Shown here: positions 1 through 64,000 of the stretch, in pieces
How positions within the stretch are numbered: position 1 is the stretch's first letter
Layout of the letters: every line of letters begins with the position of its first letter
From: a virus
IMG/VR virus record: IMGVR_UViG_3300045988_163643
Coordinates: 133,825 to 197,824 of that record
Length of the DNA stretch: 64,000 nt
Direction: 5' to 3' (one strand)
Translations under genes and position numbers: made by a program
The notes under the pieces: generated by a model
Seen by the model: the letters and a program-made list of their open reading frames with translations, nothing else
What the model was told of the DNA's origin: nothing
Databases searched by the model: none

Positions 1-159
1 TTCAACGACTAGATAGGAATATCGTACACTCAAGCGAGTGGAAGTGGGTTGCCCTTAACAGGTAATGCTGAAGGTGAAGAAATAGTCTACTCTCATGTGA
101 AAGCATGAGCAGTTCATAAGAGAACGTACATAATGTAGCGAATTATGTAGAATATAAGG
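1..159 (+). mobile_element. group I intron, 3' portion (5' part lies upstream of the window)
   Basis: Shares core motifs with the other introns here: CAACGACTA at 3-11, GAAATAGTCTAC around 78-90, P9 hairpin CTCTCATGTGAAAGCATGAGCAG, and a terminal hairpin with GTAGCGA loop and tail AGAATATAAGG. Positions 39-115 are identical to 49052-49128. Confidence 0.8.
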
Positions 160-418
160 TTATACTGCAGAAGGTACTTTTAGAACTACTTCATTAGCTG
201 GAGACCAATACAAAAAAATAAAATTCTATAACTTAAAAGCACAAGTTTCAGCTGACTTAACTTTATCTGCTTCTGATGTTTCTGAATTCTCATTAAAATT
301 AGATATAATGGCAGATGATACTGGTAAAATATTAGATATAGAAAACACTGCTGGTGGTATATCTGCTGGATTTAATGAACCAGAAGTTGTTTCTATAAAA
401 ACTAAAGCTGATAAATAA
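160..418 (+). CDS. last exon of probable major tail (tube) protein (C-terminal ~85 aa)
   Basis: Open frame 161-415 plus TAA 416-418 (no ATG, so absent from the ORF track), reading YTAEGTFRTTSLAGDQYKKIKFYNLKAQ...VVSIKTKADK. It starts directly after the intron end. The function is inferred only from its position upstream of the chaperone-like ORFs and tape measure. Confidence 0.5.
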
Positions 419-439
419 TTAAATATATACTTGATAAAT

Positions 440-475
440 GGTGAGAGATAACTATTATCTCTTACCATTTTTTTT
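440..475 (+). terminator. rho-independent terminator
   Basis: Stem GGTGAGAGATA / TATCTCTTACC followed by a run of T (468-475). Confidence 0.75.
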
Positions 476-485
476 ATGCCCTAAT

Positions 486-521
486 AGTCTTATTTTAGAT
501 ATGTAAAATAAAAAGAAGGAG
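486..521 (+). promoter_or_regulatory. conserved late-gene leader or candidate promoter element
   Basis: AGTCTTATTTTAGATATGTAAAATAAAAAGAAGGAG lies directly before ATG 522. Near-identical elements occur at 19127-19162 and 37918-37958. Confidence 0.35.
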
Positions 522-1076
522 ATGATTTTTGTGGATAGATTAGCATTCACAAGCGATTTAATCGCAGACGATATAAGATGTAAATTAAAAGTTATAAGTA
601 AAGAGGATGGTGAACCTAGCTATATAACTGTATGGAATATAAAAGGAGAAAGAAGACAAGAAGTATTAAATGAATTAAATACTATTATGGAATTACATAA
701 TGAAGATGATGAAAAATTATTTAATATGTTTTATACTAACCTTATCTTAGAATTTACTGATTTAGTAATGGATACTGATGATGTATTATTTTTATTAAAT
801 GATAGCACATTAGCTGGAAAAATGTTAATGCAAGAATTTAGTGATATGATATATGAAATACAATATGAAATAGCTATGGATAACTTACAACAAACTAGAA
901 ATTTAGCTATGGCTTTAATAACTCAAACTGCAATAGATGAAATGAATTATGCACAAGAAAGAGTAGACCGTGCTAAAGATAAAAGAGATAAAAATATTTT
1001 TATAGATTTAGAAAAAGAAAAAAGAGAAAAACATCTTGCCTGTAAAAGAAAAGGAAATAAAAAATATAAAAAATAG
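522..1076 (+). CDS. hypothetical protein, possible tail assembly chaperone (positional)
   Basis: 184-aa ORF with a strong GGAG RBS and a lysine-rich C-terminus. It lies between the tail protein and tape measure genes. Confidence 0.45.
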   Translation: MIFVDRLAFTSDLIADDIRCKLKVISKEDGEPSYITVWNIKGERRQEVLNELNTIMELHNEDDEKLFNMFYTNLILEFTDLVMDTDDVLFLLNDSTLAGKMLMQEFSDMIYEIQYEIAMDNLQQTRNLAMALITQTAIDEMNYAQERVDRAKDKRDKNIFIDLEKEKREKHLACKRKGNKKYKK

Positions 1077-1079
1077 GAT

Positions 1080-1505
1080 GTGATTGAATTGGTTTTTGAT
1101 TCAATGGGACAACTAGAAGCATATGTATTAAGGGCAATGGATGATTGTGCTAAATTAAGTGCAGAAAAAATGTTAGATATAATGACAGAAGAATTAGAAA
1201 ATAGAGTTTATGATAATTATTTACCTAATATATATGTAAGAACAGGTGATTTGATGAATACACCTCAAATAATTTCTGCTAATTCAACTGGAATGCATAC
1301 AGAATTTGTAGATAATGGTGGTTGGTTTAGTTTAGTAGGTGCAACAAAAGGGCAACATTTCTTTGCATTAGAAGGATTAGAAGGTGGTCATTCTTGGGGA
1401 AGAGAAGCAACGAATGTTTACCCATTTGCTTACACTAGATGTCTTTCTGAGATACCAGATTATTATAGAAGTTGTTTAGTAGCATTTGGGATACCAATAG
1501 TTTAA
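1080..1505 (+). CDS. hypothetical virion-assembly protein (weak HK97 gp10-like / chaperone-like look)
   Basis: 141-aa ORF in the same frame as 522-1076, separated only by TAG GAT. Contains a Y.RTGDL motif. It has no convincing RBS of its own. Confidence 0.45.
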   Translation: MIELVFDSMGQLEAYVLRAMDDCAKLSAEKMLDIMTEELENRVYDNYLPNIYVRTGDLMNTPQIISANSTGMHTEFVDNGGWFSLVGATKGQHFFALEGLEGGHSWGREATNVYPFAYTRCLSEIPDYYRSCLVAFGIPIV

Positions 1506-1539
1506 TCAATCTATTAATAAGAAAGAGTGGTGGTAATTA

Positions 1540-2148
1540 GTGAACGAGATTGAAAAAATATATAAATTATATGTTCACATTTCCCCTAGTGGTAAAAGAT
1601 ATTATGGAATAACTTGTACTAAAGTTGAACAAAGATGGGGTTGTGATGGACAAAGATATAATAGACAACCATATTTTTGGAATGCTATACAAAAATATGG
1701 TTGGGATAATTTTGTTCATGAAGTTTTATTTGATGATTTAACAAAACATGAAGCTTGTATATTAGAACAATGTTATATTGCATTATATGATACTACTAAT
1801 AGAGAAAAGGGATATAACTGTTCTATAGGAGGAATAGAACATTCACATACTAAAGAAACAAAAGAAAAAATTAAAAAATCTATAAGTGGTGAAAATAATG
1901 GTATGTATGGTAAACATCATTCAGATGGAGCTAAAGAAAAAATGAGACAAAAAAAGAAAGATATATATTTAGGAAATAAAAATCCTAATGCTAAAAAAAT
2001 AAGATGTATTGAATTAAACAAAGTATTTGATACTGTTAAAGATGCTTTAGAATTTATTAATAGAACACGTAGTTCTCTATGTGATGCGATGAAACGTAAT
2101 GGTAAATGTGGTGGCTATCATTGGGAATACGTGGAGGAGGTGAATTAA
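1540..2148 (+). CDS. free-standing GIY-YIG homing endonuclease (I-TevI/Seg-like)
   Basis: N-terminal KLYVHISPSGKRYYGIT...R...E...N pattern, NUMOD3-like H..ETKEKI / HSDGAKEKM repeats, and a C-terminal GGYHWEY DNA-binding-type tail. Confidence 0.85.
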   Translation: MNEIEKIYKLYVHISPSGKRYYGITCTKVEQRWGCDGQRYNRQPYFWNAIQKYGWDNFVHEVLFDDLTKHEACILEQCYIALYDTTNREKGYNCSIGGIEHSHTKETKEKIKKSISGENNGMYGKHHSDGAKEKMRQKKKDIYLGNKNPNAKKIRCIELNKVFDTVKDALEFINRTRSSLCDAMKRNGKCGGYHWEYVEEVN

Positions 2149-2149
2149 T

Positions 2150-5100
2150 TTGAGTCAATTTGATATAAGAATTGGTACGCAACTAGATACTAGTAAAGCG
2201 TTACAAGAATTAATGGAATTTGTCAAAAAATATGACAATAAAGAAAAGATAAATATAGACATAGGTCAATCAAAAGGTGCTAATAATGTAAAGAATACAA
2301 CTAAAGCTATGAAAGAAATGCAAAAAATAGCTAAGGCATTAGGAAATACAAAGATTGACGTAGGTAGTAACATAGGTAAAGCAACCAATGAAGCTACTAA
2401 ATCATTAGAAAATAGCATAGACAAACAAGCAAAATCTATTGCTAAAATAACTAGTGGTGCACAAAGAGATTTAACTAAAGATGCTCAAAAGGGTATTGAA
2501 AATAGTCTTAAAGGTATTACTACAGAAATGAAAAATACCCAAAGAAATGTTGACAAGATGATTGGTACTCTTGAACGAGCTAAGAAGGTTGAGTTAATAG
2601 ACCAAAAAGGTTTAGATGAAGGATTAGCTAAATTAAAAGATATGAAAGCTAACCTTAGAATAGACAATGTTGGTGATGTAGAGAAAAAATTAGGCGAAGT
2701 AGCAAATGACTATAAAAGATTAATGTCAGATGCAACTAAAGAAGCATTTAATAATGTTGAAGTATCAGGATTATTAGAGGATTTAAAAGTTGTTAGAGAA
2801 GCTATGTCAGCTAAAAACATGGACTTAACTGGTGTTGATACTTTAATTTCTAAAGCTAAACAACTTACTTCTTTAAGTGTTGACCAAATGTTAAAACAAT
2901 ACAAAGAGTTAAGACAAGTATTTAGTAAAGAATTAAAGATACCATTAGGTTTAAATGGTGTAATGAATGCTGAAACTGCAATTAAAAATGTTTTAGATTA
3001 TAAAAACAAATTAACTGCTAAAATTTCAGTTGAAACAAATTCAGAGCAAGTAGATATTTTAAGAGATAAAATAGTAAGATGTGATGAAGTTGTTAAACAA
3101 CTTGAAGGAGACTTAAATTTAGTAGGTAGAAGTACAGCATTAAACTTAATGGAACAATCCAATGAAAGAGAATTAGATACATTAAGTGCTAAGTTAAAGA
3201 GATGTAAGAATGATTATGCTAACTTAGAAAAAGAAAGACAAAGATTAAATAGAGATAGTAGATACATTGGAACAGAAGATTTAAGTAATATAGAAAAACA
3301 ATCATTAGCTATAAAGAAAGCTCTTGATAGTTTAAATGTTGGAAATTTAAATACAGATAAAATAAATAAAGTTACTGGCGATATAAATAATTTAAGAAAA
3401 ACAATAGAATTAACTGGTAATTCAGCTAAAAAATTAGATATAGAAGCGACAGTTAAAGTAGATATGAAAACTGCTCAAGACCAATTAAATGGTATGTATT
3501 CTGCTTTAATAAAATCTAATAAATCCACTGTAATGGTTAAAAAATATAAAGATGAATTAGAAGGATTGTTTGATTTATCTAAGGCTAATCCAGGTATAGC
3601 ATTAGACAAAATAAGTGGTTTTATAGAAAAAGTAAATAAAGAAGCAAGTAATAAAGGTTTAGGCAAAATAACTGGTGGATTAGACCAATATAAACAATAT
3701 TTAAAAGATTATGAAACATTAGTTAAAAAAGCTAGTGGCACTACAGATATTGGTTTTGCAAAAGCTTACAAATCAGAAGTTACACAAATAGAAAAGGCAT
3801 TAGACCAATTAGAAAGTGGATTTAACCAAACTCAAAAATCTATGGCTAAAGCCTTGAGATTAGAATCACTTAATAAGAACACTCAAGAGTTTACTAATCA
3901 AGTTGAAAAATCTATTAAGAAAACTCAAGAATATAAAAAAGAGTTACAAACTCTTAATAAAGATGTAAATTTTGATGGTCTTACTTCTAAATTAGGTCAA
4001 AAAGTCAAAGAAGAATTTGACGGAATGATTAATAAAACTAATCAATTAGAAAAAAGACTTAATAATATGTTGTCATCTGGTAATGTAAATACTACTGAAT
4101 TATCTAAATTAAAATCAGAACTTGAAAGTACTTTTTCTGGACTTTCTAAACTTAAAGATACTAGTATAAAAATTAAAACTGATGAAACTATATCAGGACT
4201 TAATAAAATCAAAAAAGATTTAGAATCATTAGGTCAAGATACTAGTCAAATAGAAAGAGTTATTAATGCATTAAAAGAACTTAAAGCTAATTTCAATGGT
4301 GGTACAGCAGGTTATAAAGAATTAGCTAATGGAATAAAGGCTATTGGAAAAGATAATAACTTAGAAAAACTAAATAGTTCTTTAGAAAAATCAACTAAAA
4401 AATTTAATAACTTAGCTAAAGTTGTCGGAGAACTAAAAGTTAAAAATATAGGTAATATAGACCAAGGTGCTTTTCAATCTTTAGATAGTCAAGTTGCACG
4501 AATACAATCTCATATAGAAGGTTTAAATAAAAACGACATATCTTTAATAGATGTTAAAAAAGTTGAAGCAGAAGTAAATGAATTAAGCAACTGTGTAGAA
4601 AAAATGAGTAGTGAATTGACTCAGTATAGCAGATACTTAGAAGAATATAAAAGATTATCTAGTCAAGCAGGTAAAACAAACGATGTTAATTTAGCTACAA
4701 AATATCAACAAGAAGCAGAAGGTATAAAAGGTGTATTAACTCAATTAGAGAGTGAATTTACACAAGCTCAAAAATCTATTGCTCAAGGATTAAAAACCGA
4801 TGCTTTCTCTAATGCTAATGAAAAAATGTCTTCTGAAATTAATAAAACAATTAATACAGTTGATGGTCTTAAAGAAAAACTTAATACATTAGATAAAGAT
4901 GTACATTTTGAAAATATGACATCTGAATTAGGTAAAGAATTAAATAGTCAATTTAATACTTTAGCTAACAAAGGTGAAGAATTAAAAGATAAATTAAGTA
5001 AAATATTAGCATCTGATAATGTAGATATTTCTGCTTTAAGTAAAATTAAAAAAGAAATAAATGAGTTTGCAAGTGAAGTTAATAATTTAAAAAATTCTGC

Positions 5101-7265
5101 AATGGATAATGTTATTAGAGAATCTTTTGATAACATTAAAATACCTAATTTAAATAAACAACTAGAAGCAGTTAAAGATTTAATGTCACTTAAAAATATG
5201 GATACTAGTGGTATAGATGCCTTAATAGAAAGAACTAAAAAACTATCAAGCTTAAGCGTAGATAAAATAGGTCAAGAATTTAAGGAAATACAAAATGCAC
5301 TTGGTAAAGAAATTAATTTACGTTTAGGTACTAGTGGTATTAAAGATATAGAATCTGCATTAAAAGTCATATTACAATATAGAAATGAATTAAAAAATAA
5401 AATAGCAATTGAAACAGATTCATCAAAAGTAAAAGACCTTAATAGTCAATTAGAAAAAACTGAAAGCATAATAGAAAAACTTAAAGGTCAAACTAGTGGT
5501 GGACTTGGTGCAAGTTTAATTAGTGATGCCAACAATAATAACTTAAAACAATTAGAAGATACTGCTAATGGATTAAAGAAAACATTCTCTAATTTGGAAA
5601 GTGAAGTAAATAAATTAAACAACGAAGCATTGAATAAGGTTGATATAAGTCAATTAAGAGAAATGAATGAAGTTGTTAATGATGTAAAGAGAAATTTGGC
5701 ATCTATCGGAGAAGGAAATGTTAATGTTGATTCAATAAATAAAACAGCACAAGACATAGAAAAATTAAAGAGATTAATAGAAAATACTAAAAAAACAATT
5801 AGTGATATGAAATTAGAAGTTTCATTTAATATTAAATCAAATGAAGCAGAACAATATTTAGCAGGTTTTGAATCAGCTTTATTGAGGTTAGGTAAATCAA
5901 CTAGTGGAATAAATGCTTTAAAGAGTGAATTTGAAAGTATAAAAAATTCAGCTAATGGAAATTTAAGTAGTGCCATAAAAATGATTGATGACTTTATTAA
6001 TAAATTGAAACAAATGGGTAGCAAACAAGGTTTAGGTAATATAAGTGGTACTATGTCTCAGTACAAACAATATACTAGAGAATTACAACAAGCCATGAGT
6101 GGGGCGTTAAAATCTAGTGGTTCTGATACGGCTAAAGGATTCGAACAACAAGCCGAACGAATAAAAAGTGCCATAAAACGTTTAGTTTCAAGTTTCAAAG
6201 AATCACAAAGAGAATCAGCTAATGCTTTTAATGGTAGTACATTTAGTAATTTCTCTTCTAAATATGAAGCTGAAATAAACAAAGTTGAAAGAAGTATAAA
6301 TAAATTTAAATCATCAATGCAAAACTTAGATAAAGCTGTAAACTTCAAAGGTTTTCAAACTGATTTAGGAAGAGGTTTATCTGAACAATTTGACCAAATA
6401 ATGGCAAAAGCTGAACAATTAAGAGATAGACTAAAAAGTGCATTATCATCTGGTACTTTTGATATAAGTGAAATAAATAAAATAAAAGATGAATTAAAAC
6501 AAGTTGAGCAAGAGGCAGATTCATTAAAACAAAAATCTATAGTATTAAAATGTGCTGAAAGTATAACAGAATTAGAAAGACTTAGCAGTAAGATAAAAGA
6601 TATAGGTGGAGACACATCAAAAATAGAAGAATTAAAAAATAAATTTGTTACACTTGGTACAGGTATAAGAGAAGGTACTACTGGAATAGATGATGCAATT
6701 TCTAAAATGAAATCTTTATCTTCGGAAGCACAAAGAACTGCTAGTTCTTTTGAATCAACTGCTGGTAAAATAGGTTCTTTTGGTTCTAAAATACAAGGTT
6801 TCTTTAGTTCTATAAAGAATTCATTTAGTACTTTTACTATTGGTAATTTAATGGCTGATGGTATAAGCCGAGCTGTTTATGAAATAAAAGATACTATAAC
6901 AGGTTTAGATGAAGCAATGTCTGATTTTAAAAGAGTTGCTCCTGATAACTTTAGTTTAAATACATCTAATTTACAAAGTGTTGCTAACGAAGCAAGAGAA
7001 ATAGGTATTAGTGTTGGACAATCAGTAGAAGATGTTATTACTGGAATGAGTACTGCATTACAAGCAGGTGCAGGCGATATTAAAACTGCTTCTGAAATAG
7101 CAAAAAGTTCTGCAATATTCCAAAATGTTACAGATATGTCAGCAAAAAGTGCTTCAAAAGCTGTTTCTTCAATGATAAATCAATATTATGATATGGATTC
7201 AGCATTAAATCAAGTTGACCACGGTGTAGGTAAATCCGTAAAAGGATACAACAACTTAACAGAGG
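2150..7265 (+). CDS. tail tape measure protein, exon 1 of 5
   Basis: TTG start behind GGAGGTG. About 1,705 codons of coiled-coil-type sequence run into the TMP core (FKRVAPDNF...GISVGQSVEDVITGMSTALQAG). The ORF-track tail VTYSLLY* is intron read-through. Junction +/-2 nt. Confidence 0.85.
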
Positions 7266-7479
7266 TAACATACAGCCTCCTATATTAAGTAATTAGTATA
7301 GAAAATTTCTTTAATTGCTGGAAACTCCTAAAGCCTTACAAACTACAACGTAGAGTTAAAACTCAAGCGTGAATGTGGCGAAAGCAGAAAAAATTGTAAG
7401 GATTACCCAAGGTTAAATCCTAAAGGTGAATGAATGGACAATCAGCAGGTAAGATTCTAAATTAAATTATTTTAAATAT

Positions 7480-7508
7480 TTGACTTTTAATAATAAAATG
7501 AGTATAAT
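7480..7508 (+). promoter_or_regulatory. sigma-70-type promoter inside the intron, driving the endonuclease gene
   Basis: TTGACT (7480-7485), 17-nt spacer, TATAAT (7503-7508), then GAGGTG RBS and ATG 7532. Confidence 0.7.
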
Positions 7509-7531
7509 ATAAGTAAAGTGAGGTGATTAAA

Positions 7532-8428
7532 ATGGGAAGAAAATGGGATTATGAAAAAGTTAAAGAATATATAGAAAATTTTAAATATAAATTATTAAGT
7601 GAGGAATACAAAAATAATAAAATTAAATTATTAATTAAATGTGATAAAGGACATGTATTTAAATGTTCATTTCATAATTTTAAAGATAGAGACTCTAGAT
7701 GTCCGTATTGTAATGGTAAAAAAATAACATATGATATGGTCAAGTTTTACATTGAATCTTACAATTATAAATTATTAAATGAAGATTATGTTGATAATTC
7801 TACTAAATTGTTAATAGAATGCGATAAAGGGCATACGTTTAAAATGCGATGGAATAATTTTCAACAAGGGCAAAGATGTCCTATATGTGATAAAAGTCAT
7901 AAAAAGAATTATAAAGATGTAAAAATAGAATTAGAAAAAGAAGGTTATGAATTAATATCGAGCAAATATAAGAATAGTAAAGAAAAATTATTAATCATGT
8001 GTCCTAATGGTCATACATATGAAACAAGTTGGAATAATTTTCAAAGAGGAAGAAGATGTCCAATGTGTAATATAACAAAAGGAGAAAAAAAGATAAAAGA
8101 AATATTAGATAATAATAAAATAGAATATATGTATAATAAAAAATACTTTAAAGATTTAAAAGGAATAAATGGAGGATTATTAAGACCAGACTTTGTAATA
8201 CCATCATTAAGAATATGGATTGAATATGATGGTATACAACATTTTGAACCTAAAGATTTTGCTGGTAAAGGTGAAGAATGGGCTAAAAAAGAATTCGTTT
8301 TAAGAAAAATGAAAGATAAAATAAAAGATGAGTATGCTAAAGAACATGATTGGAAATTAATAAGAATACCTTATTGGGAATATGATAATATAGAAAACAT
8401 ATTAATAAAAGAATTAAATTTAAAATAA
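7532..8428 (+). CDS. intron-encoded homing endonuclease: 3 tandem Zn-ribbon modules plus Vsr/DUF559-like PD-(D/E)XK nuclease
   Basis: Three ~58-aa repeats (YKLL..EYKN...L.I.C..GH......NF..G.RCP.C) followed by GEKKIKEIL...LRPDFVIP...IEYDGIQH...IRIPYWEY. ATG 7532 is preferred over the track start at 7523 because of RBS spacing. Confidence 0.75.
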   Translation: MGRKWDYEKVKEYIENFKYKLLSEEYKNNKIKLLIKCDKGHVFKCSFHNFKDRDSRCPYCNGKKITYDMVKFYIESYNYKLLNEDYVDNSTKLLIECDKGHTFKMRWNNFQQGQRCPICDKSHKKNYKDVKIELEKEGYELISSKYKNSKEKLLIMCPNGHTYETSWNNFQRGRRCPMCNITKGEKKIKEILDNNKIEYMYNKKYFKDLKGINGGLLRPDFVIPSLRIWIEYDGIQHFEPKDFAGKGEEWAKKEFVLRKMKDKIKDEYAKEHDWKLIRIPYWEYDNIENILIKELNLK

Positions 8429-8607
8429 TTTAACAAGAATAAACTTCAACGACTAGAACGCAAGTTCGTAGGGTGTAAGCGATTGACACTCGAAATGGGA
8501 AACAATCAAAAACGGGTTGATGATATAGTCTGCTCTCATGGGAAACCATGAGCAGTTTTCATATAAAGAAAACGGATTAAGTGTAGCGAACTTAATTGAA
8601 CAAGAGG

Positions 8608-8754
8608 CAATGGACTTGGTCAATTATGCAGGCAATAATTTTGCGATTTCATCTGATGGTGTAACAGAAGCATTACAACGTGGTGGTTCTGTATTATCTA
8701 ACTATGGAGTAGATTTAAAAGATTCTATCGCAATGATAACTGGGGCAAATGAGT
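8608..8754 (+). CDS. tail tape measure protein, exon 2 of 5
   Basis: AMDLVNYAGNNFAISSDGVTEALQRGGSVLSNYGVDLKDSIAMITGANE is the hallmark TP901-type TMP core. The ORF-track N-terminus MGNHEQ...IEQE (8538-8607) is intron sequence. Confidence 0.8.
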
Positions 8755-9090
8755 TAAATATGGCTCTTTTATATAGTAATATATAATTAAATTTTCTTGA
8801 ATTGACAGGGACTCCCTTAGAGCTTTACACACTAACTTATGATAGAAATATACATAAGGGCATTGCTAACCACAATGATATAGTAAAAGAGGTAAAGATT
8901 GGGAAATCTGCATCTAAGATTCTAAGTTGTGTAAACAATATGAATAAAGTTCAACGACTAAGTATCCTAGTAGTCTAGGTAGTGGGAAACCTCCTATTGA
9001 AGGAGGAAGATATAGTCTCAACGTTTAGTGAAAGCTAAAGAAGTTCATAAGAGAACTGCGTAAGAATAACGAACTTATGTGAAGATATTG
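8755..9090 (+). mobile_element. group I intron (336 nt, no ORF)
   Basis: P1 GAGT/GCTC with U.G at 8754, TTGAATTGACAGGGACTCCCTTAGAGC core, CAACGACTA ... GATATAGTC, and terminal hairpin plus TGAAGATATTG. The U(-1)/terminal-G junction joins the exons in frame (GANE-S-LQDPARIG). Confidence 0.85.
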
Positions 9091-12000
9091 CATTACAAGA
9101 CCCCGCTCGTATAGGTAATGGGCTAAAATCTATAGCAATTAACCTTTCAGGTATTAAAACAAATGCCAAAACAGGTGCTCTTGAATTAAATAAAACAGCA
9201 AAAGCATTGCAAGAGACTGCTAAAATAGATATATTTACTGATAGTACTAAAACACAAGTTAAAGATATCGTTAGTATAATGGATGAAGTAAAAGATAAAT
9301 GGTCTTCTTTAACTGATGTTGAACAAAAAGGACTATCAGAAGCTATAGCTGGAAAAACCCAAGCCGGTGTATTCCAAGCATTAATGACAGGTTGGGAAAG
9401 AGTTCGTCAATATCAAAAAGAATACAATGAAGGTTGGATGATAGGTTCAGCTCAAAGAGAAAATGAAGTCTTTATGGACTCCATTGCTGGTAAATTTAAT
9501 ACTTTAAAAGAAAATCTTAAAGGATTATTAACTAGCAATGTTACAACAGATATGTTTAAAGGACTATTAGATGGTGCTAATAAAGTAGTAGAAGCAGTAG
9601 GAAAAATAAGTTCAAGCTTAGGTAGCATTGGTTCTGCTGGTGCATTAGTAGGTATTTCATCTTTCATAAAAACTTTATCAAATTTAGATAAAGTTAAAAC
9701 AATGGGAAGTGTATTTACTGGATTTGACAAAGTTTTAGGTGGGTTACAAGGTGCATCTGGTATTTCTGGTACAATTAGTACATTAACAGGTAGCTTTAAA
9801 GAATTAGGTGTTGGTGTAACTTTATCTAAAGTAGCATTAGGATTATTTAAAGGTGTACTAATGGGTATTGCATTTACTGCTGTTGTTGCAGGAATAAGTG
9901 CTTGTGTAAAAGCATGGAACGATTATACTCATGCAACAGAAAACGCAGTAAAGGCTTCTAAAGAAAGACAAGATGGATATAGAGATGAAGCACAAACTTT
10001 AAGTACTAAAAAATCAAGCCTACAAGAAATAGCTAAAGAATATGATAATTTAAATAATAAATCTGATAAAACTGCTGAAGATTTAACTAAATTAAATGAA
10101 TTAAAACAACAAATAGGACAAATAGCTCCTGACCTTGTTAAAGGATATGATTCAGCAGGCAATCCAATATTAAACCTTACTACTAGTATGCAGGGTTATA
10201 TAGCTGAATTAAATAAGGCAATTGCTAAACAACAAGAATTATATAACTATGAAACTAAAAAACAAGCACGAGAATATATGAAGAAAAATGACACTAAAAA
10301 TGGAGCTCAAGACCCAGAAAGAAATTCTTATGAAACTGAATTAAATAATCTTCAAAGTGCAAATGATAGAAAAACTAGAGAAGAAAAAAGATATACTGGT
10401 AGCTTAAAAAATATTATTAAAGATAGAAATAAATATAGAGAAGACCAAGAAAAAAGTATTAATGAAAGATTAGAAAGAATTAGAAATTCACAAACAGAAA
10501 TTAATAATAGAGATGCTACACTTGAAGATAATTATGTTAATGAATTTAATAAGAAAACTAAATTAGCCGAAAAAGAACAAAATAAATTTGCTACCTTTAT
10601 GAAAGGGTTAAATTGGGGTACTTATGGTGAAGCAGAAGCCAATAGAATGGCTAATGGTTTACAAAAATTATCTGAAAAGACAGCATTTACAACTCAAGAG
10701 ATGACAAAAGGATTATCAGGTAGCATGTCAAAAAAAGTTTCAGAAGAAATTTCTAAAGTAAATGCAGAATTCAAAAAAACAAATGCTATAAATGAATGGG
10801 GAAAAGGTTTAAGAAAAATAGCTAATGAAACAGGAAAATTTGATTTTTCAAATTGGAGTAATTACTTATCAGAAGTCCAAACTCGTTTTGAACAAGGAGT
10901 AAGTACTAATGAACAATATACACATTCATTAGGAATTATGGCTGATGCTATGGAAGATTTAACTGGTATAGATTCAGATGTATTCTTACCAGCTTTAAAA
11001 GGTGGAGCAGATTTAGAAGAAGCCTTTAAATCAGCAACTGAAGGTTTAAATGGTTTTATGAGTGCTTATGGTTCTTCTACTGCAAAATTACAACAAGGTG
11101 ATTCATTTGCTAAAAAATTAGAATCTCAATTTAAAGAACTTCAAAATTTTGAAACTGAATTTGAAGGTCAATATGAGATGCAAGGTAAAGTTAGTGTAGA
11201 TTGGTTAGTAGAACAAAAAGATAATGAAGATTTACCTAAACAATTAAGAACAATAATAGATGCAGTAACAAAAGATGGAGAAGTAACAGAAGTAGAAGAA
11301 AAATTAGTATTAGCTTGTGAAACAGAAATAAAAGATAAAGGTAAATTACAACAAAGTACAATAGATGCAATAAATCAAGTAATGGACGGAACTTGGGATG
11401 TAAATAAAACTATTGAAATAGGTGGTATGGAATTTACATCATCTGAAATAAAAGAATTAATGTCATTAGCTGACCAATTAGGTATATCTTTAGAAGGTTT
11501 AAATATTGGTGATACAGGATTAGACGGAGAAAACCAAAAAGCTCAAGCATTAAAAGATACAATAGATTCAATTACAGATAGAAATATAAAAGTAGCAATA
11601 GAAGCTGAAGGATTTGAAAATTCAGACCAAGTTAATAATATAATGTCAGTTGTTGACCAAATAGACGGAAAACAAGCTAAAGTTGATTTTATAGCAGATG
11701 CTTCTCAATATTTTAAGGAAAATGATAGTGTTGAATCAGCAATAAATGCTATGCCTGATGAGATAAAACTTAAATATAATATTGGTGTTGAAGGTGATGA
11801 AAGACTAGAAGGAATACAAAGTAGACTTGAAAAATTACCAAAAGATATTAGAACTATGGTATATGCTCAAACATATGGTGTTGAAAATGTTGAAATGCTA
11901 GAAAACATAGTAGATGCTTTTGGTGGAAAAACTGCAACAGCAATATTACAGTTAGATGGTATAGATGAAGCTCTTAGAAATGCTAGTACATTTGAAGAAC

Positions 12001-15000
12001 AATTAAAAATAATTGGAGATTTTATATGTCAACCTGGAGTAGAAATAGAAGGTAAAGATGACATAATTAAAACAATTGATGAAATATTAAAGAAGTTAAA
12101 AGAAACAGATGGGCAAGAAAGTAATCCTAAAATAAACGTAGAAGGAGATACTTCAGGTGCCGAGAAAGTAAAAAAAGAAGTAGATGAAGTAGGCAATAAA
12201 AAAGGGACAGCTAAAGCTGATGTAGATGGAGATACTTCAGGAGCTGAAAAAGTAGAAAAAGAAGTAGACAATGTAAATGGAAAAAAAGGTACTGCTGAAG
12301 CAAATGTGGATGGCAATACTGAAGGTGCTGAAAAAGTAGAAAAAGAAGTAGACAATGTAAATGGGAAAAAAGGTACTGCTAATGTAGATATTAAAGCAGA
12401 TACCTCTGAAGCTGAAAAAGCTAAAAAAGAAGTAGATAATTTAGCAGTCAACAAAAATGGTACAGTTACTTTATTAGTAAATGGTCAAGAAAAAATAGCT
12501 GAAGCTAAAATTAATAAAGGTCAATTAGAAGTAAATGGTCAAGCAGTTACAACTATTTCTGTTAACGGTAAAGACCAATTACCAATAGCTATTAATGAAA
12601 AAGGTCAATTAGAAGTAAATGGTCAAGCTATAACTAATATAGATGTTAATGGTAAAGACCAATTAACTTTAGCTAGAAATGAAAAAGGTCAATTAGAAGT
12701 AAATGGTCAAGCTATAACTAATATAGATGTTAATGGTAAAGACCAATTAACTTTAGCTAGAAATGAAAAAGGTCAATTAGAAGTAAATGGTCAAGCTATA
12801 ACTAATATAGATGTTAATGGTAAAGAAAAAGTTTCTGAAGCAAAAAAAGAAGTTGATGATTTAACCAAAGATAATAAAAATGTTAGTATTAATATTGATG
12901 TTTCATTAAAAGAAACTGTTGGTGAAATATTATCAAGATTTGGATTAAATAAGAAAACAGAAAATGTTGAAATTAATGTAACATGTAATGATAATGCAAC
13001 TCCAGTATTAGAAAAAATAATGGCAAGACAAGATAAAACTATACAAATAAAAGTAGATTGTCAAGATAATGCAACTTCTAAAATAAACAATATAACTAAA
13101 ATAGGAAATAAAACTGTAACAGTTACAATAAATTGTCAAGATAATGCAACTTCTAAAATAAATAGTATAGCTAGTATGGGTAATAAATCTGTAACAGTTA
13201 CTATAAATTGTCAAGACAACGCAAGTTCTACAATAAATAGAGTTACAAGTGCACCTTCTTCTAAAGCAATAAATGTTGTAGTAACTTGTACAAATGGTGG
13301 AGCAGTTCTTAATACTCTTTCTCAATTAGCTAGTAAAGTAATACCTAGTAAAAAATTTACTATAAATTGTACAGATAGTGCTAGTAGTGTAGTAAGTAGA
13401 GTTAATGGTTTAAAAATATCTGATAAGAAATTTACTATAAATTGTACAGATAATGCAACTGCTAAAATAAATAAGGTTATTAGTAAAAAAATACCAAATA
13501 AATCATTTACTATAAGTTGTAATGATAATGCTAGTGGTAAATTAAGTAGTATTATAAGTAAAATAAGTAATATTCGTAGTAAATCAGTAACAATTACTAC
13601 TAATCATGTAAGTACAGGTAAGAGTTCATCTATTGGTGAACCAACAGTTGTTGATTTACAACCTCAACCATTTAGTGCTCAAGCTTCTAATCCTCAAGTA
13701 CAATCATTAGGAGAACAAGTTCAAGTATTAAATGATAGTGTGCAACAACAAACTGACAATAACAATGAAGTTAGTGTAATGGCTAAGAAGACATATAAAG
13801 CTAATATTGATACAGGTTTAACAGTAAGTGCAGTTAAATATAATATTGATTTATTAACTAACATGACTAATATGCTTAAAAAATTAGGAACTCAAGTTGA
13901 TATATTAAAAGCTAAACAAGAAAGAACTTGGGGTACTGCAAGTGCTAAGTTACTTAGAAATCAAATTTCTTTACTAACTAAACAACAAGATTTAACTAAA
14001 ATAAATATTAAAAACATGGAAGGTATGGCTAAAAAACTTAAAGGTAGTTTACAAAAACAAGGATTTAAGTTTAAAGATGACGGAACAATAAGTAATTACA
14101 ATAGTAAACTTGTAAAAATGCAAAAAAATGTTGAAAGTTTAGAGAAAGCTGAAAAAGCACTAGAAGACCAAATAAGTAAAACTGAAAAACAAATTTCAAA
14201 ATCTGAAAAGAAATCTTCAAGTAAGAAAAAATCAACTAGTAAGAAAAAGAAAAGTACTAGTAAGAAAAAGAGTACGAGCAAAAAGAAGAAAACTTCAAGT
14301 AAAAAGAAATCAACTAAGAAAAAGAGCACTAAGAAGAAAACTACTAAGAAGAAGAGTGCTAGTAGAAGCAATAGAAAAACTACATCAAGTAAAGCTAGTA
14401 AAAAGAAGACTACTAAGAAGAAAAAATCAACTAGTAAGAAAAAGAGTACATCAACTAAGAAGAAGAGTACTAAAAAGAGTACTAAAAAGAAAACTACTTC
14501 TAAGAAGAAATCAACCACTAAGAAGAAGAGTACATCTTCAAGCAAGAAATCAAAAGCAACTAAAGCATTAGAAAAGAAAAAGAGCGGATTAGAAAAGAAA
14601 AAGGATGCAATAAGCAAACAATTAGAAAAAGCACAAAAAGAATTATCAGAAACTCAAAGCAAATTAAATGAATATTATAATTTACAATTTAGTGAAATTC
14701 CTGAAGCTCAACAACAATGGGAAGAATATGCTAATGCAATAGCTGAAGCTAAAGCAGAAATAATTAGATGTGAATTAGAAGCTAAAACATTCTTTAAGAC
14801 AATTAAGATGGAAATGAAAGATGCTATGATTAGCAGAAATGAAACTTGGGCAGATACATTTATGTTGAAGGCTGATTTAAGTAGTTGGTCTAAAGCAATA
14901 GGATATATTAAAGAAGCTAATAAATTATTAGCAAAAAATCAACAACATCAACAATCTAAATTAGAAACAGCTCAAGCAAGAGCGGAAGATAATAAAGCAT

Positions 15001-16578
15001 TTTTAAAGAAACAAGGATTTAAATTTGATAAAAATGGATATGTAACAGGTGCTGAAAAAACTTTACAAAAACTTAAAAAGAAGAAATCATCACAAGAATA
15101 CGATGCTATAAAAGAAGCATTTGATAGTTACGTTGATGATATGTATGAAAATATTCCTAAAGCTGAAAATGAATGGTGGAAATTAGAACAAGAAATAAAA
15201 GAAAATGAAAGACAAATAAAAGAAACTACTAAATCTATGAATGATTTAGTTAATTCAGCTAAAGTAGATAAATTAACTAGACAATTTGATGTACTTTCAA
15301 ATACTTTAGATATATTAGACCTTAAAATGGAACGTGCATATGGAGCTAATAAAATAGACTATATGAAACAACAACTTGATATATTATCTAATATGAAAAG
15401 TAAGAATCAAGAAATCATTAATCAAAATACTGAGTTATTAAATAATAGTAAGAAACAATTAGTTAAATATGGTGTTACATTTGATGAAGATGGTAATATA
15501 GATAATCTATCAAAAGCATTGAAAAAATTAGATAATCTACAAGATATGGAAGATTTAAAAGATTTAGCTGATGAATATAATGATTACAAAGATTCAATAG
15601 ATGATGCTAGTAAATCAATTGAAGAAGAAACTAATAAACAACTTGAATTAAAAGATTCAATGATGGAAATTAGAGAAGAAATGAGAAAACTTAGAGATGA
15701 TGCATGGGTTAAAACTTATGAAAATGGTCTAAAAGTTATTCAAAATCGTATTGATACAATAGATTCTTTATTAGATTTGGAAGATGAAAATCAATTTGGT
15801 TTACTAAATCAAAAAATTGAAGAATATAAGAATTTAACTAAAGCGACTGAGGATAGTTTGGCTTATCAAAAACATAGAAAAATCACTATGCAAAAAACAT
15901 TGATTGATTATGGTTTCACTATTAATGATGATGGTACAATAGATGGAACTGCTAATAAATTAGAACAACTTAAAAATACATTATCTGAAACTGAATTTGG
16001 TATAGTAAGTGATACATTAGAAGATTATTTTGATACTGCTTTAGATACAATTCCTGAATTAGAAAGAGAATTAATAAAATATCAAAAAGATTTAAAAGAT
16101 ATACAAAATACTAAACTAGAAAAGACTAAAACTATTGAAGAAAAAATTACTGAAATATATAATGATGAAATAGATAAAAGAACTAAAAAGATACAAGAAG
16201 AAGCAGAAACACAAACTAAAGCACTTAATAAAGCCAAAGAATCTTATCAGAGATGGAGAGACGAAGTTGACTATAAAGATGATTATAATAAACAATTAAA
16301 AACTGTTGAAGATTTACAAAAGAAAATAGAAATAGCAAAACGTGATGACAGCTTAACTGGACAAAAACGTTTAGCTGATTTGATGAAAGAATTAAAAGAA
16401 GAACAAGAAAATCTTGAAGATTTAGTTCAAGACAAAATAGATTCAGATATAAATAACATGTTTGATGACCAAATAGATAAAATAGAAGAAAATTCTGATG
16501 AAGAAGTTAAGAATTTGGAAAAAACATGGTCAGAAAGCAAAATAGCTGAAATGGTTAAACAAGCACTTGATACTGGAG
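9091..16578 (+). CDS. tail tape measure protein, exon 3 of 5
   Basis: Starts (S)LQDPARIGNGLKSIAINLSGIKTN..., continuing the TMP core. Then a hydrophobic GVGVTLSKVALGLFKGVLMGIAFTAVVAGISA segment, tandem repeats, a K/S/T-rich tract and long coiled coil. The ORF track begins only at internal M 9207. Confidence 0.85.
12135..12450 (+). repeat. in-frame tandem repeat, ~84-nt unit x ~4 (DVDGDTSGAEKVEKEVDNVNGKKGTAEA)
   Basis: Read directly from the DNA and translation of TMP exon 3. Confidence 0.85.
12510..12830 (+). repeat. in-frame tandem repeat, 84-nt unit (NEKGQLEVNGQAITNIDVNGKDQLTLAR)
   Basis: 12594-12677 and 12678-12761 are identical at the DNA level, and a third copy is truncated at about 12827. 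More diverged copies lie upstream. Confidence 0.9.
12960..13610 (+). repeat. in-frame ~75-nt repeat x ~9, one Cys per unit (INCQDNATSKINxIxxxGNKxVTVT)
   Basis: Periodic (I/V)xC(Q/T/N)DNA(T/S)... units in the TMP exon 3 translation. Confidence 0.8.
14205..14560 (+). repeat. low-complexity polybasic K/S/T tract (~120 aa) inside the TMP
   Basis: SKKKSTSKKKKSTSKKKSTSKKKKTSSKKKSTKKK... It also creates the spurious ORFs 14096..14617(-) and 14356..14571(+). Confidence 0.9.
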
Positions 16579-16925
16579 TAAATTAGCTCCTTTTACTAAG
16601 TAATTAGTATTAAAACTCATTGAATTGCTGGAACTTCCTAAAGCTAACTAAACTACAATATGGCTAGAAATGGCGAATATGAATGTGGCGAAAGCAGAAA
16701 AAATTAGTTAGATATTCATATGGTTAAATCCTAAGTGAATGTAAATGGATAATCAGCAGGGAAGTCCCTTTAAAATGGGAAACCTTCAACGACTATATAT
16801 ACTAGTAGTCTAGTTAGTGGTGAGCATCCTTATAGGATGATGATATAGTCTACTCTCATGTGAAAGCATGAGCAGTTCATAAGAGAACGGTATAAGGTTT
16901 AACGAACTTTATATGAATGTTAAGG
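16579..16925 (+). mobile_element. group I intron (347 nt, no ORF)
   Basis: P1 GGAGT/GCTCC, P2 TACTAAGTAATTAGTA, TTGAATTGCTGGAACTTCCTAAAGC, AATCAGCAGG, CAACGACTA ... GATATAGTCTAC, P9 hairpin, and tail TGAATGTTAAGG. Junction +/-1 nt (see the splice-junction finding). Confidence 0.8.
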
Positions 16926-17034
16926 TGTTTACAGATATCGATGGGAATATAAAAACTCTTCAAACAGCATTAATGGATTTTGCTAATGAAAGTTCTGATT
17001 ATTTTGGAGTTATGGGTAATGTTGCCCTAGTCGT
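16926..17034 (+). CDS. tail tape measure protein, exon 4 of 5 (109-nt micro-exon)
   Basis: This is the only open frame: (V)FTDIDGNIKTLQTALMDFANESSDYFGVMGNVALV. The other two frames hit stops. It is bounded by introns on both sides. Confidence 0.7.
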
Positions 17035-17227
17035 AGAGTAATTTGCGACTGAAAATAGATTTAATTGCAGGTAATTCCTAAAGCCTTACACCACAAGTAT
17101 TCTGAAAAGAGATACTGAAGGTACGAAAGTAGAAAAAACGTAAGGATGAATATAAGGTTAAACCCTAAGTATTCGTAATAATGGATGTTCATGCAGGTAA
17201 GATTCTAAATTAAATTATTTTAAATAT

Positions 17228-17256
17228 TTGACTTTTAATAATAAAATGAGTATAAT
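17228..17256 (+). promoter_or_regulatory. sigma-70-type promoter inside the intron
   Basis: TTGACT-N17-TATAAT, in a block nearly identical to 7455-7531. Confidence 0.7.
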
Positions 17257-17278
17257 ATAAGTAAAGCGAGGTGATTAA

Positions 17279-18607
17279 ATGGCAAAAAGAAAAAGATATA
17301 CATATCAAGATGTTAAAAATATTGTTGAAAATGAAAATTATGAATTAATAAGTACAGAAAATGAAATTATTGATGAAAAGGGATTTGTTAAAACATCAAC
17401 TAAAATAACAGTATGGTGTAAAAATGAAAATCATAATTATATAAAACCTCAATTAAGTAAGTTTCTCAAAGGGGGTAGATGTGGAAAGTGCAGAAATGAT
17501 AATAAAAAACTTGATTATAAATATGTAAAAGAATATGTTGAATCATTTGGATATAAATTATTATCAAAAGAGTATAAAAATAATTCAACGGATTTGTTAA
17601 TTGAATGTCCATTAGAACATAAGTTTAAAATGATTTTTAATAATTTTAAAAAAGGACAAAGATGTCCCAAATGTGGTGAAATAAAAAGAAGAGAAAAAAG
17701 AACGATATGGAATAAAGAAAAAATAATTAATTTTGTGAAAAATAGTAATTATGAATTTATCAAATTTGTTAAATTTGACAAATTAAACTCAAGAATATTA
17801 ATAAAATGTAATAATAAAAAACATGAGTCATATGAAGTTACTTTTGCTAATTTTAAAAATGGAAAAAGATGTCCGTACTGTTCTAATCATGTAAAATTTG
17901 ATTATAAATATGTAAAAGAATATATTGAATCATTTGGATACAAGTTATTATCAAAAGAATATAAAAATACAAATGAATATATTTTAATAAAATGCCCTGA
18001 TGAAAATCATAAACCTTATTTAGTTAAATTTTCTTCTTTTAAAAATCAAGAAACTAGATGTCCTTATTGTCAAAATAAAAAAAGAGGATTATATAGAAAG
18101 TTTGATTATAAATATGTAAAAGAATATGTTGAATCATTTGGATATAAATTGTTATCAAAAGAATATAAAAATTGTGATGAAAAACTAAAAATAGAATGTA
18201 ATAAAGGACATATTTATGAAGTATCTTTTTATTGTTTTAAAAATTTAAATACAAGATGTCCTATATGTAATGAGAGCAAGGGAGAAATAAAAATAAGAGA
18301 GATACTTAATAAATATGATATAAAATTTACTCCTCAAAAGAAATATAGTAAATTAATTGGAATTAAAGGCAGACAATTGTCTTATGATTTTTATTTACCT
18401 TTATATAACACATTGATAGAATATCAAGGAGAATATCATGATGGTACGGGATATAATCAAACTAAAGAAAAATTTGAAACCCAAAAAGAACACGATAAAA
18501 GAAAAAGAAATTACGCTAAAGACAATAACATAAAATTATTAGAAATATGGTATTATGATTTTGATAATATAGAAAATATATTAATAAAAGAATTGAATTT
18601 AAAATAA
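17279..18607 (+). CDS. intron-encoded homing endonuclease: 5 tandem Zn-ribbon modules plus Vsr/DUF559-like nuclease
   Basis: Five repeats ending in RCGKC / RCPKC / RCPYC / RCPYC / RCPIC, then GEIKIREIL...LSYDFYLP...IEYQGEYHDG...LEIWYYDFDNIENILIKELNLK. The C-terminal 14 aa match the 7532-8428 protein. Confidence 0.8.
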   Translation: MAKRKRYTYQDVKNIVENENYELISTENEIIDEKGFVKTSTKITVWCKNENHNYIKPQLSKFLKGGRCGKCRNDNKKLDYKYVKEYVESFGYKLLSKEYKNNSTDLLIECPLEHKFKMIFNNFKKGQRCPKCGEIKRREKRTIWNKEKIINFVKNSNYEFIKFVKFDKLNSRILIKCNNKKHESYEVTFANFKNGKRCPYCSNHVKFDYKYVKEYIESFGYKLLSKEYKNTNEYILIKCPDENHKPYLVKFSSFKNQETRCPYCQNKKRGLYRKFDYKYVKEYVESFGYKLLSKEYKNCDEKLKIECNKGHIYEVSFYCFKNLNTRCPICNESKGEIKIREILNKYDIKFTPQKKYSKLIGIKGRQLSYDFYLPLYNTLIEYQGEYHDGTGYNQTKEKFETQKEHDKRKRNYAKDNNIKLLEIWYYDFDNIENILIKELNLK

Positions 18608-18783
18608 TTTAACAAGAATAAACTTCAACGACTAGAACGCAAGTTCGTAGGGTGTAAGCGATTGACACTCGAAAAGGTCTACCCTTAATATTAAGGTGAA
18701 GAAATAGTCTAGTCACTCTAGGAAACTAGGTGCTTAGAATTAACTAAGGTTTATAGTGTAGCGACTATAAATAAATATTAACG

Positions 18784-19093
18784 TGATAGCTTAAAGAAAG
18801 AATTATTAGACAATCTTAATGTAGCATTGGAAACTATGAAAGAACTTCAAAAAATGTCAGATAATTATACAGCTCCTAATATAGATTATAGTAATACGGT
18901 ACTTCCAAAAGATAGTACTATTAATACTTCTCCACAAGTTTCTAGTAATGTTGAAACTAATAATATTACAATTGGAGATACAAATATTACAATTCAAGGT
19001 AGTGCAGATGATGTTACTTTAGGAAAAGTAGATGAAATGTTAAAAGATTACAAAGCAAGTATTTGTAAGGAAATTGTTAAAAATATGAAATAA
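18784..19093 (+). CDS. tail tape measure protein, exon 5 of 5
   Basis: (V)DSLKKELLDNLNVALETMKELQ...ITIGDTNITIQGSADDVTLGKVDEMLKDYKASICKEIVKNMK*. The five exons total 13,170 nt, which is 4,389 codons plus a stop, in frame. Confidence 0.8.
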
Positions 19094-19099
19094 ATTTAC

Positions 19100-19138
19100 G
19101 AAGGAAGGGTTAAAATATAACTCTTCCTTCTTATTTTA
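19100..19138 (+). terminator. rho-independent terminator overlapping the conserved leader element
   Basis: Stem GAAGGAAG / CTTCCTTC followed by TTATTTTA. Confidence 0.6.
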
Positions 19139-19169
19139 TATATGTAAGATAAAAGAAAGGAGAAAGAAT

Positions 19170-19952
19170 ATGGCAAGTAGTTTTTGGAATGGGGAATTTT
19201 ATTTTGATAATGTATATTCTGAAACTTTCAATGTTGTAATAATTGATTTTGATAGTTCGGATAGACTAAAACAAATAGGAAGTACAATTAATATAGAATT
19301 AAATGAAGAAAATACACTTAATGGAAAAAAGAGTTATATTGAAGGAACTCGCACTTCTGAAAATATAATTTTACAATTAATGAAAAAAAATGGTGATATA
19401 TGGAGTGATGGAGATATAATCAATGTATATAATTGGTTATTCCAAAAAGATTTTAAAAAATTCCAAACAGTAGATTATTCTAGTGGATATAATCTATGTT
19501 ATTATTTAAAAGCAGTAAGTTTTTCAAAATTTTTAACTCCTGATTTTAGGGGTTATTTAGAAATAGAATTTATGAGTTATGCTCCTTATTGCTATTCTAT
19601 ACCAACAAACAGACTTAGTTTGAGTGCCAATGGTCAATCAGGTGTTTTATTTAATTATAGTAATCTATATGAAACATATAAACCAAAAATTAAAATAACT
19701 GCTTCAAATAGTGATAATATTAAAATATTAAATAATACAAATGGTACTTTTGTAGAATTAAGTGGATTAAACAGTGGAGAAATAGTTACAGTAGATTGTG
19801 CTATGGGAACTGTAATAAACAGTGGTGGAGCTAATAGATTTGAAACATTAAAAAATTATAATTTATTAGAACTAGATAAAGGAAATAATAATATAACACT
19901 TACTGGAAGTGCAAATATAGAATTTATTTGCGAATTTCCTGTAATTATATAG
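19170..19952 (+). CDS. distal tail protein (Dit, Sipho_tail-like)
   Basis: 260 aa immediately after the TMP. The N-terminus ...FNGEFYFDNVYSETFNVVIIDFD and the size are typical of siphophage Dit. Confidence 0.65.
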   Translation: MASSFWNGEFYFDNVYSETFNVVIIDFDSSDRLKQIGSTINIELNEENTLNGKKSYIEGTRTSENIILQLMKKNGDIWSDGDIINVYNWLFQKDFKKFQTVDYSSGYNLCYYLKAVSFSKFLTPDFRGYLEIEFMSYAPYCYSIPTNRLSLSANGQSGVLFNYSNLYETYKPKIKITASNSDNIKILNNTNGTFVELSGLNSGEIVTVDCAMGTVINSGGANRFETLKNYNLLELDKGNNNITLTGSANIEFICEFPVII

Positions 19953-19963
19953 TAGGTGATTAA

Positions 19964-21649
19964 ATGAAAATAAGAGGTGCTAAAGATTCATACAATCTAA
20001 TATTAAGTAAAATGAATGGAAAAAAATTAGGTATCATACCTTGTTCTATTATAGAAAGTATGCAAAAGGGTGTTAAAACTGTTAGTGAATTTACATTTTC
20101 AGTTAATAAATATTATGGTGAAAATAATGAAATAAATCCTCTGTACGATGAACTTAAAACAGAAAGATTTATATTTTTAGATGAAGATGAATGTTATGTA
20201 ATAAAAAATATAAGTGAAGAAAATGAGAAGAAAAAAACTATAACAGCTTATTCGAGAGAAAAAAAATTATTTAAAAATATAGCAGAATTTGAGGATATTA
20301 CACTAACATTAAAAACTCCATATGCTGATATAGAAGGTTGTTTTAGTTTAGATGAATTATTATATGATGCAACTGGTTGGCATGTTGGATATGTAAGTCC
20401 TAAAGTTTTATATAAATCAAAAGAAACAATATTGGATAATGTTACAGGGGAAATAATAGTAGAATTGACAAAGGAAGAAAAATTAAGATACCAAGAAAGC
20501 GTATCATCAAATTGGTATGATTTTATTAATGATGATATATCAGAACAATTTGAATGTTTTCCTGTATTTAACAGCTATGATAAAACAGTTGATTTATATG
20601 ATGATGAAGAATTAGGTAATGACCCTAATTTAATGTTGTCTTATGACAATTATCTTAAGAGTATGGAAAAAGAAGATGATACAGAAGATATTACAACTGT
20701 ATTAATATTATCAGGAAATGATGATTTAACTATAAGTGAAGTTAATCCTAGTGGTGATACTTATGTGGAAAATTTTTCATATTTTATGGAAAATGAAGAA
20801 ATGAGTACTGAATTAATAAATGCATTAAATAAATATTATCAAATGGTAAATGTAAGAGCAGTAACATGGAATCAATTGAGAACAGAAAAAGAAGAAAAAA
20901 CTGCTACATTAACACAGAAGAAAAATAGATTATTAATAGTTTATGCACAAATGAAATCTATTGAATTTACTATGAAACAAACTACTGATGAAAAGTTTAA
21001 TGCTCAACAACAAGAAAGATTAGTAAAACTAAATGATGAAAAAGTATTATTAGAAAAAGAAGTAACGGAATTAGATGAAAACATTAGAAATATAGATGCT
21101 TCAATAGAAAATATAAATAAATTATGTAAGAAAAAATATGCAACTGATGAAAATGGTGTATTGATATTTACCGAGAGTTTATTGAATGAATTAAAAGATT
21201 TTATATATCAGGATACTTATAGTAATGATTCTATTACAGATGGATTAACCTTAATGAGAATAGGTAAAAAACAATTAAAAGAAAGTTGTTATCCTACTAA
21301 AACTTGGACTATTGATTCTGTTAATTTTATTGAAAAATTAATTGATAATGGTTTTAGACAACATTGGAATGGAGAATTAGGCTTAGGAGATATGATAGTA
21401 TTAAAAGGTGAAGAAACGATTGAAGTTGTATATTTAATAAATTATACACAAAATTTTAAAGATAAAACAATCGAATTACAATTATCTAATAAAAAAGATG
21501 AAAATACATTTTCACTATCAATAGGTGAGAGATTAACACAAGGTAAAGAGGCTTATGAAATAGCTAAAAAAAGTAGAAGTACTATTAATAGAGTAAATAA
21601 GAATAGAGTAGGACTTAATTATGACAAGATTAATAAAAAAATTTTATAG
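19964..21649 (+). CDS. tail-associated protein (Tal / prophage-tail N-terminal domain)
   Basis: 561 aa following Dit. The N-terminal pattern (ILSKMNGKKLGIIP...SEFTFSV...NPLYDELKTERFIFLDEDECYVIKNI) is typical of Gram-positive phage Tal proteins. Confidence 0.6.
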   Translation: MKIRGAKDSYNLILSKMNGKKLGIIPCSIIESMQKGVKTVSEFTFSVNKYYGENNEINPLYDELKTERFIFLDEDECYVIKNISEENEKKKTITAYSREKKLFKNIAEFEDITLTLKTPYADIEGCFSLDELLYDATGWHVGYVSPKVLYKSKETILDNVTGEIIVELTKEEKLRYQESVSSNWYDFINDDISEQFECFPVFNSYDKTVDLYDDEELGNDPNLMLSYDNYLKSMEKEDDTEDITTVLILSGNDDLTISEVNPSGDTYVENFSYFMENEEMSTELINALNKYYQMVNVRAVTWNQLRTEKEEKTATLTQKKNRLLIVYAQMKSIEFTMKQTTDEKFNAQQQERLVKLNDEKVLLEKEVTELDENIRNIDASIENINKLCKKKYATDENGVLIFTESLLNELKDFIYQDTYSNDSITDGLTLMRIGKKQLKESCYPTKTWTIDSVNFIEKLIDNGFRQHWNGELGLGDMIVLKGEETIEVVYLINYTQNFKDKTIELQLSNKKDENTFSLSIGERLTQGKEAYEIAKKSRSTINRVNKNRVGLNYDKINKKIL

Positions 21650-21664
21650 GAAGGAGTTGGTTTA

Positions 21665-24600
21665 ATGTTATTACCTAACATTCCTGCAACGACATATATA
21701 TCTTGGACTGGATTAGTAATAATTGATAAATCAGATAATACACCATACATAGTAAATGATGGTAAATCTTGTATGAAGTATATATATTGGGATATGAATG
21801 ATAATCCATATGTATTAAAAGAAAGTAATGAATGGATAAAAGAAACAGCAACTAAAAAAATGATATATATAAATGAAAATGGTATAGGAACACAAGTTCC
21901 CCATGATGATTATGATATTTATTATAATGATACTGGTAATGGAAGTTCTTCTCAATTAACAGGTGAAGCATTAGGTAAATATAATGAATTAAATGGAAAA
22001 TATATGACAATAAAAGAAGATGTAGATGGGATTAAACAAGTATTAGGTTCTACTGAAAGTGGTTCAGGTTCTTTAGTTGAAAGGGTTAATAAAATAGAAA
22101 AAACTGCTGAAGAAACTAAAGAAACAATATCCACTGTTGAAAAAAACTTTAGTAATAACAAAGAGTTAGAAGAATTAAGAAATAATATAAACGTTTCAAT
22201 GATAAATTTAGGTGAAACATTAGCTCAATATGAAGAATTGATAACAAAAGTATCAGAAGATATGGAGGTTTCATCTGATGAAAAAATAGATATATCAGCT
22301 ATACAAAACCAATTACTAGATAATTATACTGTTATGTCACAATATCATCAAGTTTTAATTGAAAGATTAAAAAGTTCAGAGGAAGATAATACCGATACAA
22401 TAAATAATTTAAATAAAAATTTAGATGCATTAAATACTTCTATTAATAATTTAAATTCATTAGTTAATGATTCTATAAGTGATAATACAATAGTTCCTAG
22501 TGAAATTACTACTATGTTAAATGCAATAGCTAATGTGGCTGTAAAAAATACTCAATATAAAAATGCAGTATCAGATGCAATATTATTAGGTATAGGTGGT
22601 AAATTAGTAGAAAGTATTTTAGACATAAGAAAAACTTCTAATAATTTTAGTCAAACAATATCTAAAATGGAAGAAGATATTGATGGTGAAACTGGCTTAA
22701 AAGTTTTAGTTCAAAAAAATGCTACTGCAATTAAACAAACTGCTGATAACCTAATATTGAATTATGTTAAGTATAATGAAACTACTTCTCAATTAACTAT
22801 TGGAGATAATGTAATTAAATTAGATGCAGGTAAAGTATTAATGACAGGAACATTAACTTGGGATAGTTTGGACGATTCAGCTAAAAAGAACTTAAAAGGT
22901 GAAGCAGGTTCTGCTCAATATGTAATGTTAGTTGGAGACCAAATATTTAAATACGATAAAGATGGAAATCCTAATGTTTCAGCAATAACTTTAAATGTTC
23001 AAGTATCCAATATACAAAATCCTGTATTCGACTGGTATTATAGAGATGCTAAAGTATCTAGTGAATGGACAAATATACCTAGCAATTCTAACTTAAGTTC
23101 ATTTATATTAAAACATGATGACCCAATATGGGGAAATAATTCAAATTCTATCACTATAAAAGTGGTATGTGGTGACTACACAGATGAAATGACTATTGTA
23201 AAATTACACGATGGTGTAATTGGTGAAGATGCTAAATCAGTATCAATTAATGGTAACCAATTATTTAGATACAAAGGTGGCTTTACAGAAACTCCAAATC
23301 CAACTTCAATTACTTTAACAGCCACTAGAAATAATATATCAGCTGATAAAACTTCAAGATGGTATTATAGGATTTCTGAAAGCGATGATTGGACTGAAAT
23401 AACTTCATCAAAAAACGCAAATACTTTAATAGTAAATCATGATAGTTATTTTGGTGATTCAAAAATATTAATGATAAGATATGAAGTAGAAACTTATTAT
23501 GATATTATGACATTAGCAAAAATCACTGATGGTGCAGATGGATATGCAGTATTGTTAACTAATGAAAATCATAGTGTTCCTTGTGATGAAAATGGTAATT
23601 ATACATTTGAAGCTATAAGTACTGCTTATACCTATGTAAAAGTTTATAAAGGATTATCGGAAGTTACTTCATTTAATTTAGAGAGAATAGATGATGGTTG
23701 TACTTCTGTTTATAGTAATGGAACAAGAAGATTAGATGTAACTTCATTATCTAAAAATATAGCTACTGTTACATTAAATATAACAGTAGATGGAAATACC
23801 TTCCAAAAAGTAATGACTATAACTAAATCAATTAAGGGAGAAAAAGGTGAAGAGGGTACAGGTGTTAATATAATTGGTAAACTAGAAAATAAAGACCAAT
23901 TACCTGCAACTGGTAAACCTGGAGATGCTTATGTTATAGATGGTTTATTATATGTTTGGTTAGAAGAAAATAATGGTTGGTCAGATGGTGTACCTTTTAG
24001 AGGAGAACAAGGTATCCCAGGTAAAAATGGTACTGACGGAAGAACCACTTATTTACATATAAAATACAGTAATGATGGTAAAACATTTACAAATAATAAT
24101 GGAGAAGATACTGGAGATTGGATAGGGCAATATACTGATTACATTGAAACTGATTCAACTAATTTTGCTGATTATAAATGGAAAAAAATAAAAGGTGAAG
24201 ATGGAGAAAAAGGTATAGTTGCAAATTTAACTAATGATACTCATATAGTACCTATTGAATCTGATGGTACTTTTGGAGAAGATTCTTTTAAAGGTTGTTC
24301 TACTAAGATAACTTTATCTTATGTTGGACAAGAATTAATCAATGGAGTTTCATATAGTGCTAAACCTAATAGCGATATAGAAGGTACTTTAGATACAAAA
24401 ACAGGGACTTATACAGTTACAAATTGGACAGGAGAAGCGAAAGGTACTTATGTTGATTTAATAGCTATTTATGATGGAGTATCATATACAAAAAGATTTA
24501 CAATTAACAGAGCAAAAAATCCTTTAGATGCGTATACTGTTGTATTAACAAATGAAGCACATATATTTCCTGGTGATATTTCTAATGCTTTAGCAAGTTT

Positions 24601-27600
24601 TACTACTTGTGATGTCTTAGTATATAGAGGAGACCAATTAGTTAAGGCTACTATTGGAACAATAGAAAACATACCTAAAGGAATGACAATCACTATTGAT
24701 AATAACAATACAATTACTCCTACTTTGAATATAAATGTTAATACTAACTTAACTGAAAACGGTGAATTAAGTATACCTATTACAGTTGGATTATTAAAGT
24801 TTACTAAAACATTTACTTATTCAATATCTTTTAAAGGTATGCAAGGAATTCCAGGTACTCCTGGTAAAGATGGTAAAGATGGGAATTCAGTAAGAGTATT
24901 GGGAAGATATGATAGTAAAGAACAATTAGATTCTACTCATCCTACTGGAAACGAAAATGGTGACGGATATATAATTGACAAAGATTTATGGGTATGGACA
25001 GAAAATCAATTTATAAATGTTGGTCAATTCCAAGGTGAAGATGGTACATCTACATATGTACATATTAGATATTCTAATGATGGAGTAACCTTTACTGGCA
25101 GTAATGGTGAAGAAGTTGGTACTTGGATGGGTATGTATGTAGATAATATTGAAGAAGATTCAACAGTATTTTCAAAATATAAATGGAAAAAAATAGAAGG
25201 TTCGGATGCTAAATTATTATCATTATCTGCAAGTAGACAAACAATAGCTTTTAATAGTGATAATACATTAAAAGATAATGCTGAAATAGTATTAACTGCT
25301 AATCAACAAAATTTTAATGATGTTATAACATGGTCTACAAGTCCTAATGTAGAATTAGGTAGTAGTGGTAATAATAGAACATTGAATCCAACAATATTTA
25401 CAAATAATAATCAAATAAAGATAACAGTAACTGGTGGAGGTTTAACTGATAGTATTACAATAGTAAAAGTATTAGATGGACAAAAAGGTTCAGATGGTAC
25501 TTCAGTTAAAATATTAGATTCTTATAATAGTAAAGAAGAATTAGACCAAGCTCATCCTGATGGAAATGAAAATGGTGACGGATATATAATTGATAAAGAT
25601 TTATGGGTGTGGAATGGTAATGAATTCATAAACGTTGGTCAAATAAAAGGAAATGATGGACAAAACGGTCAAGATGGTCTAAACGGTACTTCAGCTTATA
25701 TACATATAAAATATTCTAATGATGGTGGTGTAACATTTACTAATAATAATGGTGAAGATGCTGGAGATTATATGGGTGTATATACAGATGAGATTAAAGC
25801 AGATAGTACAAATCCTTCTGATTACACTTGGAGTTTGACTAAAGGTAATGATGGTTGGGATGCTTATACTGTCTTGCTAACAAATGAATCTCATACATTT
25901 GCAGGTAATTCATCAACTGCCCTAGTTGGTTCTGCAAACTGTGGTATTATAGGTTATAAAGGTGGTACTCAAGTAGCTACAACAATAGGCAATATTACAG
26001 GAATGCCAAAAGGTATGAGCGTATCAATAACAAATAATAGTACGACAAATGCTTATTTTATAGTTACAGTATCCAACAGTATGTCAACAAAAAATGGTAC
26101 ATTAACAATTCCTATTACAATTGATGGGATAACATTTACAAAAAAATTCACTTATGCTTTATCATTAAAAGGTGAAGATGGTACAGATGGTACTAATGGT
26201 TCAGATGCTAAATTATTATCATTATCAGCAAATAGACAAGCAATAGCATTTGATAAAAATAACTCTCCTAAAGATTCAACTGTTATAACCTTAACTGCTA
26301 ATCAACAAAATTTTAATGATGTTATAACATGGTCTACAAGTCCTAATGTTACTTTAAATGGTGAAGGAAACACAAGAACCTTATCAGTTAATAACTTTAC
26401 TAATAATTTAAAAATATCCATTACTATTAAAGCAGGTGACTTAAGTGATACTATAACATTAGTTAAAGTAATTGATGGTGTAGATGGAATAGATGGTTCT
26501 GATGGAACTGATGGTGTAGATGGATGTACTATTAACTTAACTAATGATAATCATAGTTTCGTAGCGAATGCAGAAGGACAAATTGAAATGCAACAAGCTG
26601 TTACTACAACAGTTATAGCTTATAAAGGTAGTGAGATTGTAACACCTAGTTTTGGTACAATGCCAACTGTTAATGGTTTAAAAATCACAAGAGATGGATT
26701 AACTATAACAATAGTTGCTTTAGTTGGAAGTACACTTGCTTCAAATGGCTCATTTAATATTCCTGTAATAATTGATGGAATAACTTTTAATAAAGCATTT
26801 AGTTATAGTAAAGTAAAATGTGGTGATGACGGAGCAGATGGATATACTATAATATTAACTAATGAGAATCATACATTTCCTTGTGAAAATAATGGAACTA
26901 TAGAAACAGCCATTACTACAACAACACAAGTAAAAGTTTATCAAGGTACTAAAGAAATAACGCCTACTATTGGTACTTTACCTACTGTAGATGGATTAAC
27001 ATTAAGTAAAAGTGGAACAACTATAACTATTACTGCTACAACAGGTAATAAATTGGCTTCATCTGGTAACTTTAGTGTTCCGATTATAATTAATGATGTT
27101 ACTTATTATAAAGTATTTAGTTGGGCGAAAGCATTTAAAGGTAATGCAGGACAAGATGGTAAGGCAGATTTACCAACTTGGATTACTGAATGGGATACTG
27201 GTAAGACAACAATCAATGGTTCAACTGTATTAACTCCTAAAATCTTTGCAGGTACAGTTAGTAATGGATTGCCAACTGGTGTTGCTATGGGTAAAAATGT
27301 ATTTGGAACTAGTGGTAGTTATAGTGGTGTTAATGGTATAGTTGGATATAAGAGCGGTACTAAAACTTATGAATTCAACACTAATGGAGAAGTATTGATA
27401 GGTAATAAAAATGCTTCACATATTAGTTGGGATGGTAGCAATTTAGAGATAGTAAGTGGTAGTAGTCCAGTTGCCAGTAAAGCTGATGTTGACAAAGTAA
27501 ATCAAAAGATTAATGAAATAAAAGAAAATGTAGATGATTATACAATAGTTATAACTAAAGATACAATAGTAACTAAATGTGATATAAATGGAAATATAAT

Positions 27601-27607
27601 AGATTAA
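21665..27607 (+). CDS. giant tail fibre / minor structural protein (1,980 aa) with collagen-like triplets and internal duplications
   Basis: Gly-X-Y runs (GEQGIPGKNGTDG, GMQGIPGTPGKDGKDG, GNDGQNGQDGLNG). Three copies of GDGYIIDKDLWVW...Y(L/V/I)HI(K/R)YSNDG...YKWKKI. The SDAKLLSLSA... modules are duplicated. Confidence 0.75.
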   Translation: MLLPNIPATTYISWTGLVIIDKSDNTPYIVNDGKSCMKYIYWDMNDNPYVLKESNEWIKETATKKMIYINENGIGTQVPHDDYDIYYNDTGNGSSSQLTGEALGKYNELNGKYMTIKEDVDGIKQVLGSTESGSGSLVERVNKIEKTAEETKETISTVEKNFSNNKELEELRNNINVSMINLGETLAQYEELITKVSEDMEVSSDEKIDISAIQNQLLDNYTVMSQYHQVLIERLKSSEEDNTDTINNLNKNLDALNTSINNLNSLVNDSISDNTIVPSEITTMLNAIANVAVKNTQYKNAVSDAILLGIGGKLVESILDIRKTSNNFSQTISKMEEDIDGETGLKVLVQKNATAIKQTADNLILNYVKYNETTSQLTIGDNVIKLDAGKVLMTGTLTWDSLDDSAKKNLKGEAGSAQYVMLVGDQIFKYDKDGNPNVSAITLNVQVSNIQNPVFDWYYRDAKVSSEWTNIPSNSNLSSFILKHDDPIWGNNSNSITIKVVCGDYTDEMTIVKLHDGVIGEDAKSVSINGNQLFRYKGGFTETPNPTSITLTATRNNISADKTSRWYYRISESDDWTEITSSKNANTLIVNHDSYFGDSKILMIRYEVETYYDIMTLAKITDGADGYAVLLTNENHSVPCDENGNYTFEAISTAYTYVKVYKGLSEVTSFNLERIDDGCTSVYSNGTRRLDVTSLSKNIATVTLNITVDGNTFQKVMTITKSIKGEKGEEGTGVNIIGKLENKDQLPATGKPGDAYVIDGLLYVWLEENNGWSDGVPFRGEQGIPGKNGTDGRTTYLHIKYSNDGKTFTNNNGEDTGDWIGQYTDYIETDSTNFADYKWKKIKGEDGEKGIVANLTNDTHIVPIESDGTFGEDSFKGCSTKITLSYVGQELINGVSYSAKPNSDIEGTLDTKTGTYTVTNWTGEAKGTYVDLIAIYDGVSYTKRFTINRAKNPLDAYTVVLTNEAHIFPGDISNALASFTTCDVLVYRGDQLVKATIGTIENIPKGMTITIDNNNTITPTLNINVNTNLTENGELSIPITVGLLKFTKTFTYSISFKGMQGIPGTPGKDGKDGNSVRVLGRYDSKEQLDSTHPTGNENGDGYIIDKDLWVWTENQFINVGQFQGEDGTSTYVHIRYSNDGVTFTGSNGEEVGTWMGMYVDNIEEDSTVFSKYKWKKIEGSDAKLLSLSASRQTIAFNSDNTLKDNAEIVLTANQQNFNDVITWSTSPNVELGSSGNNRTLNPTIFTNNNQIKITVTGGGLTDSITIVKVLDGQKGSDGTSVKILDSYNSKEELDQAHPDGNENGDGYIIDKDLWVWNGNEFINVGQIKGNDGQNGQDGLNGTSAYIHIKYSNDGGVTFTNNNGEDAGDYMGVYTDEIKADSTNPSDYTWSLTKGNDGWDAYTVLLTNESHTFAGNSSTALVGSANCGIIGYKGGTQVATTIGNITGMPKGMSVSITNNSTTNAYFIVTVSNSMSTKNGTLTIPITIDGITFTKKFTYALSLKGEDGTDGTNGSDAKLLSLSANRQAIAFDKNNSPKDSTVITLTANQQNFNDVITWSTSPNVTLNGEGNTRTLSVNNFTNNLKISITIKAGDLSDTITLVKVIDGVDGIDGSDGTDGVDGCTINLTNDNHSFVANAEGQIEMQQAVTTTVIAYKGSEIVTPSFGTMPTVNGLKITRDGLTITIVALVGSTLASNGSFNIPVIIDGITFNKAFSYSKVKCGDDGADGYTIILTNENHTFPCENNGTIETAITTTTQVKVYQGTKEITPTIGTLPTVDGLTLSKSGTTITITATTGNKLASSGNFSVPIIINDVTYYKVFSWAKAFKGNAGQDGKADLPTWITEWDTGKTTINGSTVLTPKIFAGTVSNGLPTGVAMGKNVFGTSGSYSGVNGIVGYKSGTKTYEFNTNGEVLIGNKNASHISWDGSNLEIVSGSSPVASKADVDKVNQKINEIKENVDDYTIVITKDTIVTKCDINGNIID
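23840..26480 (+). repeat. dispersed in-gene duplications (about 0.3-1 kb modules)
   Basis: For example, CTAATCAACAAAATTTTAATGATGTTATAACATGGTCTACAAGTCCTAATGT occurs at about 25300 and again at about 26290. The collagen-like plus HIKYSNDG module occurs three times. Confidence 0.8.
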
Positions 27608-27617
27608 GGAAGGTGAT

Positions 27618-29948
27618 ATGATGGCAAATCTTTCAATTATTGGTAGTCCTTCGACTACCAATAATAACCTTATAGTTAATTATAGTACGGATATTTCAGA
27701 TATTACTAATATAGAAATTAGTAATAATGGAAGCAATTATATAAGTGCAACAACTTTTTCAAACAGTTCTGCAATTTTTGACGTATCTAGTTGGAAAAAT
27801 GGTACTTATAATTCATGTACTTTAAGAGTCACATATGGTAAAACTGGAGAAGAAACACAATTACTTATTAATAATATAGGAAACATAACACAAACAGTAG
27901 GAAATTCATTTTATATAAAATATTCTACAAATAAAGCAGTAACAAAACATGAAGTTTCATGGGATGGTGGAAGTACGTTCTATGATAAAACTAGTGATGT
28001 AACTTCTAGTGGCAATAATTATTCTTTTCACCATGATGATAAAAGTAGTGTTGGAACTTATAGAATGGCTATAAGAGTTACTACTTTAAGTGGAGAAACC
28101 GTAACAAGTAATATATTTACATTAACTATAAATTCAGGAATGTCAGTAGATACCTATTATACTGTTAATTATCACTTACATAACGCTACTAGTTCTAATA
28201 CAGCCACTTCAATTAAAAAAGGTTCTAGTTACTCTACTACCGTTGCTCCTGAAAGTGGTTATAGAATAACTAAAATATACTGTGTGATGAATGGAGACGA
28301 TATAAGTGATTCAACAGTTAATGGTAACAATGTTCACATAAATAATGTTACCGGTGAGGTTCATGTTACTGTATATACAGAAGCAATTTCAGGTGGAGAT
28401 ACCGATACTTATTATGCAGTTAAATATCGTTTAAATAATGCTACTAGTTCTAACTCAAATACATCTGTTAAAAAAGGTTCTAGTTACTCTACTATTATTT
28501 CTCCTGAAAATGGTTACACAGTAACTGAAATTTATTGTGTAATGAACGGTATTAATGTAAGCAAGTCAGTTATTAGTGGTAATAATATTAATATACCTAA
28601 CGTTACTGGTGAAATTGTTATTTCGGTATATACAAAAACAACTGGTGGAAGTACAGATACTTATTATCCTGTAACTTATACTCTATTTGAATCAACAAGT
28701 ACTAATTCAGCTACTTCTATTAAAAAAGGTTCTAGCTATTCTACTACTGTTGCTCCTAAGAGTGGTTATAGAATAACTAAAATTTATTGTGTAATGGGTG
28801 GTACTGATATAAGTAGTTCAACTGTTAATGGTAATAATATTAGCATACCTAATGTTACAGGTGAAGTTTATATTACTGTATATACAGAAGCAATTTCAGG
28901 CACTAAGATTTATACAATAACTAGAAATGTAACTAATTGTACATCAACAGGAAGTGATACTTTAGATACTTCAATAACTACAACATTCCAAAGTGTAGTT
29001 GCACCTAATGATGGATGTGTATTAAAAACTTTAACTGTAAGTATGGGTGGAGTTGACTATACTAATGGTCTTGATGTTATAACAGATATGGAATGGAATG
29101 GAAAACCTGCTAAACTAATAACTATTAAAAACGTAAATGGTAATATAGTTATTAATGCAGTTGCCGAAAAAGAAACTAGTAAACCTGACATACCTGATAC
29201 ACCAATTGTAGATGATACTTTAGAAATATTACCTTCATGCACATATATTGATATTGCTGAAGGTGGAAGTAAAACAATATACTTTAAATTATCAAATAAA
29301 CCTATATCAAGTACAACTATAAATATTTCTTCATCATCTTCTTATTTAACACTTTCTACAAGTCAATTAACTTTTACTGCTGATAATTATCATATTGCTC
29401 AATCTGTAAATGTAACTTCTATTAGTGATAATAATAAAACTGATGACATGTATAATATAACCGTATCAGCAAATGGCTTAACAAGTAAAACAATAACAGT
29501 AGATGTTATAGATAGTGCTAATAGTAATTTTGAAGTGATTTATGACAATGGTACTTTAATTGATGGAGCTTCATTCTCATTAAGTAATGCAGTCAACAAT
29601 GGAACTTATATAAGTACTAATCAAAACCAAGATGTTAGTGTTGGTATAAGCAATCATCCATTAAGTTTTAATAAAAATGATAAAGTACATGTAGTTTTAG
29701 GATTAGGAACAAGTGACCCATCATCAATTTATTCTTTACGTAGTTTAGTTTTAGGCGATGGTTCAGCTAATAATATAAGTAATTCTAACATGATTAATGA
29801 AGTGCAAATAAATGAAGCGTTATCAAGTGATGGTAAAGTAGATACTTACTGGACAATAGCTGGTAATTTATCAAATATAACTTTAACATTCACATGTTAT
29901 TTCGCACGAGTTAATATTTATAAAATTTATATAGAAAGAGGGAAATAA
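27618..29948 (+). CDS. tail fibre / receptor-binding protein with repeated Ig-like modules (776 aa)
   Basis: Three TYY.V.Y.L.N.TSSN...KKGSSYST...P..GY..T.IYCVM.G...S...GNN..I.NVTGE modules plus a fourth diverged copy. Also one ISNITQT...KHEVSWDGG...TYRMAIRVTT module shared with the next gene. Confidence 0.7.
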   Translation: MMANLSIIGSPSTTNNNLIVNYSTDISDITNIEISNNGSNYISATTFSNSSAIFDVSSWKNGTYNSCTLRVTYGKTGEETQLLINNIGNITQTVGNSFYIKYSTNKAVTKHEVSWDGGSTFYDKTSDVTSSGNNYSFHHDDKSSVGTYRMAIRVTTLSGETVTSNIFTLTINSGMSVDTYYTVNYHLHNATSSNTATSIKKGSSYSTTVAPESGYRITKIYCVMNGDDISDSTVNGNNVHINNVTGEVHVTVYTEAISGGDTDTYYAVKYRLNNATSSNSNTSVKKGSSYSTIISPENGYTVTEIYCVMNGINVSKSVISGNNINIPNVTGEIVISVYTKTTGGSTDTYYPVTYTLFESTSTNSATSIKKGSSYSTTVAPKSGYRITKIYCVMGGTDISSSTVNGNNISIPNVTGEVYITVYTEAISGTKIYTITRNVTNCTSTGSDTLDTSITTTFQSVVAPNDGCVLKTLTVSMGGVDYTNGLDVITDMEWNGKPAKLITIKNVNGNIVINAVAEKETSKPDIPDTPIVDDTLEILPSCTYIDIAEGGSKTIYFKLSNKPISSTTINISSSSSYLTLSTSQLTFTADNYHIAQSVNVTSISDNNKTDDMYNITVSANGLTSKTITVDVIDSANSNFEVIYDNGTLIDGASFSLSNAVNNGTYISTNQNQDVSVGISNHPLSFNKNDKVHVVLGLGTSDPSSIYSLRSLVLGDGSANNISNSNMINEVQINEALSSDGKVDTYWTIAGNLSNITLTFTCYFARVNIYKIYIERGK

Positions 29949-32900
29949 GTATGGCGAATACAATAAATTCTACTAATAATCTCACATCCACAAAAATACC
30001 TGAATTATATATTAGATATTTCAATCCTAAACAAAAAGTTAATGAGACGATAAGTATTAAATATTATGTATCTGATAGTACTCAAGCTGAATATTTAAAT
30101 AAAGATGATAGTAAAACTTTTACAACTATTGTTAAAATAAAAGATAAAACATATAATAAAACTACTAAAGCTGGAGAATATTCAATAGATATAGGTTCGA
30201 TTGCTAATACTGGAGAAACTTATTTTAGTATTTATACTATAGATGACAATGGAGTAGCAAGTATTGAACAATTTTTTGATATACTAATAGTTAATGATTC
30301 ATACAATCAAGTGAACAATTATAATATGACAACTGCTGATTTATCTACATATAATATTACTGTTGGTGAAACTGCTAGTATATCACAAGCTAAAGCGAAT
30401 AATACAGGGTTGAATAACTTATTTAAAGCAGTTAAAAATAATGGTCATAATAAGATTACTATGCTAAATAAAGTTTATATGTTAGATTATCATTCTGATA
30501 AAGTAGTTTTACCTGACCATTTTACATTAGATATGAATGGAGCAACATTTAAAGCAACTCAATGTAATGATATTAACGTATCAAATTTAGTAGATTTAAG
30601 AGATTGTTTTGATTCTCATGTTAAAAATGGTAAGTTAATTGGTAACTATGATGGATTTGATTTTGAAGCAACAAAGACTAATACAAATTACAATATACCT
30701 GGTGAAGGTCTTGCAGTTGCTGAAATCAATGGAGCTAAATATTCTTCATTTGAAAATATGGAAATGGGATATTCAGTTGGATACAATTTAGGTGTGTTCG
30801 GTGGTAAACGAGCTGGATATGTAGGAACTCCTGGTAAATTAGCTTTTCCAAACGCATATTATATAAATGACCAAGGTAACACAGTTAGTAGTACTACTAT
30901 GAGTACAACAGAATCAATTGATATTTCAACATTATTAGATAGAGGTGAAATACAATGTAATGTGTACCTAGGTTATGGTGGATTGGCTTTAAATAAGGCA
31001 GAATTGTTTTTCCATTTTTATGATAGTCAATCTGCATATAAAACAACAATAAAATCAAGACAATATCAAGTAGTTAAAATACCAAGTGGTACAAAATATT
31101 TGAGAATTACTGGTTTTACTTCAACTACAACATCATCAGGTATGACAATATGTCATACAGGTGGTGCTACAAATTGTGAGTTAATTAATATAAAATCATA
31201 TAATACAAGAACATGTGCTATGCACCCTGGTATATACAATCATCTATTGATTAAAAATTGTTCATTTAATTATGTTGCTGATGAGAACGAATACAAAGTA
31301 ACAAAATTAGCCTTGGATTTTGAAGATGGATATGAGAACGGTAAAAATTTATTTTTCATAAATAATGAAGTTTATAACGGAACATCTGCCCTAACAATTC
31401 AAAGAGCTTTCAATAGTAATGTTATTAATTGTAGAAACTTTGGATTAGACATTAGAGGGCATATAAAAGGTGGTCTTTTTAAAAATAATTTCTTTAATGA
31501 TGGAAGTATTTATACAACTAGTTTTGAATCTCAATCACATATTAAGTTACACAATAATACATTTTTAAAAGTATTGAAATTTTTAAAATGGGATGATAAG
31601 GGAGATTATAGTACAATAGGTTTAACTAAGTTAGACTGTAAACAAAGTTATCAAAATAATTCTAATATCAATGTAATAATTGATAAAGCAGTTGAAAGTA
31701 GTAATGGAGGAGGAACTACTCCAACTACATTAACTATAAGCAATATTTCAAATATTACACAAACTGCTAACACAGAATTCTATATTCAATATTCAACAAA
31801 TAAAGCAGTAACAAAACATGAGGTATCATGGGATGGTGGAAGCGTGTTTTATGATAAAACTAGTGATGTAACTTCTAGTGGAACAAGTTATAAGTTTAAA
31901 CATGATAACTCAGGTAATGCAGGAACTTATAGAATGGCTATAAGAGTTACTACTTCAAGTGGAGAAACCGTAACAAGTAATGTGTTTACTGTTACTTTAA
32001 CAGATAATACATCTACTATTTATACAATAACTAATAATTTAACATATTGTACTACAAGTAATAGAGCTCAACATATAGATGCCAATACTAAATATTCTGC
32101 CACAATAACTGCTAACTCAGGATATACGTTAAGTACAATTACTGTAATTATGGGTGGCTCAGATGTAACAAGTAGTGTTGTTAATAATAATACTATAACT
32201 ATAAATTCTGTTACAGGAAACGTAGTTATCACTGCTAAAGCTACTGAACAAAGTACTCCTTCTCAAACCATAGGGAATATGACTAATGGAAAAGGCGTAA
32301 ATCAAAGTACTTATATTATAAATGATAATGCAGATTGTTGGGCGACAATTAATCCAGTAACAGTAGAACAAGGTGCTACTTACACATTACAAATGGATGC
32401 AACATGGGTTTGGTGTTATGCTTATGATGATAATGATAAATTTGTTAAAGAGTTATTCACTAGTACAGGTAACAATGATTATAAATATACATTTACTGCA
32501 CCAACTACTAAAATAAGATATGGCTGTTATGACCCTAATAAGTATTTAACATATTGTAATTTAACTAAAACAAGTAGTGGAAGTTCAGATACTTACTATA
32601 CAATTAGATATTATTTACATGATTCTATTAGTTCTAACACAAGTACTTCTATCAAAAAGGGTTCTAGTTATTCTACAACTATCACTCCTAAAAATGGTTA
32701 TAGAGTAAATTCGATATCTTGTATGATGGGTGGTAATGATGTAAGTAATTCAGTTGTTAGTGGTACTGCTGTTAATATACCTAATGTTACAGGTGATGTT
32801 TCTATTCTTGCAGATACAGAAGCAATTGGTGATACAAATACTTACTATACAGTTCATTATCATTTATCTGATTCTAGTAGCACTAACTTAACTACATCTG

Positions 32901-33690
32901 TTAAAGAAGGTTCTAGTTATTCTACTACTATTACTCCTAATAATGGTTATAGAATAAAAACAATATACTGTGTAATGGGTGGTACAGATATAAGTAGTTC
33001 AACTGTTAGTGGTAATAATATTAATATACCTAATGTTACTGGTGAAATTTATATTACTGTTATAACGGAAGCGATTTCTACACCTGAAACTGGTACTATA
33101 GGAAATATGACATATGGAAAAGGTATAAACCAAAGTACCCATGTTATAACTGATAATGCTGAATGTTGGGCAACAGTTAAGGCAGTAACAGTTGAAAAGG
33201 GTGCGACTTACACATTACAAATGGATGGTACTTGGGTATGGGGTTACGCTTTTGATGATAGTGATAATTATGTTAGTGAATTGTTTACAAGTAATGGTAA
33301 TAACAACTACACTTATACATTTACTGCACCTACAACTAAGATAAGATATGGATGTTATGACCCAGGTAAATATTTAACATATTGTAATTTAACTAAAACT
33401 TCAGGTGGTACTGAAACATTAACTATTAGCAATATTTCAAATATTACACAAACTGCTCAAACAGAATTTTATATTGAATATAGTACTAATATAGCAGTAG
33501 CAAAACATGAAGTATCATGGGATGGAGGAAATACATTCTACGATAAAACTAGTGATGTAACTGCTACTGGAACATCATATAAATTTAAGCATGACAATAA
33601 AGCTAGTGCTGGAACTTATAGAATGGCTATAAGAGTTACAACTTCATCAGGTGTTACTAAAACAAGTAATGTATTTACAGTTACTCTTAC
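27861..33690 (+). repeat. module repeats shared within and between the two fibre genes
   Basis: A ~90-aa module occurs at about 27861-28132, 31730-32000 and 33419-33690. TYY modules occur at about 28150-28900 and 32590-33070. A ~105-aa IGNMT.GKG.NQST...CNLTKTS module occurs at about 32270-32580 and 33100-33410. Confidence 0.8.
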
Positions 33691-36058
33691 AAGCACATCT
33701 ACTCCTACACCAGTATACGAATTAGCTGATACAGTATTTGATGGTTCTTCTAAATATGTAGACACTGGAGTAAAACCATTCAAGACTGCAAGTGATTACA
33801 CTATATTCATTGACTTTGATGATTATGGAGCCAGTCAAGGGCAACTGCCATATTTATTCCACTGTGCATATGAGAATGCCGACGGTGACGGATTAAAAGT
33901 ATATTATAATAACGAAGATAATCACTACTATATAATAGGAAATAGACAAAACACTAGCGATGGTACTTATGAATCTAGTTGGACATTAGTTGGTGGTAAA
34001 AATAATAAAATTGCTATAGCAATCTCTAAAGGTGTGGTTAGCCAGATAGTAATAAATGGCTCAGCTGTTGCAGTTACTAAGAATGCATACGACATGAACG
34101 ACTATTCATTAATACTAGGAGCTTATCAGGATGTAGAATGCAATAAGAGCAAATATTGGAAAGGTACAATACATACTTTCAAAGTATGGAATTCAGCTTT
34201 CACAGTAGCTCAACTAAAAGAACTATGTAACTCATCTAGTGGCGGTGGTAGTAACCCAGGCGGTGGCGATAGTGGTTCAAGTGATGCTTATAGACCAGGT
34301 AGAACTCTAATATGGGAAGATGATTTTACTGGCACAACTTTAAATACTGCTAACTGGGATTATGAAAACAACTATAGTAGACCAAATGAAGTTCAAAATT
34401 ATGTGGCAGGAACAAATAACGTATGGGTAGAAAATAGTAATCTTGTTATAAAAGCTAAAAGAGAAAGTTCTAATGGTAAAGAATGGTCAAGTGGTTGTAT
34501 CCATACAGATAACAAACGAGAATTCATGTATGGTAGATTTGAAGCTAAAATTAAGATACCACAAACAATAGGTTCATTCCCAGCATTTTGGACATTAGGA
34601 GGTAACTACGAAGAAGGCAATGGTATTACCTGGCCATACTGTGGTGAGATAGATATCATGGAACACAAACAAGGATATGCTTGGACTACAGCAGGAGCAT
34701 TATATAGAACAGACCTAGTATGGGACAACTGGGATGCGAAAGATTTAGGTAGGGTTGATTCAGGAAACATAGGAAGCTTCGATGATTACCATATCTATGC
34801 TATGGAATGGACTCATGACAAACTAGACTACTATGTAGACGATAGACTTATAGGACACTCAGACATAAGTGATGATAACACATGGTTCATGTTCCACCAA
34901 CCACATTATATACTACTAAATCAAGCTTTAGGTGCCGCCGGTGGTAGTGTTCCTAGCAATATGACTGAATATACTATGTATGTAGACTGGGTTAGAGTTT
35001 ATGCACCAGAAGAGGCACCGAGTGGTGGAGGTACTTCTAACCAAATTTGGTTTGAGGACACAAGTGCTAGACATATGGATAAATGGAGTAAGCTTGGCTT
35101 AATTCTTAAATTCAATGAAAGTTGGACTAATAAAGTAGTTACATGGAAATCTAGTAATACAGACATAGCTACTGTATGTGGCGGTAGAGTGGACTCTAAA
35201 GGAGTTGACGGAAGTTGTATTATAACTGCAACAACACTAGAAGGTAATTCAGCTAGCATAACTGTTAATGTAGGTTCTGGAGGAAGTAGTTCTGATAGTA
35301 CTGAATATGCTACATCATGTACATCAGCTTATATCTTAGATAAAATGTATCCGATGCCACAAAATCACGAAGCACTACCTAGTGGTGTAAATGATACTTG
35401 GGCAACTCAATCTCGTTGGGAAAACCAACAAAGACCTACTGCAATAGCACATAATTGTGGTCAAGCAAATTGTCCAGGTGCAGTAGCATTTAGGGCACTT
35501 GGTGCTTGGGCTAATGTTTATAGAGTTAAAAATTCAGGATTTAGTTCAAATACTGGAGTTGAGATGAGAAACATAAAAGTTTATGGTTGGTATAATGGTC
35601 AATGGGAAAAAGTACAAGATTTAGCAGTTCCTAATGGAAACTTCTACGCTGAAAGTTTCTCAGGTGATAGTAATACATATTTTAGTGATAGTATAAAAAC
35701 AACTAGTACTAGTAAAACTATAATCCTAAGAGAAGCTAATAAGGTTAATGGTGAGAACTGTATGTATCATCCATTTAGTAATATTAAAAACTTTGACACA
35801 AAATATCAATATGTATATACTTGTATAGACTTAAGAAAAGTAAAATGGAATGAAAGTGGTACAGATGATAGAGATAGTTCACATTACTGTGCAAGTTGTG
35901 GTGGCGACTGGTGGCTAGCAGAAGGGTTAACTTTCGATAGCAGTTGGCAACACAACAAAGGTATAGCTCAACCTAAAATAATAGAAATTACAAAAGAGTG
36001 GAGAAGATTCAGTATGACTACTGTTCCACAAAATTGGACAAATGGATTCCCACAATAG
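29951..36058 (+). CDS. multidomain tail-associated glycanase (2,035 aa): beta-helix, Ig-like repeats, LamG-like, GH16, Big_2
   Basis: Parallel beta-helix-like N-terminal part. GH16 signature ...FWTLG...WPYCGEIDIMEH (about 34644-34667). LamG-like block ...SKYWKGTIHTFKVWNSAF. Big_2-like VVTWKSSNTDIATV...ITATTLEGNSASITVNV. Confidence 0.75.
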   Translation: MANTINSTNNLTSTKIPELYIRYFNPKQKVNETISIKYYVSDSTQAEYLNKDDSKTFTTIVKIKDKTYNKTTKAGEYSIDIGSIANTGETYFSIYTIDDNGVASIEQFFDILIVNDSYNQVNNYNMTTADLSTYNITVGETASISQAKANNTGLNNLFKAVKNNGHNKITMLNKVYMLDYHSDKVVLPDHFTLDMNGATFKATQCNDINVSNLVDLRDCFDSHVKNGKLIGNYDGFDFEATKTNTNYNIPGEGLAVAEINGAKYSSFENMEMGYSVGYNLGVFGGKRAGYVGTPGKLAFPNAYYINDQGNTVSSTTMSTTESIDISTLLDRGEIQCNVYLGYGGLALNKAELFFHFYDSQSAYKTTIKSRQYQVVKIPSGTKYLRITGFTSTTTSSGMTICHTGGATNCELINIKSYNTRTCAMHPGIYNHLLIKNCSFNYVADENEYKVTKLALDFEDGYENGKNLFFINNEVYNGTSALTIQRAFNSNVINCRNFGLDIRGHIKGGLFKNNFFNDGSIYTTSFESQSHIKLHNNTFLKVLKFLKWDDKGDYSTIGLTKLDCKQSYQNNSNINVIIDKAVESSNGGGTTPTTLTISNISNITQTANTEFYIQYSTNKAVTKHEVSWDGGSVFYDKTSDVTSSGTSYKFKHDNSGNAGTYRMAIRVTTSSGETVTSNVFTVTLTDNTSTIYTITNNLTYCTTSNRAQHIDANTKYSATITANSGYTLSTITVIMGGSDVTSSVVNNNTITINSVTGNVVITAKATEQSTPSQTIGNMTNGKGVNQSTYIINDNADCWATINPVTVEQGATYTLQMDATWVWCYAYDDNDKFVKELFTSTGNNDYKYTFTAPTTKIRYGCYDPNKYLTYCNLTKTSSGSSDTYYTIRYYLHDSISSNTSTSIKKGSSYSTTITPKNGYRVNSISCMMGGNDVSNSVVSGTAVNIPNVTGDVSILADTEAIGDTNTYYTVHYHLSDSSSTNLTTSVKEGSSYSTTITPNNGYRIKTIYCVMGGTDISSSTVSGNNINIPNVTGEIYITVITEAISTPETGTIGNMTYGKGINQSTHVITDNAECWATVKAVTVEKGATYTLQMDGTWVWGYAFDDSDNYVSELFTSNGNNNYTYTFTAPTTKIRYGCYDPGKYLTYCNLTKTSGGTETLTISNISNITQTAQTEFYIEYSTNIAVAKHEVSWDGGNTFYDKTSDVTATGTSYKFKHDNKASAGTYRMAIRVTTSSGVTKTSNVFTVTLTSTSTPTPVYELADTVFDGSSKYVDTGVKPFKTASDYTIFIDFDDYGASQGQLPYLFHCAYENADGDGLKVYYNNEDNHYYIIGNRQNTSDGTYESSWTLVGGKNNKIAIAISKGVVSQIVINGSAVAVTKNAYDMNDYSLILGAYQDVECNKSKYWKGTIHTFKVWNSAFTVAQLKELCNSSSGGGSNPGGGDSGSSDAYRPGRTLIWEDDFTGTTLNTANWDYENNYSRPNEVQNYVAGTNNVWVENSNLVIKAKRESSNGKEWSSGCIHTDNKREFMYGRFEAKIKIPQTIGSFPAFWTLGGNYEEGNGITWPYCGEIDIMEHKQGYAWTTAGALYRTDLVWDNWDAKDLGRVDSGNIGSFDDYHIYAMEWTHDKLDYYVDDRLIGHSDISDDNTWFMFHQPHYILLNQALGAAGGSVPSNMTEYTMYVDWVRVYAPEEAPSGGGTSNQIWFEDTSARHMDKWSKLGLILKFNESWTNKVVTWKSSNTDIATVCGGRVDSKGVDGSCIITATTLEGNSASITVNVGSGGSSSDSTEYATSCTSAYILDKMYPMPQNHEALPSGVNDTWATQSRWENQQRPTAIAHNCGQANCPGAVAFRALGAWANVYRVKNSGFSSNTGVEMRNIKVYGWYNGQWEKVQDLAVPNGNFYAESFSGDSNTYFSDSIKTTSTSKTIILREANKVNGENCMYHPFSNIKNFDTKYQYVYTCIDLRKVKWNESGTDDRDSSHYCASCGGDWWLAEGLTFDSSWQHNKGIAQPKIIEITKEWRRFSMTTVPQNWTNGFPQ

Positions 36059-36073
36059 GAGAGTGATAAAACA

Positions 36074-37912
36074 ATGAGTAGTTATATAAGTAATTCGTTT
36101 TCAGTATCGGTCAATAGACCGACTACTGGAACAATTGAACCCGTATCAACCGTTAATATATACAAAAATGAAAAAATGTTACAAGCTGTAAGTGGTACAC
36201 CAGGAGACGGAGAGTATAAAGTTACAATAACAAATACAACAAATTGTAGTGCTAGTATAAAATCTGATAATAAAACTATATTATTAAATTCTGTAACAGG
36301 AAATAATGGTACAATAGAAATATCAGTAAATATTGAAAATAAAAAAACATATAGTAAAACTATTTCTGTTGCTAATGTTAATGATACATCTGTTTTAAGT
36401 AGTAATTTTAGTAGAATTGAACAAACTGCTAATAAAATAAGTTGGCTAGTAAAAAGTGGTACTAGTTCAAGTAATATGACATTAACAGATGAAGCACTGG
36501 ATATTATTTCAAAAAATATTAATATTACAGGTACAGTTACTTTTTCTAGTTTAGATAGTTATACTCAAAATAGAATAAATAGTTCATATAATTTGACTTC
36601 AGATTGGTCATATGGAGGAACAACTACAATTAATGGTGCTAAAATACAAACAGGTACAATAACTGCTGACCAAATAAGTGCTAATGCAATTACTGGTAAA
36701 AATATTACAGGTGGTACAATAAATATAGGTAGCGGTACATTTGTAGTTAATAAAAATGGTCAAATCATTGCAAGAACAGAACCTAACTCAAAAGGTCAAT
36801 ATTTGGAAATGAATAGTTCAAGTTATAAAATTTATAATGGTTCTAAAACTGTTGCTATGACTTTAGGTTTTAGAGATGTTACATTTGAGAATGGTAATAC
36901 TTCTACATCAACACCTTGTATATATTTAGGGGCAGATGGTATAAATAATCAAGGTGGTAGTAGTTATACTGCTGGAACAGGTAGATATTTTGGTAGAATA
37001 ATGGCTACTGATAGTCATACTTCAATGTCAAATACTCACGTTGGTGTTCCTTTGATGGAAATAAATTTCAACAGTAGATATACAGATTCTGATACAGGAA
37101 ATGCAATTGCAAGTCAGTTGAGATTTTTTGGTGATGGTGATATGATAATAGCTCCAGTTTGTGACCTTCAAATAAGAACCCATCAAAAAGATAATACGGT
37201 ATCGAAAGGCGGTTCAGAATATGAAGTAGCTTACTTTGCTTCAAGTTCATCTGAATGGTATTCTGGATTTATGAGAACTTATGCTGTGACAAATAATTTT
37301 AATAGTAAAGGTTTGTTCTTAGGAGATTATTATATGAGTTCTTCTGGTAATGGTTATAATTCTAGTCTAGGTGATTTTGTTAGTGCAGTTCTTGTAAAAG
37401 CAGGTAAAACAAGTTCAGGAGACAAAATGAGAACATTTAGACCACATACCGACAATGTTGCCTTATTAGGTACTGGTGGTTATAGATGGGCAAAACTTTA
37501 TTGTGGCAATAGTTCAATAAATACTTCAGATAGAAGATGTAAAACAAACATAAATTATCTTACTTCAGATAATGTAAAGGTTGCAAGTAAACCATTATTT
37601 AATGAAGATGAAATATGGAATTTTGTAAAAGATATTGATTTTGCAACATATAACTTTATAGATAATGAAACAGGAGGAGCTAAAGAAGATAATCAAATAG
37701 GATTTATTTTGCAAGATTTGATTCAAGCTTATCCTGATTTAACCAATTCTTTATTATTGGATAAAGGTAGTTATGATGTAGAAGAGGGTGAAGATGACAC
37801 AATAGTTCCTATGTTAGGATACAATAGTGGAAACTATGTTAATTTATTAGGTTGTGCTTTAAAACAAGCATTACAAAGAATAGAGAAATTAGAAGAACAA
37901 ATAAATAAATAG
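36074..37912 (+). CDS. tail fibre with C-terminal intramolecular chaperone (peptidase S74) domain
   Basis: C-terminus ...SINTSDRRCKTNINYL...IWNFVKDIDFATYNF...IGFILQDLIQ...LGCALKQALQRIEKLEEQINK matches the auto-cleaving S74 chaperone pattern. Confidence 0.75.
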   Translation: MSSYISNSFSVSVNRPTTGTIEPVSTVNIYKNEKMLQAVSGTPGDGEYKVTITNTTNCSASIKSDNKTILLNSVTGNNGTIEISVNIENKKTYSKTISVANVNDTSVLSSNFSRIEQTANKISWLVKSGTSSSNMTLTDEALDIISKNINITGTVTFSSLDSYTQNRINSSYNLTSDWSYGGTTTINGAKIQTGTITADQISANAITGKNITGGTINIGSGTFVVNKNGQIIARTEPNSKGQYLEMNSSSYKIYNGSKTVAMTLGFRDVTFENGNTSTSTPCIYLGADGINNQGGSSYTAGTGRYFGRIMATDSHTSMSNTHVGVPLMEINFNSRYTDSDTGNAIASQLRFFGDGDMIIAPVCDLQIRTHQKDNTVSKGGSEYEVAYFASSSSEWYSGFMRTYAVTNNFNSKGLFLGDYYMSSSGNGYNSSLGDFVSAVLVKAGKTSSGDKMRTFRPHTDNVALLGTGGYRWAKLYCGNSSINTSDRRCKTNINYLTSDNVKVASKPLFNEDEIWNFVKDIDFATYNFIDNETGGAKEDNQIGFILQDLIQAYPDLTNSLLLDKGSYDVEEGEDDTIVPMLGYNSGNYVNLLGCALKQALQRIEKLEEQINK

Positions 37913-37917
37913 ATTAA

Positions 37918-37958
37918 AGTCTTATAAATATAATGTAAAATAAAAATAAAGGAGAGAT
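37918..37958 (+). promoter_or_regulatory. conserved late-gene leader or candidate promoter element
   Basis: AGTCTTATAAATATAATGTAAAATAAAAATAAAGGAG. Compare 486-521 and 19127-19162. Confidence 0.35.
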
Positions 37959-37962
37959 ATTA

Positions 37963-38124
37963 ATGGATATAAAACTTGAAATTGCTTTTCAACAAGCAAT
38001 GGAAGAAATAGCAAATTTAAATCAAAGAGTGATTCTTGAAAAAAGTTTAAGAATACAAGTAGAAGAAGAAAATAAAGAATTAAAAGAAAAAATAGCAAAA
38101 TTAGAAAAAGATAATCCTCAATAA
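37963..38124 (+). CDS. small coiled-coil protein (53 aa), not in the ORF track
   Basis: ATG behind AAAGGAGAG. Translation MDIKLEIAFQQAMEEIANLNQRVILEKSLRIQVEEENKELKEKIAKLEKDNPQ*. Confidence 0.5.
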   Translation: MDIKLEIAFQQAMEEIANLNQRVILEKSLRIQVEEENKELKEKIAKLEKDNPQ

Positions 38125-38148
38125 ATATAAATAAAAGAAGGTGATAGA

Positions 38149-38628
38149 ATGAGTGATAACTTAATAAAAAAACCTTTAACTATTACTATTAATGAAAACA
38201 CTGCTAGTTTAAATGAACCTATGTATTTTTATCAAGAGGATAGATGGATAGATTTTGAATTCACTATAGCAGATGTAAAGTATAAATTTAATGAATACAG
38301 TGGTAATATATTAATTGAATCTAGTGCTTCTTATGCAGTAATTAAAGTATTAAAACCAAATGGTGATAAATTTATGACTGATAAATTACCAATACAAAAT
38401 AATAAAGTTATACTTTCTATAACAGATGAATTCGCTGATGAATGCGAAGAATGTGGAATTCACACAATGCAAATACATTTATATGATGATGAAAGAAATG
38501 ATTCAACAGGAAAAAAAATACAAGGTAGAGTTACTATTCCACCTGTAAATTTTGAAGTATATGAACCTATATTCCATGATGATAAAAGTATAGCAACTGT
38601 TTCTTGTGTAAGAGCAGATGATGAATAA
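38149..38628 (+). CDS. BppU-N-like baseplate protein (short paralogue)
   Basis: 159 aa. The N-terminal ~150 aa are collinear with the next ORF (LTITINENTASLNEPMYFYQEDRWIDFEF...IPPVNFEVYEPIF). Confidence 0.55.
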   Translation: MSDNLIKKPLTITINENTASLNEPMYFYQEDRWIDFEFTIADVKYKFNEYSGNILIESSASYAVIKVLKPNGDKFMTDKLPIQNNKVILSITDEFADECEECGIHTMQIHLYDDERNDSTGKKIQGRVTIPPVNFEVYEPIFHDDKSIATVSCVRADDE

Positions 38629-40031
38629 TGGCTGAAAATTATATTACAAAAAATATTATTGTTACTATAAATGGAACTACTGCACAATTAGATGAACCAC
38701 TATATTTATATCAGCGTGATAAAAATATAGATATATATTTTTTAATAAGGAATTTTAAATATGACTTTGTAAAAGGTACTCAAGAAATAATTAATATTGT
38801 TGAAAAAACAAATGCTAGTTATGCAACAATAAGAGTATTAAAACCTGAAATTTATGCAACAAAAATTGGAGAAGACGGTAAACCTCTTGGAGAAAATGGT
38901 AGAAAATTTATTAGTGACGAACCAATACCGGTTGTAGATGGAAAAGTTTTATTTACTATTACAGAAAGTTTTATAGATGAAGTAGAAGAAATAGGAAATT
39001 ATCAACTTCAAATTTCTTTATGGGATGAAAATCGAGGTGGTAAAATTACAATACCACCTATTCCTTTTGAAGTTTTAAAACCTATATTTCCAGATGAATA
39101 TGCTGAAAAATTTATACCAGGACAAATAGATATAACTAAAATAGGAATGTCAAGAATAGTTAATGATGATTATGTTATTAGTGGTAATAAAGGTAATGAA
39201 ATTAGTGCTATGGCTTTACGAGAAGACAGTGGTTTAGAAGAATGGAAATATGGACAAATAATTTCAGCTACAAGAATGAATGCTATAACATCTAATTTAA
39301 ATGATATATGGACTGAATTAAAAGAATTAGGCAAATCTATCGATATAAATGCTTCTAATGTAAAATACGATAATGCTTTATATCCAACTGTATCAAAAGC
39401 TTTAGATAAATTACTGTATATAAATTTAGCAATATCTAATTTTTCAGTAAAATTAGATGAAGCTTATTCTAATAATATCATTTGGGAATTAGGAAAAACT
39501 TTTAGTTTACCAATAATTATTAATTGGAGTTATAATAAAACAATGGAAGAAATAACAAATCAAACTCTAACACTTCCAAAAAGTGGAGTAATTAGCAATC
39601 TTGAAAAATCTTTAACATATACTTGCAACGATACAATAAATGGAAATGATAATTGTTCTTTTAAAATAACGGCTACCGATGGTAAAGAAACTATAAGTAG
39701 AACAATAACACTTACTTATTGTAATAAAATTTATTGGGGTACTTCAAGTAATACAACTTTTAACAATGATTTTATTTCTACTTTAAAAAACAGTACATTA
39801 AGCAATAATATAAAACGAACTATAAATGTTAATGCCACATCTGATGAATATATTTACTATGCTTTTCCCACAAGATTAGGAACTCCTGTATTTAAAGTTG
39901 GAGGATTTGAAGGTGGATTTAATAAAGTTAGCACAATCTACTTTACTAATTCTTATAATTATGTTGAAAAATATGATATTTATAAAAGTACAAATGCAGG
40001 ATTGGGAAATACGACGGTAGATATATCTTAG
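38628..40031 (+). CDS. BppU-like baseplate/fibre protein (467 aa)
   Basis: TAATG overlap with the previous ORF. Homologous N-domain (IIVTINGTTAQLDEPLYLYQRDKNIDIYF...IPPIPFEVLKPIF) plus a C-terminal extension. Confidence 0.6.
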   Translation: MAENYITKNIIVTINGTTAQLDEPLYLYQRDKNIDIYFLIRNFKYDFVKGTQEIINIVEKTNASYATIRVLKPEIYATKIGEDGKPLGENGRKFISDEPIPVVDGKVLFTITESFIDEVEEIGNYQLQISLWDENRGGKITIPPIPFEVLKPIFPDEYAEKFIPGQIDITKIGMSRIVNDDYVISGNKGNEISAMALREDSGLEEWKYGQIISATRMNAITSNLNDIWTELKELGKSIDINASNVKYDNALYPTVSKALDKLLYINLAISNFSVKLDEAYSNNIIWELGKTFSLPIIINWSYNKTMEEITNQTLTLPKSGVISNLEKSLTYTCNDTINGNDNCSFKITATDGKETISRTITLTYCNKIYWGTSSNTTFNNDFISTLKNSTLSNNIKRTINVNATSDEYIYYAFPTRLGTPVFKVGGFEGGFNKVSTIYFTNSYNYVEKYDIYKSTNAGLGNTTVDIS

Positions 40032-40047
40032 TAAAGGTGGTGATTTT

Positions 40048-40719
40048 ATGGCTATAGAAATTATAGATACCTTAAAACAGAAGAATAATGGTACTTTTGG
40101 TTTAGTAGATAGCAATGATATTATCGGTGGGTTTTATCAAACAGATAATATAACTGAAAGAAATTCCATACCTTTAAATAGAAGAAAGGAAGGTATGTTT
40201 TGTTGGGTTAAAGAAGAAAAAAAGGTTTTTCAACTAGTAGATGGATTAACTAATGAATGTTGGATTGAGTTTAAATCAGGTAGCTCAAATGGTGGAGGTA
40301 CTATAATAGATGGATATGCACATATATGGATAGGCGATAAACCACCAGAAGATAAAAATATGTTATGGTTAGATACTAATTCAGATGGAATATTAGAAGA
40401 TGAAACTGATATAGAAACAGTAAAAAAATTACTTAATAAAATATCTGATTTAGAAATAAAAATATCACTATTGACAAAAAGAGTTGCTTATTTAGAAAAA
40501 CATGGAGTCGTCAATCCTGATAAACCTGACACACCTGATACACCAATAAGTATCGGTTTATTATTAGAAGATGGAACACCTTTGTTACTTGAAGATGGAA
40601 CGCCTTTATTACTTGAAGAAGAAAAAAGTGAAGGTAGTAGTAATGTAATAAATGGAATATTATTAGAAGATAAAACAAATATATTATTAGAAGATAAGAC
40701 TCCATTATTATTAGAATAA
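40048..40719 (+). CDS. hypothetical tail-associated protein with C-terminal LLLEDG repeats
   Basis: 223 aa with a PDKPDTPDTP linker followed by GLLLEDGTPLLLEDGTPLLLEEE...ILLEDKTNILLEDKTPLLLE. Confidence 0.6.
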   Translation: MAIEIIDTLKQKNNGTFGLVDSNDIIGGFYQTDNITERNSIPLNRRKEGMFCWVKEEKKVFQLVDGLTNECWIEFKSGSSNGGGTIIDGYAHIWIGDKPPEDKNMLWLDTNSDGILEDETDIETVKKLLNKISDLEIKISLLTKRVAYLEKHGVVNPDKPDTPDTPISIGLLLEDGTPLLLEDGTPLLLEEEKSEGSSNVINGILLEDKTNILLEDKTPLLLE

Positions 40720-40739
40720 ATAGAGGAGATGATAAATAA

Positions 40740-42122
40740 ATGGCTACAGAAGGTAAAAAAATAAGTCAACTAACAGAAGTGTTAAGTGTTGACAAAGAAA
40801 ATGACTATATAATTGTACAACGTGGAGCAGATAATAAAAAGTTAAAATTAGCCAATGTAATGACAACAGATAATATGGGTGACAATTATGTTGATTTAAA
40901 ATCATATGAAGATAAAAGTGAATTTAGATTAATTATAAATGATGATGGAAAAGTTCAAGTATTTCCAAAGGAATGTGTTGAGGGTCATACTTATGCTGAA
41001 AATGATAATTTACAAATGCCTTTAAAATTAGCTAGTTATATAGGTAATTCTCAAACTGCATTATCTACTGTTAATAATGGAGGTATTGTTATTAATCAAA
41101 TTTATGGTGGTGGAGATTTAGTACCAACATCAACTTTACAAGCACCTAGCGTTAGTCATAGTTTTGTTGAATTATACAATCGTAATGTTGTAGATATTAA
41201 TTTAAAAGGATTATATTTACATTATAAAGGTAATGATGAAACTGTTTGGAAAACATTAGCGTTAAGAGGACTTTTACCAGCACACACTGCTTTTTTAATT
41301 AGAGGTAAACAACATGGAGATTTAATGAGTGATTTAGTAAGATGTAAAATATACGATTATGACCAAGAATGGATAGATTCTGATAAAAATGAACCTATTG
41401 CATTTAGTAGAAATGGTATGTCAATGTTTTTATCAACTAACTCAACTCCGCCTAATGCTAATGAAAACCCTAATAGATATCTTATAACAACTGATACTTC
41501 AGGTGTATCAACATTATCATATGTCAATGGATATTATGTAGATTTATTAGGTGTGGGTAGTGCTGATGGAACAAAAAACCCAGTTGCTTATGAAAAATTC
41601 TATTGGACTTGTATGGATAAAGATACTGCAATAAGAAGAATAGATTTTTATAATAATAAAAATAACAAATATGATACAAAAGCTATAAATTATAAAACTT
41701 GTAATATAGAACATTATAGACCAAGAAGTTTAAGAGATGGAATTTGGGATAACTATTGTGATAAAGCAACTATAAATGAAAACATACCTAATCTTATAGA
41801 TATAACTTTTGGTGAACAACCTACAACAAGACTTTTTACATGGCAATCTGTTTTAACAGATAATGGTTGTGTAAAACTTAGAAGAATAAAAGATAAAAGT
41901 GGAGTAGCAGTAACTGAAAATTGGAAAAAATATGAAAGTGAACGTGAAATAGTTAATAATCATGGTACATTTATGACAATACATAGAACTAAAATAACCA
42001 ATATAACACCTGGTTTATACGAATATCAATGTGGAGAAGAAGGTTATTGGTCAGATGTACAAATGATAGAAATGAGAGAATATACAGATAGTAGTACTAT
42101 TAAAATGCTTTGGACTACGGAT
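40740..42122 (+). CDS. LTD plus purple-acid-phosphatase-like metallophosphoesterase, exon 1 of 4
   Basis: Lamin-tail-domain signature SHSFVELYNRNVVDINLKGLYLHY and a PAP N-terminal-like beta domain. The exon ends ...KMLWTTD (motif I Asp). The TAA at 42123 is the first intron codon. Confidence 0.75.
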
Positions 42123-42446
42123 TAAATATTAGTCCCTATGTAAAGTGATTTATATAGCAAACCTCTTGAATTGCTGGGAAACCCTTAGAGCCTTAATACC
42201 ACAATATAAGAGAAATCATTATATGAAGGTTTGAAAAGTTTAAGGATTGGGTAATCAGCAGGTAAGATTCTAAGTTGTATAAACAATATGAATAAACTTC
42301 AACGAACAAGTATCCTAGTAGTCTAGGTAGTGGGAGGGGTCTCGAAAGAGATTGTGATATGCTCTACTCTCATGTGAAAGCATGAGCAGTTTTCTTTGAG
42401 TAAGAAAACGGGTAGAATAGTAACGATATTCTATTGAATATAAAGG
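42123..42446 (+). mobile_element. group I intron (324 nt, no ORF)
   Basis: P1 GGAT/GTCC with U.G at 42122 and a 3-bp extension, TTGAATTGCTGGGAAACCCTTAGAGCC core, and tail TGAATATAAAGG. The junction is in frame (TTD-QQG). The P7 strands diverge (CAACGAACA / GATATGCTC). Confidence 0.8.
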
Positions 42447-42570
42447 CAACAAGGTTTCACTCAACCTGAGTATGAAGCATGGAGAACTTGTGTTAAAGCT
42501 ATGCAAACTAGAACTGATTTTTATAATAATTATGGCTTACCTGTATTTGATTTTCATTTGAACACTGGAG
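42447..42570 (+). CDS. metallophosphoesterase, exon 2 of 4 (124 nt)
   Basis: Only open frame: QQGFTQPEYEAWRTCVKAMQTRTDFYNNYGLPVFDFHLNTG(D). Confidence 0.75.
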
Positions 42571-42935
42571 TAACAAATTAAGCTCCCTATGTAAATAAAT
42601 TGCATAGCAAACCCTTTGAATTGCTTGTAATCCCTAAAGTCAACTAAACTACAACGTGATTGGAAACGATGAGCGTGAATGTGGCGAAAGCAGAAAAAAT
42701 TAGTTGAATTGTATATGGTTAAATCCTAAGTACTATAAACAATGGGTGTCTAGCAGGTAAGATTCTAAGTTACTATAAGTAATATGAATAAACTTCAACG
42801 ACTATATATACTAGTAGTCTAGTTAGTGGAGGGCATCTCTTTATGGGATGATGATATAGTCTACTCTCATATGAAAGTATGAGCAGTTCATAAGAGAACG
42901 GTATAAAGTATAACGAACTTTATATGAATATTAGG
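42571..42935 (+). mobile_element. group I intron (365 nt, no ORF)
   Basis: P1 GGAGT/GCTCC, TTGAATTGCTTGTAATCCCTAAAG core, CAACGACTA ... GATATAGTCTAC, and tail TGAATATTAGG. Junction +/-1 nt. Confidence 0.8.
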
Positions 42936-43033
42936 ATATTTCACAAAATGCATCTAATTTATTTGAATGGTTGTATTACACTGATTATGGTGAAGAATTT
43001 TGTAGAAACATTCCTCACTTAACTGCATGTGGT
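42936..43033 (+). CDS. metallophosphoesterase, exon 3 of 4 (98 nt)
   Basis: (D)ISQNASNLFEWLYYTDYGEEFCRNIPHLTACG. Together with exon 2 this gives GDIS (motif II) and ends at the G of motif III. Confidence 0.75.
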
Positions 43034-43347
43034 AAATGTTAGCCACCTTTACATAGTGATATGTAATGAAAAACTCATTGAATTGCTGGAAAGTCCTAAC
43101 GTAAAGACGAGGATAATCAGCAGGGAAGTCCCTTTAAAATGGGAAACCTTCAACGACTATCCCTTAGATGTTGAAATACATCAATAGGAGTACGGCTCAA
43201 GTGATTGGAGTGGGTGAAAATCCCTTAAATGGAAGTGGTGAGCATCTCAATAGAGATGAAGATATAGTCTACTCTCATGTGAAAGCATGAGCAGTTTTCA
43301 TGTAAAGAAAACGGATTAAGTGTAGCGAACTTAATTGAATATAAAGG
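43034..43347 (+). mobile_element. group I intron (314 nt, no ORF)
   Basis: P1 TGGT/GCCA with U.G at 43033, TTGAATTGCTGGAAAGTCCTAACG core, CAACGACTATCCC ... GATATAGTCTAC, and tail TGAATATAAAGG. The junction is in frame (ACG-NNDLV). Confidence 0.85.
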
Positions 43348-44361
43348 AATAATGACCTCGTTGATAAAAAATATGGTTTTGCTTATGAACATTATGCTAC
43401 ATATGAAAATGTACCTAAATTAAATGATTATCATAAAGAAGTTCAAGCAACAACAGATTTTCCTATGGTATCTACATATTCTTTTGATTTAGGATTTACT
43501 CATTTTATATGTATAAATTCAAATCAAGAACAAATGTATAATGATTATGGTATAAATCAAACAGAATTTTTATTAAAACAAGCTTACTTCCTAGATAGAG
43601 ATTTATGGAAGGTTAGTAAAAGAACTACAAAACCTAAATGGGTAATTGTATATGCACATTTAAGTCCTTTTACTGTAACAAGAGCAAAAAGATTACAACA
43701 TTGGATACCTATACTTGAAAAATATAATGTAGATTTATTCTTATGTGGTCATAACCATACATATTCAAGAAGTATACCAATAAAATGTGGATATGAAAAA
43801 TCTGCATATGCAGATATGATAAATGAAAAAAATTATAATACCTATGTACCAAAAAGTGGTAAAAATTACACTTTAGTAAATGAAACAAAATTAAGTGGTA
43901 GTGAGATAACTAGAAGTGCTAACATATCTCAAGGTGTTTATTATGTGATGTTCCAAGCAGGTGGTGCTAAACAAAGTGGTAAAGAAAAAGCTATTGATTT
44001 AAGTACTATGACATTCTTAAATAGCACTGGTGGAACAGTAACAAGTGGTACTGAATATACTAAACATTTCCATAGTGGAACAAATAGACCTTGGTGGTAT
44101 GAATATACTAGCTCTTTACCAGTACAACCTTGTTTTGCAACTTTAGATATTTCACCAACATCAATAAAAATGAGTATGAATTATGTTAAAGAAGTAGAAG
44201 CTATAGATAAAGAAACTGGCGTAATGACTGTAGATAAATACGACCCAAATAAACATACAATTGTTAACTTTGATAATTTAACAATAAATTATTCAGATAG
44301 AAATCCAGCTTATAGAACTGGAGTATCTGCTCCTTATTATGACGAGAATAAAAATTATTAA
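43348..44361 (+). CDS. metallophosphoesterase, exon 4 of 4
   Basis: NNDLVDKKYG...WVIVYAHLSPF...DLFLCGHNHTYSRS (PAP motifs III-V). The four exons total 2,619 nt, which is 872 codons plus a stop. The ORF track begins only at internal M 43465. Confidence 0.8.
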   Translation, partial: NNDLVDKKYGFAYEHYATYENVPKLNDYHKEVQATTDFPMVSTYSFDLGFTHFICINSNQEQMYNDYGINQTEFLLKQAYFLDRDLWKVSKRTTKPKWVIVYAHLSPFTVTRAKRLQHWIPILEKYNVDLFLCGHNHTYSRSIPIKCGYEKSAYADMINEKNYNTYVPKSGKNYTLVNETKLSGSEITRSANISQGVYYVMFQAGGAKQSGKEKAIDLSTMTFLNSTGGTVTSGTEYTKHFHSGTNRPWWYEYTSSLPVQPCFATLDISPTSIKMSMNYVKEVEAIDKETGVMTVDKYDPNKHTIVNFDNLTINYSDRNPAYRTGVSAPYYDENKNY

Positions 44362-44374
44362 AGGAGATGATTAA

Positions 44375-47087
44375 ATGTCTATTAAAAGATGTATTGTTAA
44401 AGACGGAAAAGAACAATGGATAGAAGTTGCTGGAGGAAGTAGCACTATAAATACAGGTGAAGCGATAAACGTTAGTATAAAAGATAATAACGATTTATTT
44501 GAAAGTACAAACGTCGAAGGAGCCTTAAGTGAGTTAGGAACTGATTTGCAAAATGTTAGCAATAAATTAACAAATCACGTAAACAATTCTTCTATACATG
44601 GTGGAGGTGGAGGTGGTGGTAGTATGCCTACCATCACTTCTGATTTTACTATAAATAAATCAGATGGTATAAGCGAAATAGAAATACCAATATTTTTTAA
44701 TTCACCTAACTTAGGTGAAGGTTTAGCTTATATATTAGTTAGTAATGTTGAAGTAGGTACACAAACTGTTCAACAAGGTAACAATACGATTATAGTTCCT
44801 CCTTTGGGAGCTGGTAAAAATATAATTATATCAATATATGTAAAAGATAGAGCAGGTTTAATATCTAACCAAATAAACTGGACAGTAACAAGTGGTGGTA
44901 TAACATTAACAATGCTTACTGACACAAGTGCAGATTATGGTGTTACAAGTAGAATAGTTTTATCATATACAATATCTTCTATGACTGGTGAAGATATTAA
45001 AGTTTATTTTGATGTAGATGGCACAACATATGAAACAAAAGGTACTAATGGATATAACACTTATGAAATTACAGGATTAGATATAGGTGTACATACTATA
45101 ACTTATTGGGCGACATCAGCAGAATATGAAACAAAACATAGTACATTTACACTAATAGTAGTAAGTAAAGACCAAATAATATTATCAACTCAATTTGATT
45201 CAACAATTGAATATGAAAGTGGTATACCAATTAGTATACCATATAGATTATCAGTAGATAGAGATGATGATTTTATTGTAAATTTATATATAAATAATGT
45301 TTTAGATAAAACCATAGTAACTAGACCAACTTCATTGTATTGGACTATATCATCATTAGACCCTGGTGATTATACTTTAAAAATAGAAGCAAAAAATGAA
45401 TCTTTAGGAATGAATAATCATATAGAATTTGAATGTAAAGTTATTCAAAGTGAATATACTAGAATACAACCAGTAATAGATAGTTCTTTAATAGCTTGGT
45501 TTGATGCAACAAATAGAACTAACAATGATAGCGATAGGGATGTTTGGACTGATAAAATAAAAGGCAATAAAGGTTATCTTTATAATTTTAACTATGGTTC
45601 TAATGGATGGTTAAAACAAAGTGGTAAGGAAATTAGTGAACTTGTTATGAATGGTACTGCTTATGTTGAAATAGACATGACACCTTTTGCTGATAACTTT
45701 AAAAATGGTGGTGTAATCGAATTAGTATTTAAAACTAGAGATGTTGGTAATAGTAATGCTAGAGTTTTAGATATAACAGATACACTATCACCATATAAAG
45801 GTGTTTATATTGATACAAGAGAAGCATATTTATCTACTTCATCACAATCTATAAATGGTTCTATAGGTGAAGATGAATATATACAAGTGTTATATAATAT
45901 AGATAGAATTAACAAATATTGTCATATAGTTGTTAATGGAGTAATAATAAAATCTTGTAAATTAGCTGATAGTGGTAGTGGTACTTCTGCTATATTAGAA
46001 TCATTAGCTCATTCTAAAAAGATTTATTTAAATTCCCAAAAAGGAACTAATAATTTTGGCTCTTGTGAAATAGCACATTTGAGAATATATGATAGAAACT
46101 TTACTTTTGATGAAATATTGCAAAACTTTTTATCAAATTACGATGATTTAAAAGTACAAAAAAGTAAATCGGATTTTAATAATCCATTAAAGAATATAAT
46201 GCCTATCATGAATATAACTGCTGACCAAAAACGTTTAGATGATATGACAGATACAAATAGAGTTGAAGTTGCTATGACATATACATCTCCTAATGCAGAT
46301 TTATATGGACAAACTTTAACTAACGCTAGTAACTGTTTAATGTATTGGCAAGGTACATCTTCTATAGCATATAATATTAAAAACTTTAATATATTACTTA
46401 GAGATGAAAATAGACAACCAATAATGTATAGTCCTTTTAAAAATTGTATACCACAAGATTTATTTTGTCTAAAAGCAAACTTAATGGAATCTACTAATGC
46501 TCATAACGTAGGTATAGCTGAATATGTTCATGATTACTTATATACAACTTTGAATCCTGCACAAAAAATAGATAGTAGAGCTAGTAGAACAGTACAAGGT
46601 TTCCCTATATTACTTTATATAAATGGTGAATTACAAGGTGTATATGACTTCAACTTAGATAGATATTCAACAAAAGCGTTTGGATATGAATTAGATGAAT
46701 ATAAAGATACTTGTAGAGCATATGAAATTTCAGCAAATACTAATAAAACTGCTGGTGCATTTATTCCTTGGACTAAGGAAACTGGTGTAGATGAATGGAC
46801 ATGGTATAAAAATGACTTTGTAGGTATATATCCTGAACGTATACAAAATTCAATTAATGATGATTTCTCTGCATTAAAAACATTAATATCATTTGTGCAT
46901 GATTCTACTGATGAAGTTTTTACTACAAATTTCGCTACATATTTTGATAAAGAATCAGTAATAAGATATTACATTTTAGTTCTAGTACTTGGTTTAGTGG
47001 ATAGTTTAGGAAAAAATATGAAGCTAGTAACATTTGATGGTGTTAAATGGGAAATACAAGTATATGATGCTGATACGGCTTTTGGGT
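44375..47087 (+). CDS. giant fibre-like protein with LamG-like and CotH-like domains, exon 1 of 3
   Basis: N-terminal VEGALSELG and a poly-Gly stretch, Ig-like repeats, and a LamG-like block (...AHLRIYDRNFTFDEI). CotH-like segments VQGFPILLYINGELQGVYDFNLDR and KNMKLVTFDGVKWEIQVYDADTAFG. The 30-aa ORF tail after 47087 is intron read-through. Confidence 0.7.
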
Positions 47088-47165
47088 TAATAATAGCTCA
47101 AATAAAACCTTTTCTGATATACGGCGAAACTCCTGGAGAGGACAACGCCTTCCAACTATTATTTA

Positions 47166-47194
47166 TTGACAAATTATAAAAATATATGTATAAT
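47166..47194 (+). promoter_or_regulatory. sigma-70-type promoter inside the intron
   Basis: TTGACA (47166-47171), 17-nt spacer, TATAAT (47189-47194), then AGGAGG RBS 47218-47223. Confidence 0.7.
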
Positions 47195-47230
47195 ATAAAT
47201 ATAAAGAGAATATATATAGGAGGTGATTAT

Positions 47231-48088
47231 GTGTGTAAGAAAGAGAATAGTTTTGCACAATGGTTTATAAATGAATTTGGATTAGAAAAATTTAACACTG
47301 TCATAAATCATGAAAAAAATAAATCATTAGGCATAGATATTTGGAACGTATCAAAGAGAAGTGGTTGTAAAATTTGGTTTAAATGTGAAAATAAAGATTA
47401 TCACGAATATCAACTTACAGCCGATAAATATTTTATTGGTAATAGATGTAAATATTGTGGCAGAACAAAATATGTTCATCCAAGAGATTCGTTAGGTCAA
47501 TATATAATTGATAACTTTGGAGAAGATTTTTTAAATAGAATATGGTCAACAAAAAATAAAAAATCGCCTTTTGAATATACTATTGGAACTGAGAAGAAAG
47601 TTTGGTTTAATTGTATCAATGGTATTCATGAACCAAAATTAAGACAAATAAAAAATTCTGTTGCTAACGACTTTAAATGCCCATTTTGTTTAAAAAATTG
47701 CCATATTTCAAAATTAGAAAAGAAAGTGTTTTTATATTTAAAAAGCATTTTTAAAAACATAAATAGAGAAAGCAATTGTAATTTAATACCCAAAAATCCT
47801 AAAACTAATAAAATAATGCCTTATGATAATGAGATAGTGGACATAAAATTAATAATAGAAGTACATGGAAAACAGCATTATGAATTATCAGTAGATACAA
47901 GTGCATGGTTACATGGATTATCACCAGAAGAATATCTTCATAAAAGAAAATTGTATGATAGGTATAAAAGAATGTACGCAAAGTCCAATGGTTATTATTA
48001 TTTAGAAATACCTTATTGGGCTGATGATTTAGAGGAAACTTGGAAAATTATGATTGATGATAAAATAAAAGAAATATTAAGTCAATAA
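47231..48088 (+). CDS. intron-encoded homing endonuclease: Zn-ribbon modules plus Vsr/DUF559-like nuclease (divergent member)
   Basis: WFKCENKDYHEYQ...NRCKYCG and VWFNCINGIHEP...FKCPFCL modules, then ...PYDNEIVDIKLIIEVHGKQHYE...YLEIPYW. The GTG 47231 start is preferred because the track ATG at 47186 overlaps the -10 box. Confidence 0.7.
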   Translation: MCKKENSFAQWFINEFGLEKFNTVINHEKNKSLGIDIWNVSKRSGCKIWFKCENKDYHEYQLTADKYFIGNRCKYCGRTKYVHPRDSLGQYIIDNFGEDFLNRIWSTKNKKSPFEYTIGTEKKVWFNCINGIHEPKLRQIKNSVANDFKCPFCLKNCHISKLEKKVFLYLKSIFKNINRESNCNLIPKNPKTNKIMPYDNEIVDIKLIIEVHGKQHYELSVDTSAWLHGLSPEEYLHKRKLYDRYKRMYAKSNGYYYLEIPYWADDLEETWKIMIDDKIKEILSQ

Positions 48089-48280
48089 ATAATAGGGGAA
48101 CAACGACTGAGCGAAAAGGACTTACTATAAAGTAAGTATGCAACAGTCTGAACTCACACTATAACTCAAAATATTAAGAAATGTGAGAAGGAAAGTCATC
48201 AGTAACCAGACTGATTAAAGAAGAACTTTCCTCGCCAACTTAGGTTGGTCGGTAGCCTTTATGGTGAAAGTAACAGAATG

Positions 48281-48732
48281 TAGATAATACAGGAGCATTG
48301 AAATATGATGTAGATATAGAAGTTGACCCTGAACATTTCAATACTGCCGATTCAGTATTATGGACTAGAATTAGAGAATTATTCTATAACGATATAGTTG
48401 CTGAATATAATAATATGAGAAATCAAAACTTAACACCTGAAAAAATATATGAAAGTGTATTTACAAATCAAATAGAAAAAATACCTGAAAGTCAATATAA
48501 TCTTAGTACACAAAAGAAATATCTTGATACAGGTGAAAATATTATGATGTCTAATGGTAACAGATATTATAATTTGAAACGTTGGATAAAAGAAAGATTT
48601 ATATATTGTGATACTTTATTTGATTACACTCCTACAACTGCTAAGTATGTAACTGTACGTTCAGGAGTAGAAGGTAAGGCTTATTTGGATATAGAAACTT
48701 ATTATCCTATGTATATAACTATAGAATGGAGG
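48281..48732 (+). CDS. CotH-like giant protein, exon 2 of 3
   Basis: (L)DNTGALKYDVDIEVDPEHFNTADSVLWTRIRELFYNDIVAEYNNMRN...YITIEWR. Both ends are uncertain by a few nt. The ORF-track tail KQYSSYIEKSV* is probably intron sequence. Confidence 0.6.
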
Positions 48733-49194
48733 AAACAATATTCCTCGTACATAGAGAAATCTGTGTAGGACACAACTTTAATTGCAGGTAATGGGTAAAG
48801 CTCTACACCACAATATATCTGAAAAGAATATATGAAGGTACGAAAGTAGAAACAACGTAGAGATTCTCATACGGTTAAATCCTAAGTGAGAAGTGATTAG
48901 ATTCACACAATCCCTGTTCATGCAAGGAAGTTCCTAAGTGATAATCTTGTATCATATGGAAAACCTTCAACGACTATCCTGGAAAGATAAGTGAAATCCT
49001 TATCAATAGGAGTACGGCTCAAGCGATTGGAGTGGGTGAAAATCCCTTAAATGGAAGTGGGTTGCCCTTAACAGGTAATGCTGAAGGTGAAGAAATAGTC
49101 TACTCTCATGTGAAAGCATGAGCAGTTCTTTATTAAATTTTTAACATTTAATAAAGAACGATATGTATGTAGCGAATACATATGAATACAAAGG
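48733..49194 (+). mobile_element. group I intron (~462 nt, no ORF)
   Basis: TTAATTGCAGGTAATGGGTAAAGC core (same subtype as 17035-18783), CAACGACTATCC ... GAAATAGTCTAC, P9 hairpin, and tail TGAATACAAAGG with terminal G 49194. The 3' exon is in frame from 49195. The 5' junction is ambiguous (48732-48741). Confidence 0.75.
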
Positions 49195-52100
49195 AATCAG
49201 GCTGATGGAAGTGGTCGCCAAACATTAAAAATAGGTAGAAATAAAAAAGTAAGATTTAATGGTGAAGTTCAAGCAAAAGACCAAGAAGTTCTTATTTATG
49301 GTGCTCCACATTTAAAAACAATAAGTGGAATGGATGGTATAAAACCACGACATTTATTATTAAATAATGCTCATAAATTAACTGCCGTTGAATGTCCAAA
49401 TAATACAGAACTAATAAATATTCAAATTGATAACTGTTCTTATTTACAAAGATTGGACTTAAGAGGTTGTAGTTCTTTAGGTAATTTAACATCTTCGCAA
49501 GTACTTATAGTTGATGGGTGTAACAATTTAAGATATTTAAATGCATACGGTACAATAATTACATCAATAAGAACCAACCAAGAAGGTGGAAACTTAGTTG
49601 AATTATATGTACCACAAACTTTACAAACATTATCATTAAGAAATCAATATAGTTTAACAACTATAGGAATACCTAATGCTAATGTTCATGGAAATAGTAG
49701 ATTATTTGAACTTAGAAATAAAGCTAGTAAAATAGCAACATTTTCATTAATAAATTGTCCTCTAGTCAATAGATTGACTTATAATTCATCATATAATGTT
49801 AATCATAATTTCTTTGATATACATGGAAATGAAAGAACTTCAAGTGAAATATCTTCTTTAACTTATGTTGAAAAATGGAGAAGATTAATGGATTGGGGAA
49901 ATGGATTAGCTAATGCTAGTGAAATTCATATAGAAAATAGTTGTCTTGATATTGAAGAAATGTCATTTAGAGGTAGTAGTAAATTAGAAAATTTAACATT
50001 AAGAAATTTACCTAATTTAAAGACATTAATGATAGGAGGAAATTGTTCGGGTTATAGATGGAACTCACAAAATAATAATTATGAATCAGATAGATATGAT
50101 ACTTATGGTGAATTTGATTGGTCAGGATTAGTTATAAGAGATTGTCCTAATATAGAAGATTTTAGATTTCAAGAATTATTCCCATTTAATTGGAATGGTG
50201 GTTGGGATGGTAACTTAAGTTATCTTACATTCAAAGAAGGTACTAATTCAATAAATCTTGGTGAAAAATTTCCTAACTTAAAAACATTCTTCTGTAATTT
50301 ACCTACTCAAAATATACATCAAATAATTTTACCTCAATCGTTAACTTGTTTAAATACAAGTGCATGGCAAACAAAACATGATGAAGGTTATCCTCACGAA
50401 GTTAAATTAGAAAAATTTAATATAGATAGTATTTATTTTGAAGGAGAACATACAGATGATTATGTAGGAGTTGATTTAGGGAATCATTTAATGCATGATG
50501 TTAGAATAGTAGCACCTTATTCAACTGAACTAGTAGGATTAAATATTAAAAATGAATGGGTTAATCCTATATTTCAAACATTTAAAGAAGATGGTCATGA
50601 AGCAAGACCTTCATTAACACCTCAAGGTAAAATTGATTTATCTGAATTTAAATGGAAAAGGATATCAAATTGGTTTCAATATATCGACTTTACTAAAGGA
50701 ACTTGTGAAGTGGTACAACCTACTAATTGGGATAGTTTCTTGAAAAATATTGAAAGAGCTGGTGGTATGTTCTATCGTTGTAAGAATCCTAATTTCACTT
50801 GGGAATTTGCAATGAAATTCTTTGGTAAAATGGCTGATACAAGTGATAAAAATACAATGTATAAATATGCACAATTGAAAGAACAAACTAGTTTTGAAGA
50901 AGATGCAGTAGATATGATTTCTAGTAAAAATGCATTTTATTATGATTATCAAGCTAGACCATTTCAAGGAACTAATTTAAAATATGTTAAATCTATACAA
51001 TTAACAGGAACTGATGGATGTTATGGTTTATTTTATGATTGTGAAAGTATTATAAAAGTTGGAAACATAAGTATGACTGGAAATAATAATAACTGGTATG
51101 GTAATGGTGATATGTTTAATGGAGCTATAAATCTTGAAGAAGTAGGAAATATTTATTCAACAAGAAATAAAGAAAATGGAACTGCAATTAATGGCAGTTG
51201 GTATTTTCAAAATTGTAAAAAATTAAGAAAAATAGGTAGAATTGACATGTCGTTAAATAATGGCAATTATATGTTTGATGGATGCATTTCTTTAGTAGAT
51301 GGAAGTATAGAACAATTGCCATATACTGGGGATATGACAACTGCTTATTCCATGTTTAGAAATACTAGATTTACAACAATTGAGTTAGAAAACTTATCTA
51401 GCTTAGAAAATGCAGATAATATGTTTTCTGCTAATCCTAATTTAAAAACAATTCATTTACCAAATATAGGCAGAACAAGTCCTTTAAATAATTTAACAAA
51501 TACATTTAATAGTGATAGTTCTTTAACAAAAATAACAATTGAAGGAGATACTTTGCCAATTGGATTAAAAAGTATGGCTGGTACTTTTAATGGTTGTATT
51601 TCATTGACTTCATTACCACCAATTCCTCAAGATTTTACTTATGATATAAATATGCAATATTGTTGTTATAATTGTGATTCTTTAACTGATGATACAATTT
51701 ATAAGGTAATACCATATAGATGTACACATACTCAATACATGTACTCTCATTGTGATGGATTAATTAATCCAGTAGTAGAAGTTAAATCAGATAATGTTTA
51801 CGCTAGACAAATGTTTGAACGTTGTAAAAATATTAAAACATTAACAGTTAATTTTACAGGTAGATTGTTAAGAGAAAGTATGTATTTTGCTCAATATTGT
51901 ACAAATATGACAGAATTTAACATGAAGTTTCCAGATTCTTTATATATGCATGATTACTATGAAACAGGTGTCGGTCATTATAATATGTTAGAGTATTGTG
52001 AAAATTTATCTATTGTAAATTTAGATATGAGTAGTTTATCAAAAACTAACACTAGAAGTGATTTTGGTGCTATGTTTTATCAAGATAAACATATTACAGA

Positions 52101-52458
52101 AATACATGGATTAGATTTAACATATTTAAAGAAATTTACACATCCATTAACTAATGGTGGGCAAAATCATTATGATTGGCATAATGATTCTATCACATAT
52201 GGTGGTTCATATGATGACTTAAGGGTATTTGAATTAACTGGTAAATTAAATACAAGTTATAACTTTAGAAATATAACTACAATAACACATACTAAAGAAA
52301 TATTAAAACATCTTGATGTTGTTACTAATGAAACTTTAGGTTTGACTTATAATATTATGGATGCTATTGATGATGAATTAAATGAATATGTTGACCCTGA
52401 ATTAAAACAATTAGCTCTTACTGCAAGAGATAATGGATGGACTTTTGTAGTTGTATAG
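49195..52458 (+). CDS. CotH-like giant protein, exon 3 of 3 (leucine-rich / BspA-type repeat region)
   Basis: NQADGSGRQTLKIGRNKKVRF... is open in frame 135 nt upstream of the track start at 49330. LRR-like LxLxxC segments and repeated MF.(G/R)C motifs (MFYRC, MFNGA, MFDGC, MFSAN, TFNGC, MFERC). The three exons total 6,429 nt, or 2,142 codons. Confidence 0.7.
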   Translation, partial: NQADGSGRQTLKIGRNKKVRFNGEVQAKDQEVLIYGAPHLKTISGMDGIKPRHLLLNNAHKLTAVECPNNTELINIQIDNCSYLQRLDLRGCSSLGNLTSSQVLIVDGCNNLRYLNAYGTIITSIRTNQEGGNLVELYVPQTLQTLSLRNQYSLTTIGIPNANVHGNSRLFELRNKASKIATFSLINCPLVNRLTYNSSYNVNHNFFDIHGNERTSSEISSLTYVEKWRRLMDWGNGLANASEIHIENSCLDIEEMSFRGSSKLENLTLRNLPNLKTLMIGGNCSGYRWNSQNNNYESDRYDTYGEFDWSGLVIRDCPNIEDFRFQELFPFNWNGGWDGNLSYLTFKEGTNSINLGEKFPNLKTFFCNLPTQNIHQIILPQSLTCLNTSAWQTKHDEGYPHEVKLEKFNIDSIYFEGEHTDDYVGVDLGNHLMHDVRIVAPYSTELVGLNIKNEWVNPIFQTFKEDGHEARPSLTPQGKIDLSEFKWKRISNWFQYIDFTKGTCEVVQPTNWDSFLKNIERAGGMFYRCKNPNFTWEFAMKFFGKMADTSDKNTMYKYAQLKEQTSFEEDAVDMISSKNAFYYDYQARPFQGTNLKYVKSIQLTGTDGCYGLFYDCESIIKVGNISMTGNNNNWYGNGDMFNGAINLEEVGNIYSTRNKENGTAINGSWYFQNCKKLRKIGRIDMSLNNGNYMFDGCISLVDGSIEQLPYTGDMTTAYSMFRNTRFTTIELENLSSLENADNMFSANPNLKTIHLPNIGRTSPLNNLTNTFNSDSSLTKITIEGDTLPIGLKSMAGTFNGCISLTSLPPIPQDFTYDINMQYCCYNCDSLTDDTIYKVIPYRCTHTQYMYSHCDGLINPVVEVKSDNVYARQMFERCKNIKTLTVNFTGRLLRESMYFAQYCTNMTEFNMKFPDSLYMHDYYETGVGHYNMLEYCENLSIVNLDMSSLSKTNTRSDFGAMFYQDKHITEIHGLDLTYLKKFTHPLTNGGQNHYDWHNDSITYGGSYDDLRVFELTGKLNTSYNFRNITTITHTKEILKHLDVVTNETLGLTYNIMDAIDDELNEYVDPELKQLALTARDNGWTFVVV

Positions 52459-52470
52459 GAGAGTGATAAA

Positions 52471-53043
52471 ATGAAAATTTATGTAAATAATTTAGGAATA
52501 ACTTGTGTTGAACCTGATGAAGGATATCTTCTTAAAAAAGGAGATATGATATGTAAAAAAGCATACCTAGGTATCAATGATAGAGCTGAATTATATGAAC
52601 AAATAGTTGATGAAAATTATGTTTATAAAGAAAAAGATGAAAAAGAAGAAGTAACGGAAACTTCTTCTTTAGATTCTATTAAGACTGAATTAATTAAATT
52701 AAGTAAATCAAAGTTATCTACTTACTTAGAAGAACATCCTTTATTTTCTAAAGCTAAATATGAAGATGGTAGATATTATAATGTAGATAGCGACCATCAA
52801 TCAAGAATTGCTTCACAATTATTATTATATCAAGGTAATATGTCTTTAGGTTTAGAGTATCAATTAACATGGAATGATACAGGTAGTGTATGTGAAAATT
52901 GGACTTTTGAAGAATTGTTTAGATTATCCAATGAAATAAATGCTTATATAAAACCGATAATAAAAAAACAACAAGAAATAGAAGTAGATATAAGAAATAC
53001 TAAAACTAAAGAAGAATTAGATAAAATAGAAATAAAATATTAA
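52471..53043 (+). CDS. hypothetical protein (possibly fibre-associated/assembly)
   Basis: 190-aa ORF with a GGAGAG RBS immediately after the giant gene. No motif that I can name with confidence. Confidence 0.55.
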   Translation: MKIYVNNLGITCVEPDEGYLLKKGDMICKKAYLGINDRAELYEQIVDENYVYKEKDEKEEVTETSSLDSIKTELIKLSKSKLSTYLEEHPLFSKAKYEDGRYYNVDSDHQSRIASQLLLYQGNMSLGLEYQLTWNDTGSVCENWTFEELFRLSNEINAYIKPIIKKQQEIEVDIRNTKTKEELDKIEIKY

Positions 53044-53063
53044 CAAGTGTAAAAGTCTTATTA

Positions 53064-53099
53064 TACCTATGAGAGTAAATACTTTCATAGGTATTTTTT
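53064..53099 (+). terminator. rho-independent terminator
   Basis: Stem ACCTATGAGAG / CTTTCATAGGT followed by TTTTTT. It is preceded by the AAAAGTCTTATTATAC motif. Confidence 0.75.
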
Positions 53100-53167
53100 A
53101 TTTGAAAAAAAATAAAAAATAGATGAGAACTTCCGGCTCATTTATTTAAAGAAATTTGGTGATAATA

Positions 53168-53560
53168 ATGAAAAATAATACAATTAAAGACATAATATTA
53201 TTTGTAATATTTGGTTTATTATATTGTGGACTTGAAATATTATGGAGAGGATATACACATCCATCTATGTTTGTAGTAGGTGGCATATGTTGTTTACTAG
53301 TTGGATTGATTAATGAAATAACTCCTAATATGCCTATGTGGTTACAATGTTTATTAAGTGCTATTATCATAACAATAATAGAATTTTTAAGTGGATGTAT
53401 TCTTAATTTATGGTTAAATTTAAGTGTATGGAATTATACAAATATGCCATTGAATCTATTAGGGCAAGTATGTTTACCTTTTTCAGTAGCATGGTTTTTC
53501 TTATCATATATAGCTATAAAACTAGATGATTGGCTAAGAAGAATATTATTTCATGAATAA
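53168..53560 (+). CDS. small integral membrane protein (about 4 TM segments)
   Basis: Hydrophobic stretches IILFVIFGLLYCGL, MFVVGGICCLLVGLI, LQCLLSAIIITIIEFLSGCIL and VCLPFSVAWFFLSYIAI. ATG 53168 is preferred over the TTG at 53156. Confidence 0.6.
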   Translation: MKNNTIKDIILFVIFGLLYCGLEILWRGYTHPSMFVVGGICCLLVGLINEITPNMPMWLQCLLSAIIITIIEFLSGCILNLWLNLSVWNYTNMPLNLLGQVCLPFSVAWFFLSYIAIKLDDWLRRILFHE

Positions 53561-53588
53561 GTAACTATTAATAAAAGTCTTATTATAC

Positions 53589-53624
53589 TCATGTAAAGAG
53601 TTATTTCTTTACATGAGTTTTTTT
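53589..53624 (+). terminator. rho-independent terminator
   Basis: Stem CTCATGTAAAG / CTTTACATGAG followed by TTTTTTT. It is preceded by AAAAGTCTTATTATAC. Confidence 0.8.
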
Positions 53625-53648
53625 ATTTAAAATTAAGGAGATGATAAA

Positions 53649-54035
53649 ATGAGAGTAAATTTAACAATAGATAATAAAGATAAAATTATTGAATTTCATT
53701 ATAAGAAGGTGAAAGGAAATATTACAATTAAATTCATTGACGATGATACTGGTGAAGTTATAAAAACAAAAATATTATCTGATTTAGAACTTGGTACACA
53801 TAATATAAAACCTACAGAAATAGAAGGGTACAAATTCGTAGGGGAAGAGATTGTTGAAGAAATAGAAGAAGACGAAGAAGATTATGATGAAGAATACGAT
53901 GAAGATGAAATAGATGATGATGAATATGACGAAGAGATAGAAGAAGATGATGATGAAATAGAAGAATTAGAAGACGACGAATTAGATTCTATTAAAAAAT
54001 TTGTAGATGGATTAAGTGGAAAGGATGGGAAATAA
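53649..54035 (+). CDS. MucBP-like beta domain fused to a polyacidic tail
   Basis: GNITIKFIDDDTGEVIKTKILSDLELGTHNIKPTEIEGYKFVGEE followed by about 45 residues that are almost all E/D (EEIEEDEEDYDEEYDEDEIDDDEYDEEIEEDDDEIEELEDDELD). Confidence 0.6.
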   Translation: MRVNLTIDNKDKIIEFHYKKVKGNITIKFIDDDTGEVIKTKILSDLELGTHNIKPTEIEGYKFVGEEIVEEIEEDEEDYDEEYDEDEIDDDEYDEEIEEDDDEIEELEDDELDSIKKFVDGLSGKDGK

Positions 54036-54419
54036 ATGGATAATAAAGAATTATTAGAACAATTAAAAAAATGTCTTAGCATATGTGATAGTTTAAAAGC
54101 TGAGAAAGAAGAATTAATACGACAATTAGAAGAAGAAAAACAAACAAATGAACAATTATCTAAAACTTTAGTTGAAGCAAACAATGCAGTCGTTGAAACA
54201 ATAGATGTCTTAGGTAAAACAAATAATTCTATTATGGAATTTAAAGAAGGCGTTTTAAATTATCAAGCTTATGTAACGGTTTCATTAGATAATATGTATA
54301 AAAAGGTTAATAGTATCATAGAAAATGAAGAAGTAAGAAAAGAAGATTTAAGTAAATTTAAAGACGAAGTAGAAAATGTAATAAAAGAATTAGAAGAATT
54401 AAATAAAGAATTAAGCTGA
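54036..54419 (+). CDS. coiled-coil protein, unknown function
   Basis: 127-aa ORF abutting the previous stop, with heptad-like E/K/L-rich sequence. Confidence 0.55.
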   Translation: MDNKELLEQLKKCLSICDSLKAEKEELIRQLEEEKQTNEQLSKTLVEANNAVVETIDVLGKTNNSIMEFKEGVLNYQAYVTVSLDNMYKKVNSIIENEEVRKEDLSKFKDEVENVIKELEELNKELS

Positions 54420-54429
54420 GGTGAATTCA

Positions 54430-55374
54430 ATGGATAAAAAAGAAAAAGAAGATGATAAAAAAGTAGATGTGCTTAGCAGTTCTTTATCAACAACAGTTAA
54501 GAAAAATTACGCAATGGAACAAAGTAAAATTAAATTATTTTGGAATAAAGGAATCACTGGAGAAGGAATAAAAGTTGGAATAGTTGACACAGGTTTACAA
54601 TTAGACCATCCTATGTATAATGGAAAAATATTATGTGGTAAAAATTTCTCTAATGATGGTAATTCTGAAGATAATTTATCTAGTAATCATTATCATGGAA
54701 CTGCCGTAACATCTTTAGTATGTGGCGATTATATGAATTATCAAGCTTATGGTATAGCACCTGATTGTAAAATTGTAATAGGTAAAGCTATGAATGATAA
54801 AGGTGTAGGTAATGCTACTAATATAGCCAATGCAATAACATATTGTGTACAACAAGGAGTAGATATAATAAATTGTTCTTTGGGGTGTGTAGATGATACA
54901 CAAGTATTAAGAAATGCTGTAAATTTAGCAGTTTCAAATGGTATATCAATAGTTTGTGCTAGTGGTAATGATGGGCATAATGATACAGATGGAAGTGTTA
55001 GAGAAGTAAGATACCCAGGTGCTTATGGTGAAAGTATTTGTGTAGGTGCAATAGATATAAATTTTAAGGTAACTGATTTTAGTAATTCAAATGAATTTGT
55101 TGATGTTGTAGCACCAGGACAAGATATATTATGTGCCTATCCTGGTGATAAATATGCCATAATAAGTGGAACTTCATTTGCTACACCTATAATAAGTGGA
55201 ATATTAGCATTACTTAAACAAAAATTTAGAATAGACTTTAAAAGAGACCCAGTTGAATCAGAATTATATGGTATGTTATTAAAATATACCAGAGAGATTA
55301 AAGGAGTTCCAAGAAGTATGCAAGGGAACGGTTACATAGATTGTTCAATACGTAGGGAAAAAATTATAAAATAA
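54430..55374 (+). CDS. subtilisin-like serine protease (peptidase S8)
   Basis: Catalytic triad contexts VGIVDTGL (Asp), NHYHGTAVTSL (His) and ISGTSFATPIISG (Ser). ATG 54430 follows a GAGGTG RBS. Confidence 0.85.
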   Translation: MDKKEKEDDKKVDVLSSSLSTTVKKNYAMEQSKIKLFWNKGITGEGIKVGIVDTGLQLDHPMYNGKILCGKNFSNDGNSEDNLSSNHYHGTAVTSLVCGDYMNYQAYGIAPDCKIVIGKAMNDKGVGNATNIANAITYCVQQGVDIINCSLGCVDDTQVLRNAVNLAVSNGISIVCASGNDGHNDTDGSVREVRYPGAYGESICVGAIDINFKVTDFSNSNEFVDVVAPGQDILCAYPGDKYAIISGTSFATPIISGILALLKQKFRIDFKRDPVESELYGMLLKYTREIKGVPRSMQGNGYIDCSIRREKIIK

Positions 55375-55392
55375 ATAGAAAGGAGAAATAAA

Positions 55393-56571
55393 ATGTTTGA
55401 TAAGGATAATAAATTTGGATTTATTAGTAATAATGAAAATTCAAATAATAACATAGAAGGATTAGATAAAATTAAGACAGATATAAATAATATTAAAAGT
55501 GATTTAGGTGATGAAGAATTAACTACTGTTAATAAAGATGTTAAAGGTGCGATAAATGAAGTTAATGCACAATATAAAGATATTGCGAAAAATAAACAAA
55601 TATTGTTAGTAACTCAAGAACAATATGAAAATCTTATCTCTGGTAAAGACGTTACTATTGATGGTGTCAAATATACTTATGATGAAAACATTATATATGG
55701 AATAACAGACGATATTGCTTCTAATAATATACTAACTAGCCCTAATGGGACAGAATATATTCTCAAAGTCGACGACAATGGTAATCTATCTACCGAAATA
55801 AAACCAATAATTTGTACTTCTGTATCACTAAATAAATCCAACTTGACTTTTAATTCGAAGTCTGAACAGACATTAACTGCCACATTTACTCCAGTTAATA
55901 CTTCTGAAGGTAAAGTTTGGAGTTCAAGTAATGAGTCTGTAGCAAAAGTAGCAAATGGTATTGTGACTCCTGTTTCTAATGGTCAATGCACTATAAAAAT
56001 AACTTGTGGAACAAAAAGTGCTACTTGTTCAGTAGTTATAAATATGCCTGTAGAAATTAAAGACTTTACAAATTATGCTTATAATACAGATACTTTTACA
56101 AATCCTACTTCAACTAATCTACAAAATAACAAGACTTATTATACGATATATAATTTGAACAAAACTATAAATGATGGAGTAATGACATTAACAAAAAAAG
56201 ATAACTTAACATCAAACGATAACGCTTATTTATTAATAAAATTAGGAATTGCTGATAATAATACTTATTATTGTAGAGCTAAAATTAAAACTAATGGTAG
56301 TCAGCTTACAGCCGGAAATAATCAAAAACAAGATAAAGATAGTGTCCTTAATGATGGAGAATGGCATTTAGTAAGTTATATTTTTAAAGATAGTAATGCT
56401 AATATGAATAGTTTTACTATTGAATGTGCAACTTTAAATAGTGGAGAATCTGTTCAAATCAAAGAACTTATGAAAATTAATTTAACTGAGATATATGGAA
56501 TTAACGATGAGCCGACGAAGGAAGTTTGTGATACTATATTTACTACTTATAAAACTGGATTAATAGGGTAG
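55393..56571 (+). CDS. fibre-like protein with Big_2 domain and C-terminal putative binding domain
   Basis: N-terminal ...VKGAINEVNAQYKDI fibre motif. Big_2-like SLNKSNLTFNSKSEQTLTATFTPVN...VAKVANGIVTPVSNGQCTIKITCG. Confidence 0.6.
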   Translation: MFDKDNKFGFISNNENSNNNIEGLDKIKTDINNIKSDLGDEELTTVNKDVKGAINEVNAQYKDIAKNKQILLVTQEQYENLISGKDVTIDGVKYTYDENIIYGITDDIASNNILTSPNGTEYILKVDDNGNLSTEIKPIICTSVSLNKSNLTFNSKSEQTLTATFTPVNTSEGKVWSSSNESVAKVANGIVTPVSNGQCTIKITCGTKSATCSVVINMPVEIKDFTNYAYNTDTFTNPTSTNLQNNKTYYTIYNLNKTINDGVMTLTKKDNLTSNDNAYLLIKLGIADNNTYYCRAKIKTNGSQLTAGNNQKQDKDSVLNDGEWHLVSYIFKDSNANMNSFTIECATLNSGESVQIKELMKINLTEIYGINDEPTKEVCDTIFTTYKTGLIG

Positions 56572-56579
56572 GTGAGAAT

Positions 56580-58535
56580 ATGTTGTACAAAAATAGAAAT
56601 AAAATATCTAAATTTATATATAGGGGTAATCCTATAAAATTAATACTTCCTAATAAAAATACTCATATCCCCCCTATTAGTCCAACAGAATATTGGGAAG
56701 CACCAATACAAGAAGCATCAACATATAAACCTTGGAGTTATTCAGAGTTGATTTCTAAATATGATGAACTTGTAGCACAATCACCTAATTATATAACAAA
56801 ATATAGATATGAAAAAAATGGAGTTCCAGTATTAACAAAAAATGGCAATTTCGAAATGTTTCATTATGTTCTAGAACCTGAAAAATATACCAAAACATTC
56901 TTTATACAAGCTGGTATACATGGCAATGAAATGGATGCGAAACAACAACTTCTAAAAGTGGTTAATATACTTGTAAATAAAGTTAATGAACCTGGATACG
57001 AGAATTGGAAAAATATTAGAAATAATGTAAGGCTGGTTATAATACCCTGTGTCTCACCTTATGGTCACGAAACTAGTACTATGAATATACCTTATAATGA
57101 TGCTCAAGGAGGCATAAATCCAAATAGGAACTACGATTTTAACCATCAATATGCAATACCAGGTACCGGTGTAGGTGGAAGTATTGTTATGGAGTTAGAA
57201 GAATGTCAACACACTTTTGATGTTATGAATAAAATAGGAGTTGAAAATATAGATTATGCCATGGATTGGCATGATGGAGGAGCTATTCAGAAGCACTTTT
57301 GGATTAATTACAGTGTAGATGGATATAATAGAAATATGGTTAATAATTTAGTGGCTCATTTTATTGATAAATTTAATATAGAAAGCCCAATTATACCAGA
57401 TTGTAAAGATGGAGCTACAACAGGTATTGCGTCAATGTTTTTCGCTAAATCTTTAGGATTAAATGGTAGCGTTGTTGAATGGTTAGGTGGATTACTAGGT
57501 TATGATTTCCAAAGTGACCAAATGACAAAAAGTTTAGAATTAAGAGGTAATATGATATTACAAGCTTACAAATTAAATAAAAAGGGTTGGGAAATATATG
57601 AAGAACCATCGCAACAATATTTTAAATTTGATTATCCTAAAGCGTTTACAGTAGATAGTCTTAGAAAAGATGAAGCAGAAGATGTAACTAAAGTTACAGA
57701 TGATAAAATTTATTCAAGATGGGATAAATTACAAATTAAATACCCTTCATTAATAACTAAATCAGCTAAACTTGGTTTAAGTTCGGCTGGTCAACCTATA
57801 TATACTTATACATTTGGTACTGGTAGTCAAAAAGTATTATATATTGGTGGAGTAATGAGATATGGAGGGACACATAAAATCGATGAATTTGCAATATATG
57901 AACTTATAGAATATTTATGCAATGACTATATCGTTAAACAATCAAGATTTTTGCGAGATTTGAAAGATAATTATAAGATTATAGTACTCCCTTGCATTGA
58001 TAATGTTGCCACAAATAATTCAGAACAAGGAAAAAATGGAATTAATAATATGATATTAAATAGAGATAAATGGGAAATTGTAAATGGAAAATGTCAACCT
58101 ACAGCATATGCGTTAAGTGTCCATGATGTACCTATTGTAAAGAATATAATAGATAGTAACAAAGATTTAAAAGTTATAGTCAGTGGAGGAGAAATAATGA
58201 CTGGGTATTCCCTAAATACCCAAGACTATTTAACTGATTATGAGACAAGTATAATTGTACCTAAAAACCAAAGCATTTCAAATTTAACAAATTATAAAAC
58301 ATATCTTGAAAATGATAGAGATGAAGATGTAGTAATTGAAACTACTAAAGGTACTACTTTTGGCGATTATGCTTACGACAATTATCAAATACCTACATAT
58401 TATGTTCAACTTAAAGTTTCTAAAAAATTCATTAAATTATCAGAATACCATAATTTAACTGAAGATGAATATTTATATTGTAATTATGAAGCAGGAAGAA
58501 GAATGTCAAACATAGTTAACTTATTCTTAATATAA
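56580..58535 (+). CDS. tandem M14-like zinc carboxypeptidase domains (second copy degenerate)
   Basis: First domain FFIQAGIHGNEMDAKQ (HxxE zinc motif)...NPNRNYDF...DWHDGG. Second domain VLYIGGVMRYGGTHKIDEF lacks the HxxE motif. Confidence 0.6.
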   Translation: MLYKNRNKISKFIYRGNPIKLILPNKNTHIPPISPTEYWEAPIQEASTYKPWSYSELISKYDELVAQSPNYITKYRYEKNGVPVLTKNGNFEMFHYVLEPEKYTKTFFIQAGIHGNEMDAKQQLLKVVNILVNKVNEPGYENWKNIRNNVRLVIIPCVSPYGHETSTMNIPYNDAQGGINPNRNYDFNHQYAIPGTGVGGSIVMELEECQHTFDVMNKIGVENIDYAMDWHDGGAIQKHFWINYSVDGYNRNMVNNLVAHFIDKFNIESPIIPDCKDGATTGIASMFFAKSLGLNGSVVEWLGGLLGYDFQSDQMTKSLELRGNMILQAYKLNKKGWEIYEEPSQQYFKFDYPKAFTVDSLRKDEAEDVTKVTDDKIYSRWDKLQIKYPSLITKSAKLGLSSAGQPIYTYTFGTGSQKVLYIGGVMRYGGTHKIDEFAIYELIEYLCNDYIVKQSRFLRDLKDNYKIIVLPCIDNVATNNSEQGKNGINNMILNRDKWEIVNGKCQPTAYALSVHDVPIVKNIIDSNKDLKVIVSGGEIMTGYSLNTQDYLTDYETSIIVPKNQSISNLTNYKTYLENDRDEDVVIETTKGTTFGDYAYDNYQIPTYYVQLKVSKKFIKLSEYHNLTEDEYLYCNYEAGRRMSNIVNLFLI

Positions 58536-58594
58536 TATACACAATATGAATCAATTGCGTAATTAAAAATTATAAAATATAAGGTGGTGATAAA

Positions 58595-60511
58595 ATGCGA
58601 ATCAAAAAAATTTATTTCAATAGACTTTATAATCAATGGAAAGGTGAACCTTTATATGTAGAAGACGGTTTAAGAGATGATTGTTTATACGTTAGAATAA
58701 TGGATGTTAAATATGAAGATGGTTCAATAAATGCAGTAACTGCTGATTTTAAAGATTTAAATGGTTATTCGTATTCTGTTCTAGGAGAAACAGATTACAA
58801 GAAAAGATTAGCCATATTTAAAATACCTTTATCAATATTAAGTAATAATGGTATTTATGAAGTAGCTTTTTCAATATCTTATAATTCTAAAAATACAGAT
58901 AAAAATTATAAAAAAACTGCTATTCAAACTTTTGAAATTGTAGATGCTATTGAATCAGATGATGAAGCTATCCAAAATGACCCTAAGTATCCTATATTAA
59001 CTGATTTAATTAATCAATTAGCAGATTATAAAATAGATATGACTGAATATCCTAAAAAAGAAGAAGTTAACGAAATAATAGATTTAAAATTTGATGATTT
59101 TCCAATTGATAAAATAATAGAAAAAATTCGAAAAGATGGATATATAACACAAGATAAAGTAAACGACATATTAAGAGATTATGTAAAGAAATTTGATTTA
59201 GGTGATTATGCTAAAAGAACTGATTTAAATAAATATGTTACTTACATAAATTTTAATAATACATTGGATAGATATATCTTAAAGAAAACAGTTGAAGATA
59301 ATTATGTTTTAAAAGAAAGTGGAAAGCAATTATCTACCCATGATTTTACAGATGAATTATATAATAAATTAATAGGTATTGATATAAATAATATTGAAAT
59401 TGATTTACATGAATATCAAAAAATAGTAGACAATAATTTAGAGACAAATAATAAAGAAATAACTAAAGCTATAAATGAAGTAAATAAGAAGATACCAACT
59501 AAAACTAGTCAATTAGAAAATGATAGTTATTATGTTGTTAGAAATGAATTACATAATCATAATAATATAGATGTATTAAATAATATTACATCTTCTGATA
59601 TAAACAATTGGAATAATAAATCTGATTTTAGTGGTCGATATAACGACCTTGAAGGATTACCAAAAATACCTTCAAAAGTATCTGAATTAACTAATGATAA
59701 TAATTATGTTAATGATAATTATGTAATTAGAAAAATAGCTGAAGCTAGTTTAAATAAAGATATTGACTTAAGTGACTATGCTACTAAGAATTTTGTAATT
59801 GATACTTTAGCATCAGATGTTAAAAACTTGACATTAGTTAATTCAAGTGCTAAAGTTAGTCAAAATATTATAGATTATTTAAATGAAATTGTTAAATGCT
59901 TTTTAAGTAATAATACAATTAAAAATAATAAGATAAAATATTATTATATATTAAGAGGTAAAATAAATCCATTAGATGATGAATTCCAATTAAGTGTTAA
60001 TGATGAATTTTATACTAATGTTTCTTATATTTCTATGTTAAATATAGAATGTAAAATGTTAACAACATTTCTATTTACTAATGAAGGAATGATGAGATTA
60101 GAGACACCAGTTGAAACAGTTGTTAGTAGTGATGGAACTTATATAAATTTATCTGTCACTGAATTAGGTAGTGTTTATCTTAACAATAGCAATAACAATG
60201 TTAATGATGTTAGTGTAGATGATATTATACAAACAATTATAAGTGATGATAAGAATAACTTATCTGAATTTAAAACATATTCAAATTCTATGATTGAAAA
60301 TAGATTATTAGAGGTTAATGCTGATATAACTGAAGTTTCAGATAATCTAAGTGGAGTTGGAAATAGAGTAAACTACTTGGAACAAAGAGAAACTTATTTA
60401 ACTGAATCTTTAAATAATATTAAAAATTTACCTCAATTATCTTTTAATGAAAATGGAGAATTAGTTGTAATTATTAATGGAGTTAGTAAAACATTTGTAC
60501 CTAAAGGATAG
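58595..60511 (+). CDS. tail fibre / baseplate-like protein
   Basis: 638 aa with a BppU-N-like start (...IFKIPLSILSNNGIYEVAFSISY...FEIVDAI). Fibre motifs KAINEVNKKIPTKTSQLENDSYYV and SKVSELTNDNNYV. Confidence 0.6.
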   Translation: MRIKKIYFNRLYNQWKGEPLYVEDGLRDDCLYVRIMDVKYEDGSINAVTADFKDLNGYSYSVLGETDYKKRLAIFKIPLSILSNNGIYEVAFSISYNSKNTDKNYKKTAIQTFEIVDAIESDDEAIQNDPKYPILTDLINQLADYKIDMTEYPKKEEVNEIIDLKFDDFPIDKIIEKIRKDGYITQDKVNDILRDYVKKFDLGDYAKRTDLNKYVTYINFNNTLDRYILKKTVEDNYVLKESGKQLSTHDFTDELYNKLIGIDINNIEIDLHEYQKIVDNNLETNNKEITKAINEVNKKIPTKTSQLENDSYYVVRNELHNHNNIDVLNNITSSDINNWNNKSDFSGRYNDLEGLPKIPSKVSELTNDNNYVNDNYVIRKIAEASLNKDIDLSDYATKNFVIDTLASDVKNLTLVNSSAKVSQNIIDYLNEIVKCFLSNNTIKNNKIKYYYILRGKINPLDDEFQLSVNDEFYTNVSYISMLNIECKMLTTFLFTNEGMMRLETPVETVVSSDGTYINLSVTELGSVYLNNSNNNVNDVSVDDIIQTIISDDKNNLSEFKTYSNSMIENRLLEVNADITEVSDNLSGVGNRVNYLEQRETYLTESLNNIKNLPQLSFNENGELVVIINGVSKTFVPKG

Positions 60512-60613
60512 TCTAAAAGTCTTATTAAATAAGTGAAGAAATATAATATAAAATAAAAATAATTAACATATAATAAATCTTTAAGCATATTATATATCAA
60601 GGGGTGATGATAT

Positions 60614-61975
60614 ATGAAGTTTAAAGATTTAAATAAAATAAAAAATGGTATTGTGAAAATTGGAACTACAATAATATTGATATTTTCAATAAGTTTAAAT
60701 TCTATTTTTATAAGTTTTGGAAATATCAATTATTCTAATGATACACAAATATTGAATGAGGTGAATGAAGAAGTGAAAACTCAAAATGGTTTTACATTGT
60801 TAGAAAATGCTAAAGAAGTAAGAGATTGGTTAGCAAGACAAAAAGTAACTAGAAAAATTACTAAACTACAAGTACACCATATGGATTTGCCAAATTATAA
60901 AACATGGGAAAAAACCGATAAAAAGTTATTTGATGAACCACATTTTGGGAGAACACAATCTTTAAATAGTTACGGAAAGTCTACATGGGGTAGTGGAGCT
61001 AGTGATGGACATGGTCATTATATTGCACAACACTTTAATGTTTTTCCTGATGGAAAAATAACAACTGGTAGAAACCTAAATTCTACTCCAATAGGAATTA
61101 GAGGATGGAATACAAATGCTATTTGCATTGAGATTTATGGGTGCTTCGACAAAGGTCATGATAAAATGTCATCTGCTCAAAAAGAAGCAGTAATATATCT
61201 TTATGGTGAATTATGTAAGAGATTTGATATTCCAGTAAACACAACTCATATAAGACCACATTGTTGGTTTACTGCCGGTGGTACTTATCTTGGAAAATAT
61301 AACCCTAATAGAAGTGCTAAAACTTGTCCAGGAACAAACTTTTGGGGAGTTGGATGTAGTCCTGAAGGCTTTGCTAAATTTATAGCAGATATTAAAAATT
61401 ATGTCAATGGTAAAGGTATTAAAGTTCCAGTTATTAAGAAAGTAGACAGAACAGGAGAAAAAGATGTACCTAATTATACAGTACAAGTAATAACAGACTC
61501 ATTAAATGTAAGATATGGAGCTAGTACATCATATGATAAAATATCAACACTTAAAAAAGGTGACAAGGTTGTAATTACTCATGAAAAAGATAATTGGGGA
61601 TTAATACAAGGTGCTAAAGGTTGGATATCTTTAAATGATAAATATGTGAAAAAAGTTGAAATTAAAAAAGAAGATGAAGTAAAAAAAGATACAGATACAA
61701 AAAAAGATGAATCACAAGAAAGTGAAACAACTTTTTATAGAGTTGTAACAGGTTCTTATTCAGATAGAGATAATGCTATAGTAGAACAAAATAAATTAAA
61801 AAAATTAGGATATGATGCATTCTTAGTTACTGCTAAAGTTAATAAAAAAATAATATTTAGAGTAGTAGCTGAATCTTTTAAAGATAAAAAAGATGCTGAA
61901 AATTTAATAGCACAATTGAAGAAAAAAGGTTATGACCCTTTTATAGTTATATATGTAAAAAATAATACAAATTAA
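60614..61975 (+). CDS. endolysin: N-terminal membrane anchor, N-acetylmuramoyl-L-alanine amidase (Amidase_2), SH3-like and SPOR domains
   Basis: Hydrophobic IVKIGTTIILIFSISLNSIFISFG. Amidase_2 pattern LQVHHMD...HFNVFPDGKI...NAICIEIYG...HIRPHCWF...KTCPG. SH3-like YTVQVITDSLNVRYGAS...GWISLNDKYV. SPOR-like TFYRVVTGSYSDRDNA...GYDAFLV and FRVVAESFKDKKDAENL...GYDPFIV. Confidence 0.8.
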   Translation: MKFKDLNKIKNGIVKIGTTIILIFSISLNSIFISFGNINYSNDTQILNEVNEEVKTQNGFTLLENAKEVRDWLARQKVTRKITKLQVHHMDLPNYKTWEKTDKKLFDEPHFGRTQSLNSYGKSTWGSGASDGHGHYIAQHFNVFPDGKITTGRNLNSTPIGIRGWNTNAICIEIYGCFDKGHDKMSSAQKEAVIYLYGELCKRFDIPVNTTHIRPHCWFTAGGTYLGKYNPNRSAKTCPGTNFWGVGCSPEGFAKFIADIKNYVNGKGIKVPVIKKVDRTGEKDVPNYTVQVITDSLNVRYGASTSYDKISTLKKGDKVVITHEKDNWGLIQGAKGWISLNDKYVKKVEIKKEDEVKKDTDTKKDESQESETTFYRVVTGSYSDRDNAIVEQNKLKKLGYDAFLVTAKVNKKIIFRVVAESFKDKKDAENLIAQLKKKGYDPFIVIYVKNNTN

Positions 61976-61989
61976 GGAGAAGATAAGAT

Positions 61990-62259
61990 ATGATAGATTT
62001 AAATATTTTAACAAATTATGTAGTTTTACTAGTGGTAGGAATTTGTGTTTGTATAGGATATATACTTAAGAATAGTTGTCCTAAACTAGATAATAGATAT
62101 ATACCACTTATAATGGGATTATTAGGATTAGTACTTAATATTTGGTTAAGTAATTGGCAAATTAGTGGTGAAATAGTATTAGGTGGATTATTTAGTGGAT
62201 TAGCTAGCGTTGGATTGCACCAGTCATTCAAACAATTAATCAACCAAGATAAAAAATAA
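61990..62259 (+). CDS. holin
   Basis: 89 aa with hydrophobic segments VVLLVVGICVCIGYIL, IPLIMGLLGLVLNIWL and IVLGGLFSGLASVGL plus a charged C-terminus QLINQDKK. It is adjacent to the endolysin. Confidence 0.7.
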   Translation: MIDLNILTNYVVLLVVGICVCIGYILKNSCPKLDNRYIPLIMGLLGLVLNIWLSNWQISGEIVLGGLFSGLASVGLHQSFKQLINQDKK

Positions 62260-62299
62260 GACATTTTTCTCTAGTAGATAATATAGAGGAGATGATAAA

Positions 62300-62839
62300 A
62301 TGGAAGAAATTTGGAAAGATATAATTGGATATGAAGGATATTATGAAGTATCTAATTTAGGAAGAATTAGATGTTGTGAAAGAATAGATAAAATAGGTAG
62401 ACATAAAAAAAGTAAAATATTAAAACCATATAAACAACATGATGGATATTTAAAAATATGTTTACATAAGGATTGTAAACAAGAAAAATTTATGGTTCAT
62501 AGATTAGTAGCTCAAATTTTCATACCTAATGAAGATGAATTATCTGAAGTTAATCATATAAATGGTAAAAAAGATGATAATAGAGTTGAAAATTTAGAAT
62601 GGGTTACAAGAGAAGAAAATATGCGACATGCTTTTAATACAGGTTTAGCAACAGCATGGAATAAAAAGAAAGTTATATGTATAGAAACGGGGAAAATATT
62701 TGAATCTACTTCTGAAGCTGAAAGAGTAATGGGATTATGCGTTAATAAAGTTTCTGCTGTATGTAGAGGAGTTAGAAAAAGCACTGGTGGATATACATTT
62801 ATGTATTATGAAAACTATATTAATAATACTAAAGGCTAG
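62300..62839 (+). CDS. free-standing HNH homing endonuclease (NUMOD4 plus HNH_3, I-HmuI-like)
   Basis: EIWKDIIGYEGYYEVSNLGRIR (NUMOD4) and VNHINGKKDDNRVENLEWVTREENMRH (HNH). Confidence 0.85.
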   Translation: MEEIWKDIIGYEGYYEVSNLGRIRCCERIDKIGRHKKSKILKPYKQHDGYLKICLHKDCKQEKFMVHRLVAQIFIPNEDELSEVNHINGKKDDNRVENLEWVTREENMRHAFNTGLATAWNKKKVICIETGKIFESTSEAERVMGLCVNKVSAVCRGVRKSTGGYTFMYYENYINNTKG

Positions 62840-62868
62840 AGATTATTTTCTCTAGCCTTTATTTTTTT
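62831..62868. terminator. bidirectional rho-independent terminator between converging gene blocks
   Basis: Stem AAAGGCTAGAG / CTCTAGCCTTT flanked by an A-run and a T-run. It overlaps the HNH stop codon. Confidence 0.75.
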
Positions 62869-62885
62869 ATAATATTTTTAATTTT

Positions 62886-63125
62886 TTATTTAAAACTCAA
62901 TACAATATCGTGTGCTTTTATGATTTGATTATATTTATATTCATCTATGATTTCGTCAATACTATCATATATTCTTACGTTATTAGTTGTTTCAGTTAAA
63001 TCTATAGTAATAGCTTTTTGTCTAATATAATCCCAGCCTATTAATAAATAACTATTTCCATCTATAATTATATCTCCACCAGTAGCTGAATCTCCTTTAG
63101 GATAGTTTTTCTTTTTAATTTCCAT
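62886..63125 (-). CDS. hypothetical protein (79 aa)
   Basis: ORF with GGAGAAATGA-type RBS context downstream of thyX on the minus strand. No recognisable motif. Confidence 0.5.
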   Translation of the reverse strand: MEIKKKNYPKGDSATGGDIIIDGNSYLLIGWDYIRQKAITIDLTETTNNVRIYDSIDEIIDEYKYNQIIKAHDIVLSFK

Positions 63126-63145
63126 ATATCATTTCTCCTTTATTT

Positions 63146-63883
63146 TTATTTTAATTTATCATAAGGTCTACCACATGTCATGTTCTTTTCCGGACATTTA
63201 CCTTTAACGCAAGGTGCACCAGCATATTTAAATAAGGTAGGTGCTACTTCTCTACATAGTTTTAACATCTCATTAGCTAATTCGCATATAGGTTCTTGTG
63301 CTCTATGACAACATCTTTTATTAAAGAAATGTAATAATTCTCTTACATTCATAGTCATTACTATTTTAGTTTCACAAGCATTAGGTAACATTCCTCTTGC
63401 GTTTTCATTTGCTACTTTTTCTGCATTCATACCATTAGTTGGATAATCATTTGTTTCTACATATTCTTTTATTATTTTTTGCCATTTAATATATTTGTCT
63501 AATATTTCCATCATATCTTCATGCCATTCATCTGCCATATTCATTTCTTTTACTACATTAGGAGTAGTGTGTTTAAATGTTTCATCAAGATTAACATATC
63601 TTTGAGATTGTTGACTATATGAAGCTACCCTGTGACGGACAATTTGATGTGAAATTGTTCTATCAATTCCTTCAATAGCAAATGTAAATGAAACATGTTC
63701 TAATGGACTATCGTGACCTATTTCAACTAGATGTGTTAAAAATTTTTCTATTTTTTCAGGAGTAAGTTTCTCCATTATTTCATCTACACCAACTTTACTA
63801 TAACATAATTTTGCAGATTGGGCAATTACTTCTTCTGGATTTGGTGTATGTGCTAATATTTTCACTTTTAATAAATCATTCAT
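63146..63883 (-). CDS. thyX: FAD-dependent thymidylate synthase ThyX
   Basis: ThyX signature QIVRHRVASYSQQSQRY (RHRxxSxxxxSxR) plus SPLEHVSFTF. 245 aa. Confidence 0.9.
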   Translation of the reverse strand: MNDLLKVKILAHTPNPEEVIAQSAKLCYSKVGVDEIMEKLTPEKIEKFLTHLVEIGHDSPLEHVSFTFAIEGIDRTISHQIVRHRVASYSQQSQRYVNLDETFKHTTPNVVKEMNMADEWHEDMMEILDKYIKWQKIIKEYVETNDYPTNGMNAEKVANENARGMLPNACETKIVMTMNVRELLHFFNKRCCHRAQEPICELANEMLKLCREVAPTLFKYAGAPCVKGKCPEKNMTCGRPYDKLK

Positions 63884-64000
63884 AATATCTCTCTCCTTTT
63901 TATATTATTATTATCACTTATTTTCTTTTTCTTCTATTTCTTTTTGCATTTCTTTTCTTGCTACTTCTTTGTACATTGTTTAATAATATTTGAAAAGAAT

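Follow-up and report, generated by a model that had tools for sequence, protein, structure and literature searches.

A predicted phage tail protein of 2,142 residues with a CotH kinase-like domain appears to be encoded in three pieces split by two group I introns

Group I introns with homing endonucleases are well known in phages, including those of the T4 genes td, nrdB and sunY, those of SPO1-like DNA polymerase genes and the three in orf142 of Staphylococcus phage Twort. A U·G pair at the group I 5' splice site is near-universal, and the host genes of these introns encode functions in nucleotide metabolism, polymerases or lysins. [quoted passage not shown] As summarized in PMC7821199, which cites Nguyen et al. 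2016, D228 and D251 are required for the activity of B. subtilis CotH, and mutation of D251 inactivates the kinase. Phage and prophage proteins of ~2,000 aa that combine CotH and Laminin_G_3 domains, plus LRR or CBM modules, have been reported as targets of diversity-generating retroelements (DGRs) (category f1 of Wu et al. 2017, PMC5758913; Benler et al. 2021, PMC8008677; group 3 of Macadangdang et al. 2024, bioRxiv 10.1101/2024.11.15.621889). Neither ingredient of the locus described here is new: phage introns that target motifs are known, and so are large phage proteins with CotH and lectin domains.

The window is a 64,000-nucleotide stretch of viral DNA (IMG/VR record IMGVR_UViG_3300045988_163643, positions 133,825 to 197,824), in which the ORF list gives four plus-strand ORFs in the region of interest, at 44375-47179, 47186-48088, 48298-48768 and 49330-52458. 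We read this region, with a joint probability of about 0.85 for the gene structure, the introns and the domain identities, as one gene for one 2,142-residue protein, in three pieces split by two group I introns, with the following parts.

44375..47087, + strand: exon 1, codons 1-904 and base 1 of codon 905; fibre-type motif at the N-terminus, Gly run, three Ig-like domains, jelly roll of lectin type, first two-thirds of the CotH domain
47088..48280, + strand: intron 1, 1,193 nt, assigned to group I, with a homing-endonuclease-like ORF
47186..48088, + strand: homing-endonuclease-like ORF, 300 aa as listed; DUF4379, PHROG 559/9084/7140
48281..48732, + strand: exon 2, the last two bases of codon 905 to residue 1055; last third of the CotH domain (ending near 48594), then a beta-rich linker
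48733..49194, + strand: intron 2, 462 nt, ORF-less, assigned to group I
49195..52458, + strand: exon 3, residues 1056-2142 and the stop codon; probable BspA/DUF285-type leucine-rich-repeat region

A counterpart is found in Bacillus phage G. Its gp353 (YP_009015656, 2,055 aa), which carries no functional assignment and for which no paper was found in the literature, is collinear with the window protein over residues 42-1221 (29% identity, E=9e-140). Common to both are the NVEGAL motif near the N-terminus, the Gly run, the Ig repeats, the lectin block and the CotH core, and the LRR region begins alike, whereas the C-terminal halves barely align. In both phages a metallophosphoesterase partner (gp352 in phage G) lies upstream. 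The phage G genes are uninterrupted; in contrast, the CotH gene of the window has two introns and its phosphoesterase gene three.

Joined at the above boundaries, the three exons give 6,429 nt, that is 2,142 codons and a stop, with no internal stop codon, as the preliminary description had proposed. A ribosome-binding site, AAAGGAGATGATTAAATG, lies ahead of the exon 1 start codon, and exon 1 matches PHROG 9915 (E=2e-99). In two intron-less relatives from bacterial MAG contigs, L011 (72% identical) and L012 (63%), the whole protein is one uninterrupted ORF that aligns as one tblastn HSP over residues 1-2142, and the L011 peptides YDCDTAFGLDNTGALKYD and TVEWRNQADGSGRQTLK are identical to the spliced product across both junctions. 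Excision of both introns restores the conserved uninterrupted frame, with identical junction peptides in L011 and L012, and these orthologues show the exon coordinates proposed earlier to be exact to the nucleotide.

The separate ORFs given by the ORF finder could also be taken at face value, as three independent proteins of 934, 156 and 1,042 aa lying between ordinary intergenic or mobile-gene DNA, with CotH made as two fragments. Pieces 2 and 3 do start with TTG and ATG, and gene callers on related contigs also gave truncated products. However, the orthologues without introns are single ORFs with identical junction peptides, and coding conservation extends 5' of the start codons assigned to pieces 2 and 3; the exon 3 codons at 49195-49329 precede the first ATG and are conserved, their changes being synonymous, a pattern indicative of purifying selection. 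Neither piece has an RBS, and no start codon of its own was found in exon 2. Moreover, relatives without the intron do not conserve the read-through tails (…LIIAQIKPF… and …KQYSSYIEKSV), the intervening RNAs keep a group I structure with covariation, and the split would cut a single fold within its catalytic core. We consider independent proteins very improbable, and a single interrupted gene is the reading followed below.

Intron 1 begins one nucleotide into codon 905, directly 3' of DADTAFG (residues 898-904), which confirms the earlier placement of the first intron immediately after the D.D..FG motif. Its P1 has 7 bp, formed by the exon sequence UUUGGGU (47081-47087) and GCUCAAA (47096-47102), with U47087·G47096 at the splice site, and its terminal G is G48280. 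With P3 as CCUUUUC/GAAAAGG and P7 as GACUG/CAGUC, the helices follow the canonical order P3-P4-P5-P6-P7-P3'-P8-P7'-P9, including the P3/P7 pseudoknot, and the fold z-score is -4.9. An R-like element, CAACGACUGAG, starts at 48101, and R/S-like elements were recognized before P3' (CAACGACUG) and after P8 (CAACAGUCUGAAC). L009 has an ORF-less homologue of intron 1 at this site, which differs by 17 compensatory changes in 63 pairs; in a five-member family, 31 of the 54 pairs covary and 268/270 cells are canonical, counts that lean towards the structure since the helices were hand-defined on each sequence. Rfam RF00028 gave no match to intron 1 at E<=10, and the ORF-less L009 copy scored only 16.7 bits (E=0.08). 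Its canonical P1 with the U·G pair, its terminal G, the endonuclease ORF and the five-member covariation assign intron 1 to group I. An unannotated tape-measure intron of Microcystis phage MaeS (MT362618) resembles it in the 3' 200 nt (77% identical), in having the same GAAAGUAACAGAAUG end and in carrying a zinc-finger/nuclease-type ORF; it differs in its host gene (tape measure), its host phylum (cyanobacteria) and its classical S element, GAAGAUAUAGUC.

The ORF of intron 1, together with its flanks (47162-48088), forms the loop of P6a. Its true start is likely the GTG at 47231, downstream of AGGAGG. The protein has N-terminal treble-clef zinc fingers (Pfam DUF4379) and a C-terminal nuclease-like region, and its PHROG matches are 559 'HNH endonuclease', 9084 'homing endonuclease' and 7140 'intron encoded nuclease' (E=7e-17 to 1e-5); no relative was found in PDB or NCBIfam. 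Two paralogues reside inside tape-measure introns. The putative endonuclease would cut intron-less alleles of co-infecting relatives, and the intron would then be copied in.

Intron 2 has a GC content of 0.36, against 0.27 in the exons. Its junction is fixed at 48732|49195 by the intron-less orthologues, and its P1, GGAGGAA/UUCCUC, places the splice site after a G48732-C48743 pair instead of the usual U·G. The only alternative 5' site that ends in U, at 48741, was rejected: it adds three residues absent from L011, L012, P0006 and P0008. RF00028 matched intron 2 over the full model with 38.6 bits (gathering score 50; E=2.2e-8) when 531 nt were searched alone, a match not reported in wider searches. 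Homologous introns lie 5 kb upstream at 42113, 42539 and 43023, and these score above the threshold (62-100 bits). The same intron with the same P1 also occurs in L004; between the two copies, no G at the 3' end other than G49194 is conserved, and P5 is swapped from GGG/CCC to CCC/GGG, with G-C to A-U changes in P9 and peripheral hairpins. Introns of AR9/PBS1 are 80-90% identical to intron 2 over 75-125 nt. By these comparisons, intron 2 is likewise classified as group I.

The G-C splice site of intron 2 could mean inefficient splicing. In that case the intron might partly disable or regulate the gene, and much of the product might be a CotH-only protein of ~1,066 residues without the LRR region, either as a decay product or as a second isoform. 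Besides the pairing of the -1 nucleotide G48732 to C48743, the stop 11 codons into the intron and its sub-threshold Rfam score would fit such a state. Against it, exon 3 is 62-72% identical to the intron-less orthologues with changes of the synonymous type, and the intron persists in L004 with the same P1 and with compensatory changes that keep its helices. In addition, a G at -1 is also found in intron B of the metallophosphoesterase (MPE) gene and in an L005 intron, both of the family of intron 2 and both in genes that must be expressed, which speaks for a trait tolerated in this family and against decay. Poor splicing on this scale therefore seems quite unlikely to us, and a gene restored by removal of both introns is preferred. 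The primary transcript would self-splice, and only then could the full protein with a complete CotH domain be made; on unspliced RNA, translation would stop 30 codons past junction 1 or 11 codons past junction 2.

The introns are distributed unevenly among relatives. Intron 1 is missing from P0001/L004, whose reading frame is continuous across that junction, and L009 lacks both intron 2 and the intron 1 ORF. Across the CotH core, the relatives have introns at about eleven different sites. The preliminary description had the intron targeted at the signature motif; its position there is exact, but it is one case among these sites and not a singular one. We infer that the catalytic motifs of CotH harbour introns because no other DNA is as well conserved among these phages as the codons of these motifs. 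As in known phage group I introns, the ORF (that of intron 1) is looped from a peripheral helix, insertion is at conserved active-site codons and presence varies among close relatives. The introns described here differ in interrupting a gene for a CotH tail protein, in the G-C that replaces U·G in intron 2 and two relatives, and in an intron 1 family missed by RF00028.

The CotH domain was delimited by Pfam, invariant columns, alignment to 5JD9 and the 5JDA fold, with the following parts in exon 1.

46352..47087, + strand: CotH domain, exon 1 part, residues 660-904
47000-47017: catalytic-loop motif DSLGKN, with D876 and N881
47066-47086: metal-binding motif DADTAFG, residues 898-904, with D898 and D900

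Pfam CotH (PF08757) matched residues 660-1009 in a single stretch through junction 1, with 61.7 bits (cut-off 23.8) and E=1.1e-16, covering profile positions 5-317 of 322; the lack of such a match had been named beforehand as evidence against a CotH domain. Both peptides quoted earlier for this region are present in the spliced protein. Columns D274/K278/N279/D296/D298 of A4 are invariant across 20 diverse homologues. HMM alignment to 5JD9 places DSLGKN on DGFVHN and DADTAFG on DYDATWG of B. cereus CotH, pairing D876 with the D of DGFVHN and D898 with the first D of DYDATWG. The 23-residue spacing, rather than a direct alignment to the B. subtilis sequence, suggests that D876 and D898 correspond to B. 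subtilis D228 and D251, and the proposal that D.D..FG is a metal-binding element agrees with both comparisons. The AlphaFold2 model of the domain is moderately confident (pLDDT 68, pTM 0.73), with a disordered insert at fragment residues 164-226; its top Foldseek matches are 5JDA/5JD9 (E=1.7e-12, prob 1.00, TM 0.61/0.69), followed by PI3K and HipA kinases at E>0.008. Profile, fold and catalytic residues all bear out the CotH-like region. Bacillus CotH is a spore protein of 360 residues that stands alone; the domain described here, in contrast, is part of a tail protein of 2,142 residues, has ~13% identity to its counterpart and carries an extra insert, which is of low confidence. The presence of a CotH-like kinase fold in a phage tail protein had been singled out as noteworthy; the fold is real, and it is less surprising given the ~2,000-residue CotH and lectin phage proteins already described.

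With the gene structure unchanged, the CotH-like domain might be no enzyme at all, and instead a binding or structural module, a pseudo-kinase or an adhesin, in a purely adhesive tail fibre. An extracellular virion protein has no obvious ATP source, the flanking domains (Ig, lectin, LRR) are all binding modules, and identity to the solved CotH kinase is as low as stated above. Experimental work on phage CotH proteins is absent (PMC8008677), and some CotH proteins, such as the fungal invasins of Mucorales, are ligands rather than enzymes. Nevertheless, the catalytic-loop Asp/Asn and both Asp residues of D.D are invariant in the 20 distant homologues and align with the residues of catalysis (PMC7821199), and conservation at the DNA level is strong enough for these motifs to be recurrent homing targets. 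A non-enzymatic domain is thus a minority possibility with some weight, and we lean modestly towards a catalytically active domain on the strength of these conserved residues.

The remaining parts of the protein are as follows.

44627..46174, + strand: three Ig-like beta-sandwich domains, then a ConA/LamG-type jelly roll, residues 85-600 (AlphaFold2, Foldseek)
51202-51561: LRR_5 match, residues 1725-1844 (Pfam, borderline)

The AlphaFold2 model of residues 85-600 is confident (pLDDT 87.7) and all-beta, and Foldseek matched it to the lectin domain of trypanosome sialidase, tetanus toxin Hc and giant adhesins. Homologues of this region carry Laminin_G_3/Sialidase Pfam matches (PF13385/PF02973); in the window protein itself, Pfam gave no LamG match and Ig matches below threshold. 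The Ig-like repeats and LamG-like block described earlier are supported by the model, the structural matches and the homologues. LRR_5 scored 27.9 bits when the C-terminal fragment was searched, just over its cut-off of 27.7, and 19.8 bits with the entire protein; the orthologous downstream exons in L004-L009 have DUF285 or LRR_5 matches. A leucine-rich/BspA-type C-terminus is probable. The MF.GC motif attributed to it occurs once in its strict form; six copies of a looser pattern, [MLFYT]F.[GDNERQ]C, lie within residues 1580-1928.

The protein shares with the DGR-target CotH proteins its size class, the combination of lectin-type, CotH and LRR/carbohydrate-binding modules, and an inferred tail or receptor-binding role, and homologues in Bacteroides phages were matched directly. 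Those proteins, in contrast, end in a hypervariable C-type-lectin fold diversified by reverse transcriptase, and introns are not described in those three reports. No C-type lectin, reverse transcriptase or other DGR component was seen in the window protein or the neighbouring ORFs scanned.

The gene lies between upstream genes for tape measure, Dit and minor tail proteins and an endolysin gene, which supports the tail context proposed at the outset; a homologue in phage NatCom_3357 lies between Dit and holin/endolysin. Nearby are genes for a GH16-bearing giant protein, an S74-chaperone fibre, a DUF4376 fibre-like protein that matches PHROG 1348 'tail fibre', and S8 and M14 peptidases. The phage has a low GC content and probably infects Firmicutes. 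We propose a host-contact protein of the distal tail that would be made from spliced RNA and carried in the virion; its N-terminus would mount on the tail tip, and the lectin and LRR parts would bind the host surface. Its CotH domain may act as a phosphotransferase, either on substrates in the virion or the host envelope or, during assembly inside the cell where ATP is available, on virion proteins.

The upstream partner gene is as follows.

40740..44361, + strand: metallophosphoesterase gene, with LTD and purple-acid-phosphatase N domains (Pfam)

The CotH domain may cooperate with this adjoining phosphoesterase, which is the weakest step of the proposal. The gene is orthologous to phage G gp352, and the metallophosphoesterase/CotH synteny is kept in phage G, L004, L005, L006, L008 and L009. 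Its exons lie at 40740-42122, ~42447-42569, ~42935-43033 and ~43348-44361, split by three group I introns (Rfam 62-100 bits; tblastn with the unsplit L004 orthologue).

The gene for the 2,142-residue CotH protein occupies 44375-52458 of the window, where four ORFs were found:

44375-47179, + strand, ORF of 934 aa
47186-48088, + strand, ORF of 300 aa
48298-48768, + strand, ORF of 156 aa
49330-52458, + strand, ORF of 1,042 aa

The preliminary description had read this region as three exons (44375-47087, 48281-48732 and 49195-52458), which when joined give 2,142 codons in frame without stops. GC content was 0.36-0.375 in the non-ORF portions of both gaps versus 0.27-0.28 in the exons, as expected of structured RNA within an AT-rich genome. 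Over residues 42-1221 the spliced protein is collinear with Bacillus phage G gp353, a single ORF of 2,055 aa (29% identity, E=9e-140), and the alignment is ungapped at junction 1 (47087/48281). The homologue P0001, encoded on the related contig L004 and 79% identical, has no break at junction 1 and ends at junction 2 (48732/49195) in the read-through tail RKQYSSYIEKSV, the same as that of the window. In contig L009, junction 1 is occupied by an intron that has no ORF, and intron 2 is absent. When bacterial genome contigs were scanned, two MAG contigs were found to encode the whole protein as a single unbroken ORF, each recovered as one tblastn HSP covering residues 1-2142:

L011, JAEDJT010000039.1, MAG labelled 'Bacilli bacterium', intron-less full-length orthologue, 72% identical
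L012, JALFMW010000316.1, MAG labelled 'Clostridium sp.', intron-less full-length orthologue, 63% identical

The only hint of a host, Firmicutes, comes from these two MAG bins, and the binning of phage contigs is unreliable.

The L011 peptides DTAFGLDNTGALKYD and EWRNQADGSGRQTLK are identical to the proposed splice product over both junctions, and the L011 DNA at the exon joins reads GCTTTTGGGT/TAGATAATAC (junction 1) and GAATGGAGA/AATCAAGCT (junction 2; slashes mark the break). In addition, the 135 nt of exon 3 that precede its first ATG are kept relative to L004, with synonymous-type substitutions. Given the comparisons with gp353, P0001/L004, L009 and L011/L012 and this conserved start of exon 3, the proposed exon coordinates are exact; the three-exon structure is confirmed, and the region is one gene carrying two group I introns. 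The predicted splice-product peptides are …DTAFGLDNTGALK… at junction 1 and …EWRNQADGSGR… at junction 2, and a product left unspliced at intron 2 is predicted to be ~120 kDa with the C-terminus …WRKQYSSYIEKSV.

Intron 2 (48733-49194, 462 nt) aligned over the full length of Rfam's group I model (38.6 bits, E=2e-8; gathering score, 50) only in a search confined to 531 nt; it was missed by the whole-window search at the gathering threshold and by a permissive search of 46800-49600. It can be aligned to the three group I introns lying 5 kb upstream that pass the threshold, as well as to introns from the Bacillus phages AR9 and PBS1. In a megablast search of phage genomes with the locus as query, the sole match was to a ~75-125-nt stretch of this intron. 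Between intron 2 and its L004 copy, GGG/CCC is replaced by CCC/GGG and G-C by A-U both in P9 and in two peripheral hairpins, and G49194 is the sole conserved G at the 3' end. The group I homology, these compensatory swaps and the intron-less L011 and L012 agree that the interruption at junction 2 is an intron.

Group I introns nearly always have a U·G pair at the 5' splice site. The last exon nucleotide before intron 2 is G48732, paired in P1 to C48743. A G at this position is likewise forced by the protein-conserving junctions of intron B in the upstream phosphoesterase gene (42569/42570 region) and of an intron in the related locus L005 (13219-13605); phosphoesterase introns A and C, sisters of intron 2, have the canonical U·G. 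Other registers of intron 2 were considered and rejected. The junction 48741/49195, with U at -1, adds K-Q-Y, which is absent from the homologues P0006 and P0008 and from the intron-less L011 and L012, while registers ending at U48727 or U48739 either lose the conserved Trp-Arg or require a non-conserved terminal G. A U·G pair was also seen one position inside the intron in two of the three G-C introns (intron 2, intron B and the L005 intron).

Intron 1 (47088-48280, 1,193 nt) returned nothing from Rfam, either in the permissive search of 46800-49600 or with its 3' part. Despite this silence, it is a group I intron by its predicted anatomy. Its P1 comprises 7 bp, exon UUUGGGU with GCUCAAA, with U47087·G47096 marking the splice site; after CAACGACUG come the P3 3' strand, P8 and CAACAGUCUGAAC, which closes P7, and the terminal G is 48280. 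The fold z-score was -4.9 once the ORF had been taken out. The L009 copy at the same site is compact (~261 nt) and ORF-less, with compensatory changes relative to intron 1 in 17 of 63 pairs; the MAFFT alignment of the two misplaced P6 and P8, and the automatic pair count was replaced by hand-defined helices. Members of the family occupy three further CotH-gene sites, in L006, L007 and L008. The intron-1-family loci are as follows:

L006, 9770-10862
L007, 9674-10910
L008, 9617-10682
L009, 7881-8141
L010, 2816-end

Across five members, from P3 to P9.2, 31 of 54 pairs differed in both partners, and canonical pairing was kept in 268 of 270 cells, counts that lean to structure because the helices were hand-defined for each sequence. 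Anatomy, family covariation and intron-less orthologues together uphold the proposal that junction 1 is also interrupted by an intron. Together with the G-C splice site, this family may broaden what is known of how group I introns recognize their 5' splice sites.

The ORF of intron 1 with its flanks (47162-48088) forms the P6a terminal loop. Its product has PHROG matches annotated as HNH, homing or intron-encoded nuclease and contains treble-clef zinc fingers; translation likely starts at GTG 47231, 7 nt past AGGAGG (window 47219-47233), and not at the ORF-finder ATG 47186. ORFs within the family vary (zinc-finger/nuclease type, NUMOD3/GIY-YIG-like, or none), a pattern that suggests modular exchange. 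At sites 879 and 904/905 the guide is GCUCAAR, paired to YUUGGGU, and at sites 900 and 916 it is GUCC, paired to GGAU; at another occupied site the exon reads …AACTTGGGT/AAAAAC…. A guide/exon match at each site is what reverse splicing would yield, and the family has possibly spread to new sites by this route beside endonuclease homing. A relative of intron 1, unannotated, also splits a tape-measure-like gene of Microcystis phage MaeS (L003, MT362618, record ~36250-37540); it has its own zinc-finger/nuclease ORF (QJT70403), and the start annotated for the downstream exon lies ~270 nt too late.

A search of 5.8 billion proteins gave ~35 closer relatives of the CotH protein, most of which end a few residues from some point of the CotH core. 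Homologue ORFs (P0002-P0037; loci L005-L010) break at about eleven or more sites within residues 795-1086, listed here in window-protein numbering:

after 795/796
after 879 (DSLG/KN)
after 900 (YDAD/)
after 904/905 (FG/L)
after 906
after 909
after 916
after ~935
after ~986
after 1055
after ~1086

Six sites were confirmed in DNA, with coding resuming exactly past a 0.26-1.2-kb insert that often contains an endonuclease-like ORF. Most sites cluster about the two catalytic motifs, the introns are polymorphic among relatives, and almost none of the sampled close relatives has an unbroken core. Rfam reported no introns in the relatives L004-L008 at either threshold. In dozens of metagenome contigs, gene callers break this gene into truncated products named 'CotH' and 'DUF285'; recognizing the introns recovers a complete tail protein with predicted enzyme activity.

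The presence of a CotH-like domain was borne out by a Pfam CotH match to residues 660-1009, a single stretch over junction 1 (61.7 bits versus a cut-off of 23.8). A phmmer search of the PDB with the CotH region found no CotH structure, and a profile was required: that from 20 diverse homologues matches the B. cereus CotH structure (E=1.3e-6). Used singly as queries, the endonuclease, CotH-region and LRR-region sequences found no match in PDB or NCBIfam. In the B. cereus profile alignment, DSLGKN falls on DGFVHN and DADTAFG on DYDATWG, in keeping with the suggested likeness of the D.D..FG motif to the CotH metal-binding element, and intron 1 does lie right after this motif, at 904/905 (FG/L). 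Residues D876, K880, N881, D898 and D900 are invariant in the 20-homologue alignment. As summarized in PMC7821199, citing Nguyen et al. 2016, D228Q and D251A inactivate B. subtilis CotH; from the 23-residue spacing, we infer that these are the two aligned aspartates. When the domain was modelled with AlphaFold (pLDDT 68), the model had strong Foldseek matches only to 5JDA/5JD9 (E=1.7e-12, TM 0.61/0.69). By these profile and structure comparisons, the CotH fold is present and the predicted catalytic residues are intact.

For residues 85-600, a separate, confident model (pLDDT 87.7) shows three Ig-like sandwiches and a jelly roll, a region similar to lectin domains of sialidases, to tetanus toxin Hc and to giant adhesins; Laminin_G_3 and Sialidase Pfam matches are recorded in homologues. 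These results support the proposed Ig-like repeats and LamG-like block. The C-terminal 1,090 residues, proposed to hold BspA-type repeats, are leucine-rich, and homologues carry DUF285; the LRR_5 match itself is borderline (27.9 versus 27.7). With such lectin-like neighbours, the CotH domain might itself be purely adhesive and non-catalytic. We consider this the less likely reading; catalytic residues conserved enough for recurrent homing argue that the kinase-like domain is functional.

The CotH gene lies within a phage tail module, consistent with its original designation as a tail protein gene: the metallophosphoesterase and CotH genes come after a tape measure (split by introns, >4,000 residues), Dit, a minor tail protein, giant proteins and an S74 fibre, and before a DUF4376 fibre-like protein, peptidases of the S8 and M14 types and an endolysin with amidase, SH3 and SPOR domains. 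The phosphoesterase gene (40740-44361, + strand), an orthologue of phage G gp352 with LTD, purple-acid-phosphatase N and Metallophos domains, has four exons, and its three group I introns lie in tandem inside ~75 codons. Two of them, B and C, interrupt the metal-binding motifs HLNTG/D and LTCG/NND (GD, GN(H/D)); the L004 orthologue is unsplit (865 aa). The metallophosphoesterase-CotH pair is kept in phage G, L004, L005, L006, L008 and L009.

It is classical for phage genes to carry group I introns with homing endonucleases at codons of their active sites. Phage proteins of ~2,000 residues with CotH and Laminin_G_3 (plus LRR or CBM) are reported as DGR targets and called unstudied (PMC5758913; PMC8008677; bioRxiv 10.1101/2024.11.15.621889); the window protein shares their core but lacks a C-type-lectin variable region. 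We found no experimental study in the literature on phage G gp353 or on the function of phage CotH proteins. Since both large CotH/lectin phage proteins and active-site phage introns are known, the gene is a new, well-documented case of known kinds, and a well-defined, intron-mapped example of this protein class. The density of CotH-core intron sites, the Rfam-missed family and the G-C 5' splice-site pair may be new.

In the working scheme that we propose, the transcript would self-splice and the intron-1 endonuclease would home its intron into intron-less alleles in co-infection; introns would persist at the catalytic-motif codons because these are probably the most conserved DNA. The protein would be a distal-tail adhesin-enzyme that attaches to the host surface through its lectin and LRR parts and has a CotH domain predicted to be catalytically competent. 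Two candidate roles seem most plausible: the domain could act on virion or host proteins in the infected cell during assembly, or CotH and phosphoesterase could jointly act on phosphorylated envelope polymers. To the full combination (an intron hot zone in the CotH core, an uncatalogued guide-matched family at at least four sites, a G-C family, and an active tail-tip kinase with a purple-acid-phosphatase-like partner) we assign a probability of roughly one in four. If it is true, kinase and partner would act on the host envelope or virion proteins; D876, N881, D898 and the conserved phosphoesterase are concrete test targets.

The tail module is rich in enzymes (29951-36058, 36074-37912, 54421-58535 and 60614-61975), including a GH16 domain inside a 2,035-aa protein, an S8 subtilase, an M14 carboxypeptidase and an endolysin with Amidase_2, SH3 and SPOR; the fibre bears an S74 intramolecular chaperone. 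At the gathering threshold, Rfam reports only three introns in the whole window (42113-43291) and none in 44375-52458; the window probably holds nine or so. The split tape measure (2150-19170) consists of pieces of 1,712 aa (2150-7288) and 2,459 aa (9207-16586), with two homing-endonuclease ORFs in its gaps, 7523-8428 and 17279-18607 (PHROG 559). The group I S-element motif (GATATAGTCT) occurs at 8522, 9009 and 16842, and again with one mismatch at 18701; this points to four more putative introns, unreported by Rfam, in the tape-measure gene.
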